Origin: Candidatus Woesebacteria bacterium GW2011_GWB1_33_22 | GTDB taxonomy: Bacteria > Patescibacteriota > Microgenomatia > UBA8517 | Assembly (NCBI GenBank): GCA_000989765.1 | Contig: LBOW01000001.1 | Coordinates: forward strand, 47,660-111,659 | Direction: 5' to 3' | DNA length: 64,000 nucleotides | In this document: positions 1 to 64,000 of the stretch, piece after piece | Layout of the letters: each line of letters starts with the position of its first letter | Numbering within the stretch: position 1 is the first letter of the stretch | Translations under genes and position numbers: made by a program | The notes under the pieces: model-generated | Told to the model about the DNA's origin: nothing | What the model saw: only the letters and a program-made list of their open reading frames with translations | Database searches by the model: none

Positions 1-201
1 ATTATTGGTTGTGGTGGTGTATTTAATGCAGAAGATGCTTGGGTTAAATTTACAAACGGCGCAAGTTTAGTTCAGCTTATAACAGGTATGATTTTTGAAG
101 GGCCTCAATTAATTGCACAAATAAATAGAGATTTGTCATATAAACTTTCTAAAGAAGGATACAAAAATATTGCCGAAATAGTTGGAATTAATGTAAACTA
201 A
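1..201 (+). CDS. pyrD: dihydroorotate dehydrogenase, C-terminal fragment (5' partial at window edge)
   Basis: Frame 1 reads [45 protein letters not shown], which matches the conserved PyrD C-terminus (IIGvGGI...GASLVQ.Y.G.i..GP.li..i). Stop codon at 199-201. Confidence 0.75.
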
Positions 202-207
202 ATATAT

Positions 208-924
208 ATGAAGACAGCAGTGATTACGGGTGCCGGTGGGGCTATGGGTAGTGAATTGGTCAAAGCTTTAGAAAAAGAAGACGTAACTTGTATTTTAATT
301 GAGAGAGAAAGGGATCTTCTAGGAGAATTGGTTCATATGCTGGATGGTAATAAACACTTTTTTTATAAAGCAGATTTTACCAATCAAAAAGATATTCAAA
401 ATATTATAAGCAATATTATCAGTAAGCATCAAAAAATTGACTATCTTTTTAATGTGGCAGGTATTGGAATTTATAAAAAACTAGAGGATTTAACACTTTC
501 CGAATGGAGAGCTTCAATGGATATAAATGTAAATTCTATATTTTTGTTTTCAAAAGGACTCTTACCTCTATTAAAAAATTCTAAAAATGCAATGGTACTC
601 TCTTTTGGTTCGGGAATGGGAATATATCCTAAAGAAAATAGAGTTGCCTACTGTGCTTCTAAATTTGCACTTCGAGGACTTTCTTTGACTTTATCTCGTG
701 AGTTTAAAGGGCGAGGTGTTGACTTTGTACTATTAACTCTTGGCTCTGTTATGACAGATTTTGGCACAGGCGGTTTAATTTATAGAAAAAAACTTGAAAC
801 TAACGGCAAAAAATATTTAAATGTAGAAGAAGTAATTTCTAAAGTAATAGAAATAATAAAATTATCTTCAAGGAAAGAGGAATATACCCTTTTCCCTGAA
901 GGATATGAAGAGGAAACTAAGTAG
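208..924 (+). CDS. short-chain dehydrogenase/reductase (classical SDR) family oxidoreductase
   Basis: N-terminal Rossmann motif ITGAGGAMG, catalytic YCASK (YxxxK) motif, about 238 aa as is typical for classical SDRs. Confidence 0.8.
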   Translation: MKTAVITGAGGAMGSELVKALEKEDVTCILIERERDLLGELVHMLDGNKHFFYKADFTNQKDIQNIISNIISKHQKIDYLFNVAGIGIYKKLEDLTLSEWRASMDINVNSIFLFSKGLLPLLKNSKNAMVLSFGSGMGIYPKENRVAYCASKFALRGLSLTLSREFKGRGVDFVLLTLGSVMTDFGTGGLIYRKKLETNGKKYLNVEEVISKVIEIIKLSSRKEEYTLFPEGYEEETK

Positions 925-938
925 GATATAATTACTTT

Positions 939-1349
939 GTGAATTATTATCAAACTAAATCAACTTTGTTGCATGGTTCAAATTACAAAGAAATTAAAAA
1001 AAACTCAGATAAGTTATTTGCATCACTTCAAAAACAAACTAAGCGTCAGCCTTATGTTCGATCAGCATATTTTAGTAAGCAAAAAATATTTTTCAATCTA
1101 TTTTGGATACACCTATTTGATAAACCTGATAAAATAAGGTCAGAGAGACTTAGATTTTTAAAATGTGGGATTGAATTGATTCAAAAATCGAGAAATCATC
1201 CTGAAAGCAAAGATAATCTAAATAACAAAGCTGAGATTTTGCATCGATTTATGGGAATTACAAAAAATAAAATAAAATTTGCTGTACAAATTAAAGAAAT
1301 AAAACGGACAGGAAAAAAGTATTTAATGTCTGTATTTTTATATGATTAG
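939..1349 (+). CDS. hypothetical basic (Lys/Arg-rich) protein
   Basis: 136-aa ORF with no recognisable motif. It is followed by a GC-rich hairpin, which suggests the end of a transcription unit. Confidence 0.4.
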   Translation: MNYYQTKSTLLHGSNYKEIKKNSDKLFASLQKQTKRQPYVRSAYFSKQKIFFNLFWIHLFDKPDKIRSERLRFLKCGIELIQKSRNHPESKDNLNNKAEILHRFMGITKNKIKFAVQIKEIKRTGKKYLMSVFLYD

Positions 1350-1362
1350 CAGATAAACAAGA

Positions 1363-1408
1363 AATTCCTCCGCCAGGTTGAAGTATATAAACTTCGGCCG
1401 AGGAATTA
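1363..1408 (+). terminator. GC-rich imperfect hairpin (AATTCCTCCGCC...GGCCGAGGAATT); putative terminator or attenuator between the SDR unit and the glycan cluster
   Basis: Inverted repeat of about 12 bp (one mismatch) around an AT-rich loop of about 20 nt, in an otherwise roughly 30% GC genome. There is no clean U-tract afterwards, so this could equally be regulatory. Confidence 0.25.
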
Positions 1409-1432
1409 TCTTAAAGAGTATAATAACATATT

Positions 1433-2422
1433 ATGTCAAGTAAATCAATCAAGATTGCGATTGTAAGTGGGGCATCCAAAAACGACGATGCCGTGAGGGG
1501 AATTGGAGTACACACTTCTCAACTGTTTGAACAGTTGAGACAATTATCAATTAACAATTATCAATTTTCAATTACCAAGAGTACTAGCCAAGCTGATATA
1601 GTTCATTTTACTGTTTTTAGACCGTTTTTTATTTCTTTACCATTTTTTAAATCAAAGAACCAAAAATTGGTTTTGACAATTCATGATTTGATTCCATTGA
1701 TCTACCCTAATCATTATCCTGCTGGAATTAGAGGTAAAATTAAATTTTTAATTAACAAGTTTTTGGTTTGGAAAAATATTGATCAAATTATAACTATTTC
1801 TGAAACTAGCAAAAAGGATATTTGCAGATTTTTACAAGTTGATCCAAAAATTGTCAATGTAATTTATCTTGCCCCAAAAGAAATTTATAAAAAATCTAAA
1901 GTTATTAATAATTATAAATTACCCAATAAATTTGTACTGTACACAGGGGATATTAATTATAATAAAAATATTCCTAATTTAATTAAAGCTTGTGAAATTG
2001 CAAAAATTCCCTTAGTTATTGCAGGTAAGCACGCTAAAGAAATTCAAAATATGGATTTAAAACATGCAGAATTAAAACACCTTAACAATATTGATTGGTC
2101 AGGTGTAATTAGGGTTGGTTTTGTCCCCGATGAAATTCTAGTTGATTTATATAATTTAGCAACAGTTTATGTACAGCCTTCTTTGTATGAAGGTTTTGGA
2201 TTGCCTGTTTTAGATGCTGTTGCTTGTGGTACACCAATTGTCGTTACGAAAACACAAGCGTTGGTTGAAATACTTGGAACAAATTTAAATTATGTTGATC
2301 CTAACGATCCAAAAGATATGGCACGAGGAATTTTAAATCCAAATAAAAATATAAAATTACCAAGAGAATATTCATGGCAGAAAACAGCTGAAGAAACATT
2401 AGAAGTCTATGTCAAAGCGTGA
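1433..2422 (+). CDS. glycosyltransferase, GT-B fold (GT4-like)
   Basis: C-terminal motif EGFGLPVLDAVACGTPIVVT is the classic GT4 E-x7-E region. N-terminal Rossmann-like half. Confidence 0.85.
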   Translation: MSSKSIKIAIVSGASKNDDAVRGIGVHTSQLFEQLRQLSINNYQFSITKSTSQADIVHFTVFRPFFISLPFFKSKNQKLVLTIHDLIPLIYPNHYPAGIRGKIKFLINKFLVWKNIDQIITISETSKKDICRFLQVDPKIVNVIYLAPKEIYKKSKVINNYKLPNKFVLYTGDINYNKNIPNLIKACEIAKIPLVIAGKHAKEIQNMDLKHAELKHLNNIDWSGVIRVGFVPDEILVDLYNLATVYVQPSLYEGFGLPVLDAVACGTPIVVTKTQALVEILGTNLNYVDPNDPKDMARGILNPNKNIKLPREYSWQKTAEETLEVYVKA

Positions 2423-3446
2423 TTATTGGTTTATTTTAAAAAGTTATTTGGTTTGGAGAATTGCAATAACGATTGTAGCTATATTGGCCATTAATTATAT
2501 ACCAAGATTTAGTGATAATTTTTTCGGGGGGAGATTATTAAATTACGAAGCTAATCCACTTCTTTGGGGATGGGCAAATTTTGACGGAGAACATTACCTT
2601 TCTATTGCTATAAACGGTTATAAAGATTTACAACAAGCTTATTTTCCCTTTTATCCCCTTTTAATAAGATTATTTGGTGGTTCTATCGTTGTGGCAATTC
2701 TAATTTCTAATATCTCATTTCTAGTTGCTATCGTAGGTTTATACAAATTAATTAGATTGGATTATTCAGAAAAAACAGCAGAATTAGCCATTATTTTACT
2801 TTTAATATTTCCAACCTCTTTCTTTTTTGCAACTGTCTATACAGAAAGTTTATTTTTAGCTCTTGTTGTTTGGAGTTTTTTTCTTTTTAGAAGGCAAAAG
2901 TATTTTTCTGGGTTAGTTTTAGGTACATTATCTTCTTTAACGCGTGCAATTGGTATTATTCCAATTGGGTTACTTTCATATATGACTTATTCAAAATATC
3001 GCTGGGGTGATTATCTTACTTTTTTTCATAATCAAACCTATTTTGGTGAGCATAGGAGTAACCAAATAATTTTATTGCCTCAAGTCTTATATAGGTATTT
3101 AGTTAAGATTATTCCTAATTTAAATTGGGAATATTTTCCAATAGTTTTTACAACCTTTCTTGAAGCAATTATTGCTATTATATTCTTAATTATAATCATT
3201 TATTCTTTCAAAAGAATTAGATTTGAATATTGGTTGTTTTTAGCCTTTGGATATTTATTACCAACGTTATCTGGAAGTTTTTCGTCACTCCCAAGATATG
3301 TTGTAGTCTTATTCCCAGCTTTTATATACATGGCAACAAGATTCAAAGATATTAAAAAAAGTTTTTTAATCGTAGGGCTATTCATAACAAGTTTGATTGC
3401 AATCGCTACAGAAATGATGTTTATTAGGGGTTATTTTGTGTCATAG
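2409..3446 (+). CDS. polytopic membrane glycosyltransferase-like protein (GT-C, PIG-V/DUF2029-like mannosyltransferase motif)
   Basis: About 10 TM helices. Motif WANFDGEHYLSIAINGY followed by FPFYPLL resembles the WDg.hYl.IA..GY / FPlyP signature of PIG-V-like mannosyltransferases. Start overlaps the upstream stop. Confidence 0.5.
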   Translation: MSKRDYWFILKSYLVWRIAITIVAILAINYIPRFSDNFFGGRLLNYEANPLLWGWANFDGEHYLSIAINGYKDLQQAYFPFYPLLIRLFGGSIVVAILISNISFLVAIVGLYKLIRLDYSEKTAELAIILLLIFPTSFFFATVYTESLFLALVVWSFFLFRRQKYFSGLVLGTLSSLTRAIGIIPIGLLSYMTYSKYRWGDYLTFFHNQTYFGEHRSNQIILLPQVLYRYLVKIIPNLNWEYFPIVFTTFLEAIIAIIFLIIIIYSFKRIRFEYWLFLAFGYLLPTLSGSFSSLPRYVVVLFPAFIYMATRFKDIKKSFLIVGLFITSLIAIATEMMFIRGYFVS

Positions 3447-3454
3447 AGCATAAT

Positions 3455-4705
3455 ATGAAAAAAATAAAAGATTTAATGAAACATCCACTTTTTTCGGGTA
3501 GTGCAATCATGTTTGTTGGGAGTATGGGAGCCAACGCAATTAATTATTTGTACCATTTAATTATGGGTAGGCTTCTTGGCCCTGTTGAATATGGAATTTT
3601 GGCGAGTCTCTATTCAATCATGTATTTAATTAGCATTATTCCGTCTTCTGCTAGTGTTTCTATAGTTAAATATATTTCTTCGTCTAAAAGTATAAATGTA
3701 TATTCGGTTTATTCAGAAATTAATAAATTTATTTTTAAAATTTCATTGATAATTTCATTATTAATTCTTTTCTCATCAAAAGTAATTGCAAATTTCTTAA
3801 ATATTGATAATTTATTATCAATAATACTTCTTGCTCCTGTTTTATTTTTATCTTTGGTTACATTAGTTAATCAGGCAACATCACAGGGGCTGATTAAATT
3901 TGTTGGACATATTGTTCCGAATTTAATATCTTCAGTATTTAAACTATTGCTTGGAATATTTTTTATTTATATTGGATGGTCGGTTGCTGGTGCGATGTTT
4001 GCAGTAACAATTGGTGCCCTTTTTGCTTATTTTTATAGTTTTAATTTTATAAAAAAACATATTTCTAAAACTAAATTACGAAAAATTGACATTATGCCAT
4101 TTATTAGATATTCGGCTCCAGTACTGTTACAGTCTTTGGCTTTTACATCTATATTTACAATCGATGTAATGTTGGCAAAACATTTTCTAGATCCTTTTTC
4201 GGCCGGAATTTATGCAGCTCTTTCAACATTAGGAAAAATAATCTTTTTTGCCACTTCTCCTGTTACTGCAACCATGTTTCCTGTAATCTCCAAAAGAATA
4301 AGTTTAAAACAAGAATATAAAAAAATATTTTTCCTATCACTTCTTGCCACTTTTGCTATCGCATTTGTAATAACCTGCTTTTATTGGATATTTCCAAATA
4401 TTGCCATTGGAGTATTGTATGGAAGAGAATACATTTCTGCTAAAACCGATTTAGTTTGGATGGGATTTTTTATTCTTTTTTATACTCTTTCAAACTTAAT
4501 TGTAAATTTCTTTCTTTCTATTGGCAAACTCAAAATTGTTATTATTCCAATTTTGGCTGCGCTGATTCAAATATTGGTTATTTGGACTAATCATGATAGT
4601 ATTACTGAAATTATACAGATATCTTTTTACACCACTTTAACAATGTTTATTTTGTTGATAGGATATACAGGCTACAATTTAATTTATGAACCAAAAAGAT
4701 TATAA
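3455..4705 (+). CDS. polysaccharide/oligosaccharide flippase (Wzx-like, MOP superfamily)
   Basis: 416 aa with about 12-14 TM helices. N-terminal region typical of polysaccharide biosynthesis (Wzx) proteins. Sits in a glycan locus. Confidence 0.7.
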   Translation: MKKIKDLMKHPLFSGSAIMFVGSMGANAINYLYHLIMGRLLGPVEYGILASLYSIMYLISIIPSSASVSIVKYISSSKSINVYSVYSEINKFIFKISLIISLLILFSSKVIANFLNIDNLLSIILLAPVLFLSLVTLVNQATSQGLIKFVGHIVPNLISSVFKLLLGIFFIYIGWSVAGAMFAVTIGALFAYFYSFNFIKKHISKTKLRKIDIMPFIRYSAPVLLQSLAFTSIFTIDVMLAKHFLDPFSAGIYAALSTLGKIIFFATSPVTATMFPVISKRISLKQEYKKIFFLSLLATFAIAFVITCFYWIFPNIAIGVLYGREYISAKTDLVWMGFFILFYTLSNLIVNFFLSIGKLKIVIIPILAALIQILVIWTNHDSITEIIQISFYTTLTMFILLIGYTGYNLIYEPKRL

Positions 4706-4717
4706 ATTAAAAAAATT

Positions 4718-5494
4718 ATGAACCAAAAAAATAAAGGCAAAAATCAATTTCTATCTGTTATTGTTCCAACTTATAAACAAGAAAGAACGATAAAAAAAGA
4801 TTTAGAAAATATTATTGACACACTTGATAGTGGTTTATCAAATATTGACTTTGAAATAATTTGTGTGATTGACGGTAAAATTGATAATACTTCAAAAGAA
4901 GCAAAAAAAATTAAATCAAACAAACTAAAAGTGTATGAATATAACAATAATCAGGGTAAGGGTTATGCTGTTAGATTTGGGATGAGTAAGGCAAAAGGTG
5001 ATTTGATATCTTTTCTAGATGCGGGTATGGATATTTCTCCAAAGGGAATAATGATGCTTATGGCACATATGGATTGGTACAACGCTGATATTATAGTAGG
5101 TAGTAAAAAACATCCAGTTTCTAAAGTTAACTACCCAATTTTAAGAAAAATATTAAGTTTGGGTTATCATCTAGGGGTTAGAATTCTTTTTGGACTTGAT
5201 CTTTCTGATACTCAAAGTGGTATAAAAATATTTAGAAGAGAAGTGGTGGAAAAAATACTTCCTAGACTTTTAGTTAAAACTTATGCAATGGATATTGAAA
5301 TGCTGGCTGTGGCTAAATACTTAGGCTTTGACAGAATTTACGAAGGTCCAATTGAAGTAACATTTAGTAAACTAACAAGTGCAGTTAGATGGAACACTAG
5401 TTTTAAGATGGCATGGGATACCTTAGCAGTTTTTTACCGATTAAAAGTTCTTCATTATTATGATGACAAAAATATAAACAACTGGATAAATTAG
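4718..5494 (+). CDS. glycosyltransferase family 2 (GT-A fold)
   Basis: N-terminal SVIVPTYKQE..., DGKIDNTS, and the DxD-like FLDAG motif. Confidence 0.8.
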   Translation: MNQKNKGKNQFLSVIVPTYKQERTIKKDLENIIDTLDSGLSNIDFEIICVIDGKIDNTSKEAKKIKSNKLKVYEYNNNQGKGYAVRFGMSKAKGDLISFLDAGMDISPKGIMMLMAHMDWYNADIIVGSKKHPVSKVNYPILRKILSLGYHLGVRILFGLDLSDTQSGIKIFRREVVEKILPRLLVKTYAMDIEMLAVAKYLGFDRIYEGPIEVTFSKLTSAVRWNTSFKMAWDTLAVFYRLKVLHYYDDKNINNWIN

Positions 5495-5509
5495 ATTATA
5501 ATACCGGTT

Positions 5510-6484
5510 ATGACTATTATAAGTATTGAAAGTATGAATAAAGGTATGAAAGTAGTAAATTCTGTTCGTACTGCAATGAACGACTTGATGCCTCCAATAG
5601 AAATTAAGGCCTCAAAAAGAGATTTAACTATCTCTCTGGGAATAGCAGTATCTGAAAAAGAGAATGATTGGTATGGTGCGTTAAGTATATTTGGGAATAT
5701 TTATAAAGATAATGATGGAAATCCAACAAATGATGAGCGTGTTAAAGCTGGAATATGGGCAAGTCAGATGCTTATAAATCTAGGTAGACTTAAACAGGCA
5801 ACTGGCATACTTGATGGATGTTCAAAATTGTTGGCTAAAATAAATGATGACGATTTAAAATTACAACTTGAAGCCTTCGTTTTAGAAAAAAGAGCATGGG
5901 TCTCCGATTATCGAGGAAAACCTAAAATGGCATTAAAATACTTAAATGATGCAAAAAATCTTTTTGATTCTCTTGGTGCGGGTTTGTCTGATGAATTTGT
6001 CGAGTCTCGATCAACAGTCGAACATTTTTTGGGACGAGTCAATTTCGAGTTAGGAAATTTTGATACTGCGATAATTCATTTTAATATAGATTTAGGTAAT
6101 TACAAAAGGGGTAGAAAAAATGGTAAACCTAAATCGTATGGTGAAGCATTTAATCTTGAATGGTTAGCTAGATGTTACGCATACAAAAACGAATTTCAAA
6201 GATCAAGGGAGCTTATTGATGAATCAATTCCATTTTTTGAGGAAGAATCAAAACTGAGAGGGAGTAGAGCAATAATTGCGCATTATTGCTTGACGAATGC
6301 AGAGATATCATTATTAGATTCAAAACCTACAGATGCTGTTTATTTTGCAAATGAAGCATTAAAACTGCGCGAGACGGAATTGCCAAAGTTTTCTAAAGGA
6401 AAAATAGAAGCTAGATTTGTTTTAGCGATCGCCCTATATTCTAGTATACCTTTTGTTTTTAAGGACCTTTTTGATCTTAACTAA
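5510..6484 (+). CDS. hypothetical soluble helical (TPR-like?) protein
   Basis: 324-aa ORF with no TM segments and noticeably less AT-skewed composition than its neighbours. No catalytic motif recognised. Confidence 0.5.
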   Translation: MTIISIESMNKGMKVVNSVRTAMNDLMPPIEIKASKRDLTISLGIAVSEKENDWYGALSIFGNIYKDNDGNPTNDERVKAGIWASQMLINLGRLKQATGILDGCSKLLAKINDDDLKLQLEAFVLEKRAWVSDYRGKPKMALKYLNDAKNLFDSLGAGLSDEFVESRSTVEHFLGRVNFELGNFDTAIIHFNIDLGNYKRGRKNGKPKSYGEAFNLEWLARCYAYKNEFQRSRELIDESIPFFEEESKLRGSRAIIAHYCLTNAEISLLDSKPTDAVYFANEALKLRETELPKFSKGKIEARFVLAIALYSSIPFVFKDLFDLN

Positions 6485-6496
6485 ATCTAGTACAAT

Positions 6497-7618
6497 ATGA
6501 TTTGCATGAATATTTTAGTTTTTTCTTGGCGTGATCCAAAACACCCGTTAGCTGGTGGTGCTGAGCAAGTGATGCATGAACACATGAAAGGGTGGATTGA
6601 AGTAGGTCATAATGTCACATTTTTTTCATCAAAGGTAAAAGGTCTTGTTGATTATGAGAAAATAGATGGAGTAGAAATAATTAGACAAGGAAATCAATAT
6701 TTAGGTGTCCAAATTAAAGGTTTTTTATATTACCTAAAAAATATAAATAATTTTGATTTGATAGTTGACCAGTTTCATGGTATTCCTTTTTTTACACCAC
6801 TGTACGTTAAAAAACCAATCCTCGCGGTTTTACAGGAAGTTGCCAAAGAGGTGTGGTTTAAAAATCCATTTAATTTTCCAATAAATGTAATTGTTGGTTT
6901 AATTGGTTATATTTTAGAGCCTGTAATTTTTCTTTTGTATAAAAATTGTAAATTTATGGTTGGCTCAAATTCTGCCAAAGAAGATTTAATTAAATTTATG
7001 ATACCTTCAAAAAATATTACAATAGTTCCGCATGGGGTATTGCTTCCCAAAAAATTGCCTGATCATAAAGTTACAAACCCCCAAATAGTTACCTATTTTG
7101 GGCCCCTAACGGGGGATAAGGGAATAATGGATGCAATAGAAACATTTAGTATTGTAAGTCTTTCAGGAGATTATAGATTTTACGTCATTGGTAGACCTGA
7201 AACCGACAATTATTATAGAAAAGTATTACAAAAGATTAACAAATACAAACTTAAAGAAAAAATCACATTTTATAAACGACCAGACGATGAAGAAAAGTTT
7301 AAGATTCTTTCAAAGTCGTATCTATTAATCAATCCGTCAATAAGAGAAGGGTGGGGACTTGTAAATATAGAAGCAAATTCTGTTGGTACTCCGGTAGTTG
7401 CATATAATTCAGCGGGTTTAGTAGATTCGGTTAAAGATGGGTATTCTGGGGTAATTGTTTCTGAAAATTCCCCTCAAAAAATAGCTGAAATAATTATCAA
7501 TCTCTTATTGAATAAGGATAAATATAAAAAACTTCAAAGGACGTCTATTCTCTGGAGCAAAAAATTTGATTGGAAGATATCAAAAAAAATATCTCAAAAA
7601 TTAATACCAAATATTTGA
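6497..7618 (+). CDS. glycosyltransferase, GT-B fold (GT4-like)
   Basis: MNILVFSWRDPKHPLAGGAEQ N-terminus; C-terminal EGWGLVNIEANSVGTPVVA...DGYSGV motif. An alternative start lies at Met4 (6506). Confidence 0.8.
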   Translation: MICMNILVFSWRDPKHPLAGGAEQVMHEHMKGWIEVGHNVTFFSSKVKGLVDYEKIDGVEIIRQGNQYLGVQIKGFLYYLKNINNFDLIVDQFHGIPFFTPLYVKKPILAVLQEVAKEVWFKNPFNFPINVIVGLIGYILEPVIFLLYKNCKFMVGSNSAKEDLIKFMIPSKNITIVPHGVLLPKKLPDHKVTNPQIVTYFGPLTGDKGIMDAIETFSIVSLSGDYRFYVIGRPETDNYYRKVLQKINKYKLKEKITFYKRPDDEEKFKILSKSYLLINPSIREGWGLVNIEANSVGTPVVAYNSAGLVDSVKDGYSGVIVSENSPQKIAEIIINLLLNKDKYKKLQRTSILWSKKFDWKISKKISQKLIPNI

Positions 7619-7640
7619 TAGAATACAAATAACAAAGTAT

Positions 7641-9167
7641 ATGAACAAAAAAGTAGTTTGGGTAGCAACACCAACATTTTTGTATAGAAATTATTTATAC
7701 CAGAAGATAATTTCTAAATTGCCTAGAAATTATAAGTTTCTATTAATAGGTACAGGTAGTGGATATTTTCTTGAAATTTTACAAAAAAGGGGTTTTCAGG
7801 GTACCGCTATTGACATATCTTCGGAATCTGTTTCTTGTGTTAAAAAAATATTAGATAAAAATAAAATACGAGTAAAAAAGGGAGATATTTTAAATTATCA
7901 AAGTAAAGAGAAATTTGATTTAATATTTTCCTTTGAGGTTATTGAGCATATCAAAGATGATCGCAAAGCCTTAAGTAATATGTACAAACTTTTAAAACCT
8001 GGAGGTAAGTTGATATTTTCGGTACCTGCACATATGAAAGCTTGGGGAAGGATGGATGAAATAGGTGGACATTTTCGTAGATACGAGAAGACAAGTTTAA
8101 CCGAATTGTTGTTAAAATGCGGTTTTAATATTGAAAATTTTTGGTCTTATGGTTTTCCATTTTTAAATGTTATTCAAAGGTTTAGTAAAACAGGCATGTT
8201 TGTTAAAAACTTTAATCATGGTATTTCGGTAAGTGAAAAAACTAAAAAATCTGGAATCAGAACTGATGCTGACCCAAGGTTTTCTTTTTTATATTCAAAC
8301 AAAATTCTATTATACCCATTTTTTTTAATTATGAATTTTTTTATTAAAACTGATTTAGGCTTTGGGTACCTAGTTGTTGCAGACAAAAAAATAAAAACAA
8401 AATTTTCAAACATATTAAAATCAATTCATAATAACTACGCAGTATTTAATGATGAAGTATTGGATGTCAAAGGTAGAACGATGATTGCTAGACAAATTAT
8501 AAAAGTTGTTTCAATATATAGAAATAATACTATTAAACCAAATTTAATGAAAATATTGGATATTGGTTGTTCTTCAGGTATAATTACAGACTATTTGTCT
8601 AAAGAATATGGTCAAGTTGTAGGGATTGATGTTGATAAAGAGTCAATAAATAGTGCCAAAAGTAAATTTAAAAATAAAAATTTAAATTTTTTAGTAAAAG
8701 ACGGTTCCAAAACTGGATTTCCTGATTCCTCCTTTGATGTAATAATTGCTAACCAAATTTATTATTGTTTTTTAAGACCAAAAGATTTTTTTGATGAAGT
8801 TTACCGACTATTAAAACCAGGAGGTATATGTTATTTTGGGGGAAGAAATAAATATACTCTTTGGGATGCACAATATAAACTTCCTCTCCTCTCGGTAATG
8901 CCAAGAAATTTGTCTGACTTTATGGTTAAAACAACGGGGCGTAGCGAAAAGTTTGAGGCTGAATATAGAACATATTGGCAATTGGAAAAAATGTGTAATA
9001 AATTTATAGTTGAAAAAATAACCCCCAAAGCGATTCATAATTATAAAAAATTCGGCTTTGAAAAATTTAAGAAATATAGATTGTTGTTCTCTTCGATACC
9101 TGAATTTGTATGGGCTATATTAGAACCGATACTACCGAATTTTGTTTGGATTTTGAAGAAAATGTAG
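7641..9167 (+). CDS. tandem (dual) class I SAM-dependent methyltransferase fusion
   Basis: Two complete MTase units. First: LLIGTGSGYF...FDLIFSFEVIEHIKDD...LKPGGKLIF. Second: ILDIGCSSGIITDYL...FDVIIANQ...LKPGGICYF. A hydrophobic linker (LLYPFFLIMNFFIKTDLGFGYLVV) lies between them. Confidence 0.75.
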   Translation: MNKKVVWVATPTFLYRNYLYQKIISKLPRNYKFLLIGTGSGYFLEILQKRGFQGTAIDISSESVSCVKKILDKNKIRVKKGDILNYQSKEKFDLIFSFEVIEHIKDDRKALSNMYKLLKPGGKLIFSVPAHMKAWGRMDEIGGHFRRYEKTSLTELLLKCGFNIENFWSYGFPFLNVIQRFSKTGMFVKNFNHGISVSEKTKKSGIRTDADPRFSFLYSNKILLYPFFLIMNFFIKTDLGFGYLVVADKKIKTKFSNILKSIHNNYAVFNDEVLDVKGRTMIARQIIKVVSIYRNNTIKPNLMKILDIGCSSGIITDYLSKEYGQVVGIDVDKESINSAKSKFKNKNLNFLVKDGSKTGFPDSSFDVIIANQIYYCFLRPKDFFDEVYRLLKPGGICYFGGRNKYTLWDAQYKLPLLSVMPRNLSDFMVKTTGRSEKFEAEYRTYWQLEKMCNKFIVEKITPKAIHNYKKFGFEKFKKYRLLFSSIPEFVWAILEPILPNFVWILKKM

Positions 9168-9181
9168 TAGAATACATTTAA

Positions 9182-10180
9182 ATGATAACAACCAAAAAGA
9201 AAGATTTTTATAAAAATAAAAAAGTTTTAGTTACAGGAGGGTTAGGTTTTATAGGAAGTACACTTTGTATTGAATTAGTTAAATTAGGTGCAGATGTAAC
9301 GCTTATTGATTCTCTTGTGCCAGATTACGGCGGTAATTTATTTAATATTGATCCAATTAAAAATAAAGTAAAAGTTAATATATCTGATGTGCGAGATAGA
9401 TACAGCATGAACTATTTAGTTCAGAATAAAGACATAATGTTTAATTTGGCTGGAACATTAAGTCATGTTGATAGTATGCGAGATCCATATACAGATTTAG
9501 AAATTAATGTTACAAGTCAAGTCTCTATTTTAGAAGCGTGTAGGAATAATAATCCTAAAATAAAAATAATATTTGCAGGAACAAGAAATCAATATGGGAA
9601 AGCACAATACTTACCTGTAGATGAAAAACACCCACTTGAACCAACAGATGTTAATGGAATAAATTGTAATGCAGGAGAATATTATCATTTACTTTACAAT
9701 AAAGTTTATGGAATTAGGGCTTGTTCATTAAGATTAAGTAATACTTACGGGCCAAGACATCAAATGAAACATGAACGACAAGGGATTCTAAATTGGTTTT
9801 TAAGGCAGATTATGAACGGAGAACAGATCACTCTTCATGGAACAGGTACTCAAATACGAGATGCTCATTATGTTGACGATGTAGTTAATGCATTTATTTT
9901 AGCTGGCGCCTCTGATAATGTGTGGGGAGAAGTATTCAATACAGGCTGTACACCGATTTCTTTAAAAGATTATGTAGAAGCAGCAATAAAAATATATAGG
10001 AAAGGTGGTTATAAAATTATACCCTTTCCAGAAAATAGAAAACCAATTGAAATAGGAGATTATATCGCAGATTATTCAAAGATTAATAAAATGATTGGGT
10101 GGAAACCTAAATTTAATCTTGACACAGGTTTAAAGAGGACTTTTGAATACTATGACAAATACAAAAAATTTTATTGGTAA
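9182..10180 (+). CDS. NAD-dependent nucleotide-sugar epimerase/dehydratase (extended SDR)
   Basis: VLVTGGLGFIGS Rossmann motif and an extended SDR C-terminal region (SNTYGPR). Confidence 0.8.
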   Translation: MITTKKKDFYKNKKVLVTGGLGFIGSTLCIELVKLGADVTLIDSLVPDYGGNLFNIDPIKNKVKVNISDVRDRYSMNYLVQNKDIMFNLAGTLSHVDSMRDPYTDLEINVTSQVSILEACRNNNPKIKIIFAGTRNQYGKAQYLPVDEKHPLEPTDVNGINCNAGEYYHLLYNKVYGIRACSLRLSNTYGPRHQMKHERQGILNWFLRQIMNGEQITLHGTGTQIRDAHYVDDVVNAFILAGASDNVWGEVFNTGCTPISLKDYVEAAIKIYRKGGYKIIPFPENRKPIEIGDYIADYSKINKMIGWKPKFNLDTGLKRTFEYYDKYKKFYW

Positions 10181-10198
10181 AATAATATTATCTCACTA

Positions 10199-11296
10199 AT
10201 GTCTTCAAAAATAATAAAATTTGTTGATTTAGCGGGAGAATATAGAAATATCAAAAAAGAAATTAACCAAAGTGTTCAAAGAGTTTTGAACAGTGGGGTT
10301 TACGTTTTAGGACAAGAAGTAGAAAATTTTGAAAATAAATTTGCCTCTTATATTGGTACAAAATATGCTGTTGGGTTGGCTTCAGGTACTGATGCCTTAA
10401 CACTTGCTATAAAATCATTGAGTTTAAAGGAAGGCGAATCAATTTTAGTACCTGCAAATGTCTATCCTACAATTTTTGGAGTTGCACTTTCGGGAATAAA
10501 AATAAAACTAACAGATGTTAATCCAAAAAGTTTAAATATTGATATTGAGAATATAAAAAAATATTACTCTAGAGAGGTAAAAGCAGTTTTAGTGGTTCAT
10601 TTGTATGGTAATCCTGTAGATATGTCTCCAATAGTTAAATTTTGCAAAGAGAAGAAGATATATCTGATTGAAGATTGTGCCCAAGCTACAGGTAGTATAT
10701 ATAAAAATAAAAAAGTTGGATCATTCGGAGACGTCTCCTGTTTTAGTTTTTATCCAACTAAAAATCTTGGAACTTATGGTGATGGTGGAGCAGTTTTAAC
10801 AAATAATAAAAAAATTTATGAGAAGGTAAAAAGTCTTAGAATGTATGGTGAACAAGGAAGATACAATAGTCTTGAGATTGGCCACAATAGCAGACTTGAT
10901 GAAATTCACGCTGCTATTTTATCTGTTAAATTAAAACATATTGATAAATGGAATTTGAAAAGGCGTAAAATAGCTAAACTTTACAATTTACTTTTAACAA
11001 AAAAGGGGATAGATGTGGTTGAAGAAAATAGATTAGGGAAATCAAATTATCACCTGTATGTTATAAAGATAAACAACAGGCAAAAATTGATGGATAATTT
11101 AAGAACTCATGGTATCCCTTCTGTTATTCATTATCCACTTCCAATACATTTTGTTAAATCATTTTCGTATTTAGGATATAAAAAAGGTAGTTTTCCCATT
11201 ACTGAAAAATATACGGAGCGTATTCTCACATTACCAATATATCCTGAAATAAAACAAGATGACATAATTAAAATATGCCAATTAATTAAAATATGA
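10199..11296 (+). CDS. DegT/DnrJ/EryC1/StrS-family PLP-dependent sugar aminotransferase
   Basis: SFYPTKNLGTYGDGGAV with the catalytic Lys; whole-length family architecture (about 365 aa). Confidence 0.85.
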   Translation: MSSKIIKFVDLAGEYRNIKKEINQSVQRVLNSGVYVLGQEVENFENKFASYIGTKYAVGLASGTDALTLAIKSLSLKEGESILVPANVYPTIFGVALSGIKIKLTDVNPKSLNIDIENIKKYYSREVKAVLVVHLYGNPVDMSPIVKFCKEKKIYLIEDCAQATGSIYKNKKVGSFGDVSCFSFYPTKNLGTYGDGGAVLTNNKKIYEKVKSLRMYGEQGRYNSLEIGHNSRLDEIHAAILSVKLKHIDKWNLKRRKIAKLYNLLLTKKGIDVVEENRLGKSNYHLYVIKINNRQKLMDNLRTHGIPSVIHYPLPIHFVKSFSYLGYKKGSFPITEKYTERILTLPIYPEIKQDDIIKICQLIKI

Positions 11297-12537
11297 AAAT
11301 TTGTATTCTCACACACACATTTCCAAGATTTGAAAAAGACGTTGCCGCACCATTTATGGATGGAGTAGCTACTGGAATGGTTGAAAATAAAAATGAAGTA
11401 ATTGTACTAACCCCATTTTCATCTAAATTTAGTAAGTTTTTAAAATCTAAAAAATATAAACTTGTGTTATATAAATACGCACCGTTTAAAAGTTGGCACA
11501 AGTTAGGTTATTCAGAGACACTAACTGATGATAAAACTTTAAAATTTACGAATCTTTTACTTTCTCCCTTTATGTTTACTTTTGGAATATTAGCTTTGTA
11601 TAAATTAGTGAAAAAAGAAAAAATTGATATTATTAATGCTCACTGGATCTTACCAAATGGATTTATTGCCTGCGTAGTGTCAAGATTAACAGGTGTTCCT
11701 GTGGTTTCAACTTTGCCTGGATCTGATGTTTATATGGCAGATAGAAATAATCTTTATAGATATATGGCAAAATTTGCATCCGAGACATCAAAGGCAATAT
11801 CGAGCAATAGTCCACAGTTATTGGTAGATTTAGCTAAAATTTGTGAAAAATTGGGAACTAAAAAAGGATTAATCCAAAAAAAATCTTATCCAATCATGTA
11901 TGGTGTTGATCCAAAGAAGTTTTATCCAACCACAAAAAATATTACATCAATTAGAAAAAAGCTAAAAATTTTAGGAGACAATATTATAATTTCTTCGGTA
12001 GGAAGACTAGTCTCCAAAAAAGGATATAAATATTTGGTTGAGGCAGCACCGAAAATTATTAAAGAAAATAAAAAGGTAACATTTGCAATATTTGGTGAGG
12101 GTGACCAAAGAAAAGAATTAGAAAAAAGAGTGTTAGAACTTGGTCTAGAAGATAATTTTCGTTTTCCTGGGTGGGTAAAATATGATGAAATCCTTTATTA
12201 TCAAAATCTTGGAGATATCTTTATACTACCTTCTATTCGTGACGAGGAAGGTAATCTAGATGACCAATCTGTTTCTGTTGTAGAAGCTATGGCTTGTGCA
12301 AAACCCATAATCACCACAGACTTTCCTGGATATAGGATAGTTATGAGAAATGGCAGAAATGGTTACCTTGTTCCTGAAAAAAATGCACAAAAAATGTCAC
12401 AGGCTATTATTAAATTAATTGGTTCGCCAAAACTAAGAGATGATATGGGAAAAACGTCTCGTGAACTTGTGCTAAATCATTTTTCGTGGGATTCGATTGG
12501 AAAAGAGTATACTTTTCTTTTTGAAAAACTGTTGTAG
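11293..12537 (+). CDS. glycosyltransferase, GT-B fold (GT4-like)
   Basis: C-terminal VVEAMACAKPIITTDFPGY...NGYLV motif; N-terminal MKICILTHTFP. ATGA overlap with the upstream gene. Confidence 0.8.
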   Translation: MKICILTHTFPRFEKDVAAPFMDGVATGMVENKNEVIVLTPFSSKFSKFLKSKKYKLVLYKYAPFKSWHKLGYSETLTDDKTLKFTNLLLSPFMFTFGILALYKLVKKEKIDIINAHWILPNGFIACVVSRLTGVPVVSTLPGSDVYMADRNNLYRYMAKFASETSKAISSNSPQLLVDLAKICEKLGTKKGLIQKKSYPIMYGVDPKKFYPTTKNITSIRKKLKILGDNIIISSVGRLVSKKGYKYLVEAAPKIIKENKKVTFAIFGEGDQRKELEKRVLELGLEDNFRFPGWVKYDEILYYQNLGDIFILPSIRDEEGNLDDQSVSVVEAMACAKPIITTDFPGYRIVMRNGRNGYLVPEKNAQKMSQAIIKLIGSPKLRDDMGKTSRELVLNHFSWDSIGKEYTFLFEKLL

Positions 12538-12549
12538 ATATATAATAAT

Positions 12550-14598
12550 ATGCAAAAAAAAATTTCTATTTTTATTGGTATAATCTTTTTTATTTTCGGT
12601 ATTTTAACTCTTCCAGACTATGGAATTAATTGGGATACGGTTAACCATATTCCAAGGGGTCAAATATACCTCCAATATTTGTTAACAGGTGAAAAAGATT
12701 ATTCAAAACTTCCTGCGTACAAAAAATATTGGCAAAAACCAGAGGAACTTTTGTTAGATAAAGGCCAGCGTAATTTAAAAGGTCCATTGAGAAGTTATTA
12801 TCAAAGCGATGCCTACACATTTGATTGGTATATGGAAATTGATGGTACTGGACATCCCCCCTTAAGTGATATTATTTCATCGATCTTTAACAGAGTATTG
12901 TTTGGTAGGTTGAAAATAATCAACGATATTGATTCCTATCGGGTATATGGAGTTTTTTTAGCTTCTATATTAGTCGGATTGATCTACTATTGGATTAGTG
13001 GTTTGTATGGTAAATTTGCAGGCATAATTGCCTCCCTATCATTAGCAACCTATCCATTGTTTTTTGCGGAAAGCCATTTTAATACAGAAAAAGATGTTCC
13101 CGAAACTGTTTATTGGTCATTATTTTTGTATTGTATCTGGAAAGGATTTACGAATAAAAATTGGAAGTGGATATTAGTCTCAGGACTTTTATTTGGTTTA
13201 GCACTAGGAACTAAGTTTAACATTCTATTCTCGATTTTTGTAATTTTACCTTGGTTGCTAATTTTTTTAAAGAAAAGATTATTTGATAAAGTTAATTTAA
13301 ATTTAATTTTTGTAGGTTTTATTGCCCTTTTTATTGGTATTTTAATATTTATTAGTTCTTGGCCATTTTTGTGGCAGGATATTATTTCAGGGGTACAAAA
13401 AGTGTTTGGATTTTATAAGACAATTGGCACCTCGGTAAAGTTTGACACCCAATTTACAGGACCATTTGGAATTAATACCTATCCTTTTTATTGGATAATT
13501 TATACAACTCCAGTTTTAGTTTTAATATTATCTTTTTTTGGTTTAATTTCTTTGTGGGTTGATAGGAAAAAAGATCAGTTTTCAACAGGTTTGCTATTTG
13601 TTTTGTGGTTTATGGTTCCGATTGTCAGAGTAATGATTCCGCATAGTAATGTCTATGGAGGTATAAGACAGGTTATGGAGTACATTCCAGCAATGGCAAT
13701 TCTGGCAGGTATTGGCGCCAGTAAAATTATAAATATAATGAAAGTTGCTTGGTGGAAAAAACTTTCAATCTTTAGTATTTTGTTTTGTTTTGTTTTGATT
13801 ATGTTTAATCTCGTTAAAATACATCCAAATGAAAATGCATTTTTTAATATTTTAATCGGAGGATTATCAGGAGCTAAACAAAGTAATATACCTTCTTGGG
13901 GTAATACATTTGGAGCTGCATATAGACAAGGTGTCGTTTGGATTAATCAAAATGCTAAACCAAATTCAAGATTAGCATATGCCCATGGACTTATGCCAGA
14001 TATACCTCTAATTTGGATCCGACCAGATATAGACACAAGTAACACTAATAGAAGTGGTTTTTTGAGAAATGGAGAATATGTTATTGGTCTTGTTTATGAA
14101 GGAATTTCGAATAGTTTTTATTTTGATGACTATTTAGAAAAAATAGTACAGCCTATGTATAAATCAGGTATTGATGGAGTAACTTTAGTTGGAGTTTGGA
14201 AAAACGAGGATGAACAAATAAAACCTGAATACAAAAAACAAAATATTATAAAAAATATTAGTTGGAAGAAAAGTGACAAAAATGGAGAAATTATAGTTGA
14301 TTTAAATAAAGTCTATACATTGTCATATTTAAAAATGGGTTACAGTGAAAGAGGATGCGCTTCACTAAAATATGGTATTGTTTATTTGTCATCAGATAAT
14401 AAGTTGTGGGTAGAGCTTCGTGATAAATTACCTATGGATGAAATACCACCCCTAAAAGCAATACAACCTTCTAAAGGTCAATTTTATTATCCGTTTGTTG
14501 CGGAGCAAGCTAGATATATTAAAATTAACGTTGATCCAATTACTTCATGTCTAACAAATAAGGCGACTTCAGTGGAAGTTTATAGTTTAGGTTATTGA
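12550..14598 (+). CDS. GT-C fold membrane glycosyltransferase (ArnT/PMT-like) with C-terminal beta-rich putative carbohydrate-binding domain; paralog of 40446-42527
   Basis: N-terminal TM followed by DYGINWD in the first extracytoplasmic loop; the paralog reads DYGINWDE, the ArnT/PMT DE motif. About 11 TM helices, then a roughly 230-aa C-terminal soluble region ending in a discoidin-like stretch. Shared blocks with 40446-42527: GHPPLSDI / GHPALNGV, TYPLFFAESHFN / TYPLFVGEQHFN, IHPNENAFFN / IHPNENVFFN. Confidence 0.6.
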   Translation: MQKKISIFIGIIFFIFGILTLPDYGINWDTVNHIPRGQIYLQYLLTGEKDYSKLPAYKKYWQKPEELLLDKGQRNLKGPLRSYYQSDAYTFDWYMEIDGTGHPPLSDIISSIFNRVLFGRLKIINDIDSYRVYGVFLASILVGLIYYWISGLYGKFAGIIASLSLATYPLFFAESHFNTEKDVPETVYWSLFLYCIWKGFTNKNWKWILVSGLLFGLALGTKFNILFSIFVILPWLLIFLKKRLFDKVNLNLIFVGFIALFIGILIFISSWPFLWQDIISGVQKVFGFYKTIGTSVKFDTQFTGPFGINTYPFYWIIYTTPVLVLILSFFGLISLWVDRKKDQFSTGLLFVLWFMVPIVRVMIPHSNVYGGIRQVMEYIPAMAILAGIGASKIINIMKVAWWKKLSIFSILFCFVLIMFNLVKIHPNENAFFNILIGGLSGAKQSNIPSWGNTFGAAYRQGVVWINQNAKPNSRLAYAHGLMPDIPLIWIRPDIDTSNTNRSGFLRNGEYVIGLVYEGISNSFYFDDYLEKIVQPMYKSGIDGVTLVGVWKNEDEQIKPEYKKQNIIKNISWKKSDKNGEIIVDLNKVYTLSYLKMGYSERGCASLKYGIVYLSSDNKLWVELRDKLPMDEIPPLKAIQPSKGQFYYPFVAEQARYIKINVDPITSCLTNKATSVEVYSLGY

Positions 14599-14632
14599 CA
14601 ATCACCTTTATAATAATTTATAGTATTAAAGT

Positions 14633-15178
14633 ATGAAAGTAGTCAAATTGATAACTATATTGGTGGCAGTGACTTTCTGTCTTTTTACATTAAATCTAAA
14701 GGCTCTAGCAGTATCTTCTGACCCAAGTCCTAATCCGACCAAGGTTGATTCATTCGAGCTATTTTGGCCAATTGTAGCAGGAAAAGTTCAAGGTGATTCG
14801 ATGTATCGTTTAAAAATTTTTAAGGAAAATATGCGTGGATATTTAATTTTGAGTAGTTTGAAAAAAGCAGAGTATCTTACTTTTATTTCGAGTAAACGAC
14901 TAGTAGAATTTGAAGAGCTCGCTTTATCGAGAAAAAATTTTGAGAACGCTACTAAGACTTTAGAAGTATATAGATCTACTCAAAAAAAGATTTTTTCTTA
15001 TCTTGATAAAGCAAAAAGCGAGGGTGTTATGATCACAAATACTCAAAGTATTATAGAGGATACACTCAATAGGCAGCTTACATTACTAAATTATATTCTT
15101 CTTGGTGTGGATAATTCACAAAAGACAGGTGTAGAGGGTGCTATATCTTTTATAAATTCAGAGTTAGAAAAGTTTTAA
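14633..15178 (+). CDS. secreted/N-terminally anchored protein, DUF5667-like
   Basis: Signal/anchor MKVVKLITILVAVTFCLF. The MYRLKIFKENMRGYLILSSLKKAEYLTFISSKRLVEFEEL region resembles the DUF5667 pattern common in CPR genomes. Confidence 0.45.
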   Translation: MKVVKLITILVAVTFCLFTLNLKALAVSSDPSPNPTKVDSFELFWPIVAGKVQGDSMYRLKIFKENMRGYLILSSLKKAEYLTFISSKRLVEFEELALSRKNFENATKTLEVYRSTQKKIFSYLDKAKSEGVMITNTQSIIEDTLNRQLTLLNYILLGVDNSQKTGVEGAISFINSELEKF

Positions 15179-16120
15179 TTAAAATAGTTTTTCTTCAATA
15201 TACTTTTCTGTCAGATTTTCTTTTTGATCTAAGTTAACCAGCATTTCAGCAAGAAGTCCTGTCGTAATTAATTGTATACCTATTATCATTAATAACATTC
15301 CTAGGAACAATAAAGGCTGTCTGTATTGTATTGTGCCTGTAAATACTCTCAAATAAGTAATATATACACCTATTAAAAATCCAATAAATGATAACATTAT
15401 TCCAATTGTTCCAAAAAAATGAGCTGGTTTTTTCATATATCCCGTAAGAAAAGTTACAGTTAGCATGTCTAAAAATCCTTTAATGTTTCTTTGCCAACCA
15501 AATTTACTTTTACCGTATTTTCTTGGTCTATGGATTACTATTATTTCACCTACTTTAAAATTTTGTTTTTCAGCTAAAACTGGAATATATTTATACAATT
15601 CTCCGTATAGGTGTAGATTCTCGACGACGACCCTTTTATAAGCTTTAAGGCCACAATTAAGGTCGTGAATTTTTATACCAGTTAATAATCTTGTTGTCCA
15701 ATTACCAAGTTTTGATGGTAAAGTCTTGGATATTGGATCATGACGGTTCTTTTTCCAACCAGATACTAAATCATACCCTTCACCAAGCATTTTGATAAGT
15801 TTAGGAATTTCTATCGGATTATCTTGTAGATCTGCATCCATAGTAATAATTATCTCTCCATTTGAGTTTTCGAAACCTGCTTGTAAGGCAATAGATTTAC
15901 CAAACCAACCTCTTAGTTTTACTATTTTAATTTTTTTATCCAACTTGTGGAGTTTTTCCAAAATTTGATATGATTTGTCAGTTGAGCCATCATCAACAAA
16001 AACAATTTGGTAATTTATTTTGTTCTTTTTAACTACATCAATAATTTCTAGATATAGTTTTTCTATAGACTCCTCCTCATTTTTAATTGGAATTACAATG
16101 GAAATTAGAAATTTGTTCAT
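15179..16120 (-). CDS. polyprenyl-phosphate glycosyltransferase (GT2, GtrB/ArnC/DPM1-like) with C-terminal TM helices
   Basis: MNKFLISIVIPIKNEE...VFVDDGSTDKS...MDADLQDNP plus two C-terminal TM helices, the typical Und-P-sugar synthase architecture. The six-frame ORF extends to 16132 with a TTG; the ATG at 16120 is the more likely start. Confidence 0.8.
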   Translation of the reverse strand: MNKFLISIVIPIKNEEESIEKLYLEIIDVVKKNKINYQIVFVDDGSTDKSYQILEKLHKLDKKIKIVKLRGWFGKSIALQAGFENSNGEIIITMDADLQDNPIEIPKLIKMLGEGYDLVSGWKKNRHDPISKTLPSKLGNWTTRLLTGIKIHDLNCGLKAYKRVVVENLHLYGELYKYIPVLAEKQNFKVGEIIVIHRPRKYGKSKFGWQRNIKGFLDMLTVTFLTGYMKKPAHFFGTIGIMLSFIGFLIGVYITYLRVFTGTIQYRQPLLFLGMLLMIIGIQLITTGLLAEMLVNLDQKENLTEKYIEEKLF

Positions 16121-16170
16121 TATAAAAACCAATTATACCTTATTAATGCAAAGTGTGATATATTTTCTTT

Positions 16171-16668
16171 ATGTTAAAGCAGTTTATTATTGTTTTTTTC
16201 ACAGTTATTTTTCTAATCTTTATTTCAAGCACGAAACCCTTTTTAGTCATAGGTTCTGATGAATATATATTTGATACTCAAATCACGCAAAAAACAACTT
16301 TAATAAATAAGATTTTTGAGAAGACAGGTTTTTTAATTCGGTTGAATAAATCTAGTAAGGCAAAATATTGGAGAAAACTTGTGGATAAAAGGTTGGCCGA
16401 ATTCAAACTTGTTGTCGAGAATGACGATAAGGGAGCTTTCGAGGAAACTTCATCAAGATATTCAACCTATGTTGCCAATTATTCAGATTATCTTTTAAAT
16501 TCAAATTTAGTTAATGAAAAAAGTATCACCAAGCAGCAATTTGATAAACATCAAGAAATCTTAAACACATTTAAGGATAAATATGAATACAATTCTGCTT
16601 GGTGGATTTTAGTTATGCACCCAATTAATACGTTGGAAATCTTCAAATTAAAGGTCGAAAAATTATGA
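16171..16668 (+). CDS. N-terminally anchored protein, DUF5667-like (second copy)
   Basis: N-terminal hydrophobic helix. FLIRLNKSSKAKYWRKLVDKRLAEFKLVVEND resembles the same pattern as 14633-15178. Confidence 0.4.
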   Translation: MLKQFIIVFFTVIFLIFISSTKPFLVIGSDEYIFDTQITQKTTLINKIFEKTGFLIRLNKSSKAKYWRKLVDKRLAEFKLVVENDDKGAFEETSSRYSTYVANYSDYLLNSNLVNEKSITKQQFDKHQEILNTFKDKYEYNSAWWILVMHPINTLEIFKLKVEKL

Positions 16669-17693
16669 CAAAAGGAAACGAGCCAAAAATTTCGATAATC
16701 ACACCAACATTAAATTCTTCGAGAACAATAAAATTATATTTTGAAGCAATAAAAATGCAAAAATATAATGGTAGTGTAGAAGTGTTAATTATAGATGGTG
16801 GAAGTATGGATGACACACTAGATTTCGCTAAAAAGTATAATAATAAAATATTTTTTAATAAATTAAAAACAGCAGAATCTGGTAAGGCCTTGGGTGTTAA
16901 AAAATCTACTGGTTCAATATGTGCTTTTATTGATTCAGATAATATTCTACCAGATAAAGACTGGTTAAGAAAAATGATTTTGCCGTTTATGATAGATTCT
17001 CAAATTATGGCAACTGAGCCGATAAAGTTCACATATCGCGTAAAGGACCATTGGCTTACTAGATATTTTGCATTAATAGGTATGGGAGATCCTATAAATT
17101 TATTTATTGGTAATTATGATAAATATAGTTACATTACAAATAAGTGGACGAACCTAAAACTTAAGGAAGAAAACAAAAATGGGTATAGAAAAGTAAAGCT
17201 TGAAAATAGAATACCCACAATTGGAGCAAATGGGTTTCTAATAAAAAAAGAAGCACTGACTAGCTACGAACTTGGTGACTATTTGTTTGATGTCGATTTA
17301 CTTGAAACGTTAACCAAAAGAAGCCCAATATTCATTTCTAAGGTTGATGTTGGGATTGTTCATCTTTTTTCAGGTGATATAAGCACATTTATTAGAAAAC
17401 AACGTAGAAGGATTAGAGATTATCTTTATCATTATTATTATAAAAATTCTAAAAAAACTGAAAATTCGCTTGAATCTCCATTCATTTTTTGGGGTATTGT
17501 AAAATTCATCGCATCTTGTATATCCGTATTTCCCTTAATATTTCAGTTATTTGTGGGTTTTACAAGAAAACGAGATGTTGTTTGGTTGTTTCATATACCT
17601 GCTTGTTATATTACTCTTTTTGTTTATACTTACGAAACAGTTAGATCGCTATTTATCAAAGAAGAGTATAGTCGAGTGAATTGGAAACAATGA
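16665..17693 (+). CDS. glycosyltransferase family 2 with C-terminal TM helices
   Basis: KISIITPTLNSSRTI...LIIDGGSMDDT...FIDSDN; C-terminal hydrophobic helices. Confidence 0.75.
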   Translation: MTKGNEPKISIITPTLNSSRTIKLYFEAIKMQKYNGSVEVLIIDGGSMDDTLDFAKKYNNKIFFNKLKTAESGKALGVKKSTGSICAFIDSDNILPDKDWLRKMILPFMIDSQIMATEPIKFTYRVKDHWLTRYFALIGMGDPINLFIGNYDKYSYITNKWTNLKLKEENKNGYRKVKLENRIPTIGANGFLIKKEALTSYELGDYLFDVDLLETLTKRSPIFISKVDVGIVHLFSGDISTFIRKQRRRIRDYLYHYYYKNSKKTENSLESPFIFWGIVKFIASCISVFPLIFQLFVGFTRKRDVVWLFHIPACYITLFVYTYETVRSLFIKEEYSRVNWKQ

Positions 17694-18736
17694 GAAAACT
17701 AAAACCCAAAGTATCAATTATTATAACCAATTATAACGGAGGTCAAATTCTTTTAGATTGTATCGAATCCGTCAAAAAAATTGATTACCCAAATTTCGAG
17801 GTTATTTTAATAGATGATAGGTCAAAGGATGATAGTTTTGAGATGGCAACAAAAAATAAAGGTAAATTAAAATTAATATCATCTCGTAACAAAGTTAATC
17901 TTGGATTTGCAGGTGCAAATAATGCTGGCTTAGAGTTGGCAACTGGTGATTATATATTACTTCTTAATAATGATACAAAGGTTGACAAAAACTTGTTGGC
18001 AAAATTGGTTGATAAATTTGAATCTGATTTGTCAATTGGAGCTGGTCAGTCAAAGATACGTTTTATGGATAAACCGGAATATTTAGACAATGCTGGTTCA
18101 TTTTTAACACGAACTGGTTTTTTGGTGCATTGGGGATTTGGGAGTCGAGATTCTAAAGAATTTAATTCAGAAAAAAAAATATTCTCTGCTAAGGGAGCCT
18201 GTTTATTTATAAGACGAAAAGTTATCGATACGGTAGGTCTTTTTGATGCTGACTTTGTAAGTTATATTGAAGAATCTGATTTTTGTTGGAGGGTGTGGTT
18301 GGCTGGATATAAAGTAATCTTTTACCCAGAAACTTATATATTACATAAGGTTGGATTTACTTTTAGTAAACAATTTAATCCAATTACGGTAAATTATAAT
18401 TCGTTTAAAAACAGAATTTTGTCGTTATATAAAAATCTTGAAACCAAAAATCTAATATTAATTTTAATACCACATTTATTTATAATTTTGGGTCTATCTC
18501 TTTATTATTTAATTAAATTACAGTTTGCAAAATCATCGATGATAATTAGAGCTATTTGGTGGAATGTAGTGAATTTTCAAAAATCCCTTAAGAAAAGAAT
18601 GATTGTTCAAAATTTAAGAGTTAAAACAGACGATGAATTATTTAAAACGATTATGAAAAAGTTTGTCTTTAAAGAAATGTTTTCTCATTTTCTTAAGGTA
18701 GAGGCTAATTTTGCCACAAAACGGACTACTAAATGA
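17681..18736 (+). CDS. glycosyltransferase family 2 (WbbL-like rhamnosyl/hexosyltransferase type)
   Basis: KVSIIITNYNGGQILLDCIESV...ILIDDRSKDDS...LLNNDT...; C-terminal TM. Confidence 0.8.
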   Translation: METMRKLKPKVSIIITNYNGGQILLDCIESVKKIDYPNFEVILIDDRSKDDSFEMATKNKGKLKLISSRNKVNLGFAGANNAGLELATGDYILLLNNDTKVDKNLLAKLVDKFESDLSIGAGQSKIRFMDKPEYLDNAGSFLTRTGFLVHWGFGSRDSKEFNSEKKIFSAKGACLFIRRKVIDTVGLFDADFVSYIEESDFCWRVWLAGYKVIFYPETYILHKVGFTFSKQFNPITVNYNSFKNRILSLYKNLETKNLILILIPHLFIILGLSLYYLIKLQFAKSSMIIRAIWWNVVNFQKSLKKRMIVQNLRVKTDDELFKTIMKKFVFKEMFSHFLKVEANFATKRTTK

Positions 18737-19413
18737 TTAAAAATTTCACTTTTAAAGTGCCGATTTCTGGAAGAGTTTTGGCATGTCTAAAACTTTTAAA
18801 TAAATTTAATGTTAATAATAAAACAATACTTGATGTTGGATCGTCTTTTGGTTGGCTAGAGAGAGAGATATTGAAAACTGGTAAATCAAATAAATTGATT
18901 GGTGTTGATCCTAATAAAGATGCAGTTATGTTTGCACAAAAAAAAGTCAAAGGGGCAAGGTTTTTGGTTGGAGACGCCTTAAATTTACCACTTAAGAATA
19001 ATCAGGTAGATGTGGTTACCTTGTTTGATGTAATTGAGCATGTTCCAGAGAACTTTGAGACTAAAGCTCTAAACGAAGTAAATAGGGTTTTAATGAAAGG
19101 TGGATTACTGTTTTTATCTACTCCTAATTCTAAATTTTTGTTAAATATTTTAGACGTAGCATACTTATTTGGTCATAGACACTATAAAAAAGAGCAATTG
19201 ATTAAATATTTAAAGAAATCTAAATTTAAGATCATTGAATCTAGAATTTTAGGGGGATACTGGTTTAGCATATATCTTATTTGGTTATATTTAACTAAAA
19301 GGATTACAGGAAACTTTCTCCCCAGAAATACTTTTTTAGAAAATAGGGAAGCGTCAGAATTTTTAAAAGATAATGGTATTCATACACATTTCATAGTTGC
19401 CAGGAAAATGTGA
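18733..19413 (+). CDS. class I SAM-dependent methyltransferase with C-terminal hydrophobic segment
   Basis: ILDVGSSFGW...VDVVTLFDVIEHVPE...MKGGLLFLSTPN; C-terminal hydrophobic stretch ILGGYWFSIYLIWLYL. Confidence 0.8.
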   Translation: MIKNFTFKVPISGRVLACLKLLNKFNVNNKTILDVGSSFGWLEREILKTGKSNKLIGVDPNKDAVMFAQKKVKGARFLVGDALNLPLKNNQVDVVTLFDVIEHVPENFETKALNEVNRVLMKGGLLFLSTPNSKFLLNILDVAYLFGHRHYKKEQLIKYLKKSKFKIIESRILGGYWFSIYLIWLYLTKRITGNFLPRNTFLENREASEFLKDNGIHTHFIVARKM

Positions 19414-19418
19414 ATAGT

Positions 19419-20345
19419 TTAGTGAAAACCAATTTTTTGGTGAATAAGGTATTCTGGTCTTTTTTTAACCTCATCATAAATACGTGCAAGATATTCACCT
19501 ATAATACCTAAGGTTATAAGTTGAACCCCGCCCATAAAAAGAATTGATGATATTGTTGATGTCCAACCCATAATTCCTAAATTAATAAAAAATTTGAGTA
19601 TAAAAAGTATAACAATTAAAACAAAAGCAAATCCGGAAAAAATAAAGCCTAATATGCTTGCGATTCTTAAAGGGACAAATGAGAAAGAAACAATTCCATC
19701 CATGGCTAGTTTAAAAAGCCTAGAAAAGCTTGCTTCATTTCCAGCATATCTTTTTGACCTTTCGTATATGACACCTGTTTGTTTAAAACCTGTCCAAGCT
19801 CTTAATCCACTAAAGTACTTATTTTTTTCAGGCAAATCAATAATTATGTTTACGATTTTTCTGTCTAATATTGAAAAAGTGCCAGCGTCAATTGGCATTT
19901 TTAAAAAAGATATTTTGTCAAATAGTTTATAAAAAGATTTAAATAAAAATTTTCTTACAAAACTCTCTTTTCTTTTTCGCTTAACACCATAAACTACATC
20001 ATACCCTTGTAATGATTTTTTATACATTTTTTCAATTATATGTGGTGGATCTTGCAAATCGGCATCCATTACGACCACTTTTTCACCTTTTGAATGGACT
20101 AATCCTGCTGTTATCGCGGGCATATGACCGAAATTTCTAGAAAAAGATATAATTTTAATATGATTATCTTTTTTGGAAATTGGGCGCAAAATGTTTAAAG
20201 AATTATCATAACTGCCATCATCAATAAAAATCACTTCATAGCTACTACTTATTTTCTGAAAAGTTGTTTTAATTTTCTCATAAAGAGTTTTGATGTTTCC
20301 TTCCTCATTGTAAATCGGAACAATAACTGATATCTTTAATTTCAT
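19419..20345 (-). CDS. polyprenyl-phosphate glycosyltransferase (GT2, GtrB/ArnC/DPM1-like), second copy
   Basis: MKLKISVIVPIYNEEGNI...VIFIDDGSYDNS...MDADLQDPP plus two C-terminal TM helices. The six-frame ORF extends to 20381; the start at 20345 is more plausible and relieves the overlap with the divergent gene. Confidence 0.8.
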   Translation of the reverse strand: MKLKISVIVPIYNEEGNIKTLYEKIKTTFQKISSSYEVIFIDDGSYDNSLNILRPISKKDNHIKIISFSRNFGHMPAITAGLVHSKGEKVVVMDADLQDPPHIIEKMYKKSLQGYDVVYGVKRKRKESFVRKFLFKSFYKLFDKISFLKMPIDAGTFSILDRKIVNIIIDLPEKNKYFSGLRAWTGFKQTGVIYERSKRYAGNEASFSRLFKLAMDGIVSFSFVPLRIASILGFIFSGFAFVLIVILFILKFFINLGIMGWTSTISSILFMGGVQLITLGIIGEYLARIYDEVKKRPEYLIHQKIGFH

Positions 20346-20363
20346 AAGTGCAATATTACTAGA

Positions 20364-21083
20364 ATGAAGTTGATTAAGCAAATTCTAATATTTTTTATAA
20401 CAATTTTCTTTAAGATTTTCTTTTTAGTGTTTGGCGAGCCTAAAATTTCTAGCAGATTAAGGTCTGTGGTTAATTTATACAAGGGAAATAGTTTTTCCTC
20501 ACTATTTAAAATTATAAGGGTTTGGGATGCTCCTTTTGAAGAAATCGAAAAAGCTGTGCCGGAAAACGGTAAAATTGTTGACTTGGGATGTGGTGATGGA
20601 ATTTTGGGAAATTATTTAGCTTTATCGTCCAAAAAAAGAAGTGTTGTTGGGATAGAATTTAATAAGAAAAGGATAAGTGAGGCAAATAAAGGCATAGTTA
20701 ATACTAAATTTGTCTATGGCGATATTTTAAAAAGTAACTTTACTAAAGCAGATGCAATTCTACTTATACACGTGCTTCATCATCTAGAATCCTATATAGA
20801 TCAAGAAAAGCTTCTAACTAAATGCAAAGAAAGATTAAATAGGGGGGGTAAGATAATTATTGCAGAGATAATAGAAAGACCTTTACATAAGTTTTTATTT
20901 ACAGCCTTAACAGATTTTTTAATTGTACCTATACTGTTTGAAGGAAGGTTAATGAATACAATGATACATTTTAGAACCTTAGACAAATGGAAAACATTAT
21001 TTAAGAGAATGGGATTTAAATATAAATACTCGTTAAATCATCAAAATATGCCTTTCTCACACGCCATTTTTACATTGGAGTAA
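20364..21083 (+). CDS. class I SAM-dependent methyltransferase with N-terminal hydrophobic helix
   Basis: IVDLGCGDGILGNYL...AILLIHVLHHL...LNRGGKIII; N-terminal helix ILIFFITIFFKIFFLVF. Confidence 0.75.
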   Translation: MKLIKQILIFFITIFFKIFFLVFGEPKISSRLRSVVNLYKGNSFSSLFKIIRVWDAPFEEIEKAVPENGKIVDLGCGDGILGNYLALSSKKRSVVGIEFNKKRISEANKGIVNTKFVYGDILKSNFTKADAILLIHVLHHLESYIDQEKLLTKCKERLNRGGKIIIAEIIERPLHKFLFTALTDFLIVPILFEGRLMNTMIHFRTLDKWKTLFKRMGFKYKYSLNHQNMPFSHAIFTLE

Positions 21084-22310
21084 CTAGATAAATTTTAATT
21101 TTTTAGCTGCAAAGAGAGTCATTTTCAGAAGCAACCATCCGTGAGAATAACGATTAATGTTTGTTTGACCATATGTTCTTTCTCGATATCTAGCAGGAAT
21201 TTCGCAAATTTTTAAATTGAGTTTGGTGGCGCCAAATAAAAGATCATAGTCTCCGAAAGGATCAAAATTGCCAAAGTAATTTCTATTATTACAAATTTTA
21301 ATGTAATCTTTACGGAACAAAGCTTTAGTTCCACAAAGCGTGTCATTTACTTTTTGATCTAATAAATAAGTAAAAATAAAACTAAATATTTTATTTCCAA
21401 AAAAGTTTAGCGTTTGCATTGCCTGTTTTTCTAATGGATAAACTAAACGAGAACCATTTGCAAAATCACAATATCCTTTCGAAATAGCTTCATAAAATTT
21501 GATTAAATCCTTAGGATTTACGGTCAGATCGGCATCAAGAATAATTAAGATATCGTTTTTGGCTTTTTTGAATCCTAATCTAACAGCATCTGCCTTACCT
21601 ACCCCCTGTTGTTTATATAATTTTGCTATATTTTTATTTTCTTTATTCTTATTAATCTCCTTCAAAATATAATCATAAGTTTTATCCTTAGATTTTCCTT
21701 CTACAAAAATAATTTCCATATTTTTACCTATTTTAGGTATTTTAGATATCATATTTGGGATATTTCCTTGTTCGTTTCTAGCTGGGATTATTATTGAAAC
21801 AGAATATTCCTTTGTTGGGGGACGCTTTTTAAAAATTATATAAGTAGTTAAACACAGATCGTTTATTAGTGGTAATTTTGCAACCAAAGTATTAATAAAT
21901 GAAGTTACGATGCCAAGATCGATAGGTAATAGAAATCTTTTACCTTTTCTAATAACATCAAATCCCTCTAGATTAAAAACATTTACAATATCATCAGTTG
22001 ATAACCAATTTGAAGGCTTATCTTCCTTTTTTCTTAAACCCAATTTTGTAGCAAAATTTAAAATAGGTTTCCAGAATTGATTAAAATAAATCACCACAAA
22101 CCTTGTATCTTTGTGTGAATATTTTTTTAATTTTTTTATCTCAAACTGTATATCATTCCAATGAGCAATTGTATTTGGAAGAACAATGTAATCATATCTC
22201 TGTGGCTGTATATTTGCGTTTGAATAAGTAAGTACTTTAGAACTCTTAGGTGTTAATTGACTTACTAACTTTTTAATATCTCGTTGGTAAAATTTAGAAA
22301 AAACCTTCAT
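21084..22310 (-). CDS. glycosyltransferase family 2 fused to an N-terminal about 160-aa methyltransferase-like remnant domain
   Basis: C-terminal SVSIIIPARNEQGNI...IFVEGKSKDKT...ILDADLTVNP (GT2). The N-terminal part (YDYIVLPNTIAHWNDIQ...) looks like MTase post-motif-II regions but lacks the GxGxG SAM motif. Confidence 0.7.
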   Translation of the reverse strand: MKVFSKFYQRDIKKLVSQLTPKSSKVLTYSNANIQPQRYDYIVLPNTIAHWNDIQFEIKKLKKYSHKDTRFVVIYFNQFWKPILNFATKLGLRKKEDKPSNWLSTDDIVNVFNLEGFDVIRKGKRFLLPIDLGIVTSFINTLVAKLPLINDLCLTTYIIFKKRPPTKEYSVSIIIPARNEQGNIPNMISKIPKIGKNMEIIFVEGKSKDKTYDYILKEINKNKENKNIAKLYKQQGVGKADAVRLGFKKAKNDILIILDADLTVNPKDLIKFYEAISKGYCDFANGSRLVYPLEKQAMQTLNFFGNKIFSFIFTYLLDQKVNDTLCGTKALFRKDYIKICNNRNYFGNFDPFGDYDLLFGATKLNLKICEIPARYRERTYGQTNINRYSHGWLLLKMTLFAAKKLKFI

Positions 22311-23248
22311 TTAAAGGTCTTTATATACCAATTAATTGTTTTGGTCAATCCTTCGCCAAGTTTTGTCTTAGCAACAAATCCAAATTCATTTTTTGCCTTT
22401 TGAATATTAAGTTTTCTTCTGATTTGACCATCGGGTCTGGTTTTATCCCAAATAATTTTTCCCTTATATTTCATTTTCGCAGCAATTAGAGCGACTAAAT
22501 CCTTGATCTTTATTTCGGAGTTTGATCCAATATTAATTGGATCAAGTTTATTATATCTTTGTGTTGCCATAACTATTGCCTCAGCGGCATCTTCTACATA
22601 CAAAAATTCTCTGGATGCTTTTCCTGTGCCCCATACTATTACGTTATTATTCGTTTTTTTAGCTTCATCTAGTTTTTTAATTAATGCGGGAATTACGTGT
22701 GAAGATTCTGGGTCAAAGTTGTCCCCTGGACCGTAAAGATTGACAGGTAATAGATATATTGAATTAAATCCAAATTGTTGTCTGTATGCTTGTGATTGTA
22801 CTAAAAGTATCTTTTTTGCTATTCCATAAGGTGCATTGGTTTCTTCAGGATATCCATTCCAAAGCGATTCTTCTTTAAACGGAACTGGTGTATTTTTGGG
22901 GTAAGAACAAACAGTTCCAATGCAAACAAATTTATGTACATGATTATTTTTAGCCGCCTCCATTAATTCTAAACCCATTATTGCATTATCATATAAAAGC
23001 GTACCAGGTAAGGAAGAGTTTTTTCCAATTCCACCAACATTTCCAGCTAAATGAATAACAATATCTATTCTTTTGGTCAATTTTTGGCAATTTATTCTAT
23101 CTCGTAAATCAAACTTATTACTGTCTGGTATAATAATGTTTCTTTCCTTTAATCCCTTTTTTAATAATATATTTTTAACATATTTTCCTAAAAAACCATT
23201 TCCACCTGTAAGCAAAATCTTATTATTTTTAAATTTAACTATTTTCAT
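22307..23248 (-). CDS. fcl: GDP-L-fucose synthase (GDP-4-keto-6-deoxy-D-mannose 3,5-epimerase/4-reductase)
   Basis: KILLTGGNGFLGKYV, EETNAPYGIAKK, NLYGPGDNFDPESSHVIPALIKK. These are the hallmark Fcl/WcaG motifs. Confidence 0.85.
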   Translation of the reverse strand: MKIVKFKNNKILLTGGNGFLGKYVKNILLKKGLKERNIIIPDSNKFDLRDRINCQKLTKRIDIVIHLAGNVGGIGKNSSLPGTLLYDNAIMGLELMEAAKNNHVHKFVCIGTVCSYPKNTPVPFKEESLWNGYPEETNAPYGIAKKILLVQSQAYRQQFGFNSIYLLPVNLYGPGDNFDPESSHVIPALIKKLDEAKKTNNNVIVWGTGKASREFLYVEDAAEAIVMATQRYNKLDPINIGSNSEIKIKDLVALIAAKMKYKGKIIWDKTRPDGQIRRKLNIQKAKNEFGFVAKTKLGEGLTKTINWYIKTFK

Positions 23249-24772
23249 TTAATATAAAAATTGTATCTTTTTACCACTTCTGTAATTTTTTGTTAAATCA
23301 ACAATATATCCCTTTTCCGAATCAAAATCTTTTGAAGGAATTCTATCATAGTTGTAATCAATAACCCACACTTTGTTTCTAATACTCCAATACTTATTTT
23401 CCCACCCATCGACAGGTATGGGAAAATCTACGTTTGGACTAACGAATTCTGTAATTAGAGCTGCAGGCCACTGTAAATATGAAGGTACAATTATTATAGA
23501 ATCTTTTTCAAATTGTGGTGATATATATTTAATATAGGAAATAAATTTTTTAAAGGCCTCAGATTTATATTGAATGGAATCAAAATGTCTCCATACCATA
23601 TTGGTATTGTTAGTCACAAATACAATTAATACAAATAATGTTGCTACTTTGTATGAAATTTCATTTTTTGTAAATAATGCTTTTAATAAAATCGCCCACA
23701 TAATAGCAGCAAAAAGGCTTGAAAAGATAAAATACCTGTCCTCTCCAAAATATTTGGTAACATCAAGTCTGGTGTCGACATACATATATAGAAACATTGT
23801 TGAAACCATTGACAATAATAACGAAATATATAAGGTTAATAGTCTGGGTGCTTTTTTAAAAACAAGCCATATTCCGCCAAAGTACATGACTAAGGTTATT
23901 GGTAAAAAAAACTTTACAACTGGTAAATAAGGATCTTTAATTGACGTAATCCAGTTTTGACCAATGAAACTAACTAAATTTAAAGGAATCGTAACTGTTG
24001 GTATTTGATATAAAAGTCTTTGGGTGAGATTTTCTTGGGTTTTCAAAAAATTTGCAAACCCCCCAAGAGGTTGTTGTTCGCTCTTGTTGGTTATATAAAA
24101 GGAAATTAAAAAAAATGTTGTACAAATTAAAATAACCCTAAAAATTTTATGTAAATTGGGTTTATCCTCAAACATTTTTACAATGGGATAAATAAGCAAA
24201 ATTGGTAGGGCGAGACTAGAAAAATGACCGGTAAATACTGCTAATCCCCAGAGTAAAAAGGCTACAATGAGATTTTTTATTTTTAAATTTTCTCCATATT
24301 TCCATAAAAAATAAAAAGAAAAAATAATTGGTATTATCCCTGGAAATCGTTGTGCAAATCTTTGATATGTTCCTGCACCCAAATACTCAAAAAGAGCTAT
24401 ATAATTAGTGGCAAAAAAAATGGTAGCAGAGAATGCTAATAACTTACTGTTAGTTATCCTATTTATTATTAGATAAAGGGAAATAAACAGGATATAAGCA
24501 ATTGTGAAAGAAAGAAGAAAATATGCAGTTATATTGTCACGAAATATTGGTGGAAGAATATCAAAAATTATTTTAGCAGAATTATCATAACCCCATACAT
24601 TTATACCGTTTTTAACAAAAAAGTTTAAATGAGGATTAAAATACATGTATCCTTCTCCCAGAAACACCTGTTTAAACATCTTATGCCAAACCAAAAAAGA
24701 TAATCCAAAAATTGCAGTAGTAGACACCCAATTTTTTTGATAGAATGATTTAATTTTAGATATGATTTTCAC
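23249..24772 (-). CDS. polytopic membrane protein with extracytoplasmic C-terminal domain (candidate GT-C-like glycosyltransferase/polymerase)
   Basis: About 12 TM helices followed by a roughly 120-aa hydrophilic C-terminus. GTG start inferred. No soluble catalytic motif. Confidence 0.5.
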   Translation of the reverse strand: MKIISKIKSFYQKNWVSTTAIFGLSFLVWHKMFKQVFLGEGYMYFNPHLNFFVKNGINVWGYDNSAKIIFDILPPIFRDNITAYFLLSFTIAYILFISLYLIINRITNSKLLAFSATIFFATNYIALFEYLGAGTYQRFAQRFPGIIPIIFSFYFLWKYGENLKIKNLIVAFLLWGLAVFTGHFSSLALPILLIYPIVKMFEDKPNLHKIFRVILICTTFFLISFYITNKSEQQPLGGFANFLKTQENLTQRLLYQIPTVTIPLNLVSFIGQNWITSIKDPYLPVVKFFLPITLVMYFGGIWLVFKKAPRLLTLYISLLLSMVSTMFLYMYVDTRLDVTKYFGEDRYFIFSSLFAAIMWAILLKALFTKNEISYKVATLFVLIVFVTNNTNMVWRHFDSIQYKSEAFKKFISYIKYISPQFEKDSIIIVPSYLQWPAALITEFVSPNVDFPIPVDGWENKYWSIRNKVWVIDYNYDRIPSKDFDSEKGYIVDLTKNYRSGKKIQFLY

Positions 24773-24799
24773 AAAAATATATTCTCATAATTCTACAAC

Positions 24800-25744
24800 A
24801 TGAACAAAGCTTTTTCAAAACTTTTACCAATACTTACGTGTCCTATCTGTCACAAAAATTTAAAGTTAATTAATAAAAATTTCGTGTGTACAGGAAATCA
24901 TAAATTTTCAGTCAAAAGTTATGTTCCAGTTTTTACCAAACTCAATGATTATCTTGAAATTGAATCCAATGCATGGGAGGAAGAATGGAAATCTAAAATT
25001 TCCAAAAAAGCCTTAAAAGCCTATGATATCAACATGGCAGTTTTTAAAAGTTTAGGCTATTGGGAAGAAAGTGGAAATGCTTCAAACCTAATACCAAGTA
25101 AGAAAGATAATATTGTTCTTGACTTAGGTTGCGGTAATGGTGTTTCAACGAGTAAACTCAAAGCAACACAAGCAGTAGGGTTGGATCTTTCTACTAAACA
25201 ATTGGTAAAATCCAAAAATAAATATCCAAACTGTAGTTTTATTGTAGGTGATGCAAGAAAACTTCCCTTTAAAGATTCATCATTTGATATGGTTGTTGCA
25301 ATAAATATGCTTCACCATGTCAAAAATCCTCAAGTTGTGATCAAAGAATGTTATAGAGTTTTAAAAAGTGGGGGACGTCTTTTAACTGTAGATCCGAACC
25401 TTTATAACCCTATTGGATTTATAGGTAGAGGTATGTATAAATTATTAAGACTTAAAAAGATTTTTCCAACATTTCCACAGTTTGCATTAGGAGAAGACGA
25501 ATATCAATTTTCAAAGAAAAATTATTACAATCTTTTTACCAAGTCACCATTTAAAAATTTTACGATTAGGCCACACAGACTTGAAAGAATATTTTTCTTT
25601 GCTAGTATTTTGATACCTAGTTTAATTATGTTTCCTTTCTATAAAAATATTATTTACATACTTAGTCGCATGGGAGAGGGCTTGGTTAAAATTCCACCGC
25701 TGGACAATATTTGTTATTTTTGGAAATGTGAGGCTATTAGGTGA
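24800..25744 (+). CDS. class I SAM methyltransferase with N-terminal Cys4-type zinc ribbon (RlmA-like architecture) and C-terminal hydrophobic segment
   Basis: LTCPICHKNL...CTGNHKF zinc-ribbon; VLDLGCGNGVST...FDMVVAINMLHHV...LKSGGRLL; C-terminal hydrophobic FFFASILIPSLIMFPFY. Confidence 0.75.
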   Translation: MNKAFSKLLPILTCPICHKNLKLINKNFVCTGNHKFSVKSYVPVFTKLNDYLEIESNAWEEEWKSKISKKALKAYDINMAVFKSLGYWEESGNASNLIPSKKDNIVLDLGCGNGVSTSKLKATQAVGLDLSTKQLVKSKNKYPNCSFIVGDARKLPFKDSSFDMVVAINMLHHVKNPQVVIKECYRVLKSGGRLLTVDPNLYNPIGFIGRGMYKLLRLKKIFPTFPQFALGEDEYQFSKKNYYNLFTKSPFKNFTIRPHRLERIFFFASILIPSLIMFPFYKNIIYILSRMGEGLVKIPPLDNICYFWKCEAIR

Positions 25745-27930
25745 AAAAATTGCTTTTTTGGTCAATTTTAATTCTGGCCTTTCTCTGGCGTATAATAGGG
25801 ATCTATCCTGGCTATCCGCTTCATGCAGATGAAGGAATGTCTTATTCACAAGGTATGGCCATGATAACAGAAAAAACTTTAGATGCTCATGGATATGCTT
25901 ACGCATATGCATATCCAAACCTTGTGCCAATAATAAATGCACTATTTTTTAAATTGTTTTTTATACCTTTATCTTGGTTTTGGTTTTTTTTAAATAGAAT
26001 ACCTGAACTTATTGATGGGGTTTTACAAATTATTCCATCACAACTTGAAAGAGAAAGAATCTTTCAAGTTTTTATATTAGGAAAAGGAGGAATTAATCCA
26101 CTATATTGGGGAAGATATGTGGCATCCTTTTTTGGTTTTGGTTCTGTAATTCTTTCTTATATTCTAGGAAAGAAAATATTTAGTAAAAATGTTGGATTAA
26201 TTTGGGCCTTTTTTATGGCTGCAAGTTGGCGTCTAGTTCTTGCAAGTCATTTGGATTTACCAGATATATATAATGTATTTTTTCTTATTTTGTCTATGAT
26301 TTTTTCTCTAAATATTAAAGACAAACCCACAATCAAAAATTATTTATTTGCAGGTTTATTTGCAGGTTTATCGTTTAATGTTAAGTTCCAGACGTTTTCT
26401 ATCATTATTATTGGTATTTGCTATCTATATTCAGTTTTTATACAGAAGAGACTAAACCTACCTTTTATATTAATTTCAGTTTTTTCCTTTTTATTAATTA
26501 CTTTAATAATGAATCCTTACCATCTTATCCAATGGAAGACGACTTATGAACAAATTTCATATGTTGCAATGAAATATGGAATGGGTAAGAAAAACTTATA
26601 TATTTATCCAATTTTTTATCTTTATTATTACGCTGTAGGAGTTCCTGCAGTCTGGGCATCCTTTTTGGGAATCATATACGTAATTTTTAAGAAAAAATAT
26701 TTTTATTTAATATTGATTTTGTCCCCAATTTTGTCAGGTTTGTATTTATTTGCTTATTATTCTGGAGGTGGTTTTTATACTCGTAATCTTTTAACAATTA
26801 GTACATTTGTATTACTTTTTTCTGCGTTAGGTGTAAATTTCATTTTCGAAATACTTGAGAAAATAATCAAAAATAAATTATTTTTAGTGGGTATTACTAT
26901 ACCCTTAATATTATTATTGTATTTTGATCAGATAATGGCTTCGACGTTAGTAGTATTAAATTATAAAGAAACGTGGAATATACATATTTTGGAAAACTGG
27001 TTAAGCAAAAATATTCCTACTGGTGCAAAAATAGCTGCTCACAGTAATGTTCCACTTCCCATAAAAGATGTAGTTAGACTTGATTTTGAGGATGGTATTT
27101 CTTTTTCTATCGACGAATTCAGAGAAAACGGTGCTAGCTATGCTATTGCTAATTTTGCGTGGGCCACTAACAGTTTTTATTGGTGGATGGGTGGCATACC
27201 ACAGAAATATCAACTAAATTATTTTAATAAGCCTGTTGATTTATTAGAATTTACCTATCAAGGGATTGCCTTAAGAGAGTTATCTGAATCAGCAATTTAC
27301 TTAATATCAAATTCCTGGCAAGCACCGGATACAACTTTTGTTGTAGCTAAAATTCCAGAATATAATTTAATAGATAAATCAGAGATAATTTATTATGATT
27401 TTCAAAAAGGTACCAATGGTTGGAAAAAGAGTGGTATTGCTTGGGAAGATAGCGATAATTTAAGTTGGGCAACAGAAGGTTTACTTTTAGAAGCAGAACC
27501 TGTTCTTCTTCCTTCAACAAGATGGGAGTCTCCAGTCCATAAAATTGAAGATGCAAAGGGATTTTACGTAGAGTACAAAGTCAACTCGATATCTGATACA
27601 AAGAATATAAAGGGCGCATATATCTTTGTAAGTTTTTATAAAAACCTTGAAGATGCTCAACAATCAGTAAATAGGGTTAGTGTTAGATTAAGTGAAAGAA
27701 AAGATGCAGATTCTATTTGGGAAATTAAGAATTTGATGGGTTTAATTCCCGATAATGCAAAATATATGACAATTGGTTATTCGAGTTATGACAACGTTAA
27801 AACTCGAAATATTCTAAGTTGGTTAAAAATATATAAATCAGATATAGAAGTTGATTACGGTAAAGAAAAGATTAAACCTGTTATGTTAGATATTAACGAT
27901 CTCTTCCCAAACAGTCATGGAAATTTGTAA
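25741..27930 (+). CDS. GT-C fold membrane glycosyltransferase (ArnT/PMT, GT39/83-like) with large extracytoplasmic C-terminal domain
   Basis: First-loop motif YPLHADEG (DE motif), about 12 TM helices, roughly 300-aa hydrophilic C-terminal region. Confidence 0.65.
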   Translation: MKKLLFWSILILAFLWRIIGIYPGYPLHADEGMSYSQGMAMITEKTLDAHGYAYAYAYPNLVPIINALFFKLFFIPLSWFWFFLNRIPELIDGVLQIIPSQLERERIFQVFILGKGGINPLYWGRYVASFFGFGSVILSYILGKKIFSKNVGLIWAFFMAASWRLVLASHLDLPDIYNVFFLILSMIFSLNIKDKPTIKNYLFAGLFAGLSFNVKFQTFSIIIIGICYLYSVFIQKRLNLPFILISVFSFLLITLIMNPYHLIQWKTTYEQISYVAMKYGMGKKNLYIYPIFYLYYYAVGVPAVWASFLGIIYVIFKKKYFYLILILSPILSGLYLFAYYSGGGFYTRNLLTISTFVLLFSALGVNFIFEILEKIIKNKLFLVGITIPLILLLYFDQIMASTLVVLNYKETWNIHILENWLSKNIPTGAKIAAHSNVPLPIKDVVRLDFEDGISFSIDEFRENGASYAIANFAWATNSFYWWMGGIPQKYQLNYFNKPVDLLEFTYQGIALRELSESAIYLISNSWQAPDTTFVVAKIPEYNLIDKSEIIYYDFQKGTNGWKKSGIAWEDSDNLSWATEGLLLEAEPVLLPSTRWESPVHKIEDAKGFYVEYKVNSISDTKNIKGAYIFVSFYKNLEDAQQSVNRVSVRLSERKDADSIWEIKNLMGLIPDNAKYMTIGYSSYDNVKTRNILSWLKIYKSDIEVDYGKEKIKPVMLDINDLFPNSHGNL

Positions 27931-27984
27931 AAAGACTGGAGACAATTTGCAATCTCAAATATTATTGGTAGAATAACTTCAATA

Positions 27985-28989
27985 ATGAAATATGTAGCTT
28001 TGGTAGGTTATGGTTATTGGGGAACAAACCTTTTGAGGAATTTTGTGGAGACTAAAAATTGTGAAGTTGTATATGTTTGTGATAATGATATCACTAGACT
28101 AAAACCAATTAGAAAAAGATATCCTTCAATTATTCTTACTTCGAATTATGATGAAATTCTTTTTGATAAAGAAATTGATGCAGTGATAATAGCTACTCCC
28201 ACAAGGTTTCATCACGATCTAGCTAAGAAAGCTATGGAGGCGGGAAAGGATGTTTTAATTGAAAAACCGATGGCTTTATCAATGTCCGAAGCAAAAGATT
28301 TAGTTGTGGTATCAAAAAAAACGAAGAGAATAATAATGGTTGACCATACATTTTTGTTTACACCAGCTGTAAGAAAGTTAAAAACAATTATTGATAACGG
28401 TGAAATCGGTGACATTGTTTATATTGATTCAGTAAGAACAAATCTCGGACTTTTTCAAACTGACTCCAATGTTTCCTTTGACTTAGCAACCCACGATATT
28501 GCAATACTACAATATTTATTAAATGCTAGTCCTACAGTAATTACCTCGGTGGCGGAGTCTTTCTATGGTACACAGGAAGAAATCTTTTACATTCATTTAA
28601 ATTACCCAAACAAAATAACTTGCCATTTACATGTAAGTTGGCTTTCCCCACTTAAGGTGAGGAAAATGATGATAGTTGGAACTAAAAAAATGATAGTGTA
28701 TGATGATGTTGAACAATCTGAAAAGATAAAAATTTATGATAAGGGAGTTGTGTTTGATCAAATAAGAATTGGGTATAGGTCAGGAGATGTCAATTCTCCC
28801 AATATTGATATTAAAGAGGCGTTAGGAACCATGGCATTAGAGTTTATAGATACTTTGGAAACCAGAAAAGAGCCTGTAAGTAACGGTCTTTTTGGTTTGT
28901 CAATTGTAAATATATTAGAAATGTCTAATAATTCTTCTCGAAGTAGTAAAACAATTATTATTAAAAATATAAATGACAATAAAAAATGA
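27985..28989 (+). CDS. Gfo/Idh/MocA-family NAD(P)-dependent sugar oxidoreductase (WbpB-like)
   Basis: MKYVALVGYGYWGTNLL Rossmann start; EKP motif; family length about 330 aa. Confidence 0.8.
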   Translation: MKYVALVGYGYWGTNLLRNFVETKNCEVVYVCDNDITRLKPIRKRYPSIILTSNYDEILFDKEIDAVIIATPTRFHHDLAKKAMEAGKDVLIEKPMALSMSEAKDLVVVSKKTKRIIMVDHTFLFTPAVRKLKTIIDNGEIGDIVYIDSVRTNLGLFQTDSNVSFDLATHDIAILQYLLNASPTVITSVAESFYGTQEEIFYIHLNYPNKITCHLHVSWLSPLKVRKMMIVGTKKMIVYDDVEQSEKIKIYDKGVVFDQIRIGYRSGDVNSPNIDIKEALGTMALEFIDTLETRKEPVSNGLFGLSIVNILEMSNNSSRSSKTIIIKNINDNKK

Positions 28990-29440
28990 TGTCAAAATAG
29001 GTAAAAGAGTAAAAATTTATCACAAAAATTTAGTTAATTTGTATGGTTGTAGCATAGGCGAAGATACAAAAATTGGAACTTTTGTTGAAATACAGGCGGG
29101 TGCAAAAATAGGTTCCAGATGTAAAATTTCATCACATACATTTATTTGTGAAGGAGTAACAATAGAAGACGAAGTGTTTATTGGTCATGGTGTTATGTTT
29201 ACAAATGATAAATATCCTAGGGCAGCAATCGGTGGGCATTTAAAGGAAAATGATGATTGGAAGCTCGAAAAAACAGTTATTAAAAAAGGTGCATCTGTTG
29301 GCAGTGGTGCAATTATTCTCCCTGGAATAATAGTAGGGGGAAATGCAATGGTGGGAGCCGGTTGTGTGGTCAGTAAAGATGTTCCATCAAACTCTCTAAT
29401 TTATGGAGTACCTGGTAAAATTGTTAAAAAATTAAAATGA
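28973..29440 (+). CDS. hexapeptide-repeat (left-handed beta-helix) N-acetyltransferase (WbpD/PglD-like)
   Basis: Repeated [LIV]-G-x-x-x-x hexads: IGEDTKIGTFVEIQAGAKIGSRCKISSHTFICEGVTIEDEVFIGHGV. Confidence 0.8.
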   Translation: MTIKNDVKIGKRVKIYHKNLVNLYGCSIGEDTKIGTFVEIQAGAKIGSRCKISSHTFICEGVTIEDEVFIGHGVMFTNDKYPRAAIGGHLKENDDWKLEKTVIKKGASVGSGAIILPGIIVGGNAMVGAGCVVSKDVPSNSLIYGVPGKIVKKLK

Positions 29441-31521
29441 TACCCTTTTTAGATTTAAAAAAGCAACACAACAGCATCAAAAAAGATATTGATCTTGCAG
29501 TTGGTAAAGTTCTAGAAGATTCAAATTTTATTCTTGGTTATGAAGTTGATGAATTTGAAAAAAATTTTGCTAATTATATAGGCGTTAAAAGATGTATTGG
29601 TGTTTCTACAGGAGAGTCGGCAATTTTATTGATATTAAAAGCTTTGGAAGTAGGACCTGGAGACGAAGTTATTACTGTTGCAAATACTTTTATTGCTACG
29701 GTTTTTCCAATAATTACACTTGGAGCAAAACCCGTTCTGATTGATATTGATCCTAAGACCTATCAGATGGATTTAAATATGTTGCAAAAATCAATAACAC
29801 CCAAAACTAAGGTTATACTTCCTGTACATCTGTTTGGTATACCTGCGCCGATAGCGGAAATCTTAAAAATTGCTAAGGAAAAAAATATATTTGTTGTTGA
29901 AGATGCATGTCAGGCTCATGGATCATCAATTGCTGGTAAGATGTGTGGATCTTTTGGCATAGCCTCGGCCTTCTCGTTTTATCCAGGAAAGAATCTTGGA
30001 GCTGCAGGAGATGCTGGCGCAATAACTACAAACGATGAAGATTTAGCAAATAAACTAATTGCAATGAGAAATATAGGCCAATTTGAAAAATATAAACATG
30101 ATTTATTTGGATACAACTTTAGAATGGATACGATCCAGGCCGCTTTTTTAAGTGTAAAGTTAAAACATCTTAACTTATGGAATAAAAAGAGAAGAGAAAT
30201 TGCAAATTACTATAATAAATTATTATCTGATTTACCCGTGGTTTTACCGCCAAAATTAAAAAATGGGTTGGTAGAAAATTATCATCTTTATGTAATAAAA
30301 AGCCAAAAAAGAAATGAGTTGTTGGAATTTCTGAAACAAAATGAAATTTCAACAGGTATTCATTATCCAATACCTCTTCATATGCAAAAATCACTTTCCT
30401 TTTTGTGTTATAATGAAGAAAGTTTTCCTGTAACTAAAAAATATGCAACAGAAATTTTATCACTTCCAATGTTTCCTGATATGACGAAAAACCAAGTGAA
30501 AGAAGTATCTGACAAAATTCATGAATTTTATCGAAACCTTGATAGATTGGGAAAAATTGTAATTACGGGTGGTGCTGGATTTATAGGTTCTTCAGTTGCT
30601 GATTATTTATTAGAACATTTTGCTGAAAAAATAGACAAAATTGTAGTTTTAGATAATTTTGTCAGAGGTAAAAAGGAAAATTTAATTAAGGCTCTAAAAA
30701 ATAAGAAAGTGGAACTAATTGAGGGTGATATTCGAGATAAAGAGTTGGTTGATAAGTTGATTAAAGGTGCAAATTATGTAATTCATGAGGCAGCTATCAA
30801 AAATATTTTATGCGATGAAGATCCACGGCTTTCCTTAGAAGTATTAGTTAATGGAACATTTAATGTTATGGAAGCCTGTGTTAAGCATAAAGTCAGAAAA
30901 TTGGTATTTAATTCATCAGCTTCAGTTTATGGACAACCTTTAAAAATACCAATGCAGGAAACAGATAATTATAATAATGAAGCATTTTATGGTGCAGGAA
31001 AAATTGCCAACGAACAAATGGCAAAAGCTTTTAATAAAATGTACGGCCTAAATTATGTTTGCCTACGACCTTTCAATATCTATGGACCCAGAATGGATAT
31101 ATCAGGCATATATACTGAAGTTTTTATTAGATGGTTGGACTCAATAGATAATGGAAAGGCGCCTGTTATCTTTGGAGATGGCACAAACACCTTAGACTTT
31201 GTTTACATCGAAGATGTAGTTAGGGCAACTATCACGGCATTATTAAGTGATATAAAACAAGGTTTTTATAATGTCGGATCTGGGGATGAAGTTAGCTTAA
31301 ACAAACTAGTAGAAGTACTTCTTAAATGTAATAAATCTGATCTTAAAGTAGAACACATTCAACAGATTAGAAAATCTAACTATGTAACTAGAAGAAAAGC
31401 TGATATAGTAAATGCAAAGAAAGATTTAGGGTTTATTGCCACCACCTCATTAGAAACTGGTGTTAAAAAACTTATTGAATGGAGGAAGAAAACAAAGAAA
31501 AATGAAAATACCGTTAATTAA
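29437..31521 (+). CDS. bifunctional fusion: DegT-family sugar aminotransferase (N) + NAD-dependent SDR epimerase (C, GalE/WbpP-like)
   Basis: N-domain has SFYPGKNLGAAGDAGAI (PLP Lys). C-domain starts KIVITGGAGFIGSS with a YGAGK catalytic motif and NSSASVYG (epimerase-like, no DEVYG dehydratase motif). Single uninterrupted 694-aa ORF. Confidence 0.75.
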   Translation: MIPFLDLKKQHNSIKKDIDLAVGKVLEDSNFILGYEVDEFEKNFANYIGVKRCIGVSTGESAILLILKALEVGPGDEVITVANTFIATVFPIITLGAKPVLIDIDPKTYQMDLNMLQKSITPKTKVILPVHLFGIPAPIAEILKIAKEKNIFVVEDACQAHGSSIAGKMCGSFGIASAFSFYPGKNLGAAGDAGAITTNDEDLANKLIAMRNIGQFEKYKHDLFGYNFRMDTIQAAFLSVKLKHLNLWNKKRREIANYYNKLLSDLPVVLPPKLKNGLVENYHLYVIKSQKRNELLEFLKQNEISTGIHYPIPLHMQKSLSFLCYNEESFPVTKKYATEILSLPMFPDMTKNQVKEVSDKIHEFYRNLDRLGKIVITGGAGFIGSSVADYLLEHFAEKIDKIVVLDNFVRGKKENLIKALKNKKVELIEGDIRDKELVDKLIKGANYVIHEAAIKNILCDEDPRLSLEVLVNGTFNVMEACVKHKVRKLVFNSSASVYGQPLKIPMQETDNYNNEAFYGAGKIANEQMAKAFNKMYGLNYVCLRPFNIYGPRMDISGIYTEVFIRWLDSIDNGKAPVIFGDGTNTLDFVYIEDVVRATITALLSDIKQGFYNVGSGDEVSLNKLVEVLLKCNKSDLKVEHIQQIRKSNYVTRRKADIVNAKKDLGFIATTSLETGVKKLIEWRKKTKKNENTVN

Positions 31522-32632
31522 ACCTAACTTTGACAAAAAGGAAGAAAAAGCCGTTATAGATGTATTAAGATCTGGTTGGGTCACTCAAGGACCTAAAGTT
31601 GAAGAATTTGAAAGAATGGTGGCTTCTTATGTTGGAGCAAGATATGCAGTAGCAGTTACTTCTGCAACAACAGGTTTGTTCTTAGCCCTTCATGTAAAGG
31701 GAATTGGTGCTGGAGATGAAGTTATAGTTCCGTCATTTTCCTTTATAGCAACAGCTAATGTAGTAGTTCACTCTCAAGCTAAACCCATTTTTGTTGATAT
31801 TGATCCAAATACTTTTAATATTGACCCGGAAAAAATTGAAAAGGCTATCTCTAGTAGAACAAAAGCAATTATTCCTGTAGATCAAGTTGGTTTACCATCT
31901 GATTTAGATAAGATTCATAAAATAGCCAAAGCTCATAATTTGATAGTTATTGAAGATGCGGCCTGTGCGATAGGAACTAAGTATAAAGGTAGAAAAATAG
32001 GGTCAATTAGTGAAATGACAGTTTTTTCGTTTCATCCGAGAAAGACTATAACCACGGGAGATGGAGGAATGATTACAACAAATGATAAAAAATTGGCTGA
32101 TCGATTAAAGCTTTTAAGAAACCAAGGTATGGGGGTATCCGATGTTAAAAGACATTCTTCTAAAAAAGTTGTTCAGGAGCAATATCCTGAAATAGGCTTT
32201 AATTTTAGAATGACAGATATTCAGGCTGCAATAGGAATAGAGCAAATGAAAAAGATAGATAGGATTTTGACAAAAAGAGAAAAATTAGCTAAAAGATATG
32301 ATAAGGCATTTTTGTCTTCGAAAAATATTATTCCTCCATATATTCCAAAAGGTTATGAGCACAATAGACAAAGTTATGTAGTTAGGGTAAAAAAGGAATC
32401 TAAAATTAGTAGAGATAATTTAATGCAAAAACTACTTGATTTGGGTATTGCCACAAGACGGGGTGTAATGGCATCTCATTTAGAAAAACCATATGTAAAA
32501 ATGCTTGGGAAAATTAAACTTCCCATTACGGAAGAGGCAACGGCAAATACTATGGTATTGCCACTTTTCCCCAAAATGACGATTTCTGAACAAGATTTTG
32601 TAATTAAAAACATATTGAATTTAACCCAATAG
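31502..32632 (+). CDS. DegT/DnrJ/EryC1/StrS-family sugar aminotransferase (second copy)
   Basis: MKIPLIKPNFDKKEEKAVIDV...SFHPRKTITTGDGGMI. Start chosen at the ATG at 31502; the six-frame ORF extends upstream to 31460. Confidence 0.85.
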   Translation: MKIPLIKPNFDKKEEKAVIDVLRSGWVTQGPKVEEFERMVASYVGARYAVAVTSATTGLFLALHVKGIGAGDEVIVPSFSFIATANVVVHSQAKPIFVDIDPNTFNIDPEKIEKAISSRTKAIIPVDQVGLPSDLDKIHKIAKAHNLIVIEDAACAIGTKYKGRKIGSISEMTVFSFHPRKTITTGDGGMITTNDKKLADRLKLLRNQGMGVSDVKRHSSKKVVQEQYPEIGFNFRMTDIQAAIGIEQMKKIDRILTKREKLAKRYDKAFLSSKNIIPPYIPKGYEHNRQSYVVRVKKESKISRDNLMQKLLDLGIATRRGVMASHLEKPYVKMLGKIKLPITEEATANTMVLPLFPKMTISEQDFVIKNILNLTQ

Positions 32633-32635
32633 TAA

Positions 32636-33760
32636 ATGCAAGATAGTGAATTTAATCATGGAATTGGAGATAACCCATATAATAAACACTCTTGGATTTT
32701 GGGAAATCCTAAAATTGCTAAAAATGTATGGATTGGAGCTTTTACTTTAATTGATGCTTTACACAACGAATTAGAAATTGGTGAAGGAACTGATGTTTCT
32801 TCTGGTGTACAGATATTAACTCACTCAACAGTAAAAAGAGCGATTTCTGAAAGAAGATTCATAGGCATTGAAAGTGCTCCAAGCAAAATAGGTAATTTTT
32901 GCTTTTTGGGAACTCACGCTACTATTTTAATGGGGGTAGAAATTGGTGATCATAGTGTAATCGCTGCTGGATCAGTTGTACCTCAATTTATGAAAATTCC
33001 TGCTTATTCAATGGTTGCAGGAGTCCCTGCAAAAATTATTGGTTCGAGTAAAAAACTCTTAAAAGATGTACCAGATGATTCACTTTCGATTACTATTCCT
33101 GCTTTTAATGAAGAAAAAACAATTGAAAAGGTTGTTAAAGAAGTGGTTCAAGAAGTTTCTAAATTATTTAAGGATTATGAAATACTATTAGTTAACGATG
33201 GGTCAAAAGATAAAACTGGTAAAATTATTGATTTTCTTGCTAAAAAGAATAAACATATTAAAGTTATCCATCATAAAATGAATAAAGGTTTTACTGGAGC
33301 AATGAAATCTTGCTTGTTTAACGCTCAGAAAAACTTAGTATTTTTAGCCCCCGCTGATGGACAATTTAATTTTAAGGAGCTTCATAAATTTATTGAAGCC
33401 ATAAAGGGCTATGATATGGTTATTGGGTATAAGAAAGAATCTAGTGAAGGCTTTTATAGAAAATTTAGCTCTAAATTAATTTATACTTTGTATCAAAAAC
33501 TATTTAATGTTCCTATCAGAGAAATTTCAACGGTATTTATGTGGAGAAAAAATGTAATAGATTCAATTAAGATTGAATCAGCTGATAGGGGATCAATGTT
33601 TTTATATGAATTTTTCTATAAAGCAATAAAAAATAAATTTAAATATGTTGAAATTCCAATTTCTTGGCATAAACGCCGTGGTGGTTTGGCAAAAGGAAGA
33701 AATTTAAAAAATATAATTAAAACCTTGGAGGGGATGATTAAACTAAGGTTGCAAAGTTAA
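32636..33760 (+). CDS. fusion: hexapeptide acetyltransferase (N) + glycosyltransferase family 2 (C)
   Basis: N-terminal LbH repeats (IGAFTLIDA...IGEGTDVSSGV...IGDHSVIAAGSVV), then SITIPAFNEEKTIEKV...LLVNDGSKDKTGKI (GT2). Confidence 0.7.
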   Translation: MQDSEFNHGIGDNPYNKHSWILGNPKIAKNVWIGAFTLIDALHNELEIGEGTDVSSGVQILTHSTVKRAISERRFIGIESAPSKIGNFCFLGTHATILMGVEIGDHSVIAAGSVVPQFMKIPAYSMVAGVPAKIIGSSKKLLKDVPDDSLSITIPAFNEEKTIEKVVKEVVQEVSKLFKDYEILLVNDGSKDKTGKIIDFLAKKNKHIKVIHHKMNKGFTGAMKSCLFNAQKNLVFLAPADGQFNFKELHKFIEAIKGYDMVIGYKKESSEGFYRKFSSKLIYTLYQKLFNVPIREISTVFMWRKNVIDSIKIESADRGSMFLYEFFYKAIKNKFKYVEIPISWHKRRGGLAKGRNLKNIIKTLEGMIKLRLQS

Positions 33761-34662
33761 TTTGAATTTGTTAATTTTTGTAATTCATTAACGATATTTT
33801 TATTTTTAGGTTTTCTAAATTTTTCTAGTGTTTTTATTTGTGTACGTCTAAAGTCGACTTTATATTCTTTATATAAAAAAGCCATTTCTTTCCTTAATAA
33901 TTCTATAGTCATATATTGGCCGTTTCTTTCTGAAAGTGCTCTTTTTGCAAGATCTTCATTTATCCAAACCCCACCAGTGTATCTTTGAGGTTGAGTTTTT
34001 GCAAATCCTATTATTTCATTTGTATCTTTTATTGTGATTTCACCGGAAAGATTCAATTTTGGCTGACCTAAATTATTTGCTACATCGGCAATAATTTGTT
34101 CAAGACTTAGTTTTTCTATTTCTGTAATGGTTTTTTTCGATATGCCTATAATATCTTCAACTGGAGGAATAAAATCCATGGTTCTTGAATCCACTCCGCA
34201 TCTTTTCAAAAACCTAGAAGCAATTTGATTACTAAGCATATATCTAAATTTAAAAAGTTTCCCAATATCATGAATAAGAAGACGAGATTTAATTAACCAC
34301 GGATTTAAATCCGGACCACCATTTTGTTTAATAACTTCTTCAATAGTTTCAGCATATTCTGCAGACATAATTGGATGTGCCCAGAAAATTGGTGAGACTT
34401 TTGTGTCACAATCAGTGGCTAAAAGTTTTAGTAACTTGGCTCCTACTTCAAAGTCTTTTTCAGTAAATTCTTTTTTATGATCTGTAAAAGCTGACCCCTT
34501 GAGGATAACTTTGGCAGGTACAACAAATTTTGCAAATCTATCATGTACTTGGGTAGCTTCCTCTCTAAGAAGATTATCACGTAATTTTTTTTTGTCCGGA
34601 GGCAGTTTTGAGATTATTTCTCGTTCGGTCAAAAAGTATGTATCAGCTATCTCATTTTTCAT
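33757..34662 (-). CDS. HD-domain (metal-dependent phosphohydrolase superfamily) protein
   Basis: WAHPIM ... LLIHDIGK (the HD motif); soluble, 301 aa. Confidence 0.55.
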   Translation of the reverse strand: MKNEIADTYFLTEREIISKLPPDKKKLRDNLLREEATQVHDRFAKFVVPAKVILKGSAFTDHKKEFTEKDFEVGAKLLKLLATDCDTKVSPIFWAHPIMSAEYAETIEEVIKQNGGPDLNPWLIKSRLLIHDIGKLFKFRYMLSNQIASRFLKRCGVDSRTMDFIPPVEDIIGISKKTITEIEKLSLEQIIADVANNLGQPKLNLSGEITIKDTNEIIGFAKTQPQRYTGGVWINEDLAKRALSERNGQYMTIELLRKEMAFLYKEYKVDFRRTQIKTLEKFRKPKNKNIVNELQKLTNSN

Positions 34663-34736
34663 TTGAGGAGAATTATAGGATATTAAAGTAAATATGGCAA
34701 TAATTGAGTTAATTTTATAGTAATATTAATAAACGG

Positions 34737-35093
34737 ATGAATATCTATACAATTGGGATTGTCTTAGTTGGAATGATTATCCTTCTTATTACTGCTGAGG
34801 TAATGAGTCATTATTTTAAAATTCACTCAGATAAATTTTACGTTATTTTTCATTTTGCAGGTGGTGCATTATCTTTCCTTTTATTTTTAAATTTATTTAA
34901 TAATAAACTTCTTGCTTTTTTCTTAGTTTTAGTAATTGGTATACTTTGGGAAATACATGAGTGGATATTATGGAAATTATATATTAAAACAAAATTATAT
35001 AAACCAAAGAGTAAGGATACAATTTGTGATTTGGTAATGGATATTTCCGGAGCGTTAATATTTTATGTTATTGAAATTTTACACATATTTTAA
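34737..35093 (+). CDS. small 3-4 TM membrane protein (GtrA-like size/topology)
   Basis: 118 aa with 3-4 hydrophobic helices, in a locus with GtrB-like enzymes. No motif-level proof. Confidence 0.4.
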   Translation: MNIYTIGIVLVGMIILLITAEVMSHYFKIHSDKFYVIFHFAGGALSFLLFLNLFNNKLLAFFLVLVIGILWEIHEWILWKLYIKTKLYKPKSKDTICDLVMDISGALIFYVIEILHIF

Positions 35094-37788
35094 AAACCTT
35101 TTAAAAAACCATTTTTGGGTTTTGTTAATTCTTGTTGTTTTTATCTCTTATGGCCAGATGCTTTGGATGCAACCGTGGGAAGATGATAACGCCTTGTTTG
35201 TTAAACTGGCAAGCATAGAGGATAGGGTTGGCTTTTTTGGTAAAGGCCCCCTAGGAGAAGGAGTTTATAGATTTGCAGCTGTCCCGTTTATATTAATATA
35301 TAAAATTTTCGGTACGTTTATACCAGCTTACTTTGCATTGCTTTTAATTCTTTATGTTTTAGCTACCTTAACAGTGTATAAAGTACTATCTAAAATTATT
35401 GGCGAGACTGGAGGGAGAGTTGTTGGTTTTATTTATGCTTGTGGTTATATTACCTCTGACAGTTTTTGGAGAATGGCAAATAGTGCAACCACAAGCATAA
35501 GTATAATACTTATTAGTTTGTTTACATTATTTTGTTGGCAATATTATAAGCAACAAAAAATTAAGTATTATTTATTGTCACTTTTTTTCTTCCTGATAGC
35601 TACAATAATTGCTGTTTCAAGAACTCACTATCTTGTTGCTGTGGCAATAATTTTTGAATTTACCCTTTTTACCTTTAGAAATTTCCCCAAAAATGTCATA
35701 AAGTTGGTTTTACGCCTAATTCCATTTTTGTATATTTTTTACAATTTAGTTTTATCTTCCAGTGATTCAAGGACCGATGGAGTAGGAAATTATATTATTT
35801 CAATCCTAAAAGGAAAATTGTATTTGACCTATGGATTTTTTTCATCAATTTCAAATTTATTTATTCCGGATTATTTAATTAATTTTATTTTTGATATTCA
35901 AAATAAGTTGACAGTGTTTTTACAAGCCAAAATTCCTATTGCTTATTTATTATTATTTGGTGTTTTTACAATTTTAATATTGTTATCTTTTAAAGGTTTA
36001 AAAAACAAAAAGTATCTTACAATTTTATTTTATTTTATACTTTTAATATGGTTCTTTGTTTCCAAAAAAGTTTTCTTGGAATCATCCTTAGGATTAGGAG
36101 AAAAAGGTATTTTTGTTGGAATACTTGGTGGAGTTATCCTAATTTTGTTAAGTGCATTTTTTATTATTCTTCGTAAAAATAGACAGATATTTTTATTTTT
36201 TATAAGCTGGCTTGTTATTAATTTGTTGGCTTATACTTCTTACTTTCCTACGGTTACCTATGAAACAATTAACCGTTATTTAGCTCACTCCTTTTTTTCT
36301 CTAACATGCGTTTTAGGTATATTATATATTTCACTACCAGACAAAAGTAAAATAAATTTTTTGGTCAAATTAATAATAATTTTATTTGGCATTGTTAATT
36401 TAATAAACGCTGTAATTTATCAAAATAAAATTCTTTATACAAGAAGTTTTCCAGTTAAAAGTTTTTATCAACAACTGTCTATTTTGCTACCTGAAATTAA
36501 GAAAGACGATGTTTTGTATTTTGATGTTTCAAACGATTCACAACGCTTATTTCGTGATGCAATTTCAGCGGCGATGATACCAGACACTGGATCGTTTGGT
36601 TGGCGTTATCAAATATATAGATATGATTTTAGTTTAGAAACAGATTTTTCAAGTTTATATAAAAGAATAACAGAGGAAAAAGTAAAAATAGATAACATCC
36701 ATGCTTTTTGGTATTCCAAAGGTATTCTTACTGATATATCCAAAAATGTGCAAGATTATTTCTTAAATAAAAATTCATATTATTATTCTCAATATAGTTT
36801 AGAAAAAACAAGTGAAGCGATTATAAACAGAAACAAGGATAAAACATTGTGGTTTCAGCCAGAACTTATTGCCGACATCAAATCTCCAATTGAAAGTTAT
36901 GCACCCATTGAATGTGGTATCACTTTTGTGGCCAATCCACTTAAGACTAATAAATTACTTTTTCCACTATATTGGGAATTATCTAATGACAAAACAAAAA
37001 ATGTATTTAATGACCCAGTACAAAAGAAACTTGCCTTACTATATAAGAAAGATATGGATAATTTTGTTAAAAATTCCATTTTTAGTACTAGTAGCCAATG
37101 GTCTGATCGAGTAACTGAAAATTTATATGACAATGATATTGGTACTGTATGGCAATCTGATAGAGTACTCTGGCAAGATAAAAGAGAATATCTAGAAGTT
37201 TTGTTACCTACTGTTCAAAACATAAATAGAATAGTTTGGACACCACCTTCATATCAAGCTAGCGTACCTACAAATTATGAAATTGAAATATCACTTGATG
37301 GAAAGAGTTGGAGAAAAATTAAAACAATAACTAATAAAGAAATAACCAGTCAGATTCAACAAGAGGTAAAATTTGAACCAATAACAGCAAAATACGTAAA
37401 GATGATAATAACTGAAACCCTAGGAGGCGATTCCCCGATGATATCCGAGTTTCGTGTAATACCTAGTAGCTTATCAACGCTTGATTTAAAAAGTGTAGAC
37501 ACATATCTTGAAAGGCCATTTATATTTATTGAAAATGAACAAATTTTTAATAACACGTTAACAAGTTTTGGACAAACAGGCGTTGCTCAATTGTATTACT
37601 TAGCAAATAAAGATAATGTTTGGATTAATACAAGTAAATTAAATATTGGAATTATTTATGATGGAAAAGCTCATTACTATAAAGTTAATTTTCCTGCAGG
37701 TGGGACTAGAATTGAAAATATCAAAGTTTCAAACTTTGCAGTTCCTGGTACAATAACTTTATATAACATCGAATGCAAAACAAACTGA
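35065..37788 (+). CDS. large polytopic membrane protein with C-terminal F5/8 type C (discoidin) domain; candidate GT-C glycosyltransferase (tandem paralog A)
   Basis: N-terminal motif QPWEDDNALFVKL, about 13 TM helices. C-terminal SQWSDRVTENLYDNDIGTVWQSD...YLEVLL...AKYVKMIITET...ISEFRV matches the discoidin/F5_F8_type_C pattern. Confidence 0.7.
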   Translation: MLLKFYTYFKNLLKNHFWVLLILVVFISYGQMLWMQPWEDDNALFVKLASIEDRVGFFGKGPLGEGVYRFAAVPFILIYKIFGTFIPAYFALLLILYVLATLTVYKVLSKIIGETGGRVVGFIYACGYITSDSFWRMANSATTSISIILISLFTLFCWQYYKQQKIKYYLLSLFFFLIATIIAVSRTHYLVAVAIIFEFTLFTFRNFPKNVIKLVLRLIPFLYIFYNLVLSSSDSRTDGVGNYIISILKGKLYLTYGFFSSISNLFIPDYLINFIFDIQNKLTVFLQAKIPIAYLLLFGVFTILILLSFKGLKNKKYLTILFYFILLIWFFVSKKVFLESSLGLGEKGIFVGILGGVILILLSAFFIILRKNRQIFLFFISWLVINLLAYTSYFPTVTYETINRYLAHSFFSLTCVLGILYISLPDKSKINFLVKLIIILFGIVNLINAVIYQNKILYTRSFPVKSFYQQLSILLPEIKKDDVLYFDVSNDSQRLFRDAISAAMIPDTGSFGWRYQIYRYDFSLETDFSSLYKRITEEKVKIDNIHAFWYSKGILTDISKNVQDYFLNKNSYYYSQYSLEKTSEAIINRNKDKTLWFQPELIADIKSPIESYAPIECGITFVANPLKTNKLLFPLYWELSNDKTKNVFNDPVQKKLALLYKKDMDNFVKNSIFSTSSQWSDRVTENLYDNDIGTVWQSDRVLWQDKREYLEVLLPTVQNINRIVWTPPSYQASVPTNYEIEISLDGKSWRKIKTITNKEITSQIQQEVKFEPITAKYVKMIITETLGGDSPMISEFRVIPSSLSTLDLKSVDTYLERPFIFIENEQIFNNTLTSFGQTGVAQLYYLANKDNVWINTSKLNIGIIYDGKAHYYKVNFPAGGTRIENIKVSNFAVPGTITLYNIECKTN

Positions 37789-40442
37789 TTAAGTTTATCT
37801 TTAAATATTACTTAGCAATTATATTATTGATATTAGTTATATCATTTGGACAGACCTTATTAATGATTCCATGGCAAGACGATAATGCCCTCTTTTTTAA
37901 GTTAACTCATATCCAAGAAAGAGCAGGTTTTTTAGGTTCAGGAATATTTGGCGAAAGAGCCTATAAGTATACTGCCTTTTTTTATTATCCTATCTATTTA
38001 ATTTTTAAATTTCAGCCAGTATATTATTTTGGTATTAATTTTATTCTGTACGGAGTTTCAGTTTATATTTTATATAGAATAATTTCAAAAATGATAAATA
38101 ATCAGGTTGGGATGATGACAGGTTTTTTATATGCATGTGGATTTATTGGTTCAGATAGCTTTATCAGATTGTTTAACTCTCAAATTACTAGTCTAAGTAT
38201 AATCTTAGTTAGTACTTTCATCTATACATATTGGGTTTTTTACAAACAGAAGAAGAACGTGTGGTATTTTATTTCACTTTTTATTTTTTTTCTGGCGGCT
38301 GAGTTTGCAAGAGCTAGAACTCATTATATGATTGCAGTTCCTGTTGTTTTCGAATTACTATTTTTAACTTTTAATAAACCTATAATTAAATCAATATTTT
38401 TTTCTATTTTAAGAATATTTCCATTTGTACCGATTTTTTACCGTTATGTTATTTTAGAAGATTATCGTTCGGGAGGTGTGGGAGATTTATTAAACTCTTT
38501 ATTAAAAGGCGAGATCTATAAAATTTTTGGCTTTTTGTCGTCATTTTCTAATATGATTCTTCCTGACTGGTTTACCAAAAACTCCTTAAATAGTACAAAT
38601 GGTGTGTTTTATTCCTGGGGATTTGCTTTAGTAATGTTAATTATGTGTATATTCGTTTTTGTTAAATTCAAAAGACAAAGACTATATTCTTTGTCCCTTT
38701 TAACAACTAGTTTAATATGGGGGTATTTATCGTTAAATATTTTTATTCATCCAGCATTACATGTCACACAGGAGCAAATTTACTTAGCATTTATAGGTGG
38801 ACAATTGATTTTGCTATTTATTTTTGGATTTTTTTTGATTGATAAAAGTAAAAAACTATTGTATATATTTTTTTTGGCCGGAATATTTATAAATTTAGCA
38901 GCTTATTGGGCGTATAGCCCAACTCTGGTATACGAAAAAATTAATAGATATCTTTCACACTCCTTTCTTTATTTAGTGATATTACTTCCACTACTAGTCT
39001 ATTCAATAAAAAACAATAAAATATCAAATATATTTTTTGTAATTGTATTCTTTTGGGGATTGGGAAATATGTATGGTTCCTTTTTATATCAAAGACAAAT
39101 TTATTTAAACAGAGTTGTGCCCGTAAACTCGTTTTATAAAAAACTTGACGATTATCTTGTTACAATTGAAAAAGGAGATATTCTATTTTTTGATGTAGCG
39201 GATGACGCGCGAAGTTATTTTTCTGACGCCTTTTCTGTTGCTCAAATGCCAGATTCGACAGCAATTGCATGGAGGTATGGTATTGATAGATATGATTTTG
39301 AGATGTTTCAAACCTCTTCAGATTTTTTTAATTATTTACAAAAAAATACAGTTGATAAACAAAAAATTCATACATTTTTTTATTCAAAGGCAGGATTAAT
39401 TGAGACAACTAATGATTTTATTTTATATTTAGATAGTAATAAAATTGATGATTTGGATATTAAGATAAGTGACTCTTATCCTATTTTTGATAATATTATA
39501 ATTAATAACCAGATAGATAAATCTAGCATTAATTTTACTAAAGATCTATCCTTTTTTAGCCTTATACCTTTAGATTTACTTGTTCAAATTTCTGGTTACC
39601 CTCTATCAACGAAAGAAATTAAATTCCCTTTTAGTTATGGATTAGAAAATACAATGAGAAATAATTTTAGGGATAATCAGGATATATATTTGACATCCCG
39701 ATATAAAAAATATAAAGAAGAATTTAAAAAAACAAAAGTTAGTGTAAGTAGCGATTGGCAAGATAGAGTAGTAAGTAATTTAATTGATGGAGACTACAAT
39801 ACTTCATGGCAGGCCAATAGACTTTTGTGGTTAAAGGATGCTCAATTCATTTTTATTGAATCTGACAACAAGACGTTATTTAATAAGTTAGTTTTTGTAA
39901 ATTCTTATTCTGATAATACTCCACTTGAATTTGACATTTTAGGCTCAGACAATAATAGCGATTGGTTTTTGATTAAAGCATATAAGTCAGATCTCAGACT
40001 TAAAAACGGAGATATGCAAATTGTTGACTTTATACCACAAAGTTTTAAATTTTTAAAAATAAATTTTAAAAAAACATTAAATGATGATTCTCCTGCACTT
40101 TCTGAATTATGGCTTGTGCCATCAGAATTTGATGATTTGAATATTATTCAAACAGAGAAGTATTTAGAAAATTCATTCAAAAACATACCAGATGCTAATT
40201 TTTATAATCAATTATTAAAAGATAATGATTACGTTGGTACAATAGAGCTTTCTTGGTGGAATAATAAAAATTTTGGCTGGCAAACATCTTTTGATTCAAC
40301 CGCAAAGGTAATTTTTGATGGTAAATCTAGGTGGTATAAAATAAAAGTAACTCCCGGTGGGACAAAAATAAATCAACTTAAGTTTTTACTAAAAGATTTT
40401 CCCGCAAAATTTAAGATTCATGCAATCAAAGTTTTATATTAA
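37773..40442 (+). CDS. large polytopic membrane protein with C-terminal discoidin-like domain (tandem paralog B)
   Basis: IPWQDDNALFFKL, GFLYACGFIGSDSF, ARTHYMIAV blocks are shared with paralog A. C-terminal SSDWQDRVVSNLIDGDYNTSWQAN... discoidin-like. Confidence 0.7.
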   Translation: MQNKLIKFIFKYYLAIILLILVISFGQTLLMIPWQDDNALFFKLTHIQERAGFLGSGIFGERAYKYTAFFYYPIYLIFKFQPVYYFGINFILYGVSVYILYRIISKMINNQVGMMTGFLYACGFIGSDSFIRLFNSQITSLSIILVSTFIYTYWVFYKQKKNVWYFISLFIFFLAAEFARARTHYMIAVPVVFELLFLTFNKPIIKSIFFSILRIFPFVPIFYRYVILEDYRSGGVGDLLNSLLKGEIYKIFGFLSSFSNMILPDWFTKNSLNSTNGVFYSWGFALVMLIMCIFVFVKFKRQRLYSLSLLTTSLIWGYLSLNIFIHPALHVTQEQIYLAFIGGQLILLFIFGFFLIDKSKKLLYIFFLAGIFINLAAYWAYSPTLVYEKINRYLSHSFLYLVILLPLLVYSIKNNKISNIFFVIVFFWGLGNMYGSFLYQRQIYLNRVVPVNSFYKKLDDYLVTIEKGDILFFDVADDARSYFSDAFSVAQMPDSTAIAWRYGIDRYDFEMFQTSSDFFNYLQKNTVDKQKIHTFFYSKAGLIETTNDFILYLDSNKIDDLDIKISDSYPIFDNIIINNQIDKSSINFTKDLSFFSLIPLDLLVQISGYPLSTKEIKFPFSYGLENTMRNNFRDNQDIYLTSRYKKYKEEFKKTKVSVSSDWQDRVVSNLIDGDYNTSWQANRLLWLKDAQFIFIESDNKTLFNKLVFVNSYSDNTPLEFDILGSDNNSDWFLIKAYKSDLRLKNGDMQIVDFIPQSFKFLKINFKKTLNDDSPALSELWLVPSEFDDLNIIQTEKYLENSFKNIPDANFYNQLLKDNDYVGTIELSWWNNKNFGWQTSFDSTAKVIFDGKSRWYKIKVTPGGTKINQLKFLLKDFPAKFKIHAIKVLY

Positions 40443-40445
40443 ATG

Positions 40446-42527
40446 TTATTCAAGTACAGTAACAATTGCACTTTTACTTTTGGTTAAGCATGTATCACCA
40501 TTTTCCATCTCAAAGACAATAACTTTAGCTTCTCTGGCAACAAAGTAAAAATCAAAGTTAGAAGTTAAGGTTTTTAATTCTGCATGTTTTAGTTGATTTT
40601 GAGCAATATCTTCATTTTCTCTTATCCAATCGCTATTATTCGTACTTGTGCGCACATATCCAGTTTGAACTAATGAACAATTCTTAGTTGGTATAATAAA
40701 TGAAGTCTTCATTATTTTTTCAGTCTTGGGTAATGTTATGGTTATATTTTTTTTATCTTTTTGAGTATTGACAGAAATAATTAATTTTTTTTGGTTTTTA
40801 AACATTTCTTTTACATACTTTTCATCGTTTTTCCAAACTTTAGCAATTGCTACTCCATCAACCTTAACTTCATACAGGGGATTCATAACAGTGTTTAGGT
40901 AGTTTAGGTTGTACCAGTGCATCGGAGAATAATCATATGTAAGTTCTAATACATATTCACCTTTATGCTCAGGTCCAGACCAATAATTTGGAGATAGAGA
41001 GATATCAGGTCTTAATTTAAATCTTGGAATGTTGCTTATTGAACCTACTGGTAAAGTCAAATATGCATTTTGCTCTGCATATTGATTTAACCATAAAATA
41101 GCAGGGTAATAGGCATTCCCATTTGAGTTGCCCCAAGAATTAATATTCTTTTCTTTAGCACCAGCTAAGCCTCCAACTATTTTGTTAAAAAAAACATTTT
41201 CATTAGGATGAATATTAACCAGTTTAATAATTACAGGTATAAAAATAATATTAGTTATTAATATAAAAATATAAATGTTTAATTTACCTAATTTTTTATA
41301 AACTAATCCAGCAGTTATACCACAAAGCATCGCCAATATTGGTATAAATTCCATTATTAACCTTACTCCACCATAACTTAGAGCTCCAAAAAAAGATATT
41401 CTTCCGACAATTGTAATTAATGACAAAATCAACAAAAGCGAAAAACTTTTACTTTTCAATAAACTTCTAACAAAGAATAATGAGAATATAGAAATGATTA
41501 TTGTGGGAATCGGAGTTGTGTAAAATATCCAAGTAATTGGGTAAGTATTAAATATTTTTAAAAGATAATAATTTTGAGGTTGAGATGGTGCTGAATAACC
41601 CACCTCAAGATAGAAATCTATAATTCTTTTTATTCCTAAAATTGGATCTTTCCAAAGAGTTGGAAAACTACCAATTAAGATTGTAAAAACAATAACCGGG
41701 AGTATTATTAGTAGAATCCAAAATTTAGTCAAAAATCTTAAAAAGTCTTTTGTTTTGTAAAAATAAAAAAACAGCCATATAGATAATGGAATAATAATGA
41801 AAATAATATTTAATTTAGTTGAGAGACCCATTGCAAAAAATAAAATTGTTAATATTCCCCAAAAATATTTTTGCTTTTTAATGAAAATATAAAAAGAAAT
41901 CAATGTAAGGGAATAAAAGCAGGTAATGATTGGATCTTTAATATTAAAATGTTGCTCACCAACAAAAAGAGGGTAAGTTGTAAGAACTAATGATGAAACA
42001 ATAGATTGAATTATGCCAAATTCTTTCCACATAAATATAGCAATAGTAAAAACTAGTAATGATGCGACTGTAATTTCAAATAAATGATAACTTTCTAAAT
42101 CATCTAAAATACCAATTTTTTGATAGAAGATTTTATTAAAAAAAGCAGCCAAAACTCCATTTAAGGCAGGATGACCGTAAGTATTATCAATATCGATGTG
42201 ATACTCGCCATTCCAGTCTTCATCTTGATAATAACTTCTTCGGAATTTAGAATCAGATAAGTAGGGGTTGTTATTAACTTCTTGAAAATGTTTTTCAGAG
42301 TCGCGAAAATCTGAACTATCCGAAGTTCCCTTAAGAGCTTTGTATTTAGGAATATCGTTGTAATTTTTTTGTCCAGTTAAAAAATAATGGAGAAATGCTT
42401 GTCCTCGACGAAAATGAAAAGGTTCATCCCAATTTATTCCATAATCACCCAATGTTTTAAATGCTATTAGAAAAAACAATATTGGAATAATTAAAATTAA
42501 TAAAAATATTAAAAAACTTTTTTTCAT
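40446..42527 (-). CDS. GT-C fold membrane glycosyltransferase (ArnT/PMT-like), paralog of 12550-14598
   Basis: DYGINWDEPFHFRRGQ (DE motif), about 11 TM helices, conserved blocks shared with 12550-14598, C-terminal soluble domain. Confidence 0.65.
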   Translation of the reverse strand: MKKSFLIFLLILIIPILFFLIAFKTLGDYGINWDEPFHFRRGQAFLHYFLTGQKNYNDIPKYKALKGTSDSSDFRDSEKHFQEVNNNPYLSDSKFRRSYYQDEDWNGEYHIDIDNTYGHPALNGVLAAFFNKIFYQKIGILDDLESYHLFEITVASLLVFTIAIFMWKEFGIIQSIVSSLVLTTYPLFVGEQHFNIKDPIITCFYSLTLISFYIFIKKQKYFWGILTILFFAMGLSTKLNIIFIIIPLSIWLFFYFYKTKDFLRFLTKFWILLIILPVIVFTILIGSFPTLWKDPILGIKRIIDFYLEVGYSAPSQPQNYYLLKIFNTYPITWIFYTTPIPTIIISIFSLFFVRSLLKSKSFSLLLILSLITIVGRISFFGALSYGGVRLIMEFIPILAMLCGITAGLVYKKLGKLNIYIFILITNIIFIPVIIKLVNIHPNENVFFNKIVGGLAGAKEKNINSWGNSNGNAYYPAILWLNQYAEQNAYLTLPVGSISNIPRFKLRPDISLSPNYWSGPEHKGEYVLELTYDYSPMHWYNLNYLNTVMNPLYEVKVDGVAIAKVWKNDEKYVKEMFKNQKKLIISVNTQKDKKNITITLPKTEKIMKTSFIIPTKNCSLVQTGYVRTSTNNSDWIRENEDIAQNQLKHAELKTLTSNFDFYFVAREAKVIVFEMENGDTCLTKSKSAIVTVLE

Positions 42528-42556
42528 TTAGTTGCTGTTTATTCAATGATATAAAT

Positions 42557-43387
42557 ATGGTAACATATTTTGTGCTTAACAATATTTCTAATCGTTTTCT
42601 AGGATCGGTTTTGAGTGAAGCTGATACAAAAGTTATGAACGCTTATGGTTGGGGTGTTCAGTTTCATAAAAATAGCTCCATAAATTTATTTGTTAAGTTT
42701 TTTGGTGTTCCCCACCTTGGTGCGCGCATGAGAAATCGGATCCTAGAAAATATAATTAACAAAAGAAACCATAAAAATTCTACACTTTTTGATGCTGGGT
42801 GTGGAATAGGCCTAACTAGTATGTATTTATCAAATAAATTTGAAAAAATTTATGCAGTCGATGTTGAAGAACAAAAAATTAAAGTAGCTAAAATGATTGC
42901 TAAGAATAATCACATTAATAATATAGAATTTAGAAAGGTTGATGTTTTGAAGGACAAAATAGCTTCGAAAACTTTCGATTTTGTGATTTGTTTTGAAGTG
43001 CTAGAACATGTAAATAACGAAGAGGAATTTATTTATAAACTCTCAAAATTGGTTAAGAAAAATGGAGTTATGATTCTATCATTTCCTTCGAAGACACTGC
43101 TTTCCCGTATGGCACAGAAATCACTCGATCACCATAAATCAGGCTATTCATCAGATGAGATTAATAAAATAGCTAAAAAATTTAAACTTAAAGTTGTTGA
43201 AGAACAATCTTTTGGTAAGAGCCTCTTGGGAAAATTAGTCGTCGGTTGCGATTTTATTTTTAGAATAACTTTTACACCATTAGCAAGTTTATTTTTCCCA
43301 GTTTTTTATCCATTATTGATACTGGATTATTATTTGCCAAAATTTGGAATTCCAAGAGGATATATATTAGTAATACACAAAAACTAA
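42557..43387 (+). CDS. class I SAM-dependent methyltransferase with C-terminal hydrophobic segment
   Basis: LFDAGCGIGLTSMYL...FDFVICFEVLEHV...KKNGVMILSFP; C-terminal FFPVFYPLLILDYYL. Confidence 0.75.
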   Translation: MVTYFVLNNISNRFLGSVLSEADTKVMNAYGWGVQFHKNSSINLFVKFFGVPHLGARMRNRILENIINKRNHKNSTLFDAGCGIGLTSMYLSNKFEKIYAVDVEEQKIKVAKMIAKNNHINNIEFRKVDVLKDKIASKTFDFVICFEVLEHVNNEEEFIYKLSKLVKKNGVMILSFPSKTLLSRMAQKSLDHHKSGYSSDEINKIAKKFKLKVVEEQSFGKSLLGKLVVGCDFIFRITFTPLASLFFPVFYPLLILDYYLPKFGIPRGYILVIHKN

Positions 43388-43391
43388 AAAT

Positions 43392-45113
43392 ATGAAAATT
43401 ATTGGTTTAACATATCACAAAAGTGGAGTACATGATAATTCTGTTGCTCTTTTGGAGAACGGAAAAGTGTTATTTGCAGAAGCAGAGGAAAGAATTTCAA
43501 GAATAAAGCATGATGGAAGATTTCCATACCTTGCGTTAAAAGAAGGTTTAAATTTAACTAAAAATAAATTAAAAAATATTAATTATTTTGTATCTGCTAC
43601 ACCAAACGAAAATTATATTCAAATGTTTTTAACAACAGTTAAATTTTTACCAACCGTAGGTTTGGGAAATTATTTAGAACAAATGATTGGTGCACTTACA
43701 CATAAAATAGATAAAGTTTCAGATGATGACAGACCAAAAAATATACAGGAGATGGGAATATCGGAAAGTAAGTTTTTTACAGTTTCCCATTATTTTGCTC
43801 ATGCCGTTGCCGCTTATTATACTTGTCCATTTGATAAGTGTTTAGTAATTAATATGGATGGGTTTGGTCCCGGGGATAAGGGAGAGCCTTTGAGTGGACA
43901 AATTTATTTAGGTGAAAATAATAAATTAATAGGACTTGAGGTTGTGCCTGTTCATGCATCACTAGGGCTATATTACGGGGTTATAACAATGGCATTAGGA
44001 TTTAAATTAAATGACGGGGAAGGTAAAACCATGGGTCTGGCAGCATACGGAGATCCAGCAAAGTGTTACAAAAAAGTCAAAAATTTTTTCCCGAGATTTA
44101 TCGATAATGATTGGATAGTTAAAAGTTCAATAATGGACATTCTTAATGTTTCAAGGAAGAAAGTCTATGTGAAGTCAAGTACTTATAAATATCTTAAAAA
44201 GTTAGTAGAGGATTATGGTAAAGAAGATGTTGCTGCCGCCTGCCAATTGGTTTTTGAAGAGGAATTAGTAACTTACATTTCTCATCTTATCAAAAAGTAT
44301 AAAGTTTCAAAAGTTGCTTTAAACGGTGGTATCTTTTTAAATGTCAAGGCAAATATGAGACTTTTGGAGGAAAAAGTTGTTGATGATCTTTATGTTTATC
44401 CTAACCCTTCTGATGGGGGAACTGCTATGGGAGCTGCTCTTGCCGGATTCATAACTAAGGGTCAAAAAATAAAGCGACAAGAGCTACTGCATCCTGCATA
44501 CAGTAGAGAATATAAAAATTCAGAAATTATTACAGAACTCAAAAAGACAAAAGGAATAGAATACAAAAAATTAGGTACTAATCTTCCACGAATTGGGGCA
44601 AAACTACTTTTTGACGGAAAAGTAGTGGGTTGGTTTGAAGGCAGAGGAGAGTGGGGTCCTAGAGCGTTGGGGCAAAGAAGTGTAATAGCTGATCCAAGGC
44701 ATTTGGAAACTAAGAACAGAATAAATAATATATTGAAAGGAAGGGAGTGGTTTATGCCATTCGCTCCAAGCATGGCAATCGAGGGGGCTCCAAAGTATTT
44801 GAAGATGTTGAGAAAGGCACCATTTATGATAATTGGAGATAGAATCATGCCAGGAATGGAAAAAGATCTAAAGGCGGCGGCCCATATTGACGAGACTGTT
44901 CGCCCCCACCTCGTAACAAGAGAAGCAAACAAACTCTATTATCAAGTAATTAAGGAATTTGAGAAATTAACTGGTGTACCTACTATTTTAAATACTAGTT
45001 TTAATAAACATGGACTTCCAATAGTTTACACTCCAAGACAGGCTGTTGAGCATTTATTATGGGGTGCAATTGACGAACTAATAATTGGTAGTTATCATGT
45101 TTGGAGAAAATGA
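43392..45113 (+). CDS. carbamoyltransferase, NodU/CmcH family
   Basis: MKIIGLTYHKSGVHDNSVALLENGKVLFAEAEERISRIKHDGRFP matches the NodU/CmcH N-terminus; about 570 aa, Kae1/HypF-like fold length. Confidence 0.85.
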   Translation: MKIIGLTYHKSGVHDNSVALLENGKVLFAEAEERISRIKHDGRFPYLALKEGLNLTKNKLKNINYFVSATPNENYIQMFLTTVKFLPTVGLGNYLEQMIGALTHKIDKVSDDDRPKNIQEMGISESKFFTVSHYFAHAVAAYYTCPFDKCLVINMDGFGPGDKGEPLSGQIYLGENNKLIGLEVVPVHASLGLYYGVITMALGFKLNDGEGKTMGLAAYGDPAKCYKKVKNFFPRFIDNDWIVKSSIMDILNVSRKKVYVKSSTYKYLKKLVEDYGKEDVAAACQLVFEEELVTYISHLIKKYKVSKVALNGGIFLNVKANMRLLEEKVVDDLYVYPNPSDGGTAMGAALAGFITKGQKIKRQELLHPAYSREYKNSEIITELKKTKGIEYKKLGTNLPRIGAKLLFDGKVVGWFEGRGEWGPRALGQRSVIADPRHLETKNRINNILKGREWFMPFAPSMAIEGAPKYLKMLRKAPFMIIGDRIMPGMEKDLKAAAHIDETVRPHLVTREANKLYYQVIKEFEKLTGVPTILNTSFNKHGLPIVYTPRQAVEHLLWGAIDELIIGSYHVWRK

Positions 45114-45835
45114 AATATCAAACCAAGAATCTTCAGCCACACAGCAAAATCGGTTTATCTTTTATAAGTTTATTAAAACATTATTATCATGTTAGTAATT
45201 TAGATAATTTGAGACAATCTTTGAAAGATGACTTAATCGCCACCATATTTATGGGGTCTGGGAGTGGTATATTTGGATCGTTCATAAGGGGTATGTATTT
45301 TAAGTTATTTTTAAACTATAAACTTCCATCTATGATTGGAAATCGCTTTCGTATTATAAATTCGTCAATGGTTAAGGTTGGTAAGAACTTGTGGATTAAA
45401 GATGATGTTACGATATTTGCGGGGGACAAGATGACAATTGGCGATGGCTGTGTTTTGTGTGATAGATCAAGTATTTGGTCCAGTAAAGACGGTTTAAAAA
45501 TTGGAGATGGATTTTCATTAGGTATAGGTGGATATATCTGTGGAACTGAAGGAAGGATAGCTATAGGTAATAAAGTAATTATGGCTGATAATGTACGTTT
45601 ATACAGTTGGAATCATAGTTTATATTCCAGTTTAAAAACGTTTTCAGAGAATGAAATTTCTCATCGAGGTATTACGATTGGTAACAATTGCTGGCTTGGA
45701 TCTGGATGTGTAATATTAGATGGTGTGAATTTAGGTGATAACTGTGTTGTAGGTGCGGGAGCTGTAGTTACAAAGTCATTTCCTAAAAATTCGTTAATCG
45801 CGGGGGTCCCAGCAAAAGTTGTTAAAACAATATGA
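45101..45835 (+). CDS. hexapeptide-repeat O-acetyltransferase (WcaF/maltose O-acetyltransferase-like)
   Basis: C-terminal GITIGNNCWLGSGCVILDGVNLGDNCVVGAGAVV LbH repeats. Confidence 0.75.
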   Translation: MEKMKYQTKNLQPHSKIGLSFISLLKHYYHVSNLDNLRQSLKDDLIATIFMGSGSGIFGSFIRGMYFKLFLNYKLPSMIGNRFRIINSSMVKVGKNLWIKDDVTIFAGDKMTIGDGCVLCDRSSIWSSKDGLKIGDGFSLGIGGYICGTEGRIAIGNKVIMADNVRLYSWNHSLYSSLKTFSENEISHRGITIGNNCWLGSGCVILDGVNLGDNCVVGAGAVVTKSFPKNSLIAGVPAKVVKTI

Positions 45836-47496
45836 CTAAATTACTAGAATCTTATTTTATATATATTTTATTAGTCGTATCAGTTTTAGTTTGGTTTGTA
45901 TCCTATTCAAAAGTTCCATTTATTTTTTTTCAGCAAGATGAGTTAATGGGGTTTGGTCTTTTTATTCTAAACAGGGTTGATATGTTGTATACGGGCCTTG
46001 GATTTAAAGGAATGGTACATTTTGTGCCGGTCACAATGTCACTTTCCTTCGGAATTTTTAATATTTTTGGCCTAAATCATATTCCTTACAATATATTTGG
46101 GTTGATATTTCACACAATTAATGGACTCCTTGTTTATCTATTGGGTCAAAAGATATTTAAGAATCGTTTATATTCACTCCTTGCTCTGATAATGTTTTTT
46201 TCAAGTAGCTCTGGCGCAGAGTTGGTTATGTGGCCTGTTATAAATTTAAACACAATTTCACTGTCCTTTTCACTCCTTGCTATGTATGTTTTAATCTCAT
46301 CGTATATAAAAGATGGGTATTTACAAATTAAGAAGTCTATTTACATTTCTATATTATTTTTACTCTCTGTTTTCTCAGTAGAATACGCAGCTGGACTTAT
46401 TTTTATCATTCCTGTCACCGCATTTTTAATGGATAGAAAAAATAGTGGAATAAAAAAACTAACTCAAATCTGGCCATTTTATTTAACGGTAATGATATTT
46501 TTAATACTTAGATTTGTTCCCTCTCTTTTTTTAAGAGAATTGAATACCTTAAATTCTGTCCTTGAGACTGGGGTTTTTAGTAGAGCCATGGGTTTAATTC
46601 GATTGCCACTTATTTATGTTTCCCAGACCTTTTTGGGTCAAAATGCATTAATAAACATTTCTCAACTTATATCTAGTGTTTTTTGGGGAAACACAACAAA
46701 CACTCAATTTGCAGAGGGGGTCATTTATAAATATGTAGCGTCCGTATTGGGAGTATTTATTGTTATTATTTTTCTAAAGTTGTTTTCGAAATTTACTAAA
46801 TTAGATAAAAAATATTTATTAATTTTCCTAAGTTTTATTATCTTCTCTTCGCTACCTTTTATCTTAGTTCCTGGACAGTTGTTTTCAATATTTTCATCTA
46901 GGTATTTATATTTTGGTGGTGTTGGGTATGCTTTTATTTTGGTCTTGATATTGCAATTAATTGTAAATCTCAAAAAAAATAGAATTACCCTATTCTATAT
47001 AATATTTTTAGTTTCAATGATCCTCGGTGGAGTATATGGTAATTATAAAAAAGGCAATGCTCTTTATAACATTGGGAACCTGAGGGTTCAAATTTTAAGA
47101 AGTATTAAAAAAGACCATCCAACACTTCCACAAAAAGTTATTTTTTATACAGATAGCAACAAAAGTTATTATGGTTTGCCTGACGAGGATAAGATTCTAC
47201 CTTTTCAGTCTGGTCTAGGGCAAACACTACTTTTATGGTATTATTCAGACGAAAAGTTTTCAAAAAGTTTTTTTAAAAATGAATACCTTTGGGGCATTCT
47301 TTCAGAAGGCTATAAGGAAATTGATGACAGGGGATTAGGGTATTTTAGAGATTTTGAGAGACTTAAAAATGCAGTTAATGATAATAATCTAAATCCCGAA
47401 TCAGTTATAGCATTTAAGTGGGATTATTATACTAATACATTAACTGACACAACAAACGAAGTTAGAAATAAACTTAAGAATGAAAATTATAAATAA
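45832..47496 (+). CDS. polytopic membrane protein, candidate GT-C glycosyltransferase
   Basis: About 13 TM helices; N-terminal loop with FFQQDELMGFG (DE motif); hydrophilic C-terminal about 130 aa. Confidence 0.5.
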   Translation: MTKLLESYFIYILLVVSVLVWFVSYSKVPFIFFQQDELMGFGLFILNRVDMLYTGLGFKGMVHFVPVTMSLSFGIFNIFGLNHIPYNIFGLIFHTINGLLVYLLGQKIFKNRLYSLLALIMFFSSSSGAELVMWPVINLNTISLSFSLLAMYVLISSYIKDGYLQIKKSIYISILFLLSVFSVEYAAGLIFIIPVTAFLMDRKNSGIKKLTQIWPFYLTVMIFLILRFVPSLFLRELNTLNSVLETGVFSRAMGLIRLPLIYVSQTFLGQNALINISQLISSVFWGNTTNTQFAEGVIYKYVASVLGVFIVIIFLKLFSKFTKLDKKYLLIFLSFIIFSSLPFILVPGQLFSIFSSRYLYFGGVGYAFILVLILQLIVNLKKNRITLFYIIFLVSMILGGVYGNYKKGNALYNIGNLRVQILRSIKKDHPTLPQKVIFYTDSNKSYYGLPDEDKILPFQSGLGQTLLLWYYSDEKFSKSFFKNEYLWGILSEGYKEIDDRGLGYFRDFERLKNAVNDNNLNPESVIAFKWDYYTNTLTDTTNEVRNKLKNENYK

Positions 47497-50455
47497 AATT
47501 TGGAATAATTGGCACACAGTAATACTTGTTGCCTTATGTCTTGTTCCAATTATATGGTTTATTGGTAGGGGTGATGTTCTAATTACTGGATTAGACACCA
47601 ATTTCCCACTTGATCCATTAGTTTGGTTTCAGCGGAGATTTTATGTTTGGAATGGCATTAATAATGCTGGAATTGATTTTAGTTCATCAGTTGCAGGAGT
47701 TTTTTTTCATTTTGTTCAACTTGCTCCATATTTATTAGGTTTATCCTTAAAAAATGTAGAAATTGTAAGTTTGGTTTTTTGGTTTTCTGCGATTGTTTCC
47801 TCTTCATATCTTTTAGCAAAGACTATTCTACCTAAAAACAAAACACCTCAATTGATTGTTGTCATTCTTTATATTTTAAACATCTATCTTTTCAATACTT
47901 GGGAGAATGTAAAAGTATCTAACTTAGCTTTGGTCACTGCGTTACCTTTAATTATATCAATTGTCTACAATTGGTTTTCAGAAAAAATAAATTCAAAAAA
48001 AGCAATGATATACCTTTGTCTTGGTTCAATTCTTGCTTCAGGAGCTGGAATAAACCCCGCATATTTTTTAGTAATAATTTTAGCTCTGATAATTGAAACT
48101 GTTGTATATCTTTTTTTAAACCTATCTACAAAAACAGAAATAAAGAAGATTTTAGTAAAAGGGTTAACATCCTTTTTTATATTGATTTTAGTTAATATAT
48201 TTTGGATATTTCCACTTTTAAATTTTTTATATTCTACTAATACCATTAGTTTGGTTGATATAGGACTAACCAATTGGATTACTAGTTTATCTCAAAATAC
48301 ATCGATAATTAATGTTATACGCTTACAAGGGGCATGGGATTGGTATGCCTTAGATAGTAGCGGAATACCTCAATATCTTTCTTACACACTAAATTATTTG
48401 TATAAATTTCCGTTTATTATTTTTAGCTTTGCTGTTCCAATATTGGTATTATTTTCATTTGTTTTTTTTGATAAAGAACAAAAATTTTGGTATATTTTTT
48501 TTGGAATACTAACGGTATTGGGAATATTTTTTGGTGTGGGGTCACACCCACCAACAGGATCCTTTTTCATTTTCCTATTTGAACATGTACCATTCTTATC
48601 TTTTTTTAGAAGCCCTTGGTACATTTTTACTCCACTTTTAACTCTTTCATATGCAGCTTTAGTGGGATTATTAACATATTCGTTCTTTCAAAAATATAAA
48701 GAAGGAATGATTAAACATATATTTAATTTTTTAATTATTATATTTTTGATAGCTTATGGATTATATAATTATCCATTAATTACTGGAAAAATTTTTAGAC
48801 CTGAAAGTAAAAATAGTTTCTATGTTTATTTTCCAGAATATGTATGGGATACAAAAGATTGGTTGAGTAACAAACATGATTCAACTGATGAAAGAATAAT
48901 TTCATATCCCGACGATCAATTAGAGTCATTTAATTGGGGCTATCAAGGTACTGAATCAATTTTAAGTTTATATTCTAACAGAGAAATTATTACACCATCA
49001 TTTAATATGACATCAAAAGTTTTTTCAGAAATGTTAGGTTCCTTTTATGCACATATAAAAAGAGGTGAATATAAATCTGCTATTTCGTTAATGGAATTTT
49101 TTGGTGCTAATGAAATTTTTTATAAAAAAGACTCTTCAACTTTATCCTCCCCGATAGGAGATAAAATAAATGATTTGGTTGAGACAACTAAATTTGGAGA
49201 ATGGTATTTTATGCGTCCAAAAGACGAGATGAATAAAAAAATATTTATTGCGGAAGCAGTTTACAAGAATTTATCTAATCCGGAAGATTTTATTCCTGTA
49301 ATTCCATTTTTAAAACCCAAGAGTGTTGTTGTTAACAATAAAGATACTGAAATTGGACAAATTAAATCAAATGAAAGATTTTTTTCGATTATTAAAACTG
49401 GAATATTGGACCAAGATAAAAGTATATTAACTAATGTTAACAAATATGGACTAGATATATTACGCAATGGAACATTTAATATTCTGATTGAAAGAAATTA
49501 TTTAGATCGAAATAGTCTCATTGTAAAAATTGATTCAAATGTAATTAGTAATTCATTGATTCAATATGATCAAAGTTTGATTAGTGTAGGCCCAGTTAAA
49601 CTATTTTCAGGAACACATACTATTGAAATTGTTTATCCAGTACAAGAAAATTTATTGGCAATTTCTGATTTCGAAAATATTTCAAAAAACCAAAATCTAA
49701 GAAAAGAAGAATTTCCAGAGAATATTCAAAAAACTTTATTAGTATACAATGAAAGTAAAGAAGCTCAAAAAATAATTTTACCAGTAAATGAATTTAATCC
49801 CTATTTAAGGTATGCTGTAGGATTTGATTATAAATATGTGTATGGAAAAGTGCCATTTGTTGAAGTTTTACAATCTGCCCCGACTTCTCCAGTAAAAAAT
49901 CATTCGATTTATCCAGGTTCTTCTACTGATTGGCAGACTCGTTATGACATTTTCAGACCGGTTGAAACAAATTCTAAATTAGAACTTCTGATTAAAGCTG
50001 GACCAAATGAATTTTCTGGTAGAAGTAAATCTTTTATAGAAAATATATTTATAAAAAGAATTTATGACAATAATGTATATCTTGTAGAATCTAATTCTGA
50101 TACTTCTTTTAAATATTTGTCTAAAGGTGAACTAAAGTATAAAAAAATTAATTCGGTAAAGTATGAAGTTGAGTTGAAAAGTGATGGGGATAATCAATTG
50201 GGTAGTGTAATAGCATTTTTAGATAATTACAACAAAGGTTGGGTTTTAAAGTCTTCTGATTCAAAAATAGAAAATAAATTTAGTCACTTTACGATTAACG
50301 GTTATGCAAACGGTTGGTATGTACCTGCAGGAATGAATACTGGTAAGTTTATTATCTATTATCGTCCACAGACTTTATATATATTCGCAGTTTTAGTCTC
50401 AGTTTGTACAATTATGTTATTAATTATTTACAGTTTACATAAAAAGAAATCTTAA
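47480..50455 (+). CDS. AftD/DUF3367-like large GT-C membrane glycosyltransferase (alpha-(1->3)-arabinofuranosyltransferase family architecture)
   Basis: N-terminal GLDTNFPLDPLVWFQRRFYVWNGINNAGIDFSS resembles the DTK.DL..DP...l.r...W signature of DUF3367/AftD proteins. About 13 TM helices, a roughly 550-aa extracytoplasmic region and a C-terminal TM anchor. Confidence 0.6.
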   Translation: MKIINKIWNNWHTVILVALCLVPIIWFIGRGDVLITGLDTNFPLDPLVWFQRRFYVWNGINNAGIDFSSSVAGVFFHFVQLAPYLLGLSLKNVEIVSLVFWFSAIVSSSYLLAKTILPKNKTPQLIVVILYILNIYLFNTWENVKVSNLALVTALPLIISIVYNWFSEKINSKKAMIYLCLGSILASGAGINPAYFLVIILALIIETVVYLFLNLSTKTEIKKILVKGLTSFFILILVNIFWIFPLLNFLYSTNTISLVDIGLTNWITSLSQNTSIINVIRLQGAWDWYALDSSGIPQYLSYTLNYLYKFPFIIFSFAVPILVLFSFVFFDKEQKFWYIFFGILTVLGIFFGVGSHPPTGSFFIFLFEHVPFLSFFRSPWYIFTPLLTLSYAALVGLLTYSFFQKYKEGMIKHIFNFLIIIFLIAYGLYNYPLITGKIFRPESKNSFYVYFPEYVWDTKDWLSNKHDSTDERIISYPDDQLESFNWGYQGTESILSLYSNREIITPSFNMTSKVFSEMLGSFYAHIKRGEYKSAISLMEFFGANEIFYKKDSSTLSSPIGDKINDLVETTKFGEWYFMRPKDEMNKKIFIAEAVYKNLSNPEDFIPVIPFLKPKSVVVNNKDTEIGQIKSNERFFSIIKTGILDQDKSILTNVNKYGLDILRNGTFNILIERNYLDRNSLIVKIDSNVISNSLIQYDQSLISVGPVKLFSGTHTIEIVYPVQENLLAISDFENISKNQNLRKEEFPENIQKTLLVYNESKEAQKIILPVNEFNPYLRYAVGFDYKYVYGKVPFVEVLQSAPTSPVKNHSIYPGSSTDWQTRYDIFRPVETNSKLELLIKAGPNEFSGRSKSFIENIFIKRIYDNNVYLVESNSDTSFKYLSKGELKYKKINSVKYEVELKSDGDNQLGSVIAFLDNYNKGWVLKSSDSKIENKFSHFTINGYANGWYVPAGMNTGKFIIYYRPQTLYIFAVLVSVCTIMLLIIYSLHKKKS

Positions 50456-50839
50456 ATGATTAGATCTTATTTATTTAAATTATTTAATAAAAAGTATGAC
50501 AATTTAAATCAATGGGCAATAGACCATTTGGTTGGATTATTTATTTTTAATATAATCATGTCTTTGCTTGTGTTGCTTAACACTGCTGAATATTTCAAAC
50601 CATTTTTTTTCTTAGGAATAAATGTAATTTTTTTCATTGGGCTGATATTATCCATACCTCTTCTCGGAGCAAGGTCAAAATCTATGTTTTTTATATCAAT
50701 AATTTTTTTAGTTTTTGCTATTTTTTTAAAAATATTAAAGATTGAAATTTGGGCAGAGAGAACAGCTGTTTATACTTTTCAATCTTTACTTATAGGAGTT
50801 ATTTTACTAACAAGGGAATCAATCAATAAACATTGGTAA
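50456..50839 (+). CDS. small 4-TM membrane protein
   Basis: 127 aa with four hydrophobic helices; start immediately after the upstream stop. Confidence 0.4.
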   Translation: MIRSYLFKLFNKKYDNLNQWAIDHLVGLFIFNIIMSLLVLLNTAEYFKPFFFLGINVIFFIGLILSIPLLGARSKSMFFISIIFLVFAIFLKILKIEIWAERTAVYTFQSLLIGVILLTRESINKHW

Positions 50840-52170
50840 AATTTATTGTAAATAATTACAAAAAATATATTTTTGTTTTTTTTATTGTTTATTTACTTAT
50901 TTTTACCGTATTTTACTCTGAAACGACTAAACCAAAAGGTGATGAAGTTCATTATTTAATTGCCACAGAAAGCATAGTGAGAGATAACGATATTTACCTA
51001 GAAAATAATTATCCAGATGGTGTTACAAGCATGTTTGGTTATTTAAAATTAGATAAACATACAGTAATAGGGAGGGGAAATCATGAAATTTTAGGTCACG
51101 GTTTAACAATATTTCCTTTTATAATTGCACCCTTTTACTTTGCGGCTGGAAAATTAGGTGCAAGTTTGTTTTTTTGCTTGATTACTGTTATTTTGTTTCA
51201 ACAAACTATTAAATTTTCTGAGTTGGTAACTAATAGTCACTTAACTAGTTGGGTTGTGTGCCCAGGTTTGTTTTTAACACTTCCATTGTCACAATATTCA
51301 CTTCTTTTATTTCCAGAGGTCATTGCTGGTTTATTGATTGTTTATAATCTATGCGAAGTTATTACTAAAAATAAACTAGGCATTTTATCAGCTATTCTTA
51401 TAGGATTATTGCCCTGGATACATTTTAGGTTTTTGACTGTGTCAATATTTTTTTTATTATTCTGGTTTAGTAGGCAGTTTAAAAAAATCACTAAGCAATT
51501 TTTCTTGCCATTAATATTGATTTTTGTTTATTTTCTCTCGATATTTTTAATATACGGCAGTTTCGATTTTAATAAAACTTTTATGAACTCTGGGAGCGCG
51601 TATTCAGGTAATATTATATCTAATATTATTAATTTATTGATAGATAGACAATATGGTTTGATTCCAAATAACCCCATATTTTTATTAGTACTTCCCGGAT
51701 TTTATTTTTTGTTTAGAAGTAATAAAAAAAAGGCTTTATTAATTATTGCTCTTATATTTTTTGAGATTATGCCATTTATTAATTCAAATGATTGGCATGG
51801 AGGTTTTGCACCACCAGGAAGGTATTTAACAGCGGTAGTTCCAATTATTATACCTTTAATTGTTTTATCTATTACTAAAAGTAGATATTTTTTAACAAAA
51901 ACGATATTTTTATTAGGGTTTATGTGGGGGTATTTTGTATATATTATTAATTTGTTACAGTCTCCAAACTATGGGTATTTATATAAAGATGGTTTTACTC
52001 CGTATTTAAATAAAATATCAATTTGGTCAAATTTATATTTTTATTATTTGTTTCCAAGTTATTTTCCGGATGGAAAGATAACTGTTCTTCATTGGATTTG
52101 GATTTGCACAATACTAATAATTAGTTATCTGGTATTTAAAAAAGGAGGGAAAGTTAAGACAAAAGCTTAA
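50833..52170 (+). CDS. GT-C fold membrane glycosyltransferase (ArnT/PMT_2-like)
   Basis: KPKGDEVHYLIATESIVRDND (DE motif of PMT_2/ArnT-type GT-C) in the first loop; about 12 TM helices. Confidence 0.55.
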   Translation: MVKFIVNNYKKYIFVFFIVYLLIFTVFYSETTKPKGDEVHYLIATESIVRDNDIYLENNYPDGVTSMFGYLKLDKHTVIGRGNHEILGHGLTIFPFIIAPFYFAAGKLGASLFFCLITVILFQQTIKFSELVTNSHLTSWVVCPGLFLTLPLSQYSLLLFPEVIAGLLIVYNLCEVITKNKLGILSAILIGLLPWIHFRFLTVSIFFLLFWFSRQFKKITKQFFLPLILIFVYFLSIFLIYGSFDFNKTFMNSGSAYSGNIISNIINLLIDRQYGLIPNNPIFLLVLPGFYFLFRSNKKKALLIIALIFFEIMPFINSNDWHGGFAPPGRYLTAVVPIIIPLIVLSITKSRYFLTKTIFLLGFMWGYFVYIINLLQSPNYGYLYKDGFTPYLNKISIWSNLYFYYLFPSYFPDGKITVLHWIWICTILIISYLVFKKGGKVKTKA

Positions 52171-52182
52171 TCTTAATTATTT

Positions 52183-52353
52183 ATGTATAATTGTAGTGTG
52201 AATAATATCTCAAAAATATTAATAGGCTTATCTTTTTTAGGTTTTTTAATAATAGGCTTTTTACTTTTAACTAACCACCTCGGATTAGCGACCAAAATAT
52301 CTGGTTATATATTTTTTATATTGATTCTTGGTATATGCTTAAAAACAAACTAA
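52183..52353 (+). CDS. possible small two-TM peptide (56 aa), unannotated in the ORF track
   Basis: ATG at 52183 gives MYNCSVNNISKILIGLSFLGFLIIGFLLLTNHLGLATKISGYIFFILILGICLKTN, with two clear hydrophobic helices. It fills the only sizeable gap (52171-52334) in a run of same-strand genes. No strong RBS. Confidence 0.2.
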   Translation: MYNCSVNNISKILIGLSFLGFLIIGFLLLTNHLGLATKISGYIFFILILGICLKTN

Positions 52354-54836
52354 CTCAAATCTTATATATATTATTAATTATTTTACCAGTTATTGTTGTT
52401 TTTAAAAATATTTTTTATATTTACCCCTTTAGTTTTGGAGATGCGCCATATTTTTATACGGACACTTTAGCAAGTCTATTATCAGAACCTTTAATATGGG
52501 TAACTCGAGGTGTTAATTTTGGAGGTATTAACCAATTTCTATGGCTTTCGCCCATTATGGCTATTTATGGCTTTTTAGGTAAATACTTACTATTAGACAA
52601 TCAAATAATTGTTCGTATTCTTTTTTATATACCAGCAGTAATATTGTCTATTCTCGGTCCATATATTTTAACTAAATATTTGAACTTTTCAAAAACAGTT
52701 TCATTTTTTTCATCTTTGTTTTATTGCTTAAACACGTATTTTATATTACTAATTGATGGTGGACAGGTGGGCGTAGCTTTGGCTTATGGAATTTTTCCTA
52801 TTGTTTTGTATTTTATTAAAAAATATATTGATGTTTCAAATACAACGAACTTTTTTTGGGCATATGTTTTTGGAATGTTACTTTGCATAATTGATCCCAG
52901 AATATATATCATTTTGTTTTCTTTATTAGCAATATGGAGTTTTTTAAGAAGAGAGTCTTTAAAGCCATTATTTGTTTTACAAATTCCAATATTACTATCC
53001 AATTTATATTGGCTTTATCCAATGATCAAAATAAAGCCAATAAATGTAAGTTATTCGGTACTGGATCTACAGACATCTTCTTTAATAAATTCGCTTTTGC
53101 TTTATGCCCCCCATTGGCCAAATAATATTTTTGGTAAAATAGTACCTCCCTTATTTTACTTTTCTATTATCCCCATTTTAGTGTTTGGGTTTTTGTTTTT
53201 TAAAGACAGACACAAAGATATTAAGAAGCTAGTAATATTATTTCTAATTTTTGCCTTTTTGGCTAAAGGTACGACACCTCCATTTGGAGAGATATATGAT
53301 TTTATTTTGACCAAGATACCCTTGATGGTAGCTTTTCGTGACTCTAGTAAATTTTTTATACCCTTAACATTGTTGGGTGGAATTTTAATAGGAGAAACTA
53401 TCGATAAGTTGAAAATGATAAAATTCATTAAAATAATTACTTATACAATAATATTATTACTTGTTTGGCAAGCTATATTCGGAAAATTGAATTTTAATTT
53501 GTCGGGAAGAATCTTAAACGATGATATGGGTAAAATTTATTCTAATTTAAAAAATGAACAAGGAGAATATAAAACATTATGGTTTCCTGAAAAGCACCCT
53601 ATGGCATATGAATCTTTTGATAAACCAGCTCTAGACGCAAGAGACCTTATTAAAATTAATACTATTTCGTCTGTCAATGTCTCCGAGGACCCTTTTAATT
53701 TCTTAAATGATATAAATTTTCCGATAAAATTAGCTAAACTTGGAATTAAATATATATTTTTATCAGGAGATCCGAGGAATGTTTATCCAAGTGAAGATGA
53801 TCTAAAAAGATGGTCTACAGTTTCAAAATTAATAAGCAACAACCCCAACCTTAAGCCAGTAAATTGGAATACAAGTTTTCAAATATTTGAAGTTCCTGAT
53901 TTTTTACCTAAGTTTTATAAAGTTCACGATTTAATTGGAGCTGTTGGACCTCATCTTCCCTCAGATATGCCAGCTGTTTATTTTGAAGACGGGAAATTTG
54001 ATCCGAGGTTTCTAGAAAATAAAGACTCAAATTCAGTTAAATTATTATTTAATAATTCTGTAGAACAGGATCTTACTATGAGTTTTCTACAAAAATATTT
54101 CGTTGATACTGGTAATGCAAAAACAAATGAATGGGCATATTATTCAGCGGATAAGTATCTCAAGGCAAAATACGAATTATTAATCCGGAATTTTATATAT
54201 GATGATTTTGATTACAGCAAAGGACTATCATTTTCAACAAAAATGGGTGAAAAAATTGAATTTAATTTTAAAAACTTAGACTTAGGAGAATATGTTTTAG
54301 CTGTTCGCAGGATGAATGAATTAAACAAATTTGAATGGAAAATAATTAATCATTCACTTAATATTAAAGATAAAGATTTTAGTTACGAATATATAAATGA
54401 AAAAGATTTTGATGCCGTAAATGTTATAGCATTAATTCCTAAAAAAGATTTTGAAGAAGCAGAAAAATTAGGTCAACACCATATAGCCTATTTTGGAGTG
54501 ATCAAAAACGATAAAAACTATAGTTATAAATGGGATACTGTTTCTATAGTTAATGAAGACACTTCCAAATATTTGTTAACGACAGACAAATATGGTTTTT
54601 GGTTAATTCTAAATGAAAATTATAATCCATTATGGACTATTCGTAATGGGGAAAAATATTCTAATTCTATTCCAATTAATTCAGAAGTTAATGGTTTCTA
54701 TTTTGAACCAACATGGAATGATTTACATATTGAATTTAAAGGTCAGGAGTATTTTAGATGGGGATTATATTATGCATTTATTTCTGTATCATTAACGTTG
54801 ATAATATTATTATATTTACATATTAAGAATGAATAA
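52335..54836 (+). CDS. large polytopic membrane protein with about 470-aa extracytoplasmic C-terminal domain and C-terminal TM anchor; candidate GT-C-like
   Basis: About 12 N-terminal TM helices (SFGDAPYFYTD first loop), long hydrophilic region, final TM helix YYAFISVSLTLIILLYL. Confidence 0.5.
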   Translation: MLKNKLTQILYILLIILPVIVVFKNIFYIYPFSFGDAPYFYTDTLASLLSEPLIWVTRGVNFGGINQFLWLSPIMAIYGFLGKYLLLDNQIIVRILFYIPAVILSILGPYILTKYLNFSKTVSFFSSLFYCLNTYFILLIDGGQVGVALAYGIFPIVLYFIKKYIDVSNTTNFFWAYVFGMLLCIIDPRIYIILFSLLAIWSFLRRESLKPLFVLQIPILLSNLYWLYPMIKIKPINVSYSVLDLQTSSLINSLLLYAPHWPNNIFGKIVPPLFYFSIIPILVFGFLFFKDRHKDIKKLVILFLIFAFLAKGTTPPFGEIYDFILTKIPLMVAFRDSSKFFIPLTLLGGILIGETIDKLKMIKFIKIITYTIILLLVWQAIFGKLNFNLSGRILNDDMGKIYSNLKNEQGEYKTLWFPEKHPMAYESFDKPALDARDLIKINTISSVNVSEDPFNFLNDINFPIKLAKLGIKYIFLSGDPRNVYPSEDDLKRWSTVSKLISNNPNLKPVNWNTSFQIFEVPDFLPKFYKVHDLIGAVGPHLPSDMPAVYFEDGKFDPRFLENKDSNSVKLLFNNSVEQDLTMSFLQKYFVDTGNAKTNEWAYYSADKYLKAKYELLIRNFIYDDFDYSKGLSFSTKMGEKIEFNFKNLDLGEYVLAVRRMNELNKFEWKIINHSLNIKDKDFSYEYINEKDFDAVNVIALIPKKDFEEAEKLGQHHIAYFGVIKNDKNYSYKWDTVSIVNEDTSKYLLTTDKYGFWLILNENYNPLWTIRNGEKYSNSIPINSEVNGFYFEPTWNDLHIEFKGQEYFRWGLYYAFISVSLTLIILLYLHIKNE

Positions 54837-56109
54837 ATTTTTTAAAAAAGCTTTTTTACTAACAAAATCAGCAACAGCCAGAGATACATATGTTTTATTT
54901 CTTGGGAATTTAGGCTCTGCCTTTTTGGGGTTTCTTTTCACTTTTTTTGTTGCACGAGCTTTAAATAGGGAAGACTTTGGGATTTTTTCTGCAGCTATGA
55001 ATCTTGTGGTAATAATCTCATCATTATCTGATGTTGGTATAACTACAGGTCTTGTTAATTTTATTTCAGAGTCTGACTCAGAAGGAAACGAAAAAAAATC
55101 ACTTGAATATCAAAAAGCTGGTTTAACGATAAGAGTCGGGATAATTTTAATTCTTACTACTTTAATTATTATCTTTTCTCCTTATATATCTAAATTAATG
55201 TTGGCAACAACAGATCCATTTGTTGCTATATGGGCAGCTATTGTCTCGCTTGTATCTTTTGTTCCAATGTATTTTCCATATATATTACAGGCTAAAAAAC
55301 AATTTTTGAAATCTGTGATTGTCGATAACACTTACTATTTATTTAGATTGATTGGTCTTCTTGGTTTAATATATTTTGGGGCAATGACACTATACACTTC
55401 TCTTTCGACAGCTATAGTAGGTTTTGTGTTTAGTCTGATCGCTAGTATATCTTTATTGAAATTTAAATTTTTATTTTCCAGACCAGAGAAAAATATATAT
55501 ACTAGTTTGATTAAGTTTTCTGGATGGATTGGTGTGAATAGAATTATCTCATCTATTTCAGGACGTTTGGATATTCAAATGCTTGCTAGTATGGCGGGTG
55601 CAACTACTACAGCTCTTTATTCTATACCTGCGAGGCTTTCTTCAATTGTAATAATATTAACATCAAGTTTTTCAGCAGTATTGGCTCCTAGATTTGCTTC
55701 AATGGGTGACAAAGAAAGAGAAAAAAAATATTTAATTAAATCGTGCTTCGCTTTACTTCCCATCATTTTAATAATTTTGGTTTGGGTCATTATGGCAAAA
55801 CCATTTATGCAGGTAATCTTTCCAAATTATATTGATTCGGTCCCAGTGTTTCAGGCATTAACTCTGTCAATGATCCCTTTTATTTTGACAGCACCATCGG
55901 TTGTTGTAATTATTTATGCAATGAAAAAAAATGTTTATATAGGGGCATATAGTTTTTTTCAGATTGTTGCAATATTTATACTTAATTGGATTTTTATTCC
56001 TAAGTTTGGTCCATTTGGACCCACTCTTACTTTTGGTATAACAAATACAATATTGGCAATTTATACTTGGGTAATAGTAATTAAACATTATTGGGGTCAA
56101 GAAAAATAA
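54829..56109 (+). CDS. oligosaccharide flippase (Wzx/MOP superfamily), second copy
   Basis: 426 aa, about 12 TM helices; N-terminus ARDTYVLFLGNLGSAFLGFLFTFFVARAL typical of polysaccharide biosynthesis/Wzx proteins. Confidence 0.7.
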   Translation: MNKFFKKAFLLTKSATARDTYVLFLGNLGSAFLGFLFTFFVARALNREDFGIFSAAMNLVVIISSLSDVGITTGLVNFISESDSEGNEKKSLEYQKAGLTIRVGIILILTTLIIIFSPYISKLMLATTDPFVAIWAAIVSLVSFVPMYFPYILQAKKQFLKSVIVDNTYYLFRLIGLLGLIYFGAMTLYTSLSTAIVGFVFSLIASISLLKFKFLFSRPEKNIYTSLIKFSGWIGVNRIISSISGRLDIQMLASMAGATTTALYSIPARLSSIVIILTSSFSAVLAPRFASMGDKEREKKYLIKSCFALLPIILIILVWVIMAKPFMQVIFPNYIDSVPVFQALTLSMIPFILTAPSVVVIIYAMKKNVYIGAYSFFQIVAIFILNWIFIPKFGPFGPTLTFGITNTILAIYTWVIVIKHYWGQEK

Positions 56110-57920
56110 CATCCTAGCCAAAGCTCAAGCATTAAAAGACTCCATTTTTTTTGGTCAGTGTCAAGATTAATTTTTGAAAGGTCAATAAAATCCTTTATCT
56201 TTGAGTTTTTAGTAAAAAGCTTGTCTTTATAATAATTGTTTAAATCTCCCCTAAACCATTCATCAAGGGGTATTGTAAAGCCCATTTTAGGTCTATAAAG
56301 ATTTTCTTTAGGCACGATTTTTTCAAGAGCCCTTTTAAATATATATTTAGTTTCTCCATTTTTGACCTTTAGATTAAATGGGATTTGACAGGCTAATTCA
56401 ACCATTTTTTGATCTAAAATTGGAGATCTTGCTTCTAATCCATAATACATGGTGGCGATATCCATCTTGGTTAATAATTGATCAGGTAAAAAATATAGAA
56501 GATCAAATTTTAAACCAGCGTCTTTTAAATCTTTACCATTAAATCTTTGAAAAGTTCTTCTGACATATTGATACAAATTATTTGTTGTTAATGTCTTAGA
56601 TAAAGGTTTTTGAGCCATTCTAAAAATTTCATCTAAAGAAAAAATTTGATTATATGAAGAAAATCTTTCATAAAGGGGAAGTTTGGACTTGTCTAAAAAT
56701 TTAGAAACTCTTTGTATTTTTAGTGCATCTAATGGTCTTAATTTACTGATCCAATAGGCATAATCAACATCTCTTTTAAGTCTTAAATATCTATTTGGAT
56801 AGCCTGCAAAATTTTCATCTCCACCATCACCATTTAGAATAACCTTGACATGTTTTTTAGCCTCTTTGCTTACTTGAAACGAAATTACGCAACTATTATC
56901 AGCAAAAGGTTCTTCATAGGCGTTGGCAATTTCAGGTAGTAGTGAAATATTAGTAGGTTTGGCTAAAATTTCGGTGTGGTCAGTTTTATATCTTTTAACT
57001 ATCAATTCTGCATATTTTTTTTCCGAATATTTTTCGTTTTCAAAATTAACAGTAAAAGTTTTTACACGATTTTGTGTGCTTAGTGCCATCATGGCTACAA
57101 CTGCGCTTGAATCCACCCCTCCAGAAAGAAATGCACCTATAGGAACGTCAGAAATCATTCTAAGTTTTGTCGATTCTTCAAGGGTCTCAAGTATTTTTTC
57201 TGACCATTCTTTTTCTGAAAGCAGAAGCTTATCTTTAAATCTAGGCTCCCAATATTTTCTTTTTAAAAATATTTTTCTTTTAATATCAATATAAATATAA
57301 TGACCAGGCTCTAATTTTTTAATATTTTTAAATCCTGTAAGAGGTGCGGGTACATATCCATAGAGAAAATACTTTTGGATAGCTAGGTTGTCTGGAATTT
57401 TTGCCACTTCAGACTGTGTAAGTATTGCCTTTAGCTCTGAAGCAAATATAAAACAATTTTCATTAAAAAAATATTTCAAAGGTTTCTTACCAATTCTGTC
57501 TCTAGCTAAAAACAATGTTTCTTCGTGTGTATCAAATATTGCAAACGCATACATACCTCTTAAATGTTTAACACAGTTTTTCTTGTATCTTGCATAGAGA
57601 GCTAGAATTACCTCAGTGTCAGAAGTAGAAACAAATTTATAGCCTTCTTGTTCAAGTTTTAATTTTTCCTCTTTAAAATTATAGATTTCATTATTCGAAA
57701 CTATGACATATCTATTCATATAAATCATTGGTTGATTGCCATTTTTTGAAAGGTCTATAATTGCAAGTCTATTGTGGCCGAAACCCACATTTCTATGAGA
57801 AGAAATATAATATCCAGTTGAATCTGGTCCGCGGTGGCTAATTTTATTGGCCATCAATTTAAGTTGATACTCGTTAACCTTTTGATTATTAAAATAAACT
57901 TTTCCGGAAATTCCACACAT
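56097..57920 (-). CDS. asnB: asparagine synthetase B-type glutamine amidotransferase (WbpS-like candidate sugar amidotransferase)
   Basis: N-terminal MCGISG (Ntn Cys), HRGPDSTG, and the PP-loop AFLSGGVDSSAVVAMMA. Confidence 0.85.
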   Translation of the reverse strand: MCGISGKVYFNNQKVNEYQLKLMANKISHRGPDSTGYYISSHRNVGFGHNRLAIIDLSKNGNQPMIYMNRYVIVSNNEIYNFKEEKLKLEQEGYKFVSTSDTEVILALYARYKKNCVKHLRGMYAFAIFDTHEETLFLARDRIGKKPLKYFFNENCFIFASELKAILTQSEVAKIPDNLAIQKYFLYGYVPAPLTGFKNIKKLEPGHYIYIDIKRKIFLKRKYWEPRFKDKLLLSEKEWSEKILETLEESTKLRMISDVPIGAFLSGGVDSSAVVAMMALSTQNRVKTFTVNFENEKYSEKKYAELIVKRYKTDHTEILAKPTNISLLPEIANAYEEPFADNSCVISFQVSKEAKKHVKVILNGDGGDENFAGYPNRYLRLKRDVDYAYWISKLRPLDALKIQRVSKFLDKSKLPLYERFSSYNQIFSLDEIFRMAQKPLSKTLTTNNLYQYVRRTFQRFNGKDLKDAGLKFDLLYFLPDQLLTKMDIATMYYGLEARSPILDQKMVELACQIPFNLKVKNGETKYIFKRALEKIVPKENLYRPKMGFTIPLDEWFRGDLNNYYKDKLFTKNSKIKDFIDLSKINLDTDQKKWSLLMLELWLGCYFS

Positions 57921-57921
57921 A

Positions 57922-59424
57922 TTATTTTTCTAATTCCAGATTATCATAAATCCTAGAAAGGACAACTCCATGCCAATCGTTTATATAAATTGGTTTTTTA
58001 TTATTAAAATAAATTATTTCTTCCAAATTTGGGCTTAATAATTTCATTGATTCTTCAACAATTACAAACCTTTCTGTTTTCCAATCTGTTGAAATAGTAA
58101 CATTTGTGTAGTAAGGCAAAGTACTTTTACTACATCCCAAGTATGCAACAGATTTGATATCAGGGTATTTATTTATGAGATTTAAAATTGAAGATCGTGC
58201 TCCCATACATAAACCTATTACTTCATTAGATTGTACAATTTTAGGTCCTCCAGAAAATATGTTTCTATAAATATAGTAATTGGGGAAGTAAAAAAGTGAG
58301 ACTGTAGATGAGATCGCAAATATGCTTATTATAGCTATAGTTTTATAAAACTTATGTAATTTATTTAGAAAATAATATATTGAAATTCCAGAAAATAGGT
58401 ATAACCAAGGAATAACTGGGAAGATGTATCTAATTCCAAGTTTTTTTGCTGGAATAGAAAGTATGAGTATATATGAGATTACAAATAACGGAATAATAAT
58501 AGTTAATAACTTTTTGTTCTTTAATATCTTTTTTTTAACAAATATCGGGTAAAAAAGTAGTGAGCTAATTATTATTATGGGTAATCTAGTTAAGATCTGT
58601 TGTACATAGTAATAAAAAGGTGGATTACTTGTTATTTTCCCATTAAAAAAAGTTATAAAAGAGTTATTTGATAATTGAAATTGGTTAAAAATATATGAAT
58701 ACATATCAATTATAATATTTCCTTCCTGCCCAAGCCAAAGTAATTTTGCAAAAACTAAAAAGCAAAAAAAAGTAATTATTGTTTTGTACTGTTTAGATAA
58801 AAAAAGAGGAATAAATAAGATTAAACCAGTAGGTTTAGTTAAAAAGGCAAGACTTATAAATATCGATGAGACAATAATAGATATTTTTATATTTTTTATT
58901 AAAAAAAAGCTTGATATTGCTAAAAACATCCAAATAGTAAGCGGATAGTCAACAAGTAACCACCTGGATAATGCGATCGATGTAGGATCAATTGATAAAA
59001 GAAGACTGGCAAGTAGTGCAATATATTTATTATTGGTTATCCTTTTTGTTATGAAATAAAAAATTGCTATAAAAATAGAAGTTAAAAATACAATCGGAAT
59101 TCTGGCGGCAATGAAGTCGCTAAATAATTCAAGTGAATAATGTGTTGGTTGACCCTTAGCTAATAAGAATATTGATGCACCAGATATAATAGTTTGTGGC
59201 AAATTAATAGCTTCTGTATCGGTATCTTTTGTCCACCATGCTGACTTGAAATAGTCAAAATTATTAGTTTTAATTGCTAAAAATGCCTCTCTACTTCTGA
59301 CTGTCCAAGTGATTTCATCGGGATATATCTCAGTTGACGTTAGATTATATGAACGAAAAAGAAGAGAAATCAAGAAAATTGCAGTAGGAAATATCACATT
59401 TGACAAAAGTTTTCTCTTTTTCAT
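57922..59424 (-). CDS. GT-C fold membrane glycosyltransferase (ArnT/PMT_2-like)
   Basis: EIYPDEITWTVRSREAFLAI DE motif after the first TM helix; about 12 TM helices. Confidence 0.6.
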   Translation of the reverse strand: MKKRKLLSNVIFPTAIFLISLLFRSYNLTSTEIYPDEITWTVRSREAFLAIKTNNFDYFKSAWWTKDTDTEAINLPQTIISGASIFLLAKGQPTHYSLELFSDFIAARIPIVFLTSIFIAIFYFITKRITNNKYIALLASLLLSIDPTSIALSRWLLVDYPLTIWMFLAISSFFLIKNIKISIIVSSIFISLAFLTKPTGLILFIPLFLSKQYKTIITFFCFLVFAKLLWLGQEGNIIIDMYSYIFNQFQLSNNSFITFFNGKITSNPPFYYYVQQILTRLPIIIISSLLFYPIFVKKKILKNKKLLTIIIPLFVISYILILSIPAKKLGIRYIFPVIPWLYLFSGISIYYFLNKLHKFYKTIAIISIFAISSTVSLFYFPNYYIYRNIFSGGPKIVQSNEVIGLCMGARSSILNLINKYPDIKSVAYLGCSKSTLPYYTNVTISTDWKTERFVIVEESMKLLSPNLEEIIYFNNKKPIYINDWHGVVLSRIYDNLELEK

Positions 59425-59451
59425 TTAAATAAATTATACTATTAACTTAAG

Positions 59452-60273
59452 ATGAAGATTTGGGCACATACATTAGTTAAAAACGAGGAAAAGTTTGTAT
59501 GGTATTCAGTCATGTCAATTATTAGTCATGTGGAGAAAGTTTTACTTTGGGACACTGGGAGTACTGACAATACACCTGAAATTTTAAAAGAATTAAAAAG
59601 AAGATATCCAAATAAAATTGACCTTAATTTTTTAGGTAATGTTACAGTAGATGAATTTACTGAAATTAGACAGCAAATGTTAAATGTTACTAAATCGGAT
59701 TGGTTTATAGTTTCCGATGCTGATGAAATTTGGTGGCAGGATTCAATTGCGACATTATCAACAGCAATTCGTGATAGAGGGTTAAGTGTTGAATCAATTT
59801 ACACTCCTGCAGTTTTATTAGTAGGTGATATGTTTCATTTTCAAGAAGAACGTGCGGGAAATTATAAATTAGGGGGTCAAAAAGGCCATTTTGGACTAAA
59901 AGCCATTAATAGAAATATTTCAGGGCTTTCCTCACTAAATCCTCACGGTTCTTGGGGTTGGGTTGATGGAGATAAAAAAATGGTACAGGATAGAGATCCA
60001 CAAAAACTATTGTTTGTTAATGCACCGTTTATGCATGCTTCTTTTTTGCAAAGATCTCAGAGTAGATTGTTAGATAACAAAGTTCCCAAAAGGAAAAAAA
60101 AGTATAAATTTGAATTTGGTGATAGGTTTCCATTGGACTATTTCTATCCTGAAGTTTTTTTTCAACCAAGGCCAGATTTTGTTGATAGTGTTTGGCAAAC
60201 AACAAATTTTGGCTTTAAATTTAAAGCTTTTTTTCAAACACCATTTAAAAAGATTAAAAGAAGACTAATATGA
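59452..60273 (+). CDS. GT-A fold (family 2-like) glycosyltransferase, soluble
   Basis: HTLVKNEEKFV...LLWDTGSTDNTPEIL...IVSDADEIW (NEE / DxGSxD / DAD motifs). Confidence 0.5.
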   Translation: MKIWAHTLVKNEEKFVWYSVMSIISHVEKVLLWDTGSTDNTPEILKELKRRYPNKIDLNFLGNVTVDEFTEIRQQMLNVTKSDWFIVSDADEIWWQDSIATLSTAIRDRGLSVESIYTPAVLLVGDMFHFQEERAGNYKLGGQKGHFGLKAINRNISGLSSLNPHGSWGWVDGDKKMVQDRDPQKLLFVNAPFMHASFLQRSQSRLLDNKVPKRKKKYKFEFGDRFPLDYFYPEVFFQPRPDFVDSVWQTTNFGFKFKAFFQTPFKKIKRRLI

Positions 60274-60953
60274 ATAAGACCAATTATAAAAAATACCACA
60301 GAGATGACACATATTTGGAAAATGAAAGTCTTTTTAGGAATATTTTTCAAAAAAGATATACCTTAATTTCAAAATATATCGAAAGTCCTTCAAAAGTATT
60401 AGATATTGGTTGCTCAAATGGGGTATTTTTAGATTTGTATATGGAGAGTGAAACTTGGGGGGTAGAGCCTTCACAAAATGCTCATAAAATAAATAAAAAA
60501 CATAAAGTTATTAATTCAACTTTTGAGATAGCAAAACTGCCATTAAATTATTTTGACTTGGTAATAATGAATCACACACTGGAACATCTAAAAAGACCAA
60601 GTGATGTTTTAACAAAGATTAAATCATTACTTAAAAAAGACGGCATAGTATTTATAGATGTGCCTAATGTCGGGAGTTTATCCTCCAAAATTTTGGGCAA
60701 TAAATGGCCATATTTATTGCCAGAGGAACATCTTTGGCAATTTGATAAAAAAAGTATTACTAAACTTACTAAAGATGCTGGATTTGAAGTTCTTCATTGG
60801 GAATCAAGATCCGGAATTTTTGAATATACAAATCCTTTTCTGGAATTAAAAAGGAAGAGATTTTTAATTGATATTTTAACTATTCCTTATGCTTTAATTG
60901 CTACCATTTTTAATATGGGGGATAGTATGAGTATCGTTGCAATGAAACAATGA
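60270..60953 (+). CDS. class I SAM-dependent methyltransferase with C-terminal hydrophobic segment
   Basis: VLDIGCSNGVFLD...FDLVIMNHTLEHL...LKKDGIVFIDVPN; C-terminal LIDILTIPYALIATIF. Confidence 0.75.
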   Translation: MNKTNYKKYHRDDTYLENESLFRNIFQKRYTLISKYIESPSKVLDIGCSNGVFLDLYMESETWGVEPSQNAHKINKKHKVINSTFEIAKLPLNYFDLVIMNHTLEHLKRPSDVLTKIKSLLKKDGIVFIDVPNVGSLSSKILGNKWPYLLPEEHLWQFDKKSITKLTKDAGFEVLHWESRSGIFEYTNPFLELKRKRFLIDILTIPYALIATIFNMGDSMSIVAMKQ

Positions 60954-61171
60954 AAAAAGTAAAAAAATGCGATTTTCAAATAGAAGGTGAATGGGGGAGC
61001 AGACATCAGTTATGTTCTTGTGTAGGAAAGGAAGGTGAAGAAGGTAACTGTTTAAAACAACAAATCGCTGAAGGTAAAGTTAAGTTAGTTAAAGGACATG
61101 GTCCATACGATGAAGTGTGCGAAGGCCGTTGTTTACAAGAACAAATTAAACGAAGAACTCAGGAAGGTTAA
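60950..61171 (+). CDS. small Cys-rich, Glu/Gly/Lys-rich protein (73 aa), unknown function
   Basis: ORF in ATGA overlap with the upstream MTase. Six Cys (CDF, CSC, NC, VC, RC). Local GC content and codon choice are visibly different from surrounding genes. Confidence 0.4.
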   Translation: MKKVKKCDFQIEGEWGSRHQLCSCVGKEGEEGNCLKQQIAEGKVKLVKGHGPYDEVCEGRCLQEQIKRRTQEG

Positions 61172-61743
61172 TCATAAGTTTATCTATGGTTGAAAACAAT
61201 ATTGTATTTATATTTAATTTTTTAGCTGATTCAATATTATTATCTTGATTATCAATAAATAACATTTCCCTCGGTTTAATTTTAAGATCATCTAATACAT
61301 ATTTAAAAATTCTCGAATTTGGCTTTGAAATTCCAAGTTGTGAAGAACAATAAAGTTTGTCAAATATTCTTTCTAATTTAAATTTTTGAATTTTTGACAA
61401 ATAAATATCATCAGAATCATTAGCTATCATTACTATTTTATAATTTTTAATTAATTTTTTAATTATATTTAATAGTTTTTTGTCTATCCATATCGCTTCA
61501 TAATATTTGTTACTTAAAATAACTGGATTTATTTTTTTGAGAGATATTTTTGATACTTCAACCCAAAATTGTTTCATCGTTTTTACCCCAATCTTTAATT
61601 CGGGCCAATGATCCTCAAAAATTTTTTGAAGAATGATCTTTGTCAAAACCTGTTAATTTGAGGATATTTTTAAAAGTATTATTCCAGTCATTAGCATCAG
61701 GACCTAGTACTCCACCAAAATCAAAAGCAATAACTTTTATCAT
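61146..61743 (-). pseudogene. HAD-superfamily hydrolase interrupted by a frameshift in an A5/T6 homopolymer run (or sequencing error)
   Basis: Minus-strand ATG at 61743 encodes MIKVIAFDFGGVLGPDAND (HAD motif I, DxG) and runs to a stop at 61615-61617. The main ORF 61146-61646, in a different frame, carries the distal HAD motifs (GISKPNSRIF, FIDNQDNN). The frames meet at caaaaatttttt (61616-61627). Confidence 0.5.
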
Positions 61744-61766
61744 TTTGATGTTAAATTATACTATAA

Positions 61767-63440
61767 TTAATATTTAAATGGTTCGTATTTAAAATCGACA
61801 AATTTAGTATCATTTTTTATATTTACTTGTCTTGTTTTTTCTGTTGTTTCAAGTACTTTAGTTTTTTCTTTGCCATTTAAATAAGCATTCCAATTTGGAT
61901 TATAAACTTCTGGAATTACTAGTTTGTCAGTTTCGTTTTGTATTATTACCCGTATAAAATTTGGTTTATATATTTCATAATTTGGTTTTTTATATAGTAA
62001 ATTTTCATAAATATCATAATTATCAATTGTTTTTACTAATTTTAGATTATCTCTGCTAATTTTATATGGAGATATTATATATTTAATACGATATTCAGCT
62101 AGAACTGGTGGATATGGCTTGAATTTTTCATGCAAATAATTTTGAAAAGGTGGAATTGATAAAGAGTATTTTTTATCCCAGTAGCCTTGTGTAATTTGTT
62201 GGCTGTATTCAAAATAATTTTTTTGCTGTAAAGTGCCATATCCTTCGACCAATTCAATATTATTAATTGCTGCGTCTTTTTGTCGAATACATTTTGTTAA
62301 ACAAAAAACACGATATATATCCACATCCTCTGTTAAGAATGCAATAATTCCAGGTGGTGTTGATTCTACAAGTTTAATAGGCTTACTAAATATATATTTT
62401 CCTATTAATAAATATTCGATTAATGAAAGTAATCCGAACACAAGAAGTAGCTTCTTATTTTTAGAAGTCAAATAATCTAACCCTTTTGCAGCTAAATACA
62501 TAGTAATTATTATTATAGGAAACCAAAATCTAGTCGAAACTCTAAATAATATAAACCAATCAAAAGTTAAGATATTTAATGCTAAAATCGAAATGGTAGC
62601 CACAGAAATAAAAACATAAATTTTATTTTTAGTAGTTGACTTAATATATCCCAGAGTTGCAAGTATAAATACGACGATACCAAAAGTTATATTTTTTTCT
62701 GTATCCCTAGTTGCAATAAATATATTTTTAATAAATTCTCTTTTACCATTCCAAACAGGATAAGTTTCTGGGCTCTGTAGTAAAAACTCTCTGGTAGTCA
62801 ATTCTTGCCATCTAAGTTGCGGAGTCAATATAGGTAAACTTATCAATAGCAATATTAAATGGCTAAGTAAGAACAACGAAAATGATTTTTTGTTTCTATA
62901 TAAAAAGAATACCCCATTGGTTACGAGTAAAATTAGAAAAATTAATATATGGCTGGTATAAACTAAATATAAAAAGAGTGATAAAAGAAGGATTGATTTT
63001 AAACTCTTCTTTTGAATTAGGTTTATTGTTGACCAGTAAACCCAAGGTATAAATGCCCATGATTGAATAAGACCAAGGTGTCCAGCTTCTAAATATGAAA
63101 AGAATTTTGGAGAGAGAGAAAACAATATTGCGATAATAAGACTGGTTTTTTGTGTAACACTGTTTATTTTAAGCAAGAAATACATACCAAGACCGGCAAT
63201 AATCATGTGAATTAAGATTGAAATTAAAATTCCAGTATCAATCGGAAGAAGCAAGAAAATAATATTTAGCGGGTAAATAAATAAATTTTGAGGATCAGGT
63301 AAAAGTGGTGTACCTGAAAAAAACATCTTGTTCCATAAGGGAATTCCGTCTCCAGATAACAATTGTTCTTTTATGTAATAAATTAATGGCCAGAAAAACT
63401 CAGTTAGGTCATTATTTCGATTTAGTATAAAATTAAACAT
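61767..63440 (-). CDS. YfhO-family polytopic membrane protein (GT-C-like glycosyltransferase)
   Basis: N-terminal FWPLIYYIKEQLLSGDGIPLWNKMFFSGTPLLPDPQNLFIYPLN...IHMIIAGLGMYFLLK resembles the YfhO signature. About 14 TM helices, hydrophilic C-terminus. Confidence 0.6.
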   Translation of the reverse strand: MFNFILNRNNDLTEFFWPLIYYIKEQLLSGDGIPLWNKMFFSGTPLLPDPQNLFIYPLNIIFLLLPIDTGILISILIHMIIAGLGMYFLLKINSVTQKTSLIIAILFSLSPKFFSYLEAGHLGLIQSWAFIPWVYWSTINLIQKKSLKSILLLSLFLYLVYTSHILIFLILLVTNGVFFLYRNKKSFSLFLLSHLILLLISLPILTPQLRWQELTTREFLLQSPETYPVWNGKREFIKNIFIATRDTEKNITFGIVVFILATLGYIKSTTKNKIYVFISVATISILALNILTFDWFILFRVSTRFWFPIIIITMYLAAKGLDYLTSKNKKLLLVFGLLSLIEYLLIGKYIFSKPIKLVESTPPGIIAFLTEDVDIYRVFCLTKCIRQKDAAINNIELVEGYGTLQQKNYFEYSQQITQGYWDKKYSLSIPPFQNYLHEKFKPYPPVLAEYRIKYIISPYKISRDNLKLVKTIDNYDIYENLLYKKPNYEIYKPNFIRVIIQNETDKLVIPEVYNPNWNAYLNGKEKTKVLETTEKTRQVNIKNDTKFVDFKYEPFKY

Positions 63441-63443
63441 TTA

Positions 63444-63472
63444 TTGCTAGAATTAATATTACCACTTACAAT
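63444..63472 (+). promoter_or_regulatory. sigma70-like promoter TTGCTA-17 bp-TACAAT upstream of 63483 gene
   Basis: -35 TTGCTA (63444-63449), 17-nt spacer, -10 TACAAT (63467-63472), in the 42-bp divergent intergenic region. AGGA lies immediately before the ATG. Confidence 0.3.
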
Positions 63473-63482
63473 ATTAAATAGG

Positions 63483-64000
63483 ATGAAAAAAGTTATTTTA
63501 ATTAGCCTTATTTTTATACATTTATATTTACTTTTAAACTTGAAGTTTACACCTTGGCCAGAAATGCTATCTTTCCCATATCTTTTCTCAAATGGGTTTA
63601 CTTTGTATAAAGACTTTATAATTCCATATCCTCCATTTTTAGTTATTTTATTAAGTATAATTTATAAAATATTTGGTTATAAAATATTGGTTTTGAAAAT
63701 ATTTACATGGGCTTTAATATTATTGACTGACCTATTTATTTACAAGATTGTAGATCTTGTGACAAAGAAAAAGTCTTTTGCACTCATTTCAGTTGCAGTT
63801 TTTGTTTTTATTCAGCCCTTTTTGGATGGTAATATGCTTTGGTTTGATACTTTTTTAGTATTACCTGTTTTAGTTTCAGTCTTTTTTTTGCTACAGGATA
63901 AAAATATTAACAAAAACATTTTATTAGCTGGTGTTTTTTTGGCAATTTCAATTTTTAGTAAACAAACTGCCTTAATATATCTTTTAGTTTCCACAATATT
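63483..64000 (+). CDS. polytopic membrane protein, GT-C-like (3' partial at window edge)
   Basis: MKKVILISLIFIHLYLLLNLKFTPWPEM... with multiple TM helices; the ORF runs off the window. Confidence 0.5.
   Translation, partial: MKKVILISLIFIHLYLLLNLKFTPWPEMLSFPYLFSNGFTLYKDFIIPYPPFLVILLSIIYKIFGYKILVLKIFTWALILLTDLFIYKIVDLVTKKKSFALISVAVFVFIQPFLDGNMLWFDTFLVLPVLVSVFFLLQDKNINKNILLAGVFLAISIFSKQTALIYLLVSTI

Follow-up and report, generated by a model that had tools for sequence, protein, structure and literature searches.

A probable GT-C glycosyltransferase of a deeply divergent DUF3367/AftD-superfamily branch in a Woesebacteria glycan island

Three-component systems of periplasmic glycosylation include GtrA/GtrB/GtrC, ArnC/ArnT and CsbB/GtcA/YfhO. 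In the DUF3367/AftD family, we know of no non-actinobacterial member with a known donor, acceptor or product. AftD (Rv0236c / MAB AftD; PDB entries 6W98, 6WBX and 6WBY), a protein of ~1,400 aa, is the alpha-1,3 / 1,5 arabinofuranosyltransferase D of Mycobacteriales, a cell-wall enzyme, and uses the donor decaprenyl-phosphoryl-D-arabinofuranose, supplied by the DPA pathway, whose enzymes are a UbiA-type PRPP transferase, DprE1 and DprE2. As described for AftD (bioRxiv 10.1101/2019.12.22.885152), the enzyme has an unusual count of 11 transmembrane (TM) helices with two juxtamembrane helices after TM1 (EL1) and distinctive TM3 and EL4 features, and its alpha/beta domain leads into beta-sandwich carbohydrate-binding-like domains, to which binding of the glycan acceptor is ascribed, after which the chain re-enters the membrane with TM12 and TM13-16, the latter forming a four-helix bundle to which acyl carrier protein (ACP) binds. 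Five residues, K39, D41, E251, K361 and D474, were found essential by mutagenesis according to the same report. Here, we compared AftD with T991, a 991-aa protein encoded in a 64-kb stretch of DNA (the window), which is probably an inner-membrane GT-C-fold glycosyltransferase and not an AftD ortholog, belonging to a branch of the DUF3367/AftD superfamily that is deeply divergent and centred on Patescibacteria.

The T991 gene and its glycan island

The features of the locus are as follows.

15179..16132, - strand: 317-aa polyprenyl-phosphate sugar synthase, the second of ArnC/GtrB type, 31 kb upstream of T991 (Pfam Glycos_transf_2)
19419..20381, - strand: GtrB/ArnC-type polyprenyl-phosphate sugar synthase, 320 aa, 27 kb upstream of T991 (Pfam Glycos_transf_2)
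45832..47496, + strand: up554, polytopic membrane protein of 554 aa with an FFQQDE motif after TM1 (ORF list)
47480..50455, + strand: T991, 991 aa, probable distant DUF3367/AftD-superfamily GT-C glycosyltransferase (ORF list)
50456..50839, + strand: sm127, small 4-helix membrane protein of 127 aa, beginning one base past the T991 stop
52335..54836, + strand: par833, distant T991 paralog in the N-terminal GT-C region (BLASTP E 2e-9, T991 residues 45-442)
54829..56109, + strand: Wzx-type flippase following par833 (Pfam Polysacc_synt 1.3e-28)

The T991 frame starts with ATG and runs for 2,976 nt without interruption, a length far beyond chance for DNA at 27-30% G+C. Homologs aligning along the full length numbered 325, and many of these alignments begin at residue 2-3, which supports the start codon. 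An earlier sequence-only reading had placed a 991-aa ORF at exactly these coordinates in a low-GC, non-mycobacterial genome, and both points held, the host being a tiny member of the Woesebacteria, in the Microgenomates group of Patescibacteria. Across 20,384 bases, the window has 100% identity to a groundwater metagenome scaffold of 187,778 bp, and a neighbouring protein is identical to one that NCBI assigns to Candidatus Woesebacteria bacterium GWC2_33_12.

T991 lies in an overlapping gene string, up554-T991-sm127, which recurs in ~24 related loci and also in one complete genome. The end of up554 and the start of T991 overlap by 17 nt, and up554 immediately precedes the T991 homolog in ~24 related loci as well as in CP065002.1 and JGI contigs; sm127 adjoins or overlaps the T991 homolog in 23; the par833-Wzx pair follows the module in ~14. 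No Pfam match was obtained for up554, which is probably another GT-C; in some of its homologs, an F5/8 type C domain is present at the C-terminus. The AF2 model of sm127 (pLDDT 82) contains four helices and gave no specific fold match, nor did the protein match any Pfam family. No such conserved partners are described for AftD in the part of its report covered here.

The string sits within a glycan-biosynthesis island of >84 kb, which encodes two Wzx-type flippases, two ArnC/GtrB-type synthases, GT2 and GT4 enzymes and many PMT_2-type GT-Cs, together with sugar aminotransferases, dehydratases and methyl-, acetyl- and carbamoyl-transferases. In phmmer searches against PDB, the 320-aa synthase matched GtrB sll0501 (E 2.6e-79, full length) and ArnC (1e-47), and the 317-aa synthase matched ArnC (E 5.7e-42, full length) and GtrB (3.7e-30); the former is a candidate donor-producing enzyme. 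By functional analogy, the island may be likened to GtrA/GtrB/GtrC-type systems, in having a GT2 synthase of polyprenyl-phosphate sugar, a small membrane protein of several helices beside the transferase, and a large GT-C that would act outside the membrane on the flipped lipid-linked monosaccharide. It differs from them in that sm127 lacks a detectable GtrA signature, as the PF04138 HMM matched neither sm127 nor four homologs at E<=0.5, and in that the synthases are remote and non-syntenic in Microgenomates relatives. Of the claim that T991 stands next to polyprenyl-phosphate-sugar synthases, the presence of two such genes in the window was borne out but their adjacency was not, since they lie 27-32 kb upstream on the - strand. 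No synteny of ArnC/GtrB genes with the T991 family was detected in the Microgenomates loci, and a full-length ArnC-like gene occurred within 10 kb in only three related loci, all distant (two from Omnitrophota, and L038). DprE1- or UbiA-type genes of the DPA pathway were absent from the 64-kb window and from 10 kb on either side.

Predicted fold and remote homology to AftD

The AF2 model of T991 (pLDDT 87.6, pTM 0.85) divides the protein into four parts.

47480..48787, + strand: GT-C membrane part, residues 1-436, with 11 TM helices (AF2 secondary structure, hydropathy)
48788..49174, + strand: alpha/beta domain on the extracytoplasmic side, part of the GT-C super-domain, residues 437-565, with W486-GYQGTES
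49175..50362, + strand: beta-sandwich (CBM-like) extracytoplasmic domains, residues ~566-961
50366..50437, + strand: single C-terminal TM anchor, residues 963-986, then HKKKS (AF2 helix, hydropathy)

This predicted layout agrees with the many TM helices, large extracytoplasmic region and C-terminal anchor that had been read from the sequence. In the model, two short juxtamembrane helices occupy the interval between TM1 and TM2, TM3 is broken, and a long TM7 is followed by the long loop EL4. All features of the AftD-type GT-C fold were present in the model, namely 11 TM helices, the EL1 juxtamembrane helices, a kinked TM3, and the long TM7 plus EL4 with an extracytoplasmic alpha/beta domain, and residues 437-565 are colinear with AftD residues ~430-560. 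As in AftD, the alpha/beta domain leads into beta-sandwiches and a return to the membrane, but T991 has fewer beta-sandwich domains, which probably form its glycan-acceptor binding region, and one C-terminal TM helix where AftD has TM12 and the ACP-binding bundle. Neither AF2 nor hydropathy revealed an additional TM bundle after the anchor helix, and a lone hydrophobic segment beyond residue 600 was likewise seen in 51/52 members of the T991 subfamily and in 77/81 tier-2 relatives, the latter being proteins retrieved by the T991 family profile at E ~1e-100. The suggested structural comparison came out in favour of AftD: a Foldseek search with the T991 model placed 6w98_A (E 6.8e-18) first among solved structures and with a wide lead, with weaker matches to DPY19 (1.4e-5), PglB (1.6e-5) and EmbA (4.6e-4). 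PglB/STT3/AglB, AftA, EmbA/B/C, PMT and DPY19, whose structures have been solved, have in common with T991 the general GT-C fold and, within the first extracytoplasmic loop, the position of the conserved acidic residue.

At the sequence level, T991 itself matched neither PF11847 (GT-C_AftD, formerly DUF3367; gathering score 26 bits) nor NCBIfam even at E<=10 in hmmscan, it stayed under all Pfam reporting thresholds, and a narrow AftD HMM gave 5.8 bits only. Taken literally, this outcome refutes the DUF3367/AftD assignment of the sequence-only reading, but the HMM test was too insensitive here. T991 likewise found no match among PDB sequences, a profile of 52 close homologs did not retrieve the AftD chains from them, and the close family alone gave a non-significant profile-profile result against AftD (probability 1.6-3.9%). 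Full-length homologs at 40-51% identity to T991, by contrast, scored 28-38 bits against PF11847 (P0016 33.9, P0020 28.5, P0038 32.3, P0057 31.0, P0060 38.3, P0090 32.0), in colinear matches such as protein residues 38-551 versus profile positions 19-512, and a precomputed PF11847 match was present in ~40% of the close homologs listed. Tier-2 relatives scored higher (P0335 55.6, P0299 47.7). When a broadened profile (T991, 51 close homologs and 81 tier-2 relatives) was aligned with 25 Mycobacteriales AftDs using hhalign, the probability was 97.8% (E 9.3e-13) over 562 columns, spanning query positions 4-613 and AftD positions 2-630. The identity between T991 and AftD is 10-14%. Because direct evidence from T991 is weak, the homology call rests on intermediates and the predicted structure; these support remote homology between T991 and the DUF3367/AftD GT-C family, with a homologous GT-C super-domain, and in this form the family assignment survived.

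Conserved motifs and active-site positions

Three motifs of T991 were aligned with AftD.

47588..47650, + strand: first extracytoplasmic loop motif, G37-LDTNFPLDPLVWFQRRFYV-W57
48263..48346, + strand: EL4 loop motif, residues 262-289, G..W..SLS.NTS..N..RLQGAWDWY
48590..48634, + strand: EL5/TM10 motif, P371-FLSFFRSPWYIFT-P385

The N-terminal GIDFSS-type motif that had been likened to AftD is indeed present, running from G37 through W57-N to G64-I-D-F-S-S, and resembles the AftD N-terminus of PDB entry 6W98 (...SPDTKLDLAINPLRFAARALNLWSSDLPFGQ...); the two proteins have the first-loop motif D-T...NP/DP-L..F..R....W in common. Within it, D39 is invariant in the subfamily (52/52) and in tier-2 relatives (81/81) and aligns with AftD D37, itself invariant in 25/25 AftDs, making D39 a candidate catalytic or metal-binding Asp on the basis of conservation. 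Also conserved in all three groups are R281 (AftD R267), R377 (AftD R357), which is invariant throughout, and the pair W486-G487, which aligns with the WG pair of AftD, while W286 aligns with the 100% conserved W272.

The residues reported as essential in AftD, each invariant in 25/25 AftDs, were all replaced in T991 (0/5 kept). N41 stands at K39 and P43 at D41; T268 stands at E251 and I382 at K361, loop positions where the alignment is accurate only to within about one or two residues; and T491 stands at D474. Across the subfamily, the replacements N41, P43 and I382 vary little or not at all, and T268 and T491 occupy variable positions. At the first of these, D is found in 27/52 members; the second is followed by E492, the counterpart of E475, where 51/52 members have an acidic residue. 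At the I382 position, Ile is found in 52/52 subfamily members versus Lys in 78/81 tier-2 relatives, and the paralog par833 retains FRDSSKF. Overall, the subfamily (n=52) has ~100 invariant positions, many of them polar and located, per AF2 secondary structure, in extracytoplasmic loops or at membrane boundaries; conserved polar examples are D39, N41, H77, E142, N143, K145, R281, D287, R377, R440 and E/D492.

Proposed function and alternative readings

By reference to established GT-C enzymes, T991 would take a sugar from a polyprenyl-phosphate-linked donor on the outer side of the cytoplasmic membrane, the donor having been made on the cytoplasmic side, with the ArnC/GtrB-type GT2 enzymes of the island as one possible source, and then flipped. 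The sugar would be passed to a growing cell-surface glycan held by the beta-sandwich domains, with D39 serving as the catalytic or metal-binding residue. Since all five residues essential in AftD are substituted, catalytic competence is an assumption of this scheme. The same replacements, together with the missing ACP-binding C-terminal bundle, led us to conclude that T991 is not an AftD ortholog, and its donor sugar, linkage and acceptor probably differ from decaprenyl-P-arabinofuranose and arabinan.

Least credence is given to T991 being a true AftD equivalent, that is, an arabinofuranosyl- or furanosyltransferase with a decaprenyl-P-arabinofuranose-like donor that builds an arabinan-like polymer in the Patescibacteria envelope. 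No solved structure and no named family comes closer to T991 than AftD, a polysaccharide acceptor like that of AftD is suggested by the CBM-like domains, and some T991 relatives bear the NCBI label 'alpha-(1->3)-arabinofuranosyltransferase family protein'; such names, however, stem from a family-level HMM and not from experiment, and the low identity, the lack of a TM13-16 bundle, the five substitutions and the absence of a DprE1-like FAD oxidase and a UbiA-type transferase from the window and 10 kb on either side all speak against it. The furanosyl role put forward by the sequence-only reading found no support. An oligosaccharyltransferase of the STT3/PglB/AglB type, which would move a preassembled lipid-linked glycan en bloc to proteins, for instance an S-layer protein, is very improbable, as T991 has 11 TM helices versus 13, inspection of the sequence after residue 436 found no WWDxG catalytic motif, which in that type lies in the domain following the last TM helix, and the structural similarity is clearly below that to AftD.

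It is also improbable that T991 is an inactive GT-C-fold scaffold or glycan-binding subunit working only with up554 and sm127. Inactivity would explain the loss of the AftD-essential residues, including the subfamily's replacement of the K361-equivalent Lys that tier-2 relatives retain, and would fit the tight coupling to up554, which bears its own FFQQDE first-loop motif; yet the numerous invariant polar positions are typical of a maintained active site, and the first-loop Asp and two Arg common with AftD are retained.

Returning to T991 as an active glycosyltransferase, up554, T991 and sm127 could conceivably, though this is unlikely, form an undescribed heteromeric machine of the Microgenomates subfamily, with T991 as the catalytic core and a rewired active site that takes a different lipid-linked donor. 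If so, the island might supply that donor as a carbamoylated, methylated or amino sugar, and the product might be a Patescibacteria-specific surface polymer. Cited along with this idea are the change of the K361-equivalent Lys to an invariant Ile and the new invariants E142-N143-x-K145, K437 and R440.

Reading frame and superfamily membership of T991

T991, the 991-aa target protein, is encoded by an ATG-initiated open reading frame on the plus strand (47480..50455 in the ORF list), exactly as the sequence-only reading had placed it, and since stop codons are common at the 27-35% G+C of the surrounding DNA, a frame this long (2,976 nt) is beyond chance. Full-length alignments were obtained with 325 homologs of ~950-1,030 aa each. 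The AF2 secondary structure placed 11 TM helices in residues 1-436, followed by an alpha/beta domain, beta-sandwiches to ~residue 961 and one C-terminal TM helix (residues 963-986), in agreement with the many TM helices, extracytoplasmic region and C-terminal anchor proposed earlier. The N-terminal motif GLDTNFPLDPLVWFQRRFYVWN...GIDFSS, which had been taken as diagnostic of the family, was likewise found, and its likeness to the start of AftD, the mycobacterial cell-wall arabinofuranosyltransferase, is genuine: D-T, then N/D-P-L..F/W..R....W, is common to T991 and M. abscessus AftD, whose N-terminus (PDB entry 6W98) reads ...SPDTKLDLAINPLRFAARALNLWSSDLPFGQ.... The 6W98 residues were taken from printed alignments, and approximate sequences served as bait only.

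Direct searches with T991 did not recover this relationship. Hmmscan against Pfam and NCBIfam gave no relevant match even at E≤10, phmmer against all PDB sequences returned nothing relevant, and an HMM of the close subfamily (T991 and 51 close homologs) recovered no AftD chain when searched against PDB with hmmsearch. The DUF3367/AftD HMM check thus yielded no significant match to T991, literally the outcome that the sequence-only reading had named as refuting its claim. An AftD HMM built from 25 Mycobacteriales sequences scored T991 at only 5.8 bits, and the same short region (~residues 445-497) matched it in most family members, whereas none of the control GT-Cs taken from the window did so. 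As a test of the family of T991, the direct HMM search turned out to be too insensitive.

The homologs were more informative. A precomputed match to PF11847 (Pfam GT-C_AftD, formerly DUF3367) is carried by ~40% of the full-length homologs that are 35-51% identical to T991, and NCBI names some homologs "DUF3367 domain-containing" or "alpha-(1->3)-arabinofuranosyltransferase family protein." Rescanned homologs scored 28-38 bits (gathering score, 26) in colinear matches, one of them pairing residues 38-551 with profile positions 19-512 of 661. An exhaustive search with the family profile found 8,584 cluster representatives (50% identity) at E≤1e-3; of these, 1,499 passed E≤1e-30. Among the representatives is a second tier of more distant relatives (tier 2), of which 81 served as intermediates to AftD. 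Tier 2 proteins are mostly ~1,000-1,300 aa long and in most cases match the family profile over the N-terminal ~600 residues only; the PF11847 gathering score was passed by 4 of the 8 tier 2 members scanned, the top score being 55.6 bits. In one tier 2 relative (P0297), Pfam DUF6541 (41.4 bits, residues 77-352) outscored PF11847 (29.1 bits), which points to DUF6541 as a further branch of this GT-C superfamily.

Profile-profile comparison of the close family alone with the 25 Mycobacteriales AftDs gave colinear, nonsignificant alignments (probability, 1.6% and 3.9%). When the 81 tier 2 sequences were added, the probability rose to 97.8% (E 9.3e-13, 562 columns), with query positions 4-613 aligned to AftD 2-630. 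With the intermediates included, and only then, the comparison was significant and indeed decisive. Together, the PF11847 scores of the homologs, the profile-profile alignment and the architecture bear out the proposed membership: T991 belongs to the DUF3367/AftD superfamily, its homology being established through intermediates and structure.

Residues and architecture compared with AftD

Set against the published AftD description, the AF2 model is AftD-like in its 11 TM helices, where other GT-Cs have two more, in a pair of juxtamembrane helices following TM1, in a broken TM3 and in a long TM7 plus EL4. According to the same source, K39, D41, E251, K361 and D474 of AftD are essential in complementation (bioRxiv 10.1101/2019.12.22.885152). 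Their equivalents, and those of further conserved residues, are listed below.

AftD residues, each conserved in 25/25 AftDs, and their equivalents in T991. Pairing is from the significant profile alignment and is accurate to ~1-2 residues only in the E251 and K361 loops; "essential" is as given in the complementation study.
K39 (essential): T991 N41; close subfamily N 52/52; tier 2 variable
D41 (essential): T991 P43; close subfamily P 51/52; tier 2 P 69/81
E251 (essential): T991 T268; close subfamily variable, D 27/52; tier 2 variable
K361 (essential): T991 I382; close subfamily I 52/52; tier 2 K 78/81
D474 (essential): T991 T491; close subfamily T, I or V; tier 2 mostly L, P or F
D37: T991 D39; close subfamily D 52/52; tier 2 D 81/81
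R267: T991 R281; close subfamily R 52/52; tier 2 R 78/81
R357: T991 R377; close subfamily R 52/52; tier 2 R 81/81
WG pair: T991 W486-G487; close subfamily W 52/52, G 50/52; tier 2 W 81/81, G 66/81
E475: T991 E492; close subfamily acidic 51/52; tier 2 variable

None of the five residues reported there as essential is retained in T991, while AftDs, the close subfamily and tier 2 all share the first-loop Asp, both arginines and the WG pair. Judged from the alignments, the Lys-to-Ile change at the K361 equivalent is specific to the T991 subfamily, which also has invariant polar residues of its own (E142, N143, K145, N148, K437 and R440). These data provide a residue map for mutagenesis, with D39, R281 and R377 conserved and the K361 equivalent lost.

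T991 is ~400 residues shorter than AftD and stops after one C-terminal TM helix, without the ACP-binding TM13-16 bundle reported for AftD. The bundle is also absent in 77 of the 81 tier 2 relatives; this actinobacterial feature is missing from both non-actinobacterial branches examined.

The conserved module and the glycan-biosynthesis island

T991 lies between up554, an upstream membrane protein, and sm127, a downstream 127-aa membrane protein whose gene overlaps that of the GT-C-like protein gt445. The end of up554 and the start of T991 share 17 nt, and the first base of sm127 directly follows the T991 stop. Genes near this module are as follows.

45832-47496 (+): up554, 554 aa, polytopic, unannotated
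52335-54836 (+): par833, 833 aa, distant T991 paralog (BLASTP E 2e-9 to T991 residues 45-442)
54829-56109 (+): Wzx-type flippase, translationally coupled to par833
35065-37788 and 37773-40442 (+): membrane proteins of 907 and 889 aa with C-terminal F5/8 type C (discoidin) domains

The arrangement up554-T991-sm127 recurs in ~24 Microgenomates-type loci of GTDB genomes, in ~14 of which a par833 homolog and then a Wzx flippase follow a few kb downstream, and the same layout occurs in the complete 1.27-Mb genome CP065002.1 and in a 240-kb JGI contig. Distant T991 copies (24-31% identity) in Omnitrophota, Saccharibacteria and Berkelbacteria are without these partners. In five loci (L028, L037, L040, L031 and L039; Saccharibacteria, Berkelbacteria and some others), the family gene sits inside a far longer open frame, the longest being ~5.4-5.9 kb from stop to stop, or in 2-3 tandem copies.

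No Pfam match was found for up554; directly after its first TM helix it carries FFQQDE, similar to the acidic motif found in the first loop of PMT- and ArnT-type GT-Cs, and some of its homologs end in a C-terminal F5/8 type C domain. sm127, with four helices in its AF2 model (pLDDT 82), gave no family match and no specific fold match; a GtrA-like flippase was considered for it as a functional guess and found no Pfam support. The paralog par833 retains the FRDSSKF motif, including the Lys lost by the T991 subfamily. The two F5/8 type C proteins showed no significant BLASTP similarity to T991 and were rejected as paralogs, par833 being the real one; many related loci have homologs of these two proteins upstream of the module, and their discoidin domain is also carried by many mycobacterial AftD homologs.

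The module is part of an island of >84 kb, devoted to glycan biosynthesis, that spans the entire window and runs on for 10 kb or more past both ends; complete genomes of relatives are only ~0.8-1.3 Mb. At least 11 GT-C-type polytopic proteins are encoded in the window: up554, T991, gt445, par833, the two F5/8 type C proteins and the following.

12550, 25741, 40446 (-) and 57922 (-): PMT_2
2409: PIG-V-like

The window also holds GT4 and GT2 glycosyltransferases, two Wzx-type flippases, DegT aminotransferases, sugar dehydratases or epimerases, several methyltransferases, a carbamoyltransferase, a hexapeptide acyltransferase and an AsnB-like amidotransferase. Within 10 kb of its ends lie four further PMT_2 genes (upstream) and a Wzy_C-family gene with GT4 genes (downstream). 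The carbamoyltransferase (43392-45113, +) is of the NodU/CmcH type and recurs a few kb from the family gene in ~10 related loci (among them L004, L005, L007, L009, L010, L016, L017, L029 and L031), a hint that the product contains a carbamoylated sugar.

Two GT2 proteins of ~320 aa, full-length homologs of ArnC and GtrB, are by this similarity genuine polyprenyl-phosphate monosaccharide synthases.

15179..16132 (-): GT2 synthase, E 5.7e-42 to ArnC
19419..20381 (-): GT2 synthase, E 2.6e-79 to GtrB

The sequence-only reading had put T991 next to such synthases; two are indeed in the window, but 27-32 kb from T991 and not adjacent. Of 35 related loci, only three, all distant (two from Omnitrophota, and L038), have a full-length ArnC-like gene no more than 10 kb away.

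Proposed role, alternatives and distribution

T991 combines an AftD-type GT-C fold and topology with three conserved residues (the Asp of the first loop and a pair of Arg), CBM-like beta-sandwich domains and its operon and island context; from these we infer a biochemical role as a glycosyltransferase. By established knowledge of GT-Cs, it would act at the outer face of the cytoplasmic membrane, drawing a sugar from a flipped, polyprenyl-phosphate-linked donor of cytoplasmic origin, and would attach it to a surface glycan bound by the beta-sandwich domains. D39 would serve in catalysis or metal binding, with R281 and R377 as candidate ligands for phosphate.

That T991 is a true arabinofuranosyltransferase, the furanosyl role suggested earlier, is highly improbable, since the residues essential to AftD in the complementation data are substituted and since neither the 64-kb window nor the 10 kb on either side holds genes for decaprenyl-P-arabinofuranose (DPA) synthesis, whether DprE1 or UbiA type. 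A short-chain dehydrogenase at 208..924 was rejected as a DPA-pathway gene, as no DprE1-like gene flanks it. With the AftD-essential residues replaced, the C-terminal bundle gone and no DPA genes nearby, T991 is not an AftD, and because its branch does not conserve the residues on which AftD function depends, the label "arabinofuranosyltransferase" is over-specific and not warranted there. The pocket is remodeled, which speaks for a donor sugar, linkage and acceptor other than those of AftD.

An oligosaccharyltransferase-like enzyme is very unlikely: the fold match is much weaker, there are 11 TM helices and not 13, and the WWDxG motif is absent. It is also unlikely that T991 is a catalytically dead scaffold for up554, as its loops carry a dense set of invariant polar residues. 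A GT-C glycosyltransferase is the well-supported yet unsurprising reading of T991; the glycan island around it is remarkable, and no long-standing question is opened.

The family link itself is not new, because databases already attach DUF3367/AftD labels to relatives in Woese-, Davies- and Microgenomates bacteria, although T991 itself escapes annotation. New in detail are the homology via intermediates and structure, the unwarranted name, the Lys-to-Ile switch and the conserved up554-T991-sm127 module. In the literature searched, no paper connected AftD or DUF3367 with Patescibacteria. With ~8,600 clusters at 50% identity reached from the family profile, the AftD-type GT-C super-domain extends well past Actinobacteria. 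Candidatus Woesebacteria belong to the Microgenomates group of Patescibacteria (CPR), which are tiny, mostly uncultivated, host-dependent bacteria; here, one such genome gives >84 kb to glycan biosynthesis, and T991 anchors one conserved module within it.

The window was identical to a groundwater scaffold (ANAN16-1_SAMN03202996...scaffold_56, 187,778 bp) at all 20,384/20,384 compared bases, and sm127 is identical to a protein from Candidatus Woesebacteria bacterium GWC2_33_12 (NCBI). An apparent strain hypervariability of T991, seen because sm127 had a 100% named NCBI match and the next relatives of T991 were only ~55% identical, proved to be an artifact of 90% clustering; contigs carrying sm127 encode T991 identical at 991/991 residues. 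Many GTDB records with the family gene (loci L007-L039), including the complete 0.81-Mb chromosome OZ246419.1, are titled "uncultured Gammaproteobacteria bacterium" and have Microgenomates-like gene content, and one family-bearing record is titled "Woesearchaeota archaeon"; these titles are probably placeholder or wrong taxonomic labels.

Follow-up and report, generated by a model that had tools for sequence, protein, structure and literature searches.

A four-member family of small Cys-rich proteins coupled to a methyltransferase gene within a glycosylation island

Within the window, by which we mean the whole 64,000-nucleotide stretch of DNA analyzed here, a 73-codon frame at the end of a methyltransferase gene is, with very high confidence, a real protein-coding gene. 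Its product belongs to a very small orphan family with four known members, and the gene is native to its genome rather than compositionally foreign. It is a rare accessory insert in a glycosylation island and is not obligatory for the module in which it lies. As for its function, we tentatively propose a mini-domain, stabilized by a metal ion on four Cys residues, that may assist a GT2–methyltransferase–GT-C machinery as an optional accessory or adaptor, with its basic tail on an anionic partner. We regard this proposal as possible and still short of probable.

Results

A small protein-coding gene begins at the stop codon of a methyltransferase gene

The genes around the small ORF, and its junction with the methyltransferase (MTase) gene, are as follows.

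59452–60273, forward strand: GT2 glycosyltransferase, 273 aa (PF00535), first gene of the conserved GT2–MTase–GT-C module
60270–60953, forward strand: class I SAM-dependent methyltransferase, 227 aa (PF13489, Methyltransf_23, E = 2e-30)
60950–60953, forward strand: ATGA start/stop overlap of the small ORF with the MTase gene, a translational coupling read from the sequence
60950–61171, forward strand: gene of the small Cys-rich protein, 73 aa plus stop
61146–61743, reverse strand: convergent, frameshifted gene of a HAD-family phosphatase, to which an intact 198-aa homologue from locus L014 matches in two frames
61767–63440, reverse strand: polytopic membrane protein, 557 aa, weakly GT-C-like, inserted between the small ORF and the GT-C gene
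63483–64000, forward strand: start of the gene of a PMT_2-like GT-C membrane glycosyltransferase, 441 aa, which lies directly 3′ of the MTase gene in most relatives

Translation of the small ORF reproduced exactly the protein quoted in the initial annotation, with 6 Cys, 10 Glu and 7 Gln (23% together), and 10 Gly (14%). The ATGA overlap that had been described was also seen, and the upstream ORF is indeed a methyltransferase. In the public database, the exact protein goes by the name hypothetical protein A2130_03720 of Candidatus Woesebacteria bacterium GWC2_33_12 (NCBI). It is carried by ∼30 near-identical contigs from aquifer metagenomes, six of which match the window base-for-base around the small ORF. 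Its predicted tryptic peptides include CDFQIEGEWGSR and GHGPYDEVCEGR.

Many spurious ORFs of 40 to 123 aa occur in the vicinity and make ORF length alone uninformative here; we count the small ORF as a gene because of its coding score and its conservation. Using a codon model trained on the genes of the window, we obtained a coding log-likelihood of +15.3 bits in its own frame and values of −38 to −98 in the remaining five. The per-codon score of 0.21 falls within the range of the window genes (0.18–0.38), and GC content declines over the codon positions (GC1/GC2/GC3 = 0.54/0.35/0.20, i.e. GC1 > GC2 > GC3). Between family members, nucleotide identity is 58 to 65%, the differences lie mostly at third codon positions, and indels are in-frame only. 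Pairwise dN/dS values of 0.26 to 0.50, at dS of 0.24 to 1.6 among the four members, indicate purifying selection on the small gene.

Given its short length, its lack of a family assignment, and the abundance of spurious ORFs of similar length in this AT-rich sequence, the frame could be taken for a spurious ORF, or for a noncoding or structured-RNA region between two convergent genes. We find this extremely improbable in view of the frame-specific coding statistics and of amino acid conservation at such nucleotide identities; a search for structured RNA at the small ORF gave a fold z-score of only −1.44 and no Rfam match. The initial annotation had held that absence from related genomes, along with no fold prediction, would favor a spurious ORF, which does not apply since three homologues occupy the same position downstream of the MTase gene in relatives. 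A promoter and terminator scan returned counts at chance level and no terminator. The first 11 nt of the small ORF are the same letters as the start of the GT-C gene at 63483 (E = 2.6), a likeness that is not significant because many genes here begin ATGAAAAAAG.

The gene has the synonymous codon usage of its genome

Both the GC content and the codon usage of the small ORF had initially been called atypical, and a recently acquired gene had been offered as one explanation. The GC content does stand out, at 36.5% vs 29.4% for the window, which places it in the top 3.6% among 222-nt windows. The codon usage does not. GC3 is 0.203, and 50 window genes average 0.214 ± 0.024; when the same peptide was recoded 5000 times by sampling from the genome's own codon usage, the synonymous-codon log-likelihood of the ORF (−83.9) fell at the 51st percentile of the recodings (−84.3 ± 7.2). 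The run GTG TGC GAA GGC CGT at 61114–61128, in which four codons of five are rare, is a local one and leaves the small gene overall non-atypical.

The GC excess is found at codon position 1 (0.54 vs a gene mean of 0.37), with a slight contribution at position 2, and the codons behind the excess at position 1 are those for Glu, Gly, Val, and Gln. Together with the typical GC3 and synonymous usage, this indicates that the excess results from an amino acid composition rich in Glu, Gly, Gln, Val, and Cys and not from a foreign origin. The three homologous ORFs are likewise GC-enriched, at 35.5 to 39% on contigs of 30% GC, and because they share the excess, it belongs to the composition of the protein itself. 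Recent acquisition of a foreign gene would account for the raised GC content and would sit well with the patchy occurrence among related loci. We nonetheless consider such an origin very improbable, since the synonymous usage and GC3 are those of the genome, the homologues lie in the same slot on related contigs of low GC content, and no viral, PHROG, or defense-system relatives were found. Gain or loss of the gene among related lineages is possible; recent import from a compositionally different donor is not.

Four Cys residues are invariant in a family of four

With HMMER, we searched 1.84 billion representative proteins exhaustively and obtained the homologues P0003 and P0004, of 76 aa each, and a profile search added a third, P0006, of 77 aa. 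The window protein aligns with these three end to end at 45 to 49% identity, and 27 positions, four Cys included, are invariant across the four members. Two other matches were discarded. P0005 (1228 aa) is repetitive, Ala/Glu-rich, and of low complexity, and its match spans only 33 residues; P0002 (58 aa, 84% identity) is not an independent homologue but a junction-contig artefact of the same genome, its source being an 804-bp contig that links window position 61065 to window position 60197 via an 11-nt identity. The hosts of all four members are uncultured bacteria of low GC content (about 30%), the gene neighborhoods are closely related, and named groundwater metagenomes are the source of two members.

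In the alignment, conservation is concentrated in three blocks, each of which holds Cys.

60968–61018, forward strand: block 1, residues 7–23, C7-D-F-x-I-x-G-x-W-G-S ... C22-S
61043–61066, forward strand: block 2, residues 32–39, G-x-C34-L-K-x-x-I, with the first GxCL copy
61124–61156, forward strand: block 3, residues 59–69, G-x-C61-L-x-E-x-I-K-R-R, with the second GxCL copy and the invariant basic tail

Blocks 2 and 3 thereby form an internal GxCL repeat. The invariant residues C7, C22, C34, and C61 are four of the six Cys of the window protein and follow the spacing C-x14-C-x11/13-C-x26/28-C across the family; C24 is found in three members and C57 in the window protein alone. We looked for the CxxC (or CPxC) knuckles of zinc ribbons and rubredoxin-like proteins, and no CxxC pair is conserved in the four-member alignment. 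The window protein alone has C57-x3-C61, in which C57 is not conserved, and the CxxH knuckles typical of Zn sites are likewise absent from the family. The four invariant Cys are compatible with a metal site.

The initial annotation could not match the protein to a known family, and neither could we: scans of the four members against Pfam, NCBIfam, PHROGs, and PADLOC gave no family match, and a PDB profile search with the small protein gave no match at E ≤ 10. An S4 entry for one member in the family-library scans (E = 0.12) was taken as chance. The earlier view that the protein has no TM helix and no signal peptide was borne out, the Kyte-Doolittle maximum over 19 residues being −0.23; because there is no hydrophobic segment, the protein is predicted to be soluble and cytoplasmic.

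Two AF2 runs used the 4-sequence alignment, each with another member as its target, and both models were of low confidence (pLDDT 53.5 for the window protein and 47.5 for P0006). The zinc-ribbon-like fold that had been suggested for an AlphaFold check was not recovered. Both low-confidence runs predict an N-terminal β-hairpin, with strands at residues 5–13/16–24 in the window protein and 2–12/15–25 in P0006, that opposes the first two invariant Cys (7:22 and 6:21, respectively). Both also predict a C-terminal helix that starts at the last Cys and spans residues 61–72 in the window protein, and the predicted elements follow the order E-E-H-E-H. A Foldseek search of the PDB with these poor models gave an unrelated best match at E = 1.1 and none below E = 1.

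The small gene interrupts a conserved GT2–MTase–GT-C module

The 64-kb window as a whole is a cell-surface glycosylation island, with GT1, GT2, and PMT/PMT_2 GT-C enzymes, flippases, aminotransferases, epimerases, acetyl- and carbamoyl-transferases, and seven methyltransferases. The GT2 gene overlaps the start of the MTase gene by 4 nt, and the nearest solved relatives of the MTase are putative methyltransferases and the sugar C-methyltransferase TcaB9.

The small gene is co-transcribed and start/stop-coupled with the MTase gene. In 4/4 family members it starts where an orthologous class I SAM methyltransferase gene stops, at or overlapping the stop codon; the junction is TAATG in loci L014 and L016, and in L015 the two genes overlap by 17 nt. 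SD-like motifs are found upstream of only 5 of the 52 genes in the window, and with SD motifs this rare, a missing one at the small gene is normal and coupling by reinitiation is plausible. In L015, the stop of the small gene also overlaps the ATG of a PMT_2-like GT-C gene. These contacts with starts and stops identify the small gene as an insert at the junction of MTase and GT-C in a conserved GT2–MTase–GT-C module. We rejected the idea of a programmed frameshift extension of the MTase because each homologue has its own ATG and its frame relative to the MTase varies by locus.

On the other side of the small gene, the neighborhoods differ. The 3′ end of the convergent HAD gene overlaps the small ORF by 26 nt in the window and by 32 nt in L014, where the HAD phosphatase gene lies between the small gene and the GT-C gene. 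In the window, this interval holds the frameshifted HAD gene and the gene of the 557-aa membrane protein, the latter present in the window genome only and missing from L014, L015, and L016. The GT-C gene of L016 follows 90 nt after the small gene, and the gap holds remnants of a deleted HAD gene.

A metagenome scan with an MTase profile yielded 65 further loci, ∼40 of them with full-length orthologues at 40 to 65% identity. Using hmmsearch with the small-protein profile on six-frame translations, we found the small gene in none of these 65 loci; it is also missing from L008, and scans of metagenome and viral collections with the small-protein profile gave no loci. GT2–MTase–GT-C is the conserved core of the orthologous loci and is mostly uninterrupted, with GT2 upstream of the MTase in most of them, and where the small gene is missing, the stop of the MTase gene and the start of the GT-C gene often overlap. 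In an NJ tree of the MTase (no bootstrap), the window pairs with L017, and L015 clusters with L018, L019, L026, and L029; these five relatives are all without the small gene, and its carriers are not monophyletic in this tree. The patchy absence among orthologous loci implies that the small gene is a rare, patchily distributed accessory insert. Since the module works without the small protein and the carriers are not monophyletic, the role of an obligate subunit is impossible. Elsewhere, the junction of MTase and GT-C holds other inserts, namely a kinase-like ORF of ∼320 aa, a 161-aa ORF, and a GT1 gene. As these are unrelated, the adjacency of the small gene to the MTase may reflect a permissive insertion slot and not a functional partnership.

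Possible functions of the small protein

The initial annotation had named a metal-binding or redox protein and a peptide substrate for modification as functions, and both are possible. As a substrate, the small protein would be a leaderless, RiPP-like ribosomal acceptor peptide, the GxCL Cys (or Ser/Thr) of which could be glycosylated by the GT2 and/or methylated by the MTase. Such a peptide could well be small, Cys- and Gly-rich, and equipped with two GxCL motifs, it could occur patchily in the manner of an accessory gene, and translational coupling to a SAM methyltransferase gene would suit it. The GT2 points the same way in that its sole NCBIfam match is the SunS peptide S-glycosyltransferase family (TIGR04195) and its PDB sequence relatives are GmaR, 7msk, and SunS only. 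7msk is ThuS, and all three are protein or peptide glycosyltransferases.

However, the SunS match reaches only 26.3 bits vs a cut-off of 350 and covers residues 7–104 only, within the N-terminal nucleotide-binding part, and the PDB matches (E = 5e-5 to 0.07) are also confined to the N-terminal part. With 273 aa vs about 420, the GT2 lacks the C-terminal peptide-binding domain. The GT2 and MTase pair is moreover kept in ∼35 orthologous loci that are without the peptide, which implies that the main substrate of both enzymes is something else. The small protein has no double-glycine leader. Its N-terminus, examined for a leader of the glycocin type, is conserved and carries a conserved Cys at residues 5–7, and conservation over three blocks resembles that of a folded domain and not a split into leader and core. 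Among the 52 window ORFs, we found no ABC exporter, C39 peptidase (alone or as part of an exporter), thioredoxin-like or thiol-disulfide oxidoreductase, or radical-SAM enzyme. On balance, we consider an acceptor peptide, the main alternative, unlikely. The more specific version, in which a leaderless intracellular peptide would be S-glycosylated on its GxCL Cys by a SunS/ThuS/GmaR-like GT2 and then methylated by the coupled MTase, seems to us quite improbable.

The four invariant Cys and the invariant IKRR tail could alternatively be those of a small zinc-finger-like nucleic acid-binding regulator, a Cys4 domain with a basic tail that would control the glycosylation operon or bind its mRNA. 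The small size and cytoplasmic location would be in keeping with this, and the last 12 residues carry a net charge of +5 to +6 in three members, but of only +1 in the window protein itself. Against a regulator, the gene sits among enzyme genes with overlapping starts and stops, which is unusual for regulators, and there is neither a helix-turn-helix nor a match to known DNA- or RNA-binding families in the PDB profile, Pfam, and NCBIfam searches. This assignment is likewise unlikely.

We prefer, with due reserve, the metal-stabilized accessory protein. The low-confidence models suggest a fold made of the N-terminal β-hairpin and two short helices, each of which would open with a GxCL motif. C7 and C22, which would lie opposite one another in the hairpin, together with C34 and C61 at the helix starts, might then hold a single structural metal ion, for which Zn is the likeliest candidate. 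The protein would be produced in step with the MTase through termination-reinitiation and would assist the GT2–MTase–GT-C module as an accessory or adaptor subunit that is lineage-specific and dispensable. Its invariant IKRR tail may touch an anionic partner such as a phosphate-bearing lipid, a nucleotide-sugar substrate, or an acidic protein surface. By analogy, we infer a working principle akin to that of small zinc-binding MTase partners such as Trm112. Points against a metal-binding accessory protein are the missing CxxC/CxxH knuckles, the low AF2 confidence, and the lack of a Foldseek match. The remaining probability belongs to some other, unanticipated kind of function.

Discussion

The small gene adds a verified member to the largely uncharted small proteins of Candidate Phyla Radiation (CPR) bacteria. 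Only four members of its family are known; they share an invariant Cys4 signature and are linked to a GT2–methyltransferase–GT-C glycosylation module that is widely conserved. We see this as a sound but modest annotation result, in which the claim of a foreign, compositionally atypical origin proved wrong. Should the protein turn out to be a modified peptide or an adaptor that depends on metal, it would serve as an entry point to the way in which these organisms construct or decorate their surface. If it is a glycosylated substrate, it would represent a new kind of ribosomal glycopeptide of ultra-small groundwater (CPR) bacteria, perhaps passed to the adjacent GT-C enzyme for display on the cell surface.

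Among known systems, the gene order GT2–(MTase)–PMT_2-like GT-C recalls the three-component glycosylation modules, in which a polyprenyl-phosphate-sugar GT2 works with a GT-C enzyme (GtrB/GtrC, PMT-type). To our knowledge, three-component bacterial glycosylation systems include no small Cys-rich soluble protein, whereas here such a protein is an optional insert in 4 lineages.

The glycocins (SunA/SunS, ThuA/ThuS, glycocin F) share with the window locus a small Cys-rich ribosomal peptide encoded near a GT2, and SunS, 7msk, and GmaR are the nearest characterized sequence relatives of the window GT2. In contrast to glycocin loci, the window locus has no leader, no exporter/peptidase, and no oxidoreductase, and its GT2, without the C-terminal substrate-binding domain, lies far below the SunS family cut-off. 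Glycocins form two nested disulfides from paired Cx6C helices (Cx6C...Cx6C), a pattern unlike the Cys spacing of the small family, and a GT2 of the window type is conserved where the peptide is missing.

Class I methyltransferases have a small zinc-knuckle partner in Trm112, and its gene adjoins theirs or is fused to it in some bacteria (PMC6144793). Proteins of the Trm112 / COG2835 family (PF03966) and the small protein are both small (about 60–135 aa) and soluble, often with four Zn-binding Cys in such proteins. The small gene, too, adjoins a class I MTase gene, with start/stop contact in all four loci, and the proposed principle for its product is that of a co-produced accessory subunit of the MTase. 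We nevertheless rejected membership in the Trm112 family, as hmmscan of the four members against Pfam-A at E ≤ 10 gave no match to PF03966, NCBIfam gave none, and the Cys pattern differs, with no knuckles of the CxxC type in the small protein. The Trm112 zinc-knuckle fold consists of a short N-terminal helix and a four-stranded antiparallel sheet (PMC6144793), whereas low-confidence AF2 models of the small protein predict a hairpin, helix, strand, and helix. The partners of Trm112 are translation-related, whereas the MTase next to the small gene belongs to a glycan pathway, and the small protein is dispensable in most orthologous modules. While its sequence family is unclassified, in kind the small protein most resembles something already known, the small Cys-rich accessory protein whose gene is coupled to that of an enzyme.

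The junction between MTase and GT-C is a variable slot

When we compared window positions 59452-60953 and 63483-64000 with L008 and L017-L058, related loci that do not carry the small Cys-rich ORF, we found that a module consisting of GT2, a Methyltransf_23 methyltransferase (MTase) and a PMT_2-like GT-C is conserved across >40 metagenome loci, with groundwater as the source of many. In these loci, the GT-C is ∼445 aa long and the stop and start codons of the module genes often overlap. The slot at the MTase|GT-C junction is variable, and its insert differs between lineages: a kinase-like ORF of ∼320 aa in L018, L037, L041, and L036, a 161-aa ORF in L020, L027, and L028, and a GT1 in L043. One locus, L008 (CAYITS010000021.1), is labelled "uncultured Gammaproteobacteria bacterium". 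The L008 methyltransferase is essentially the same as that of L023 and of L024, both Hainich groundwater contigs, and the gene order of L008 agrees with the CPR-type module. This label is probably a binning error.

The convergent HAD phosphatase gene is split

61146-61743, minus strand: gene for a HAD-family phosphatase, convergent with the small ORF and split by a 1-nt frameshift near 61615-61650

The HAD homologue of L014, a locus with a small-ORF homologue, is intact (198 aa). Its residues 1-42 match window 61743-61618, and residues 33-198 match 61646-61149 in another frame. The surroundings of the small ORF, including the HAD 3′ end (to 61421), are identical across six independent contigs, and three independent assemblies show the same split gene calls (166 and 42 aa). 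Taken together, this indicates that the window gene is probably a real pseudogene or contains a slippage site at a T-run. In L016, which also encodes a small-ORF homologue, the stretch separating the small ORF from the GT-C gene retains short HAD 3′-end remnants (L016 284-376 versus L014 396-1005). The HAD gene was therefore once present in the L016 lineage and then deleted, rather than originally absent.

Codon usage and a junction contig at the small ORF

In the initial annotation, the small ORF had looked GC-rich. This impression stems from positions 61114-61128, where four rare codons occur in a run of five just ahead of the last invariant Cys (shares of their synonymous sets: GTG 0.10, TGC 0.29, GGC 0.09, and CGT 0.09).

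L001, 804 bp (ENA ERZ909591 / SRR1658472): contig joining window 60841-61065 to 60197-60786

In L001, the middle of the small ORF is fused to the GT2 3′ end via an 11-nt identity (AAACAACAAAT). This arrangement is as expected from either a tandem duplication of ∼0.86 kb, comprising the MTase and half of the small ORF, or an assembly or read chimera. The apparent 58-aa homologue P0002 is false, being a product of this junction.

Start-codon signals and neighboring glycosylation genes

A Shine-Dalgarno-like motif was found within 25 nt upstream of the start in only 5 of 52 genes across the window, and many window genes have a TATAAT-like hexamer 7-15 nt ahead of the ATG, which together suggest that leaderless or very short-leader mRNAs are widespread here.

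939, 1433, 5510, 12550, and 57922-59424 (minus strand): examples of the TATAAT-like hexamer

Within the glycosylation island, five consecutive ORFs gave no Pfam match at E ≤ 0.01.

45832-52170 and 52335-54836, plus strand: ORFs of 554, 991, 127, 445, and 833 aa

For the 273-aa GT2 (59452-60273, plus strand), the sole NCBIfam match was the SunS peptide S-glycosyltransferase family, far under the cut-off, and the only sequence relatives in the PDB were GmaR, 7msk, and SunS, with all of these matches confined to the N-terminal ∼115 residues.
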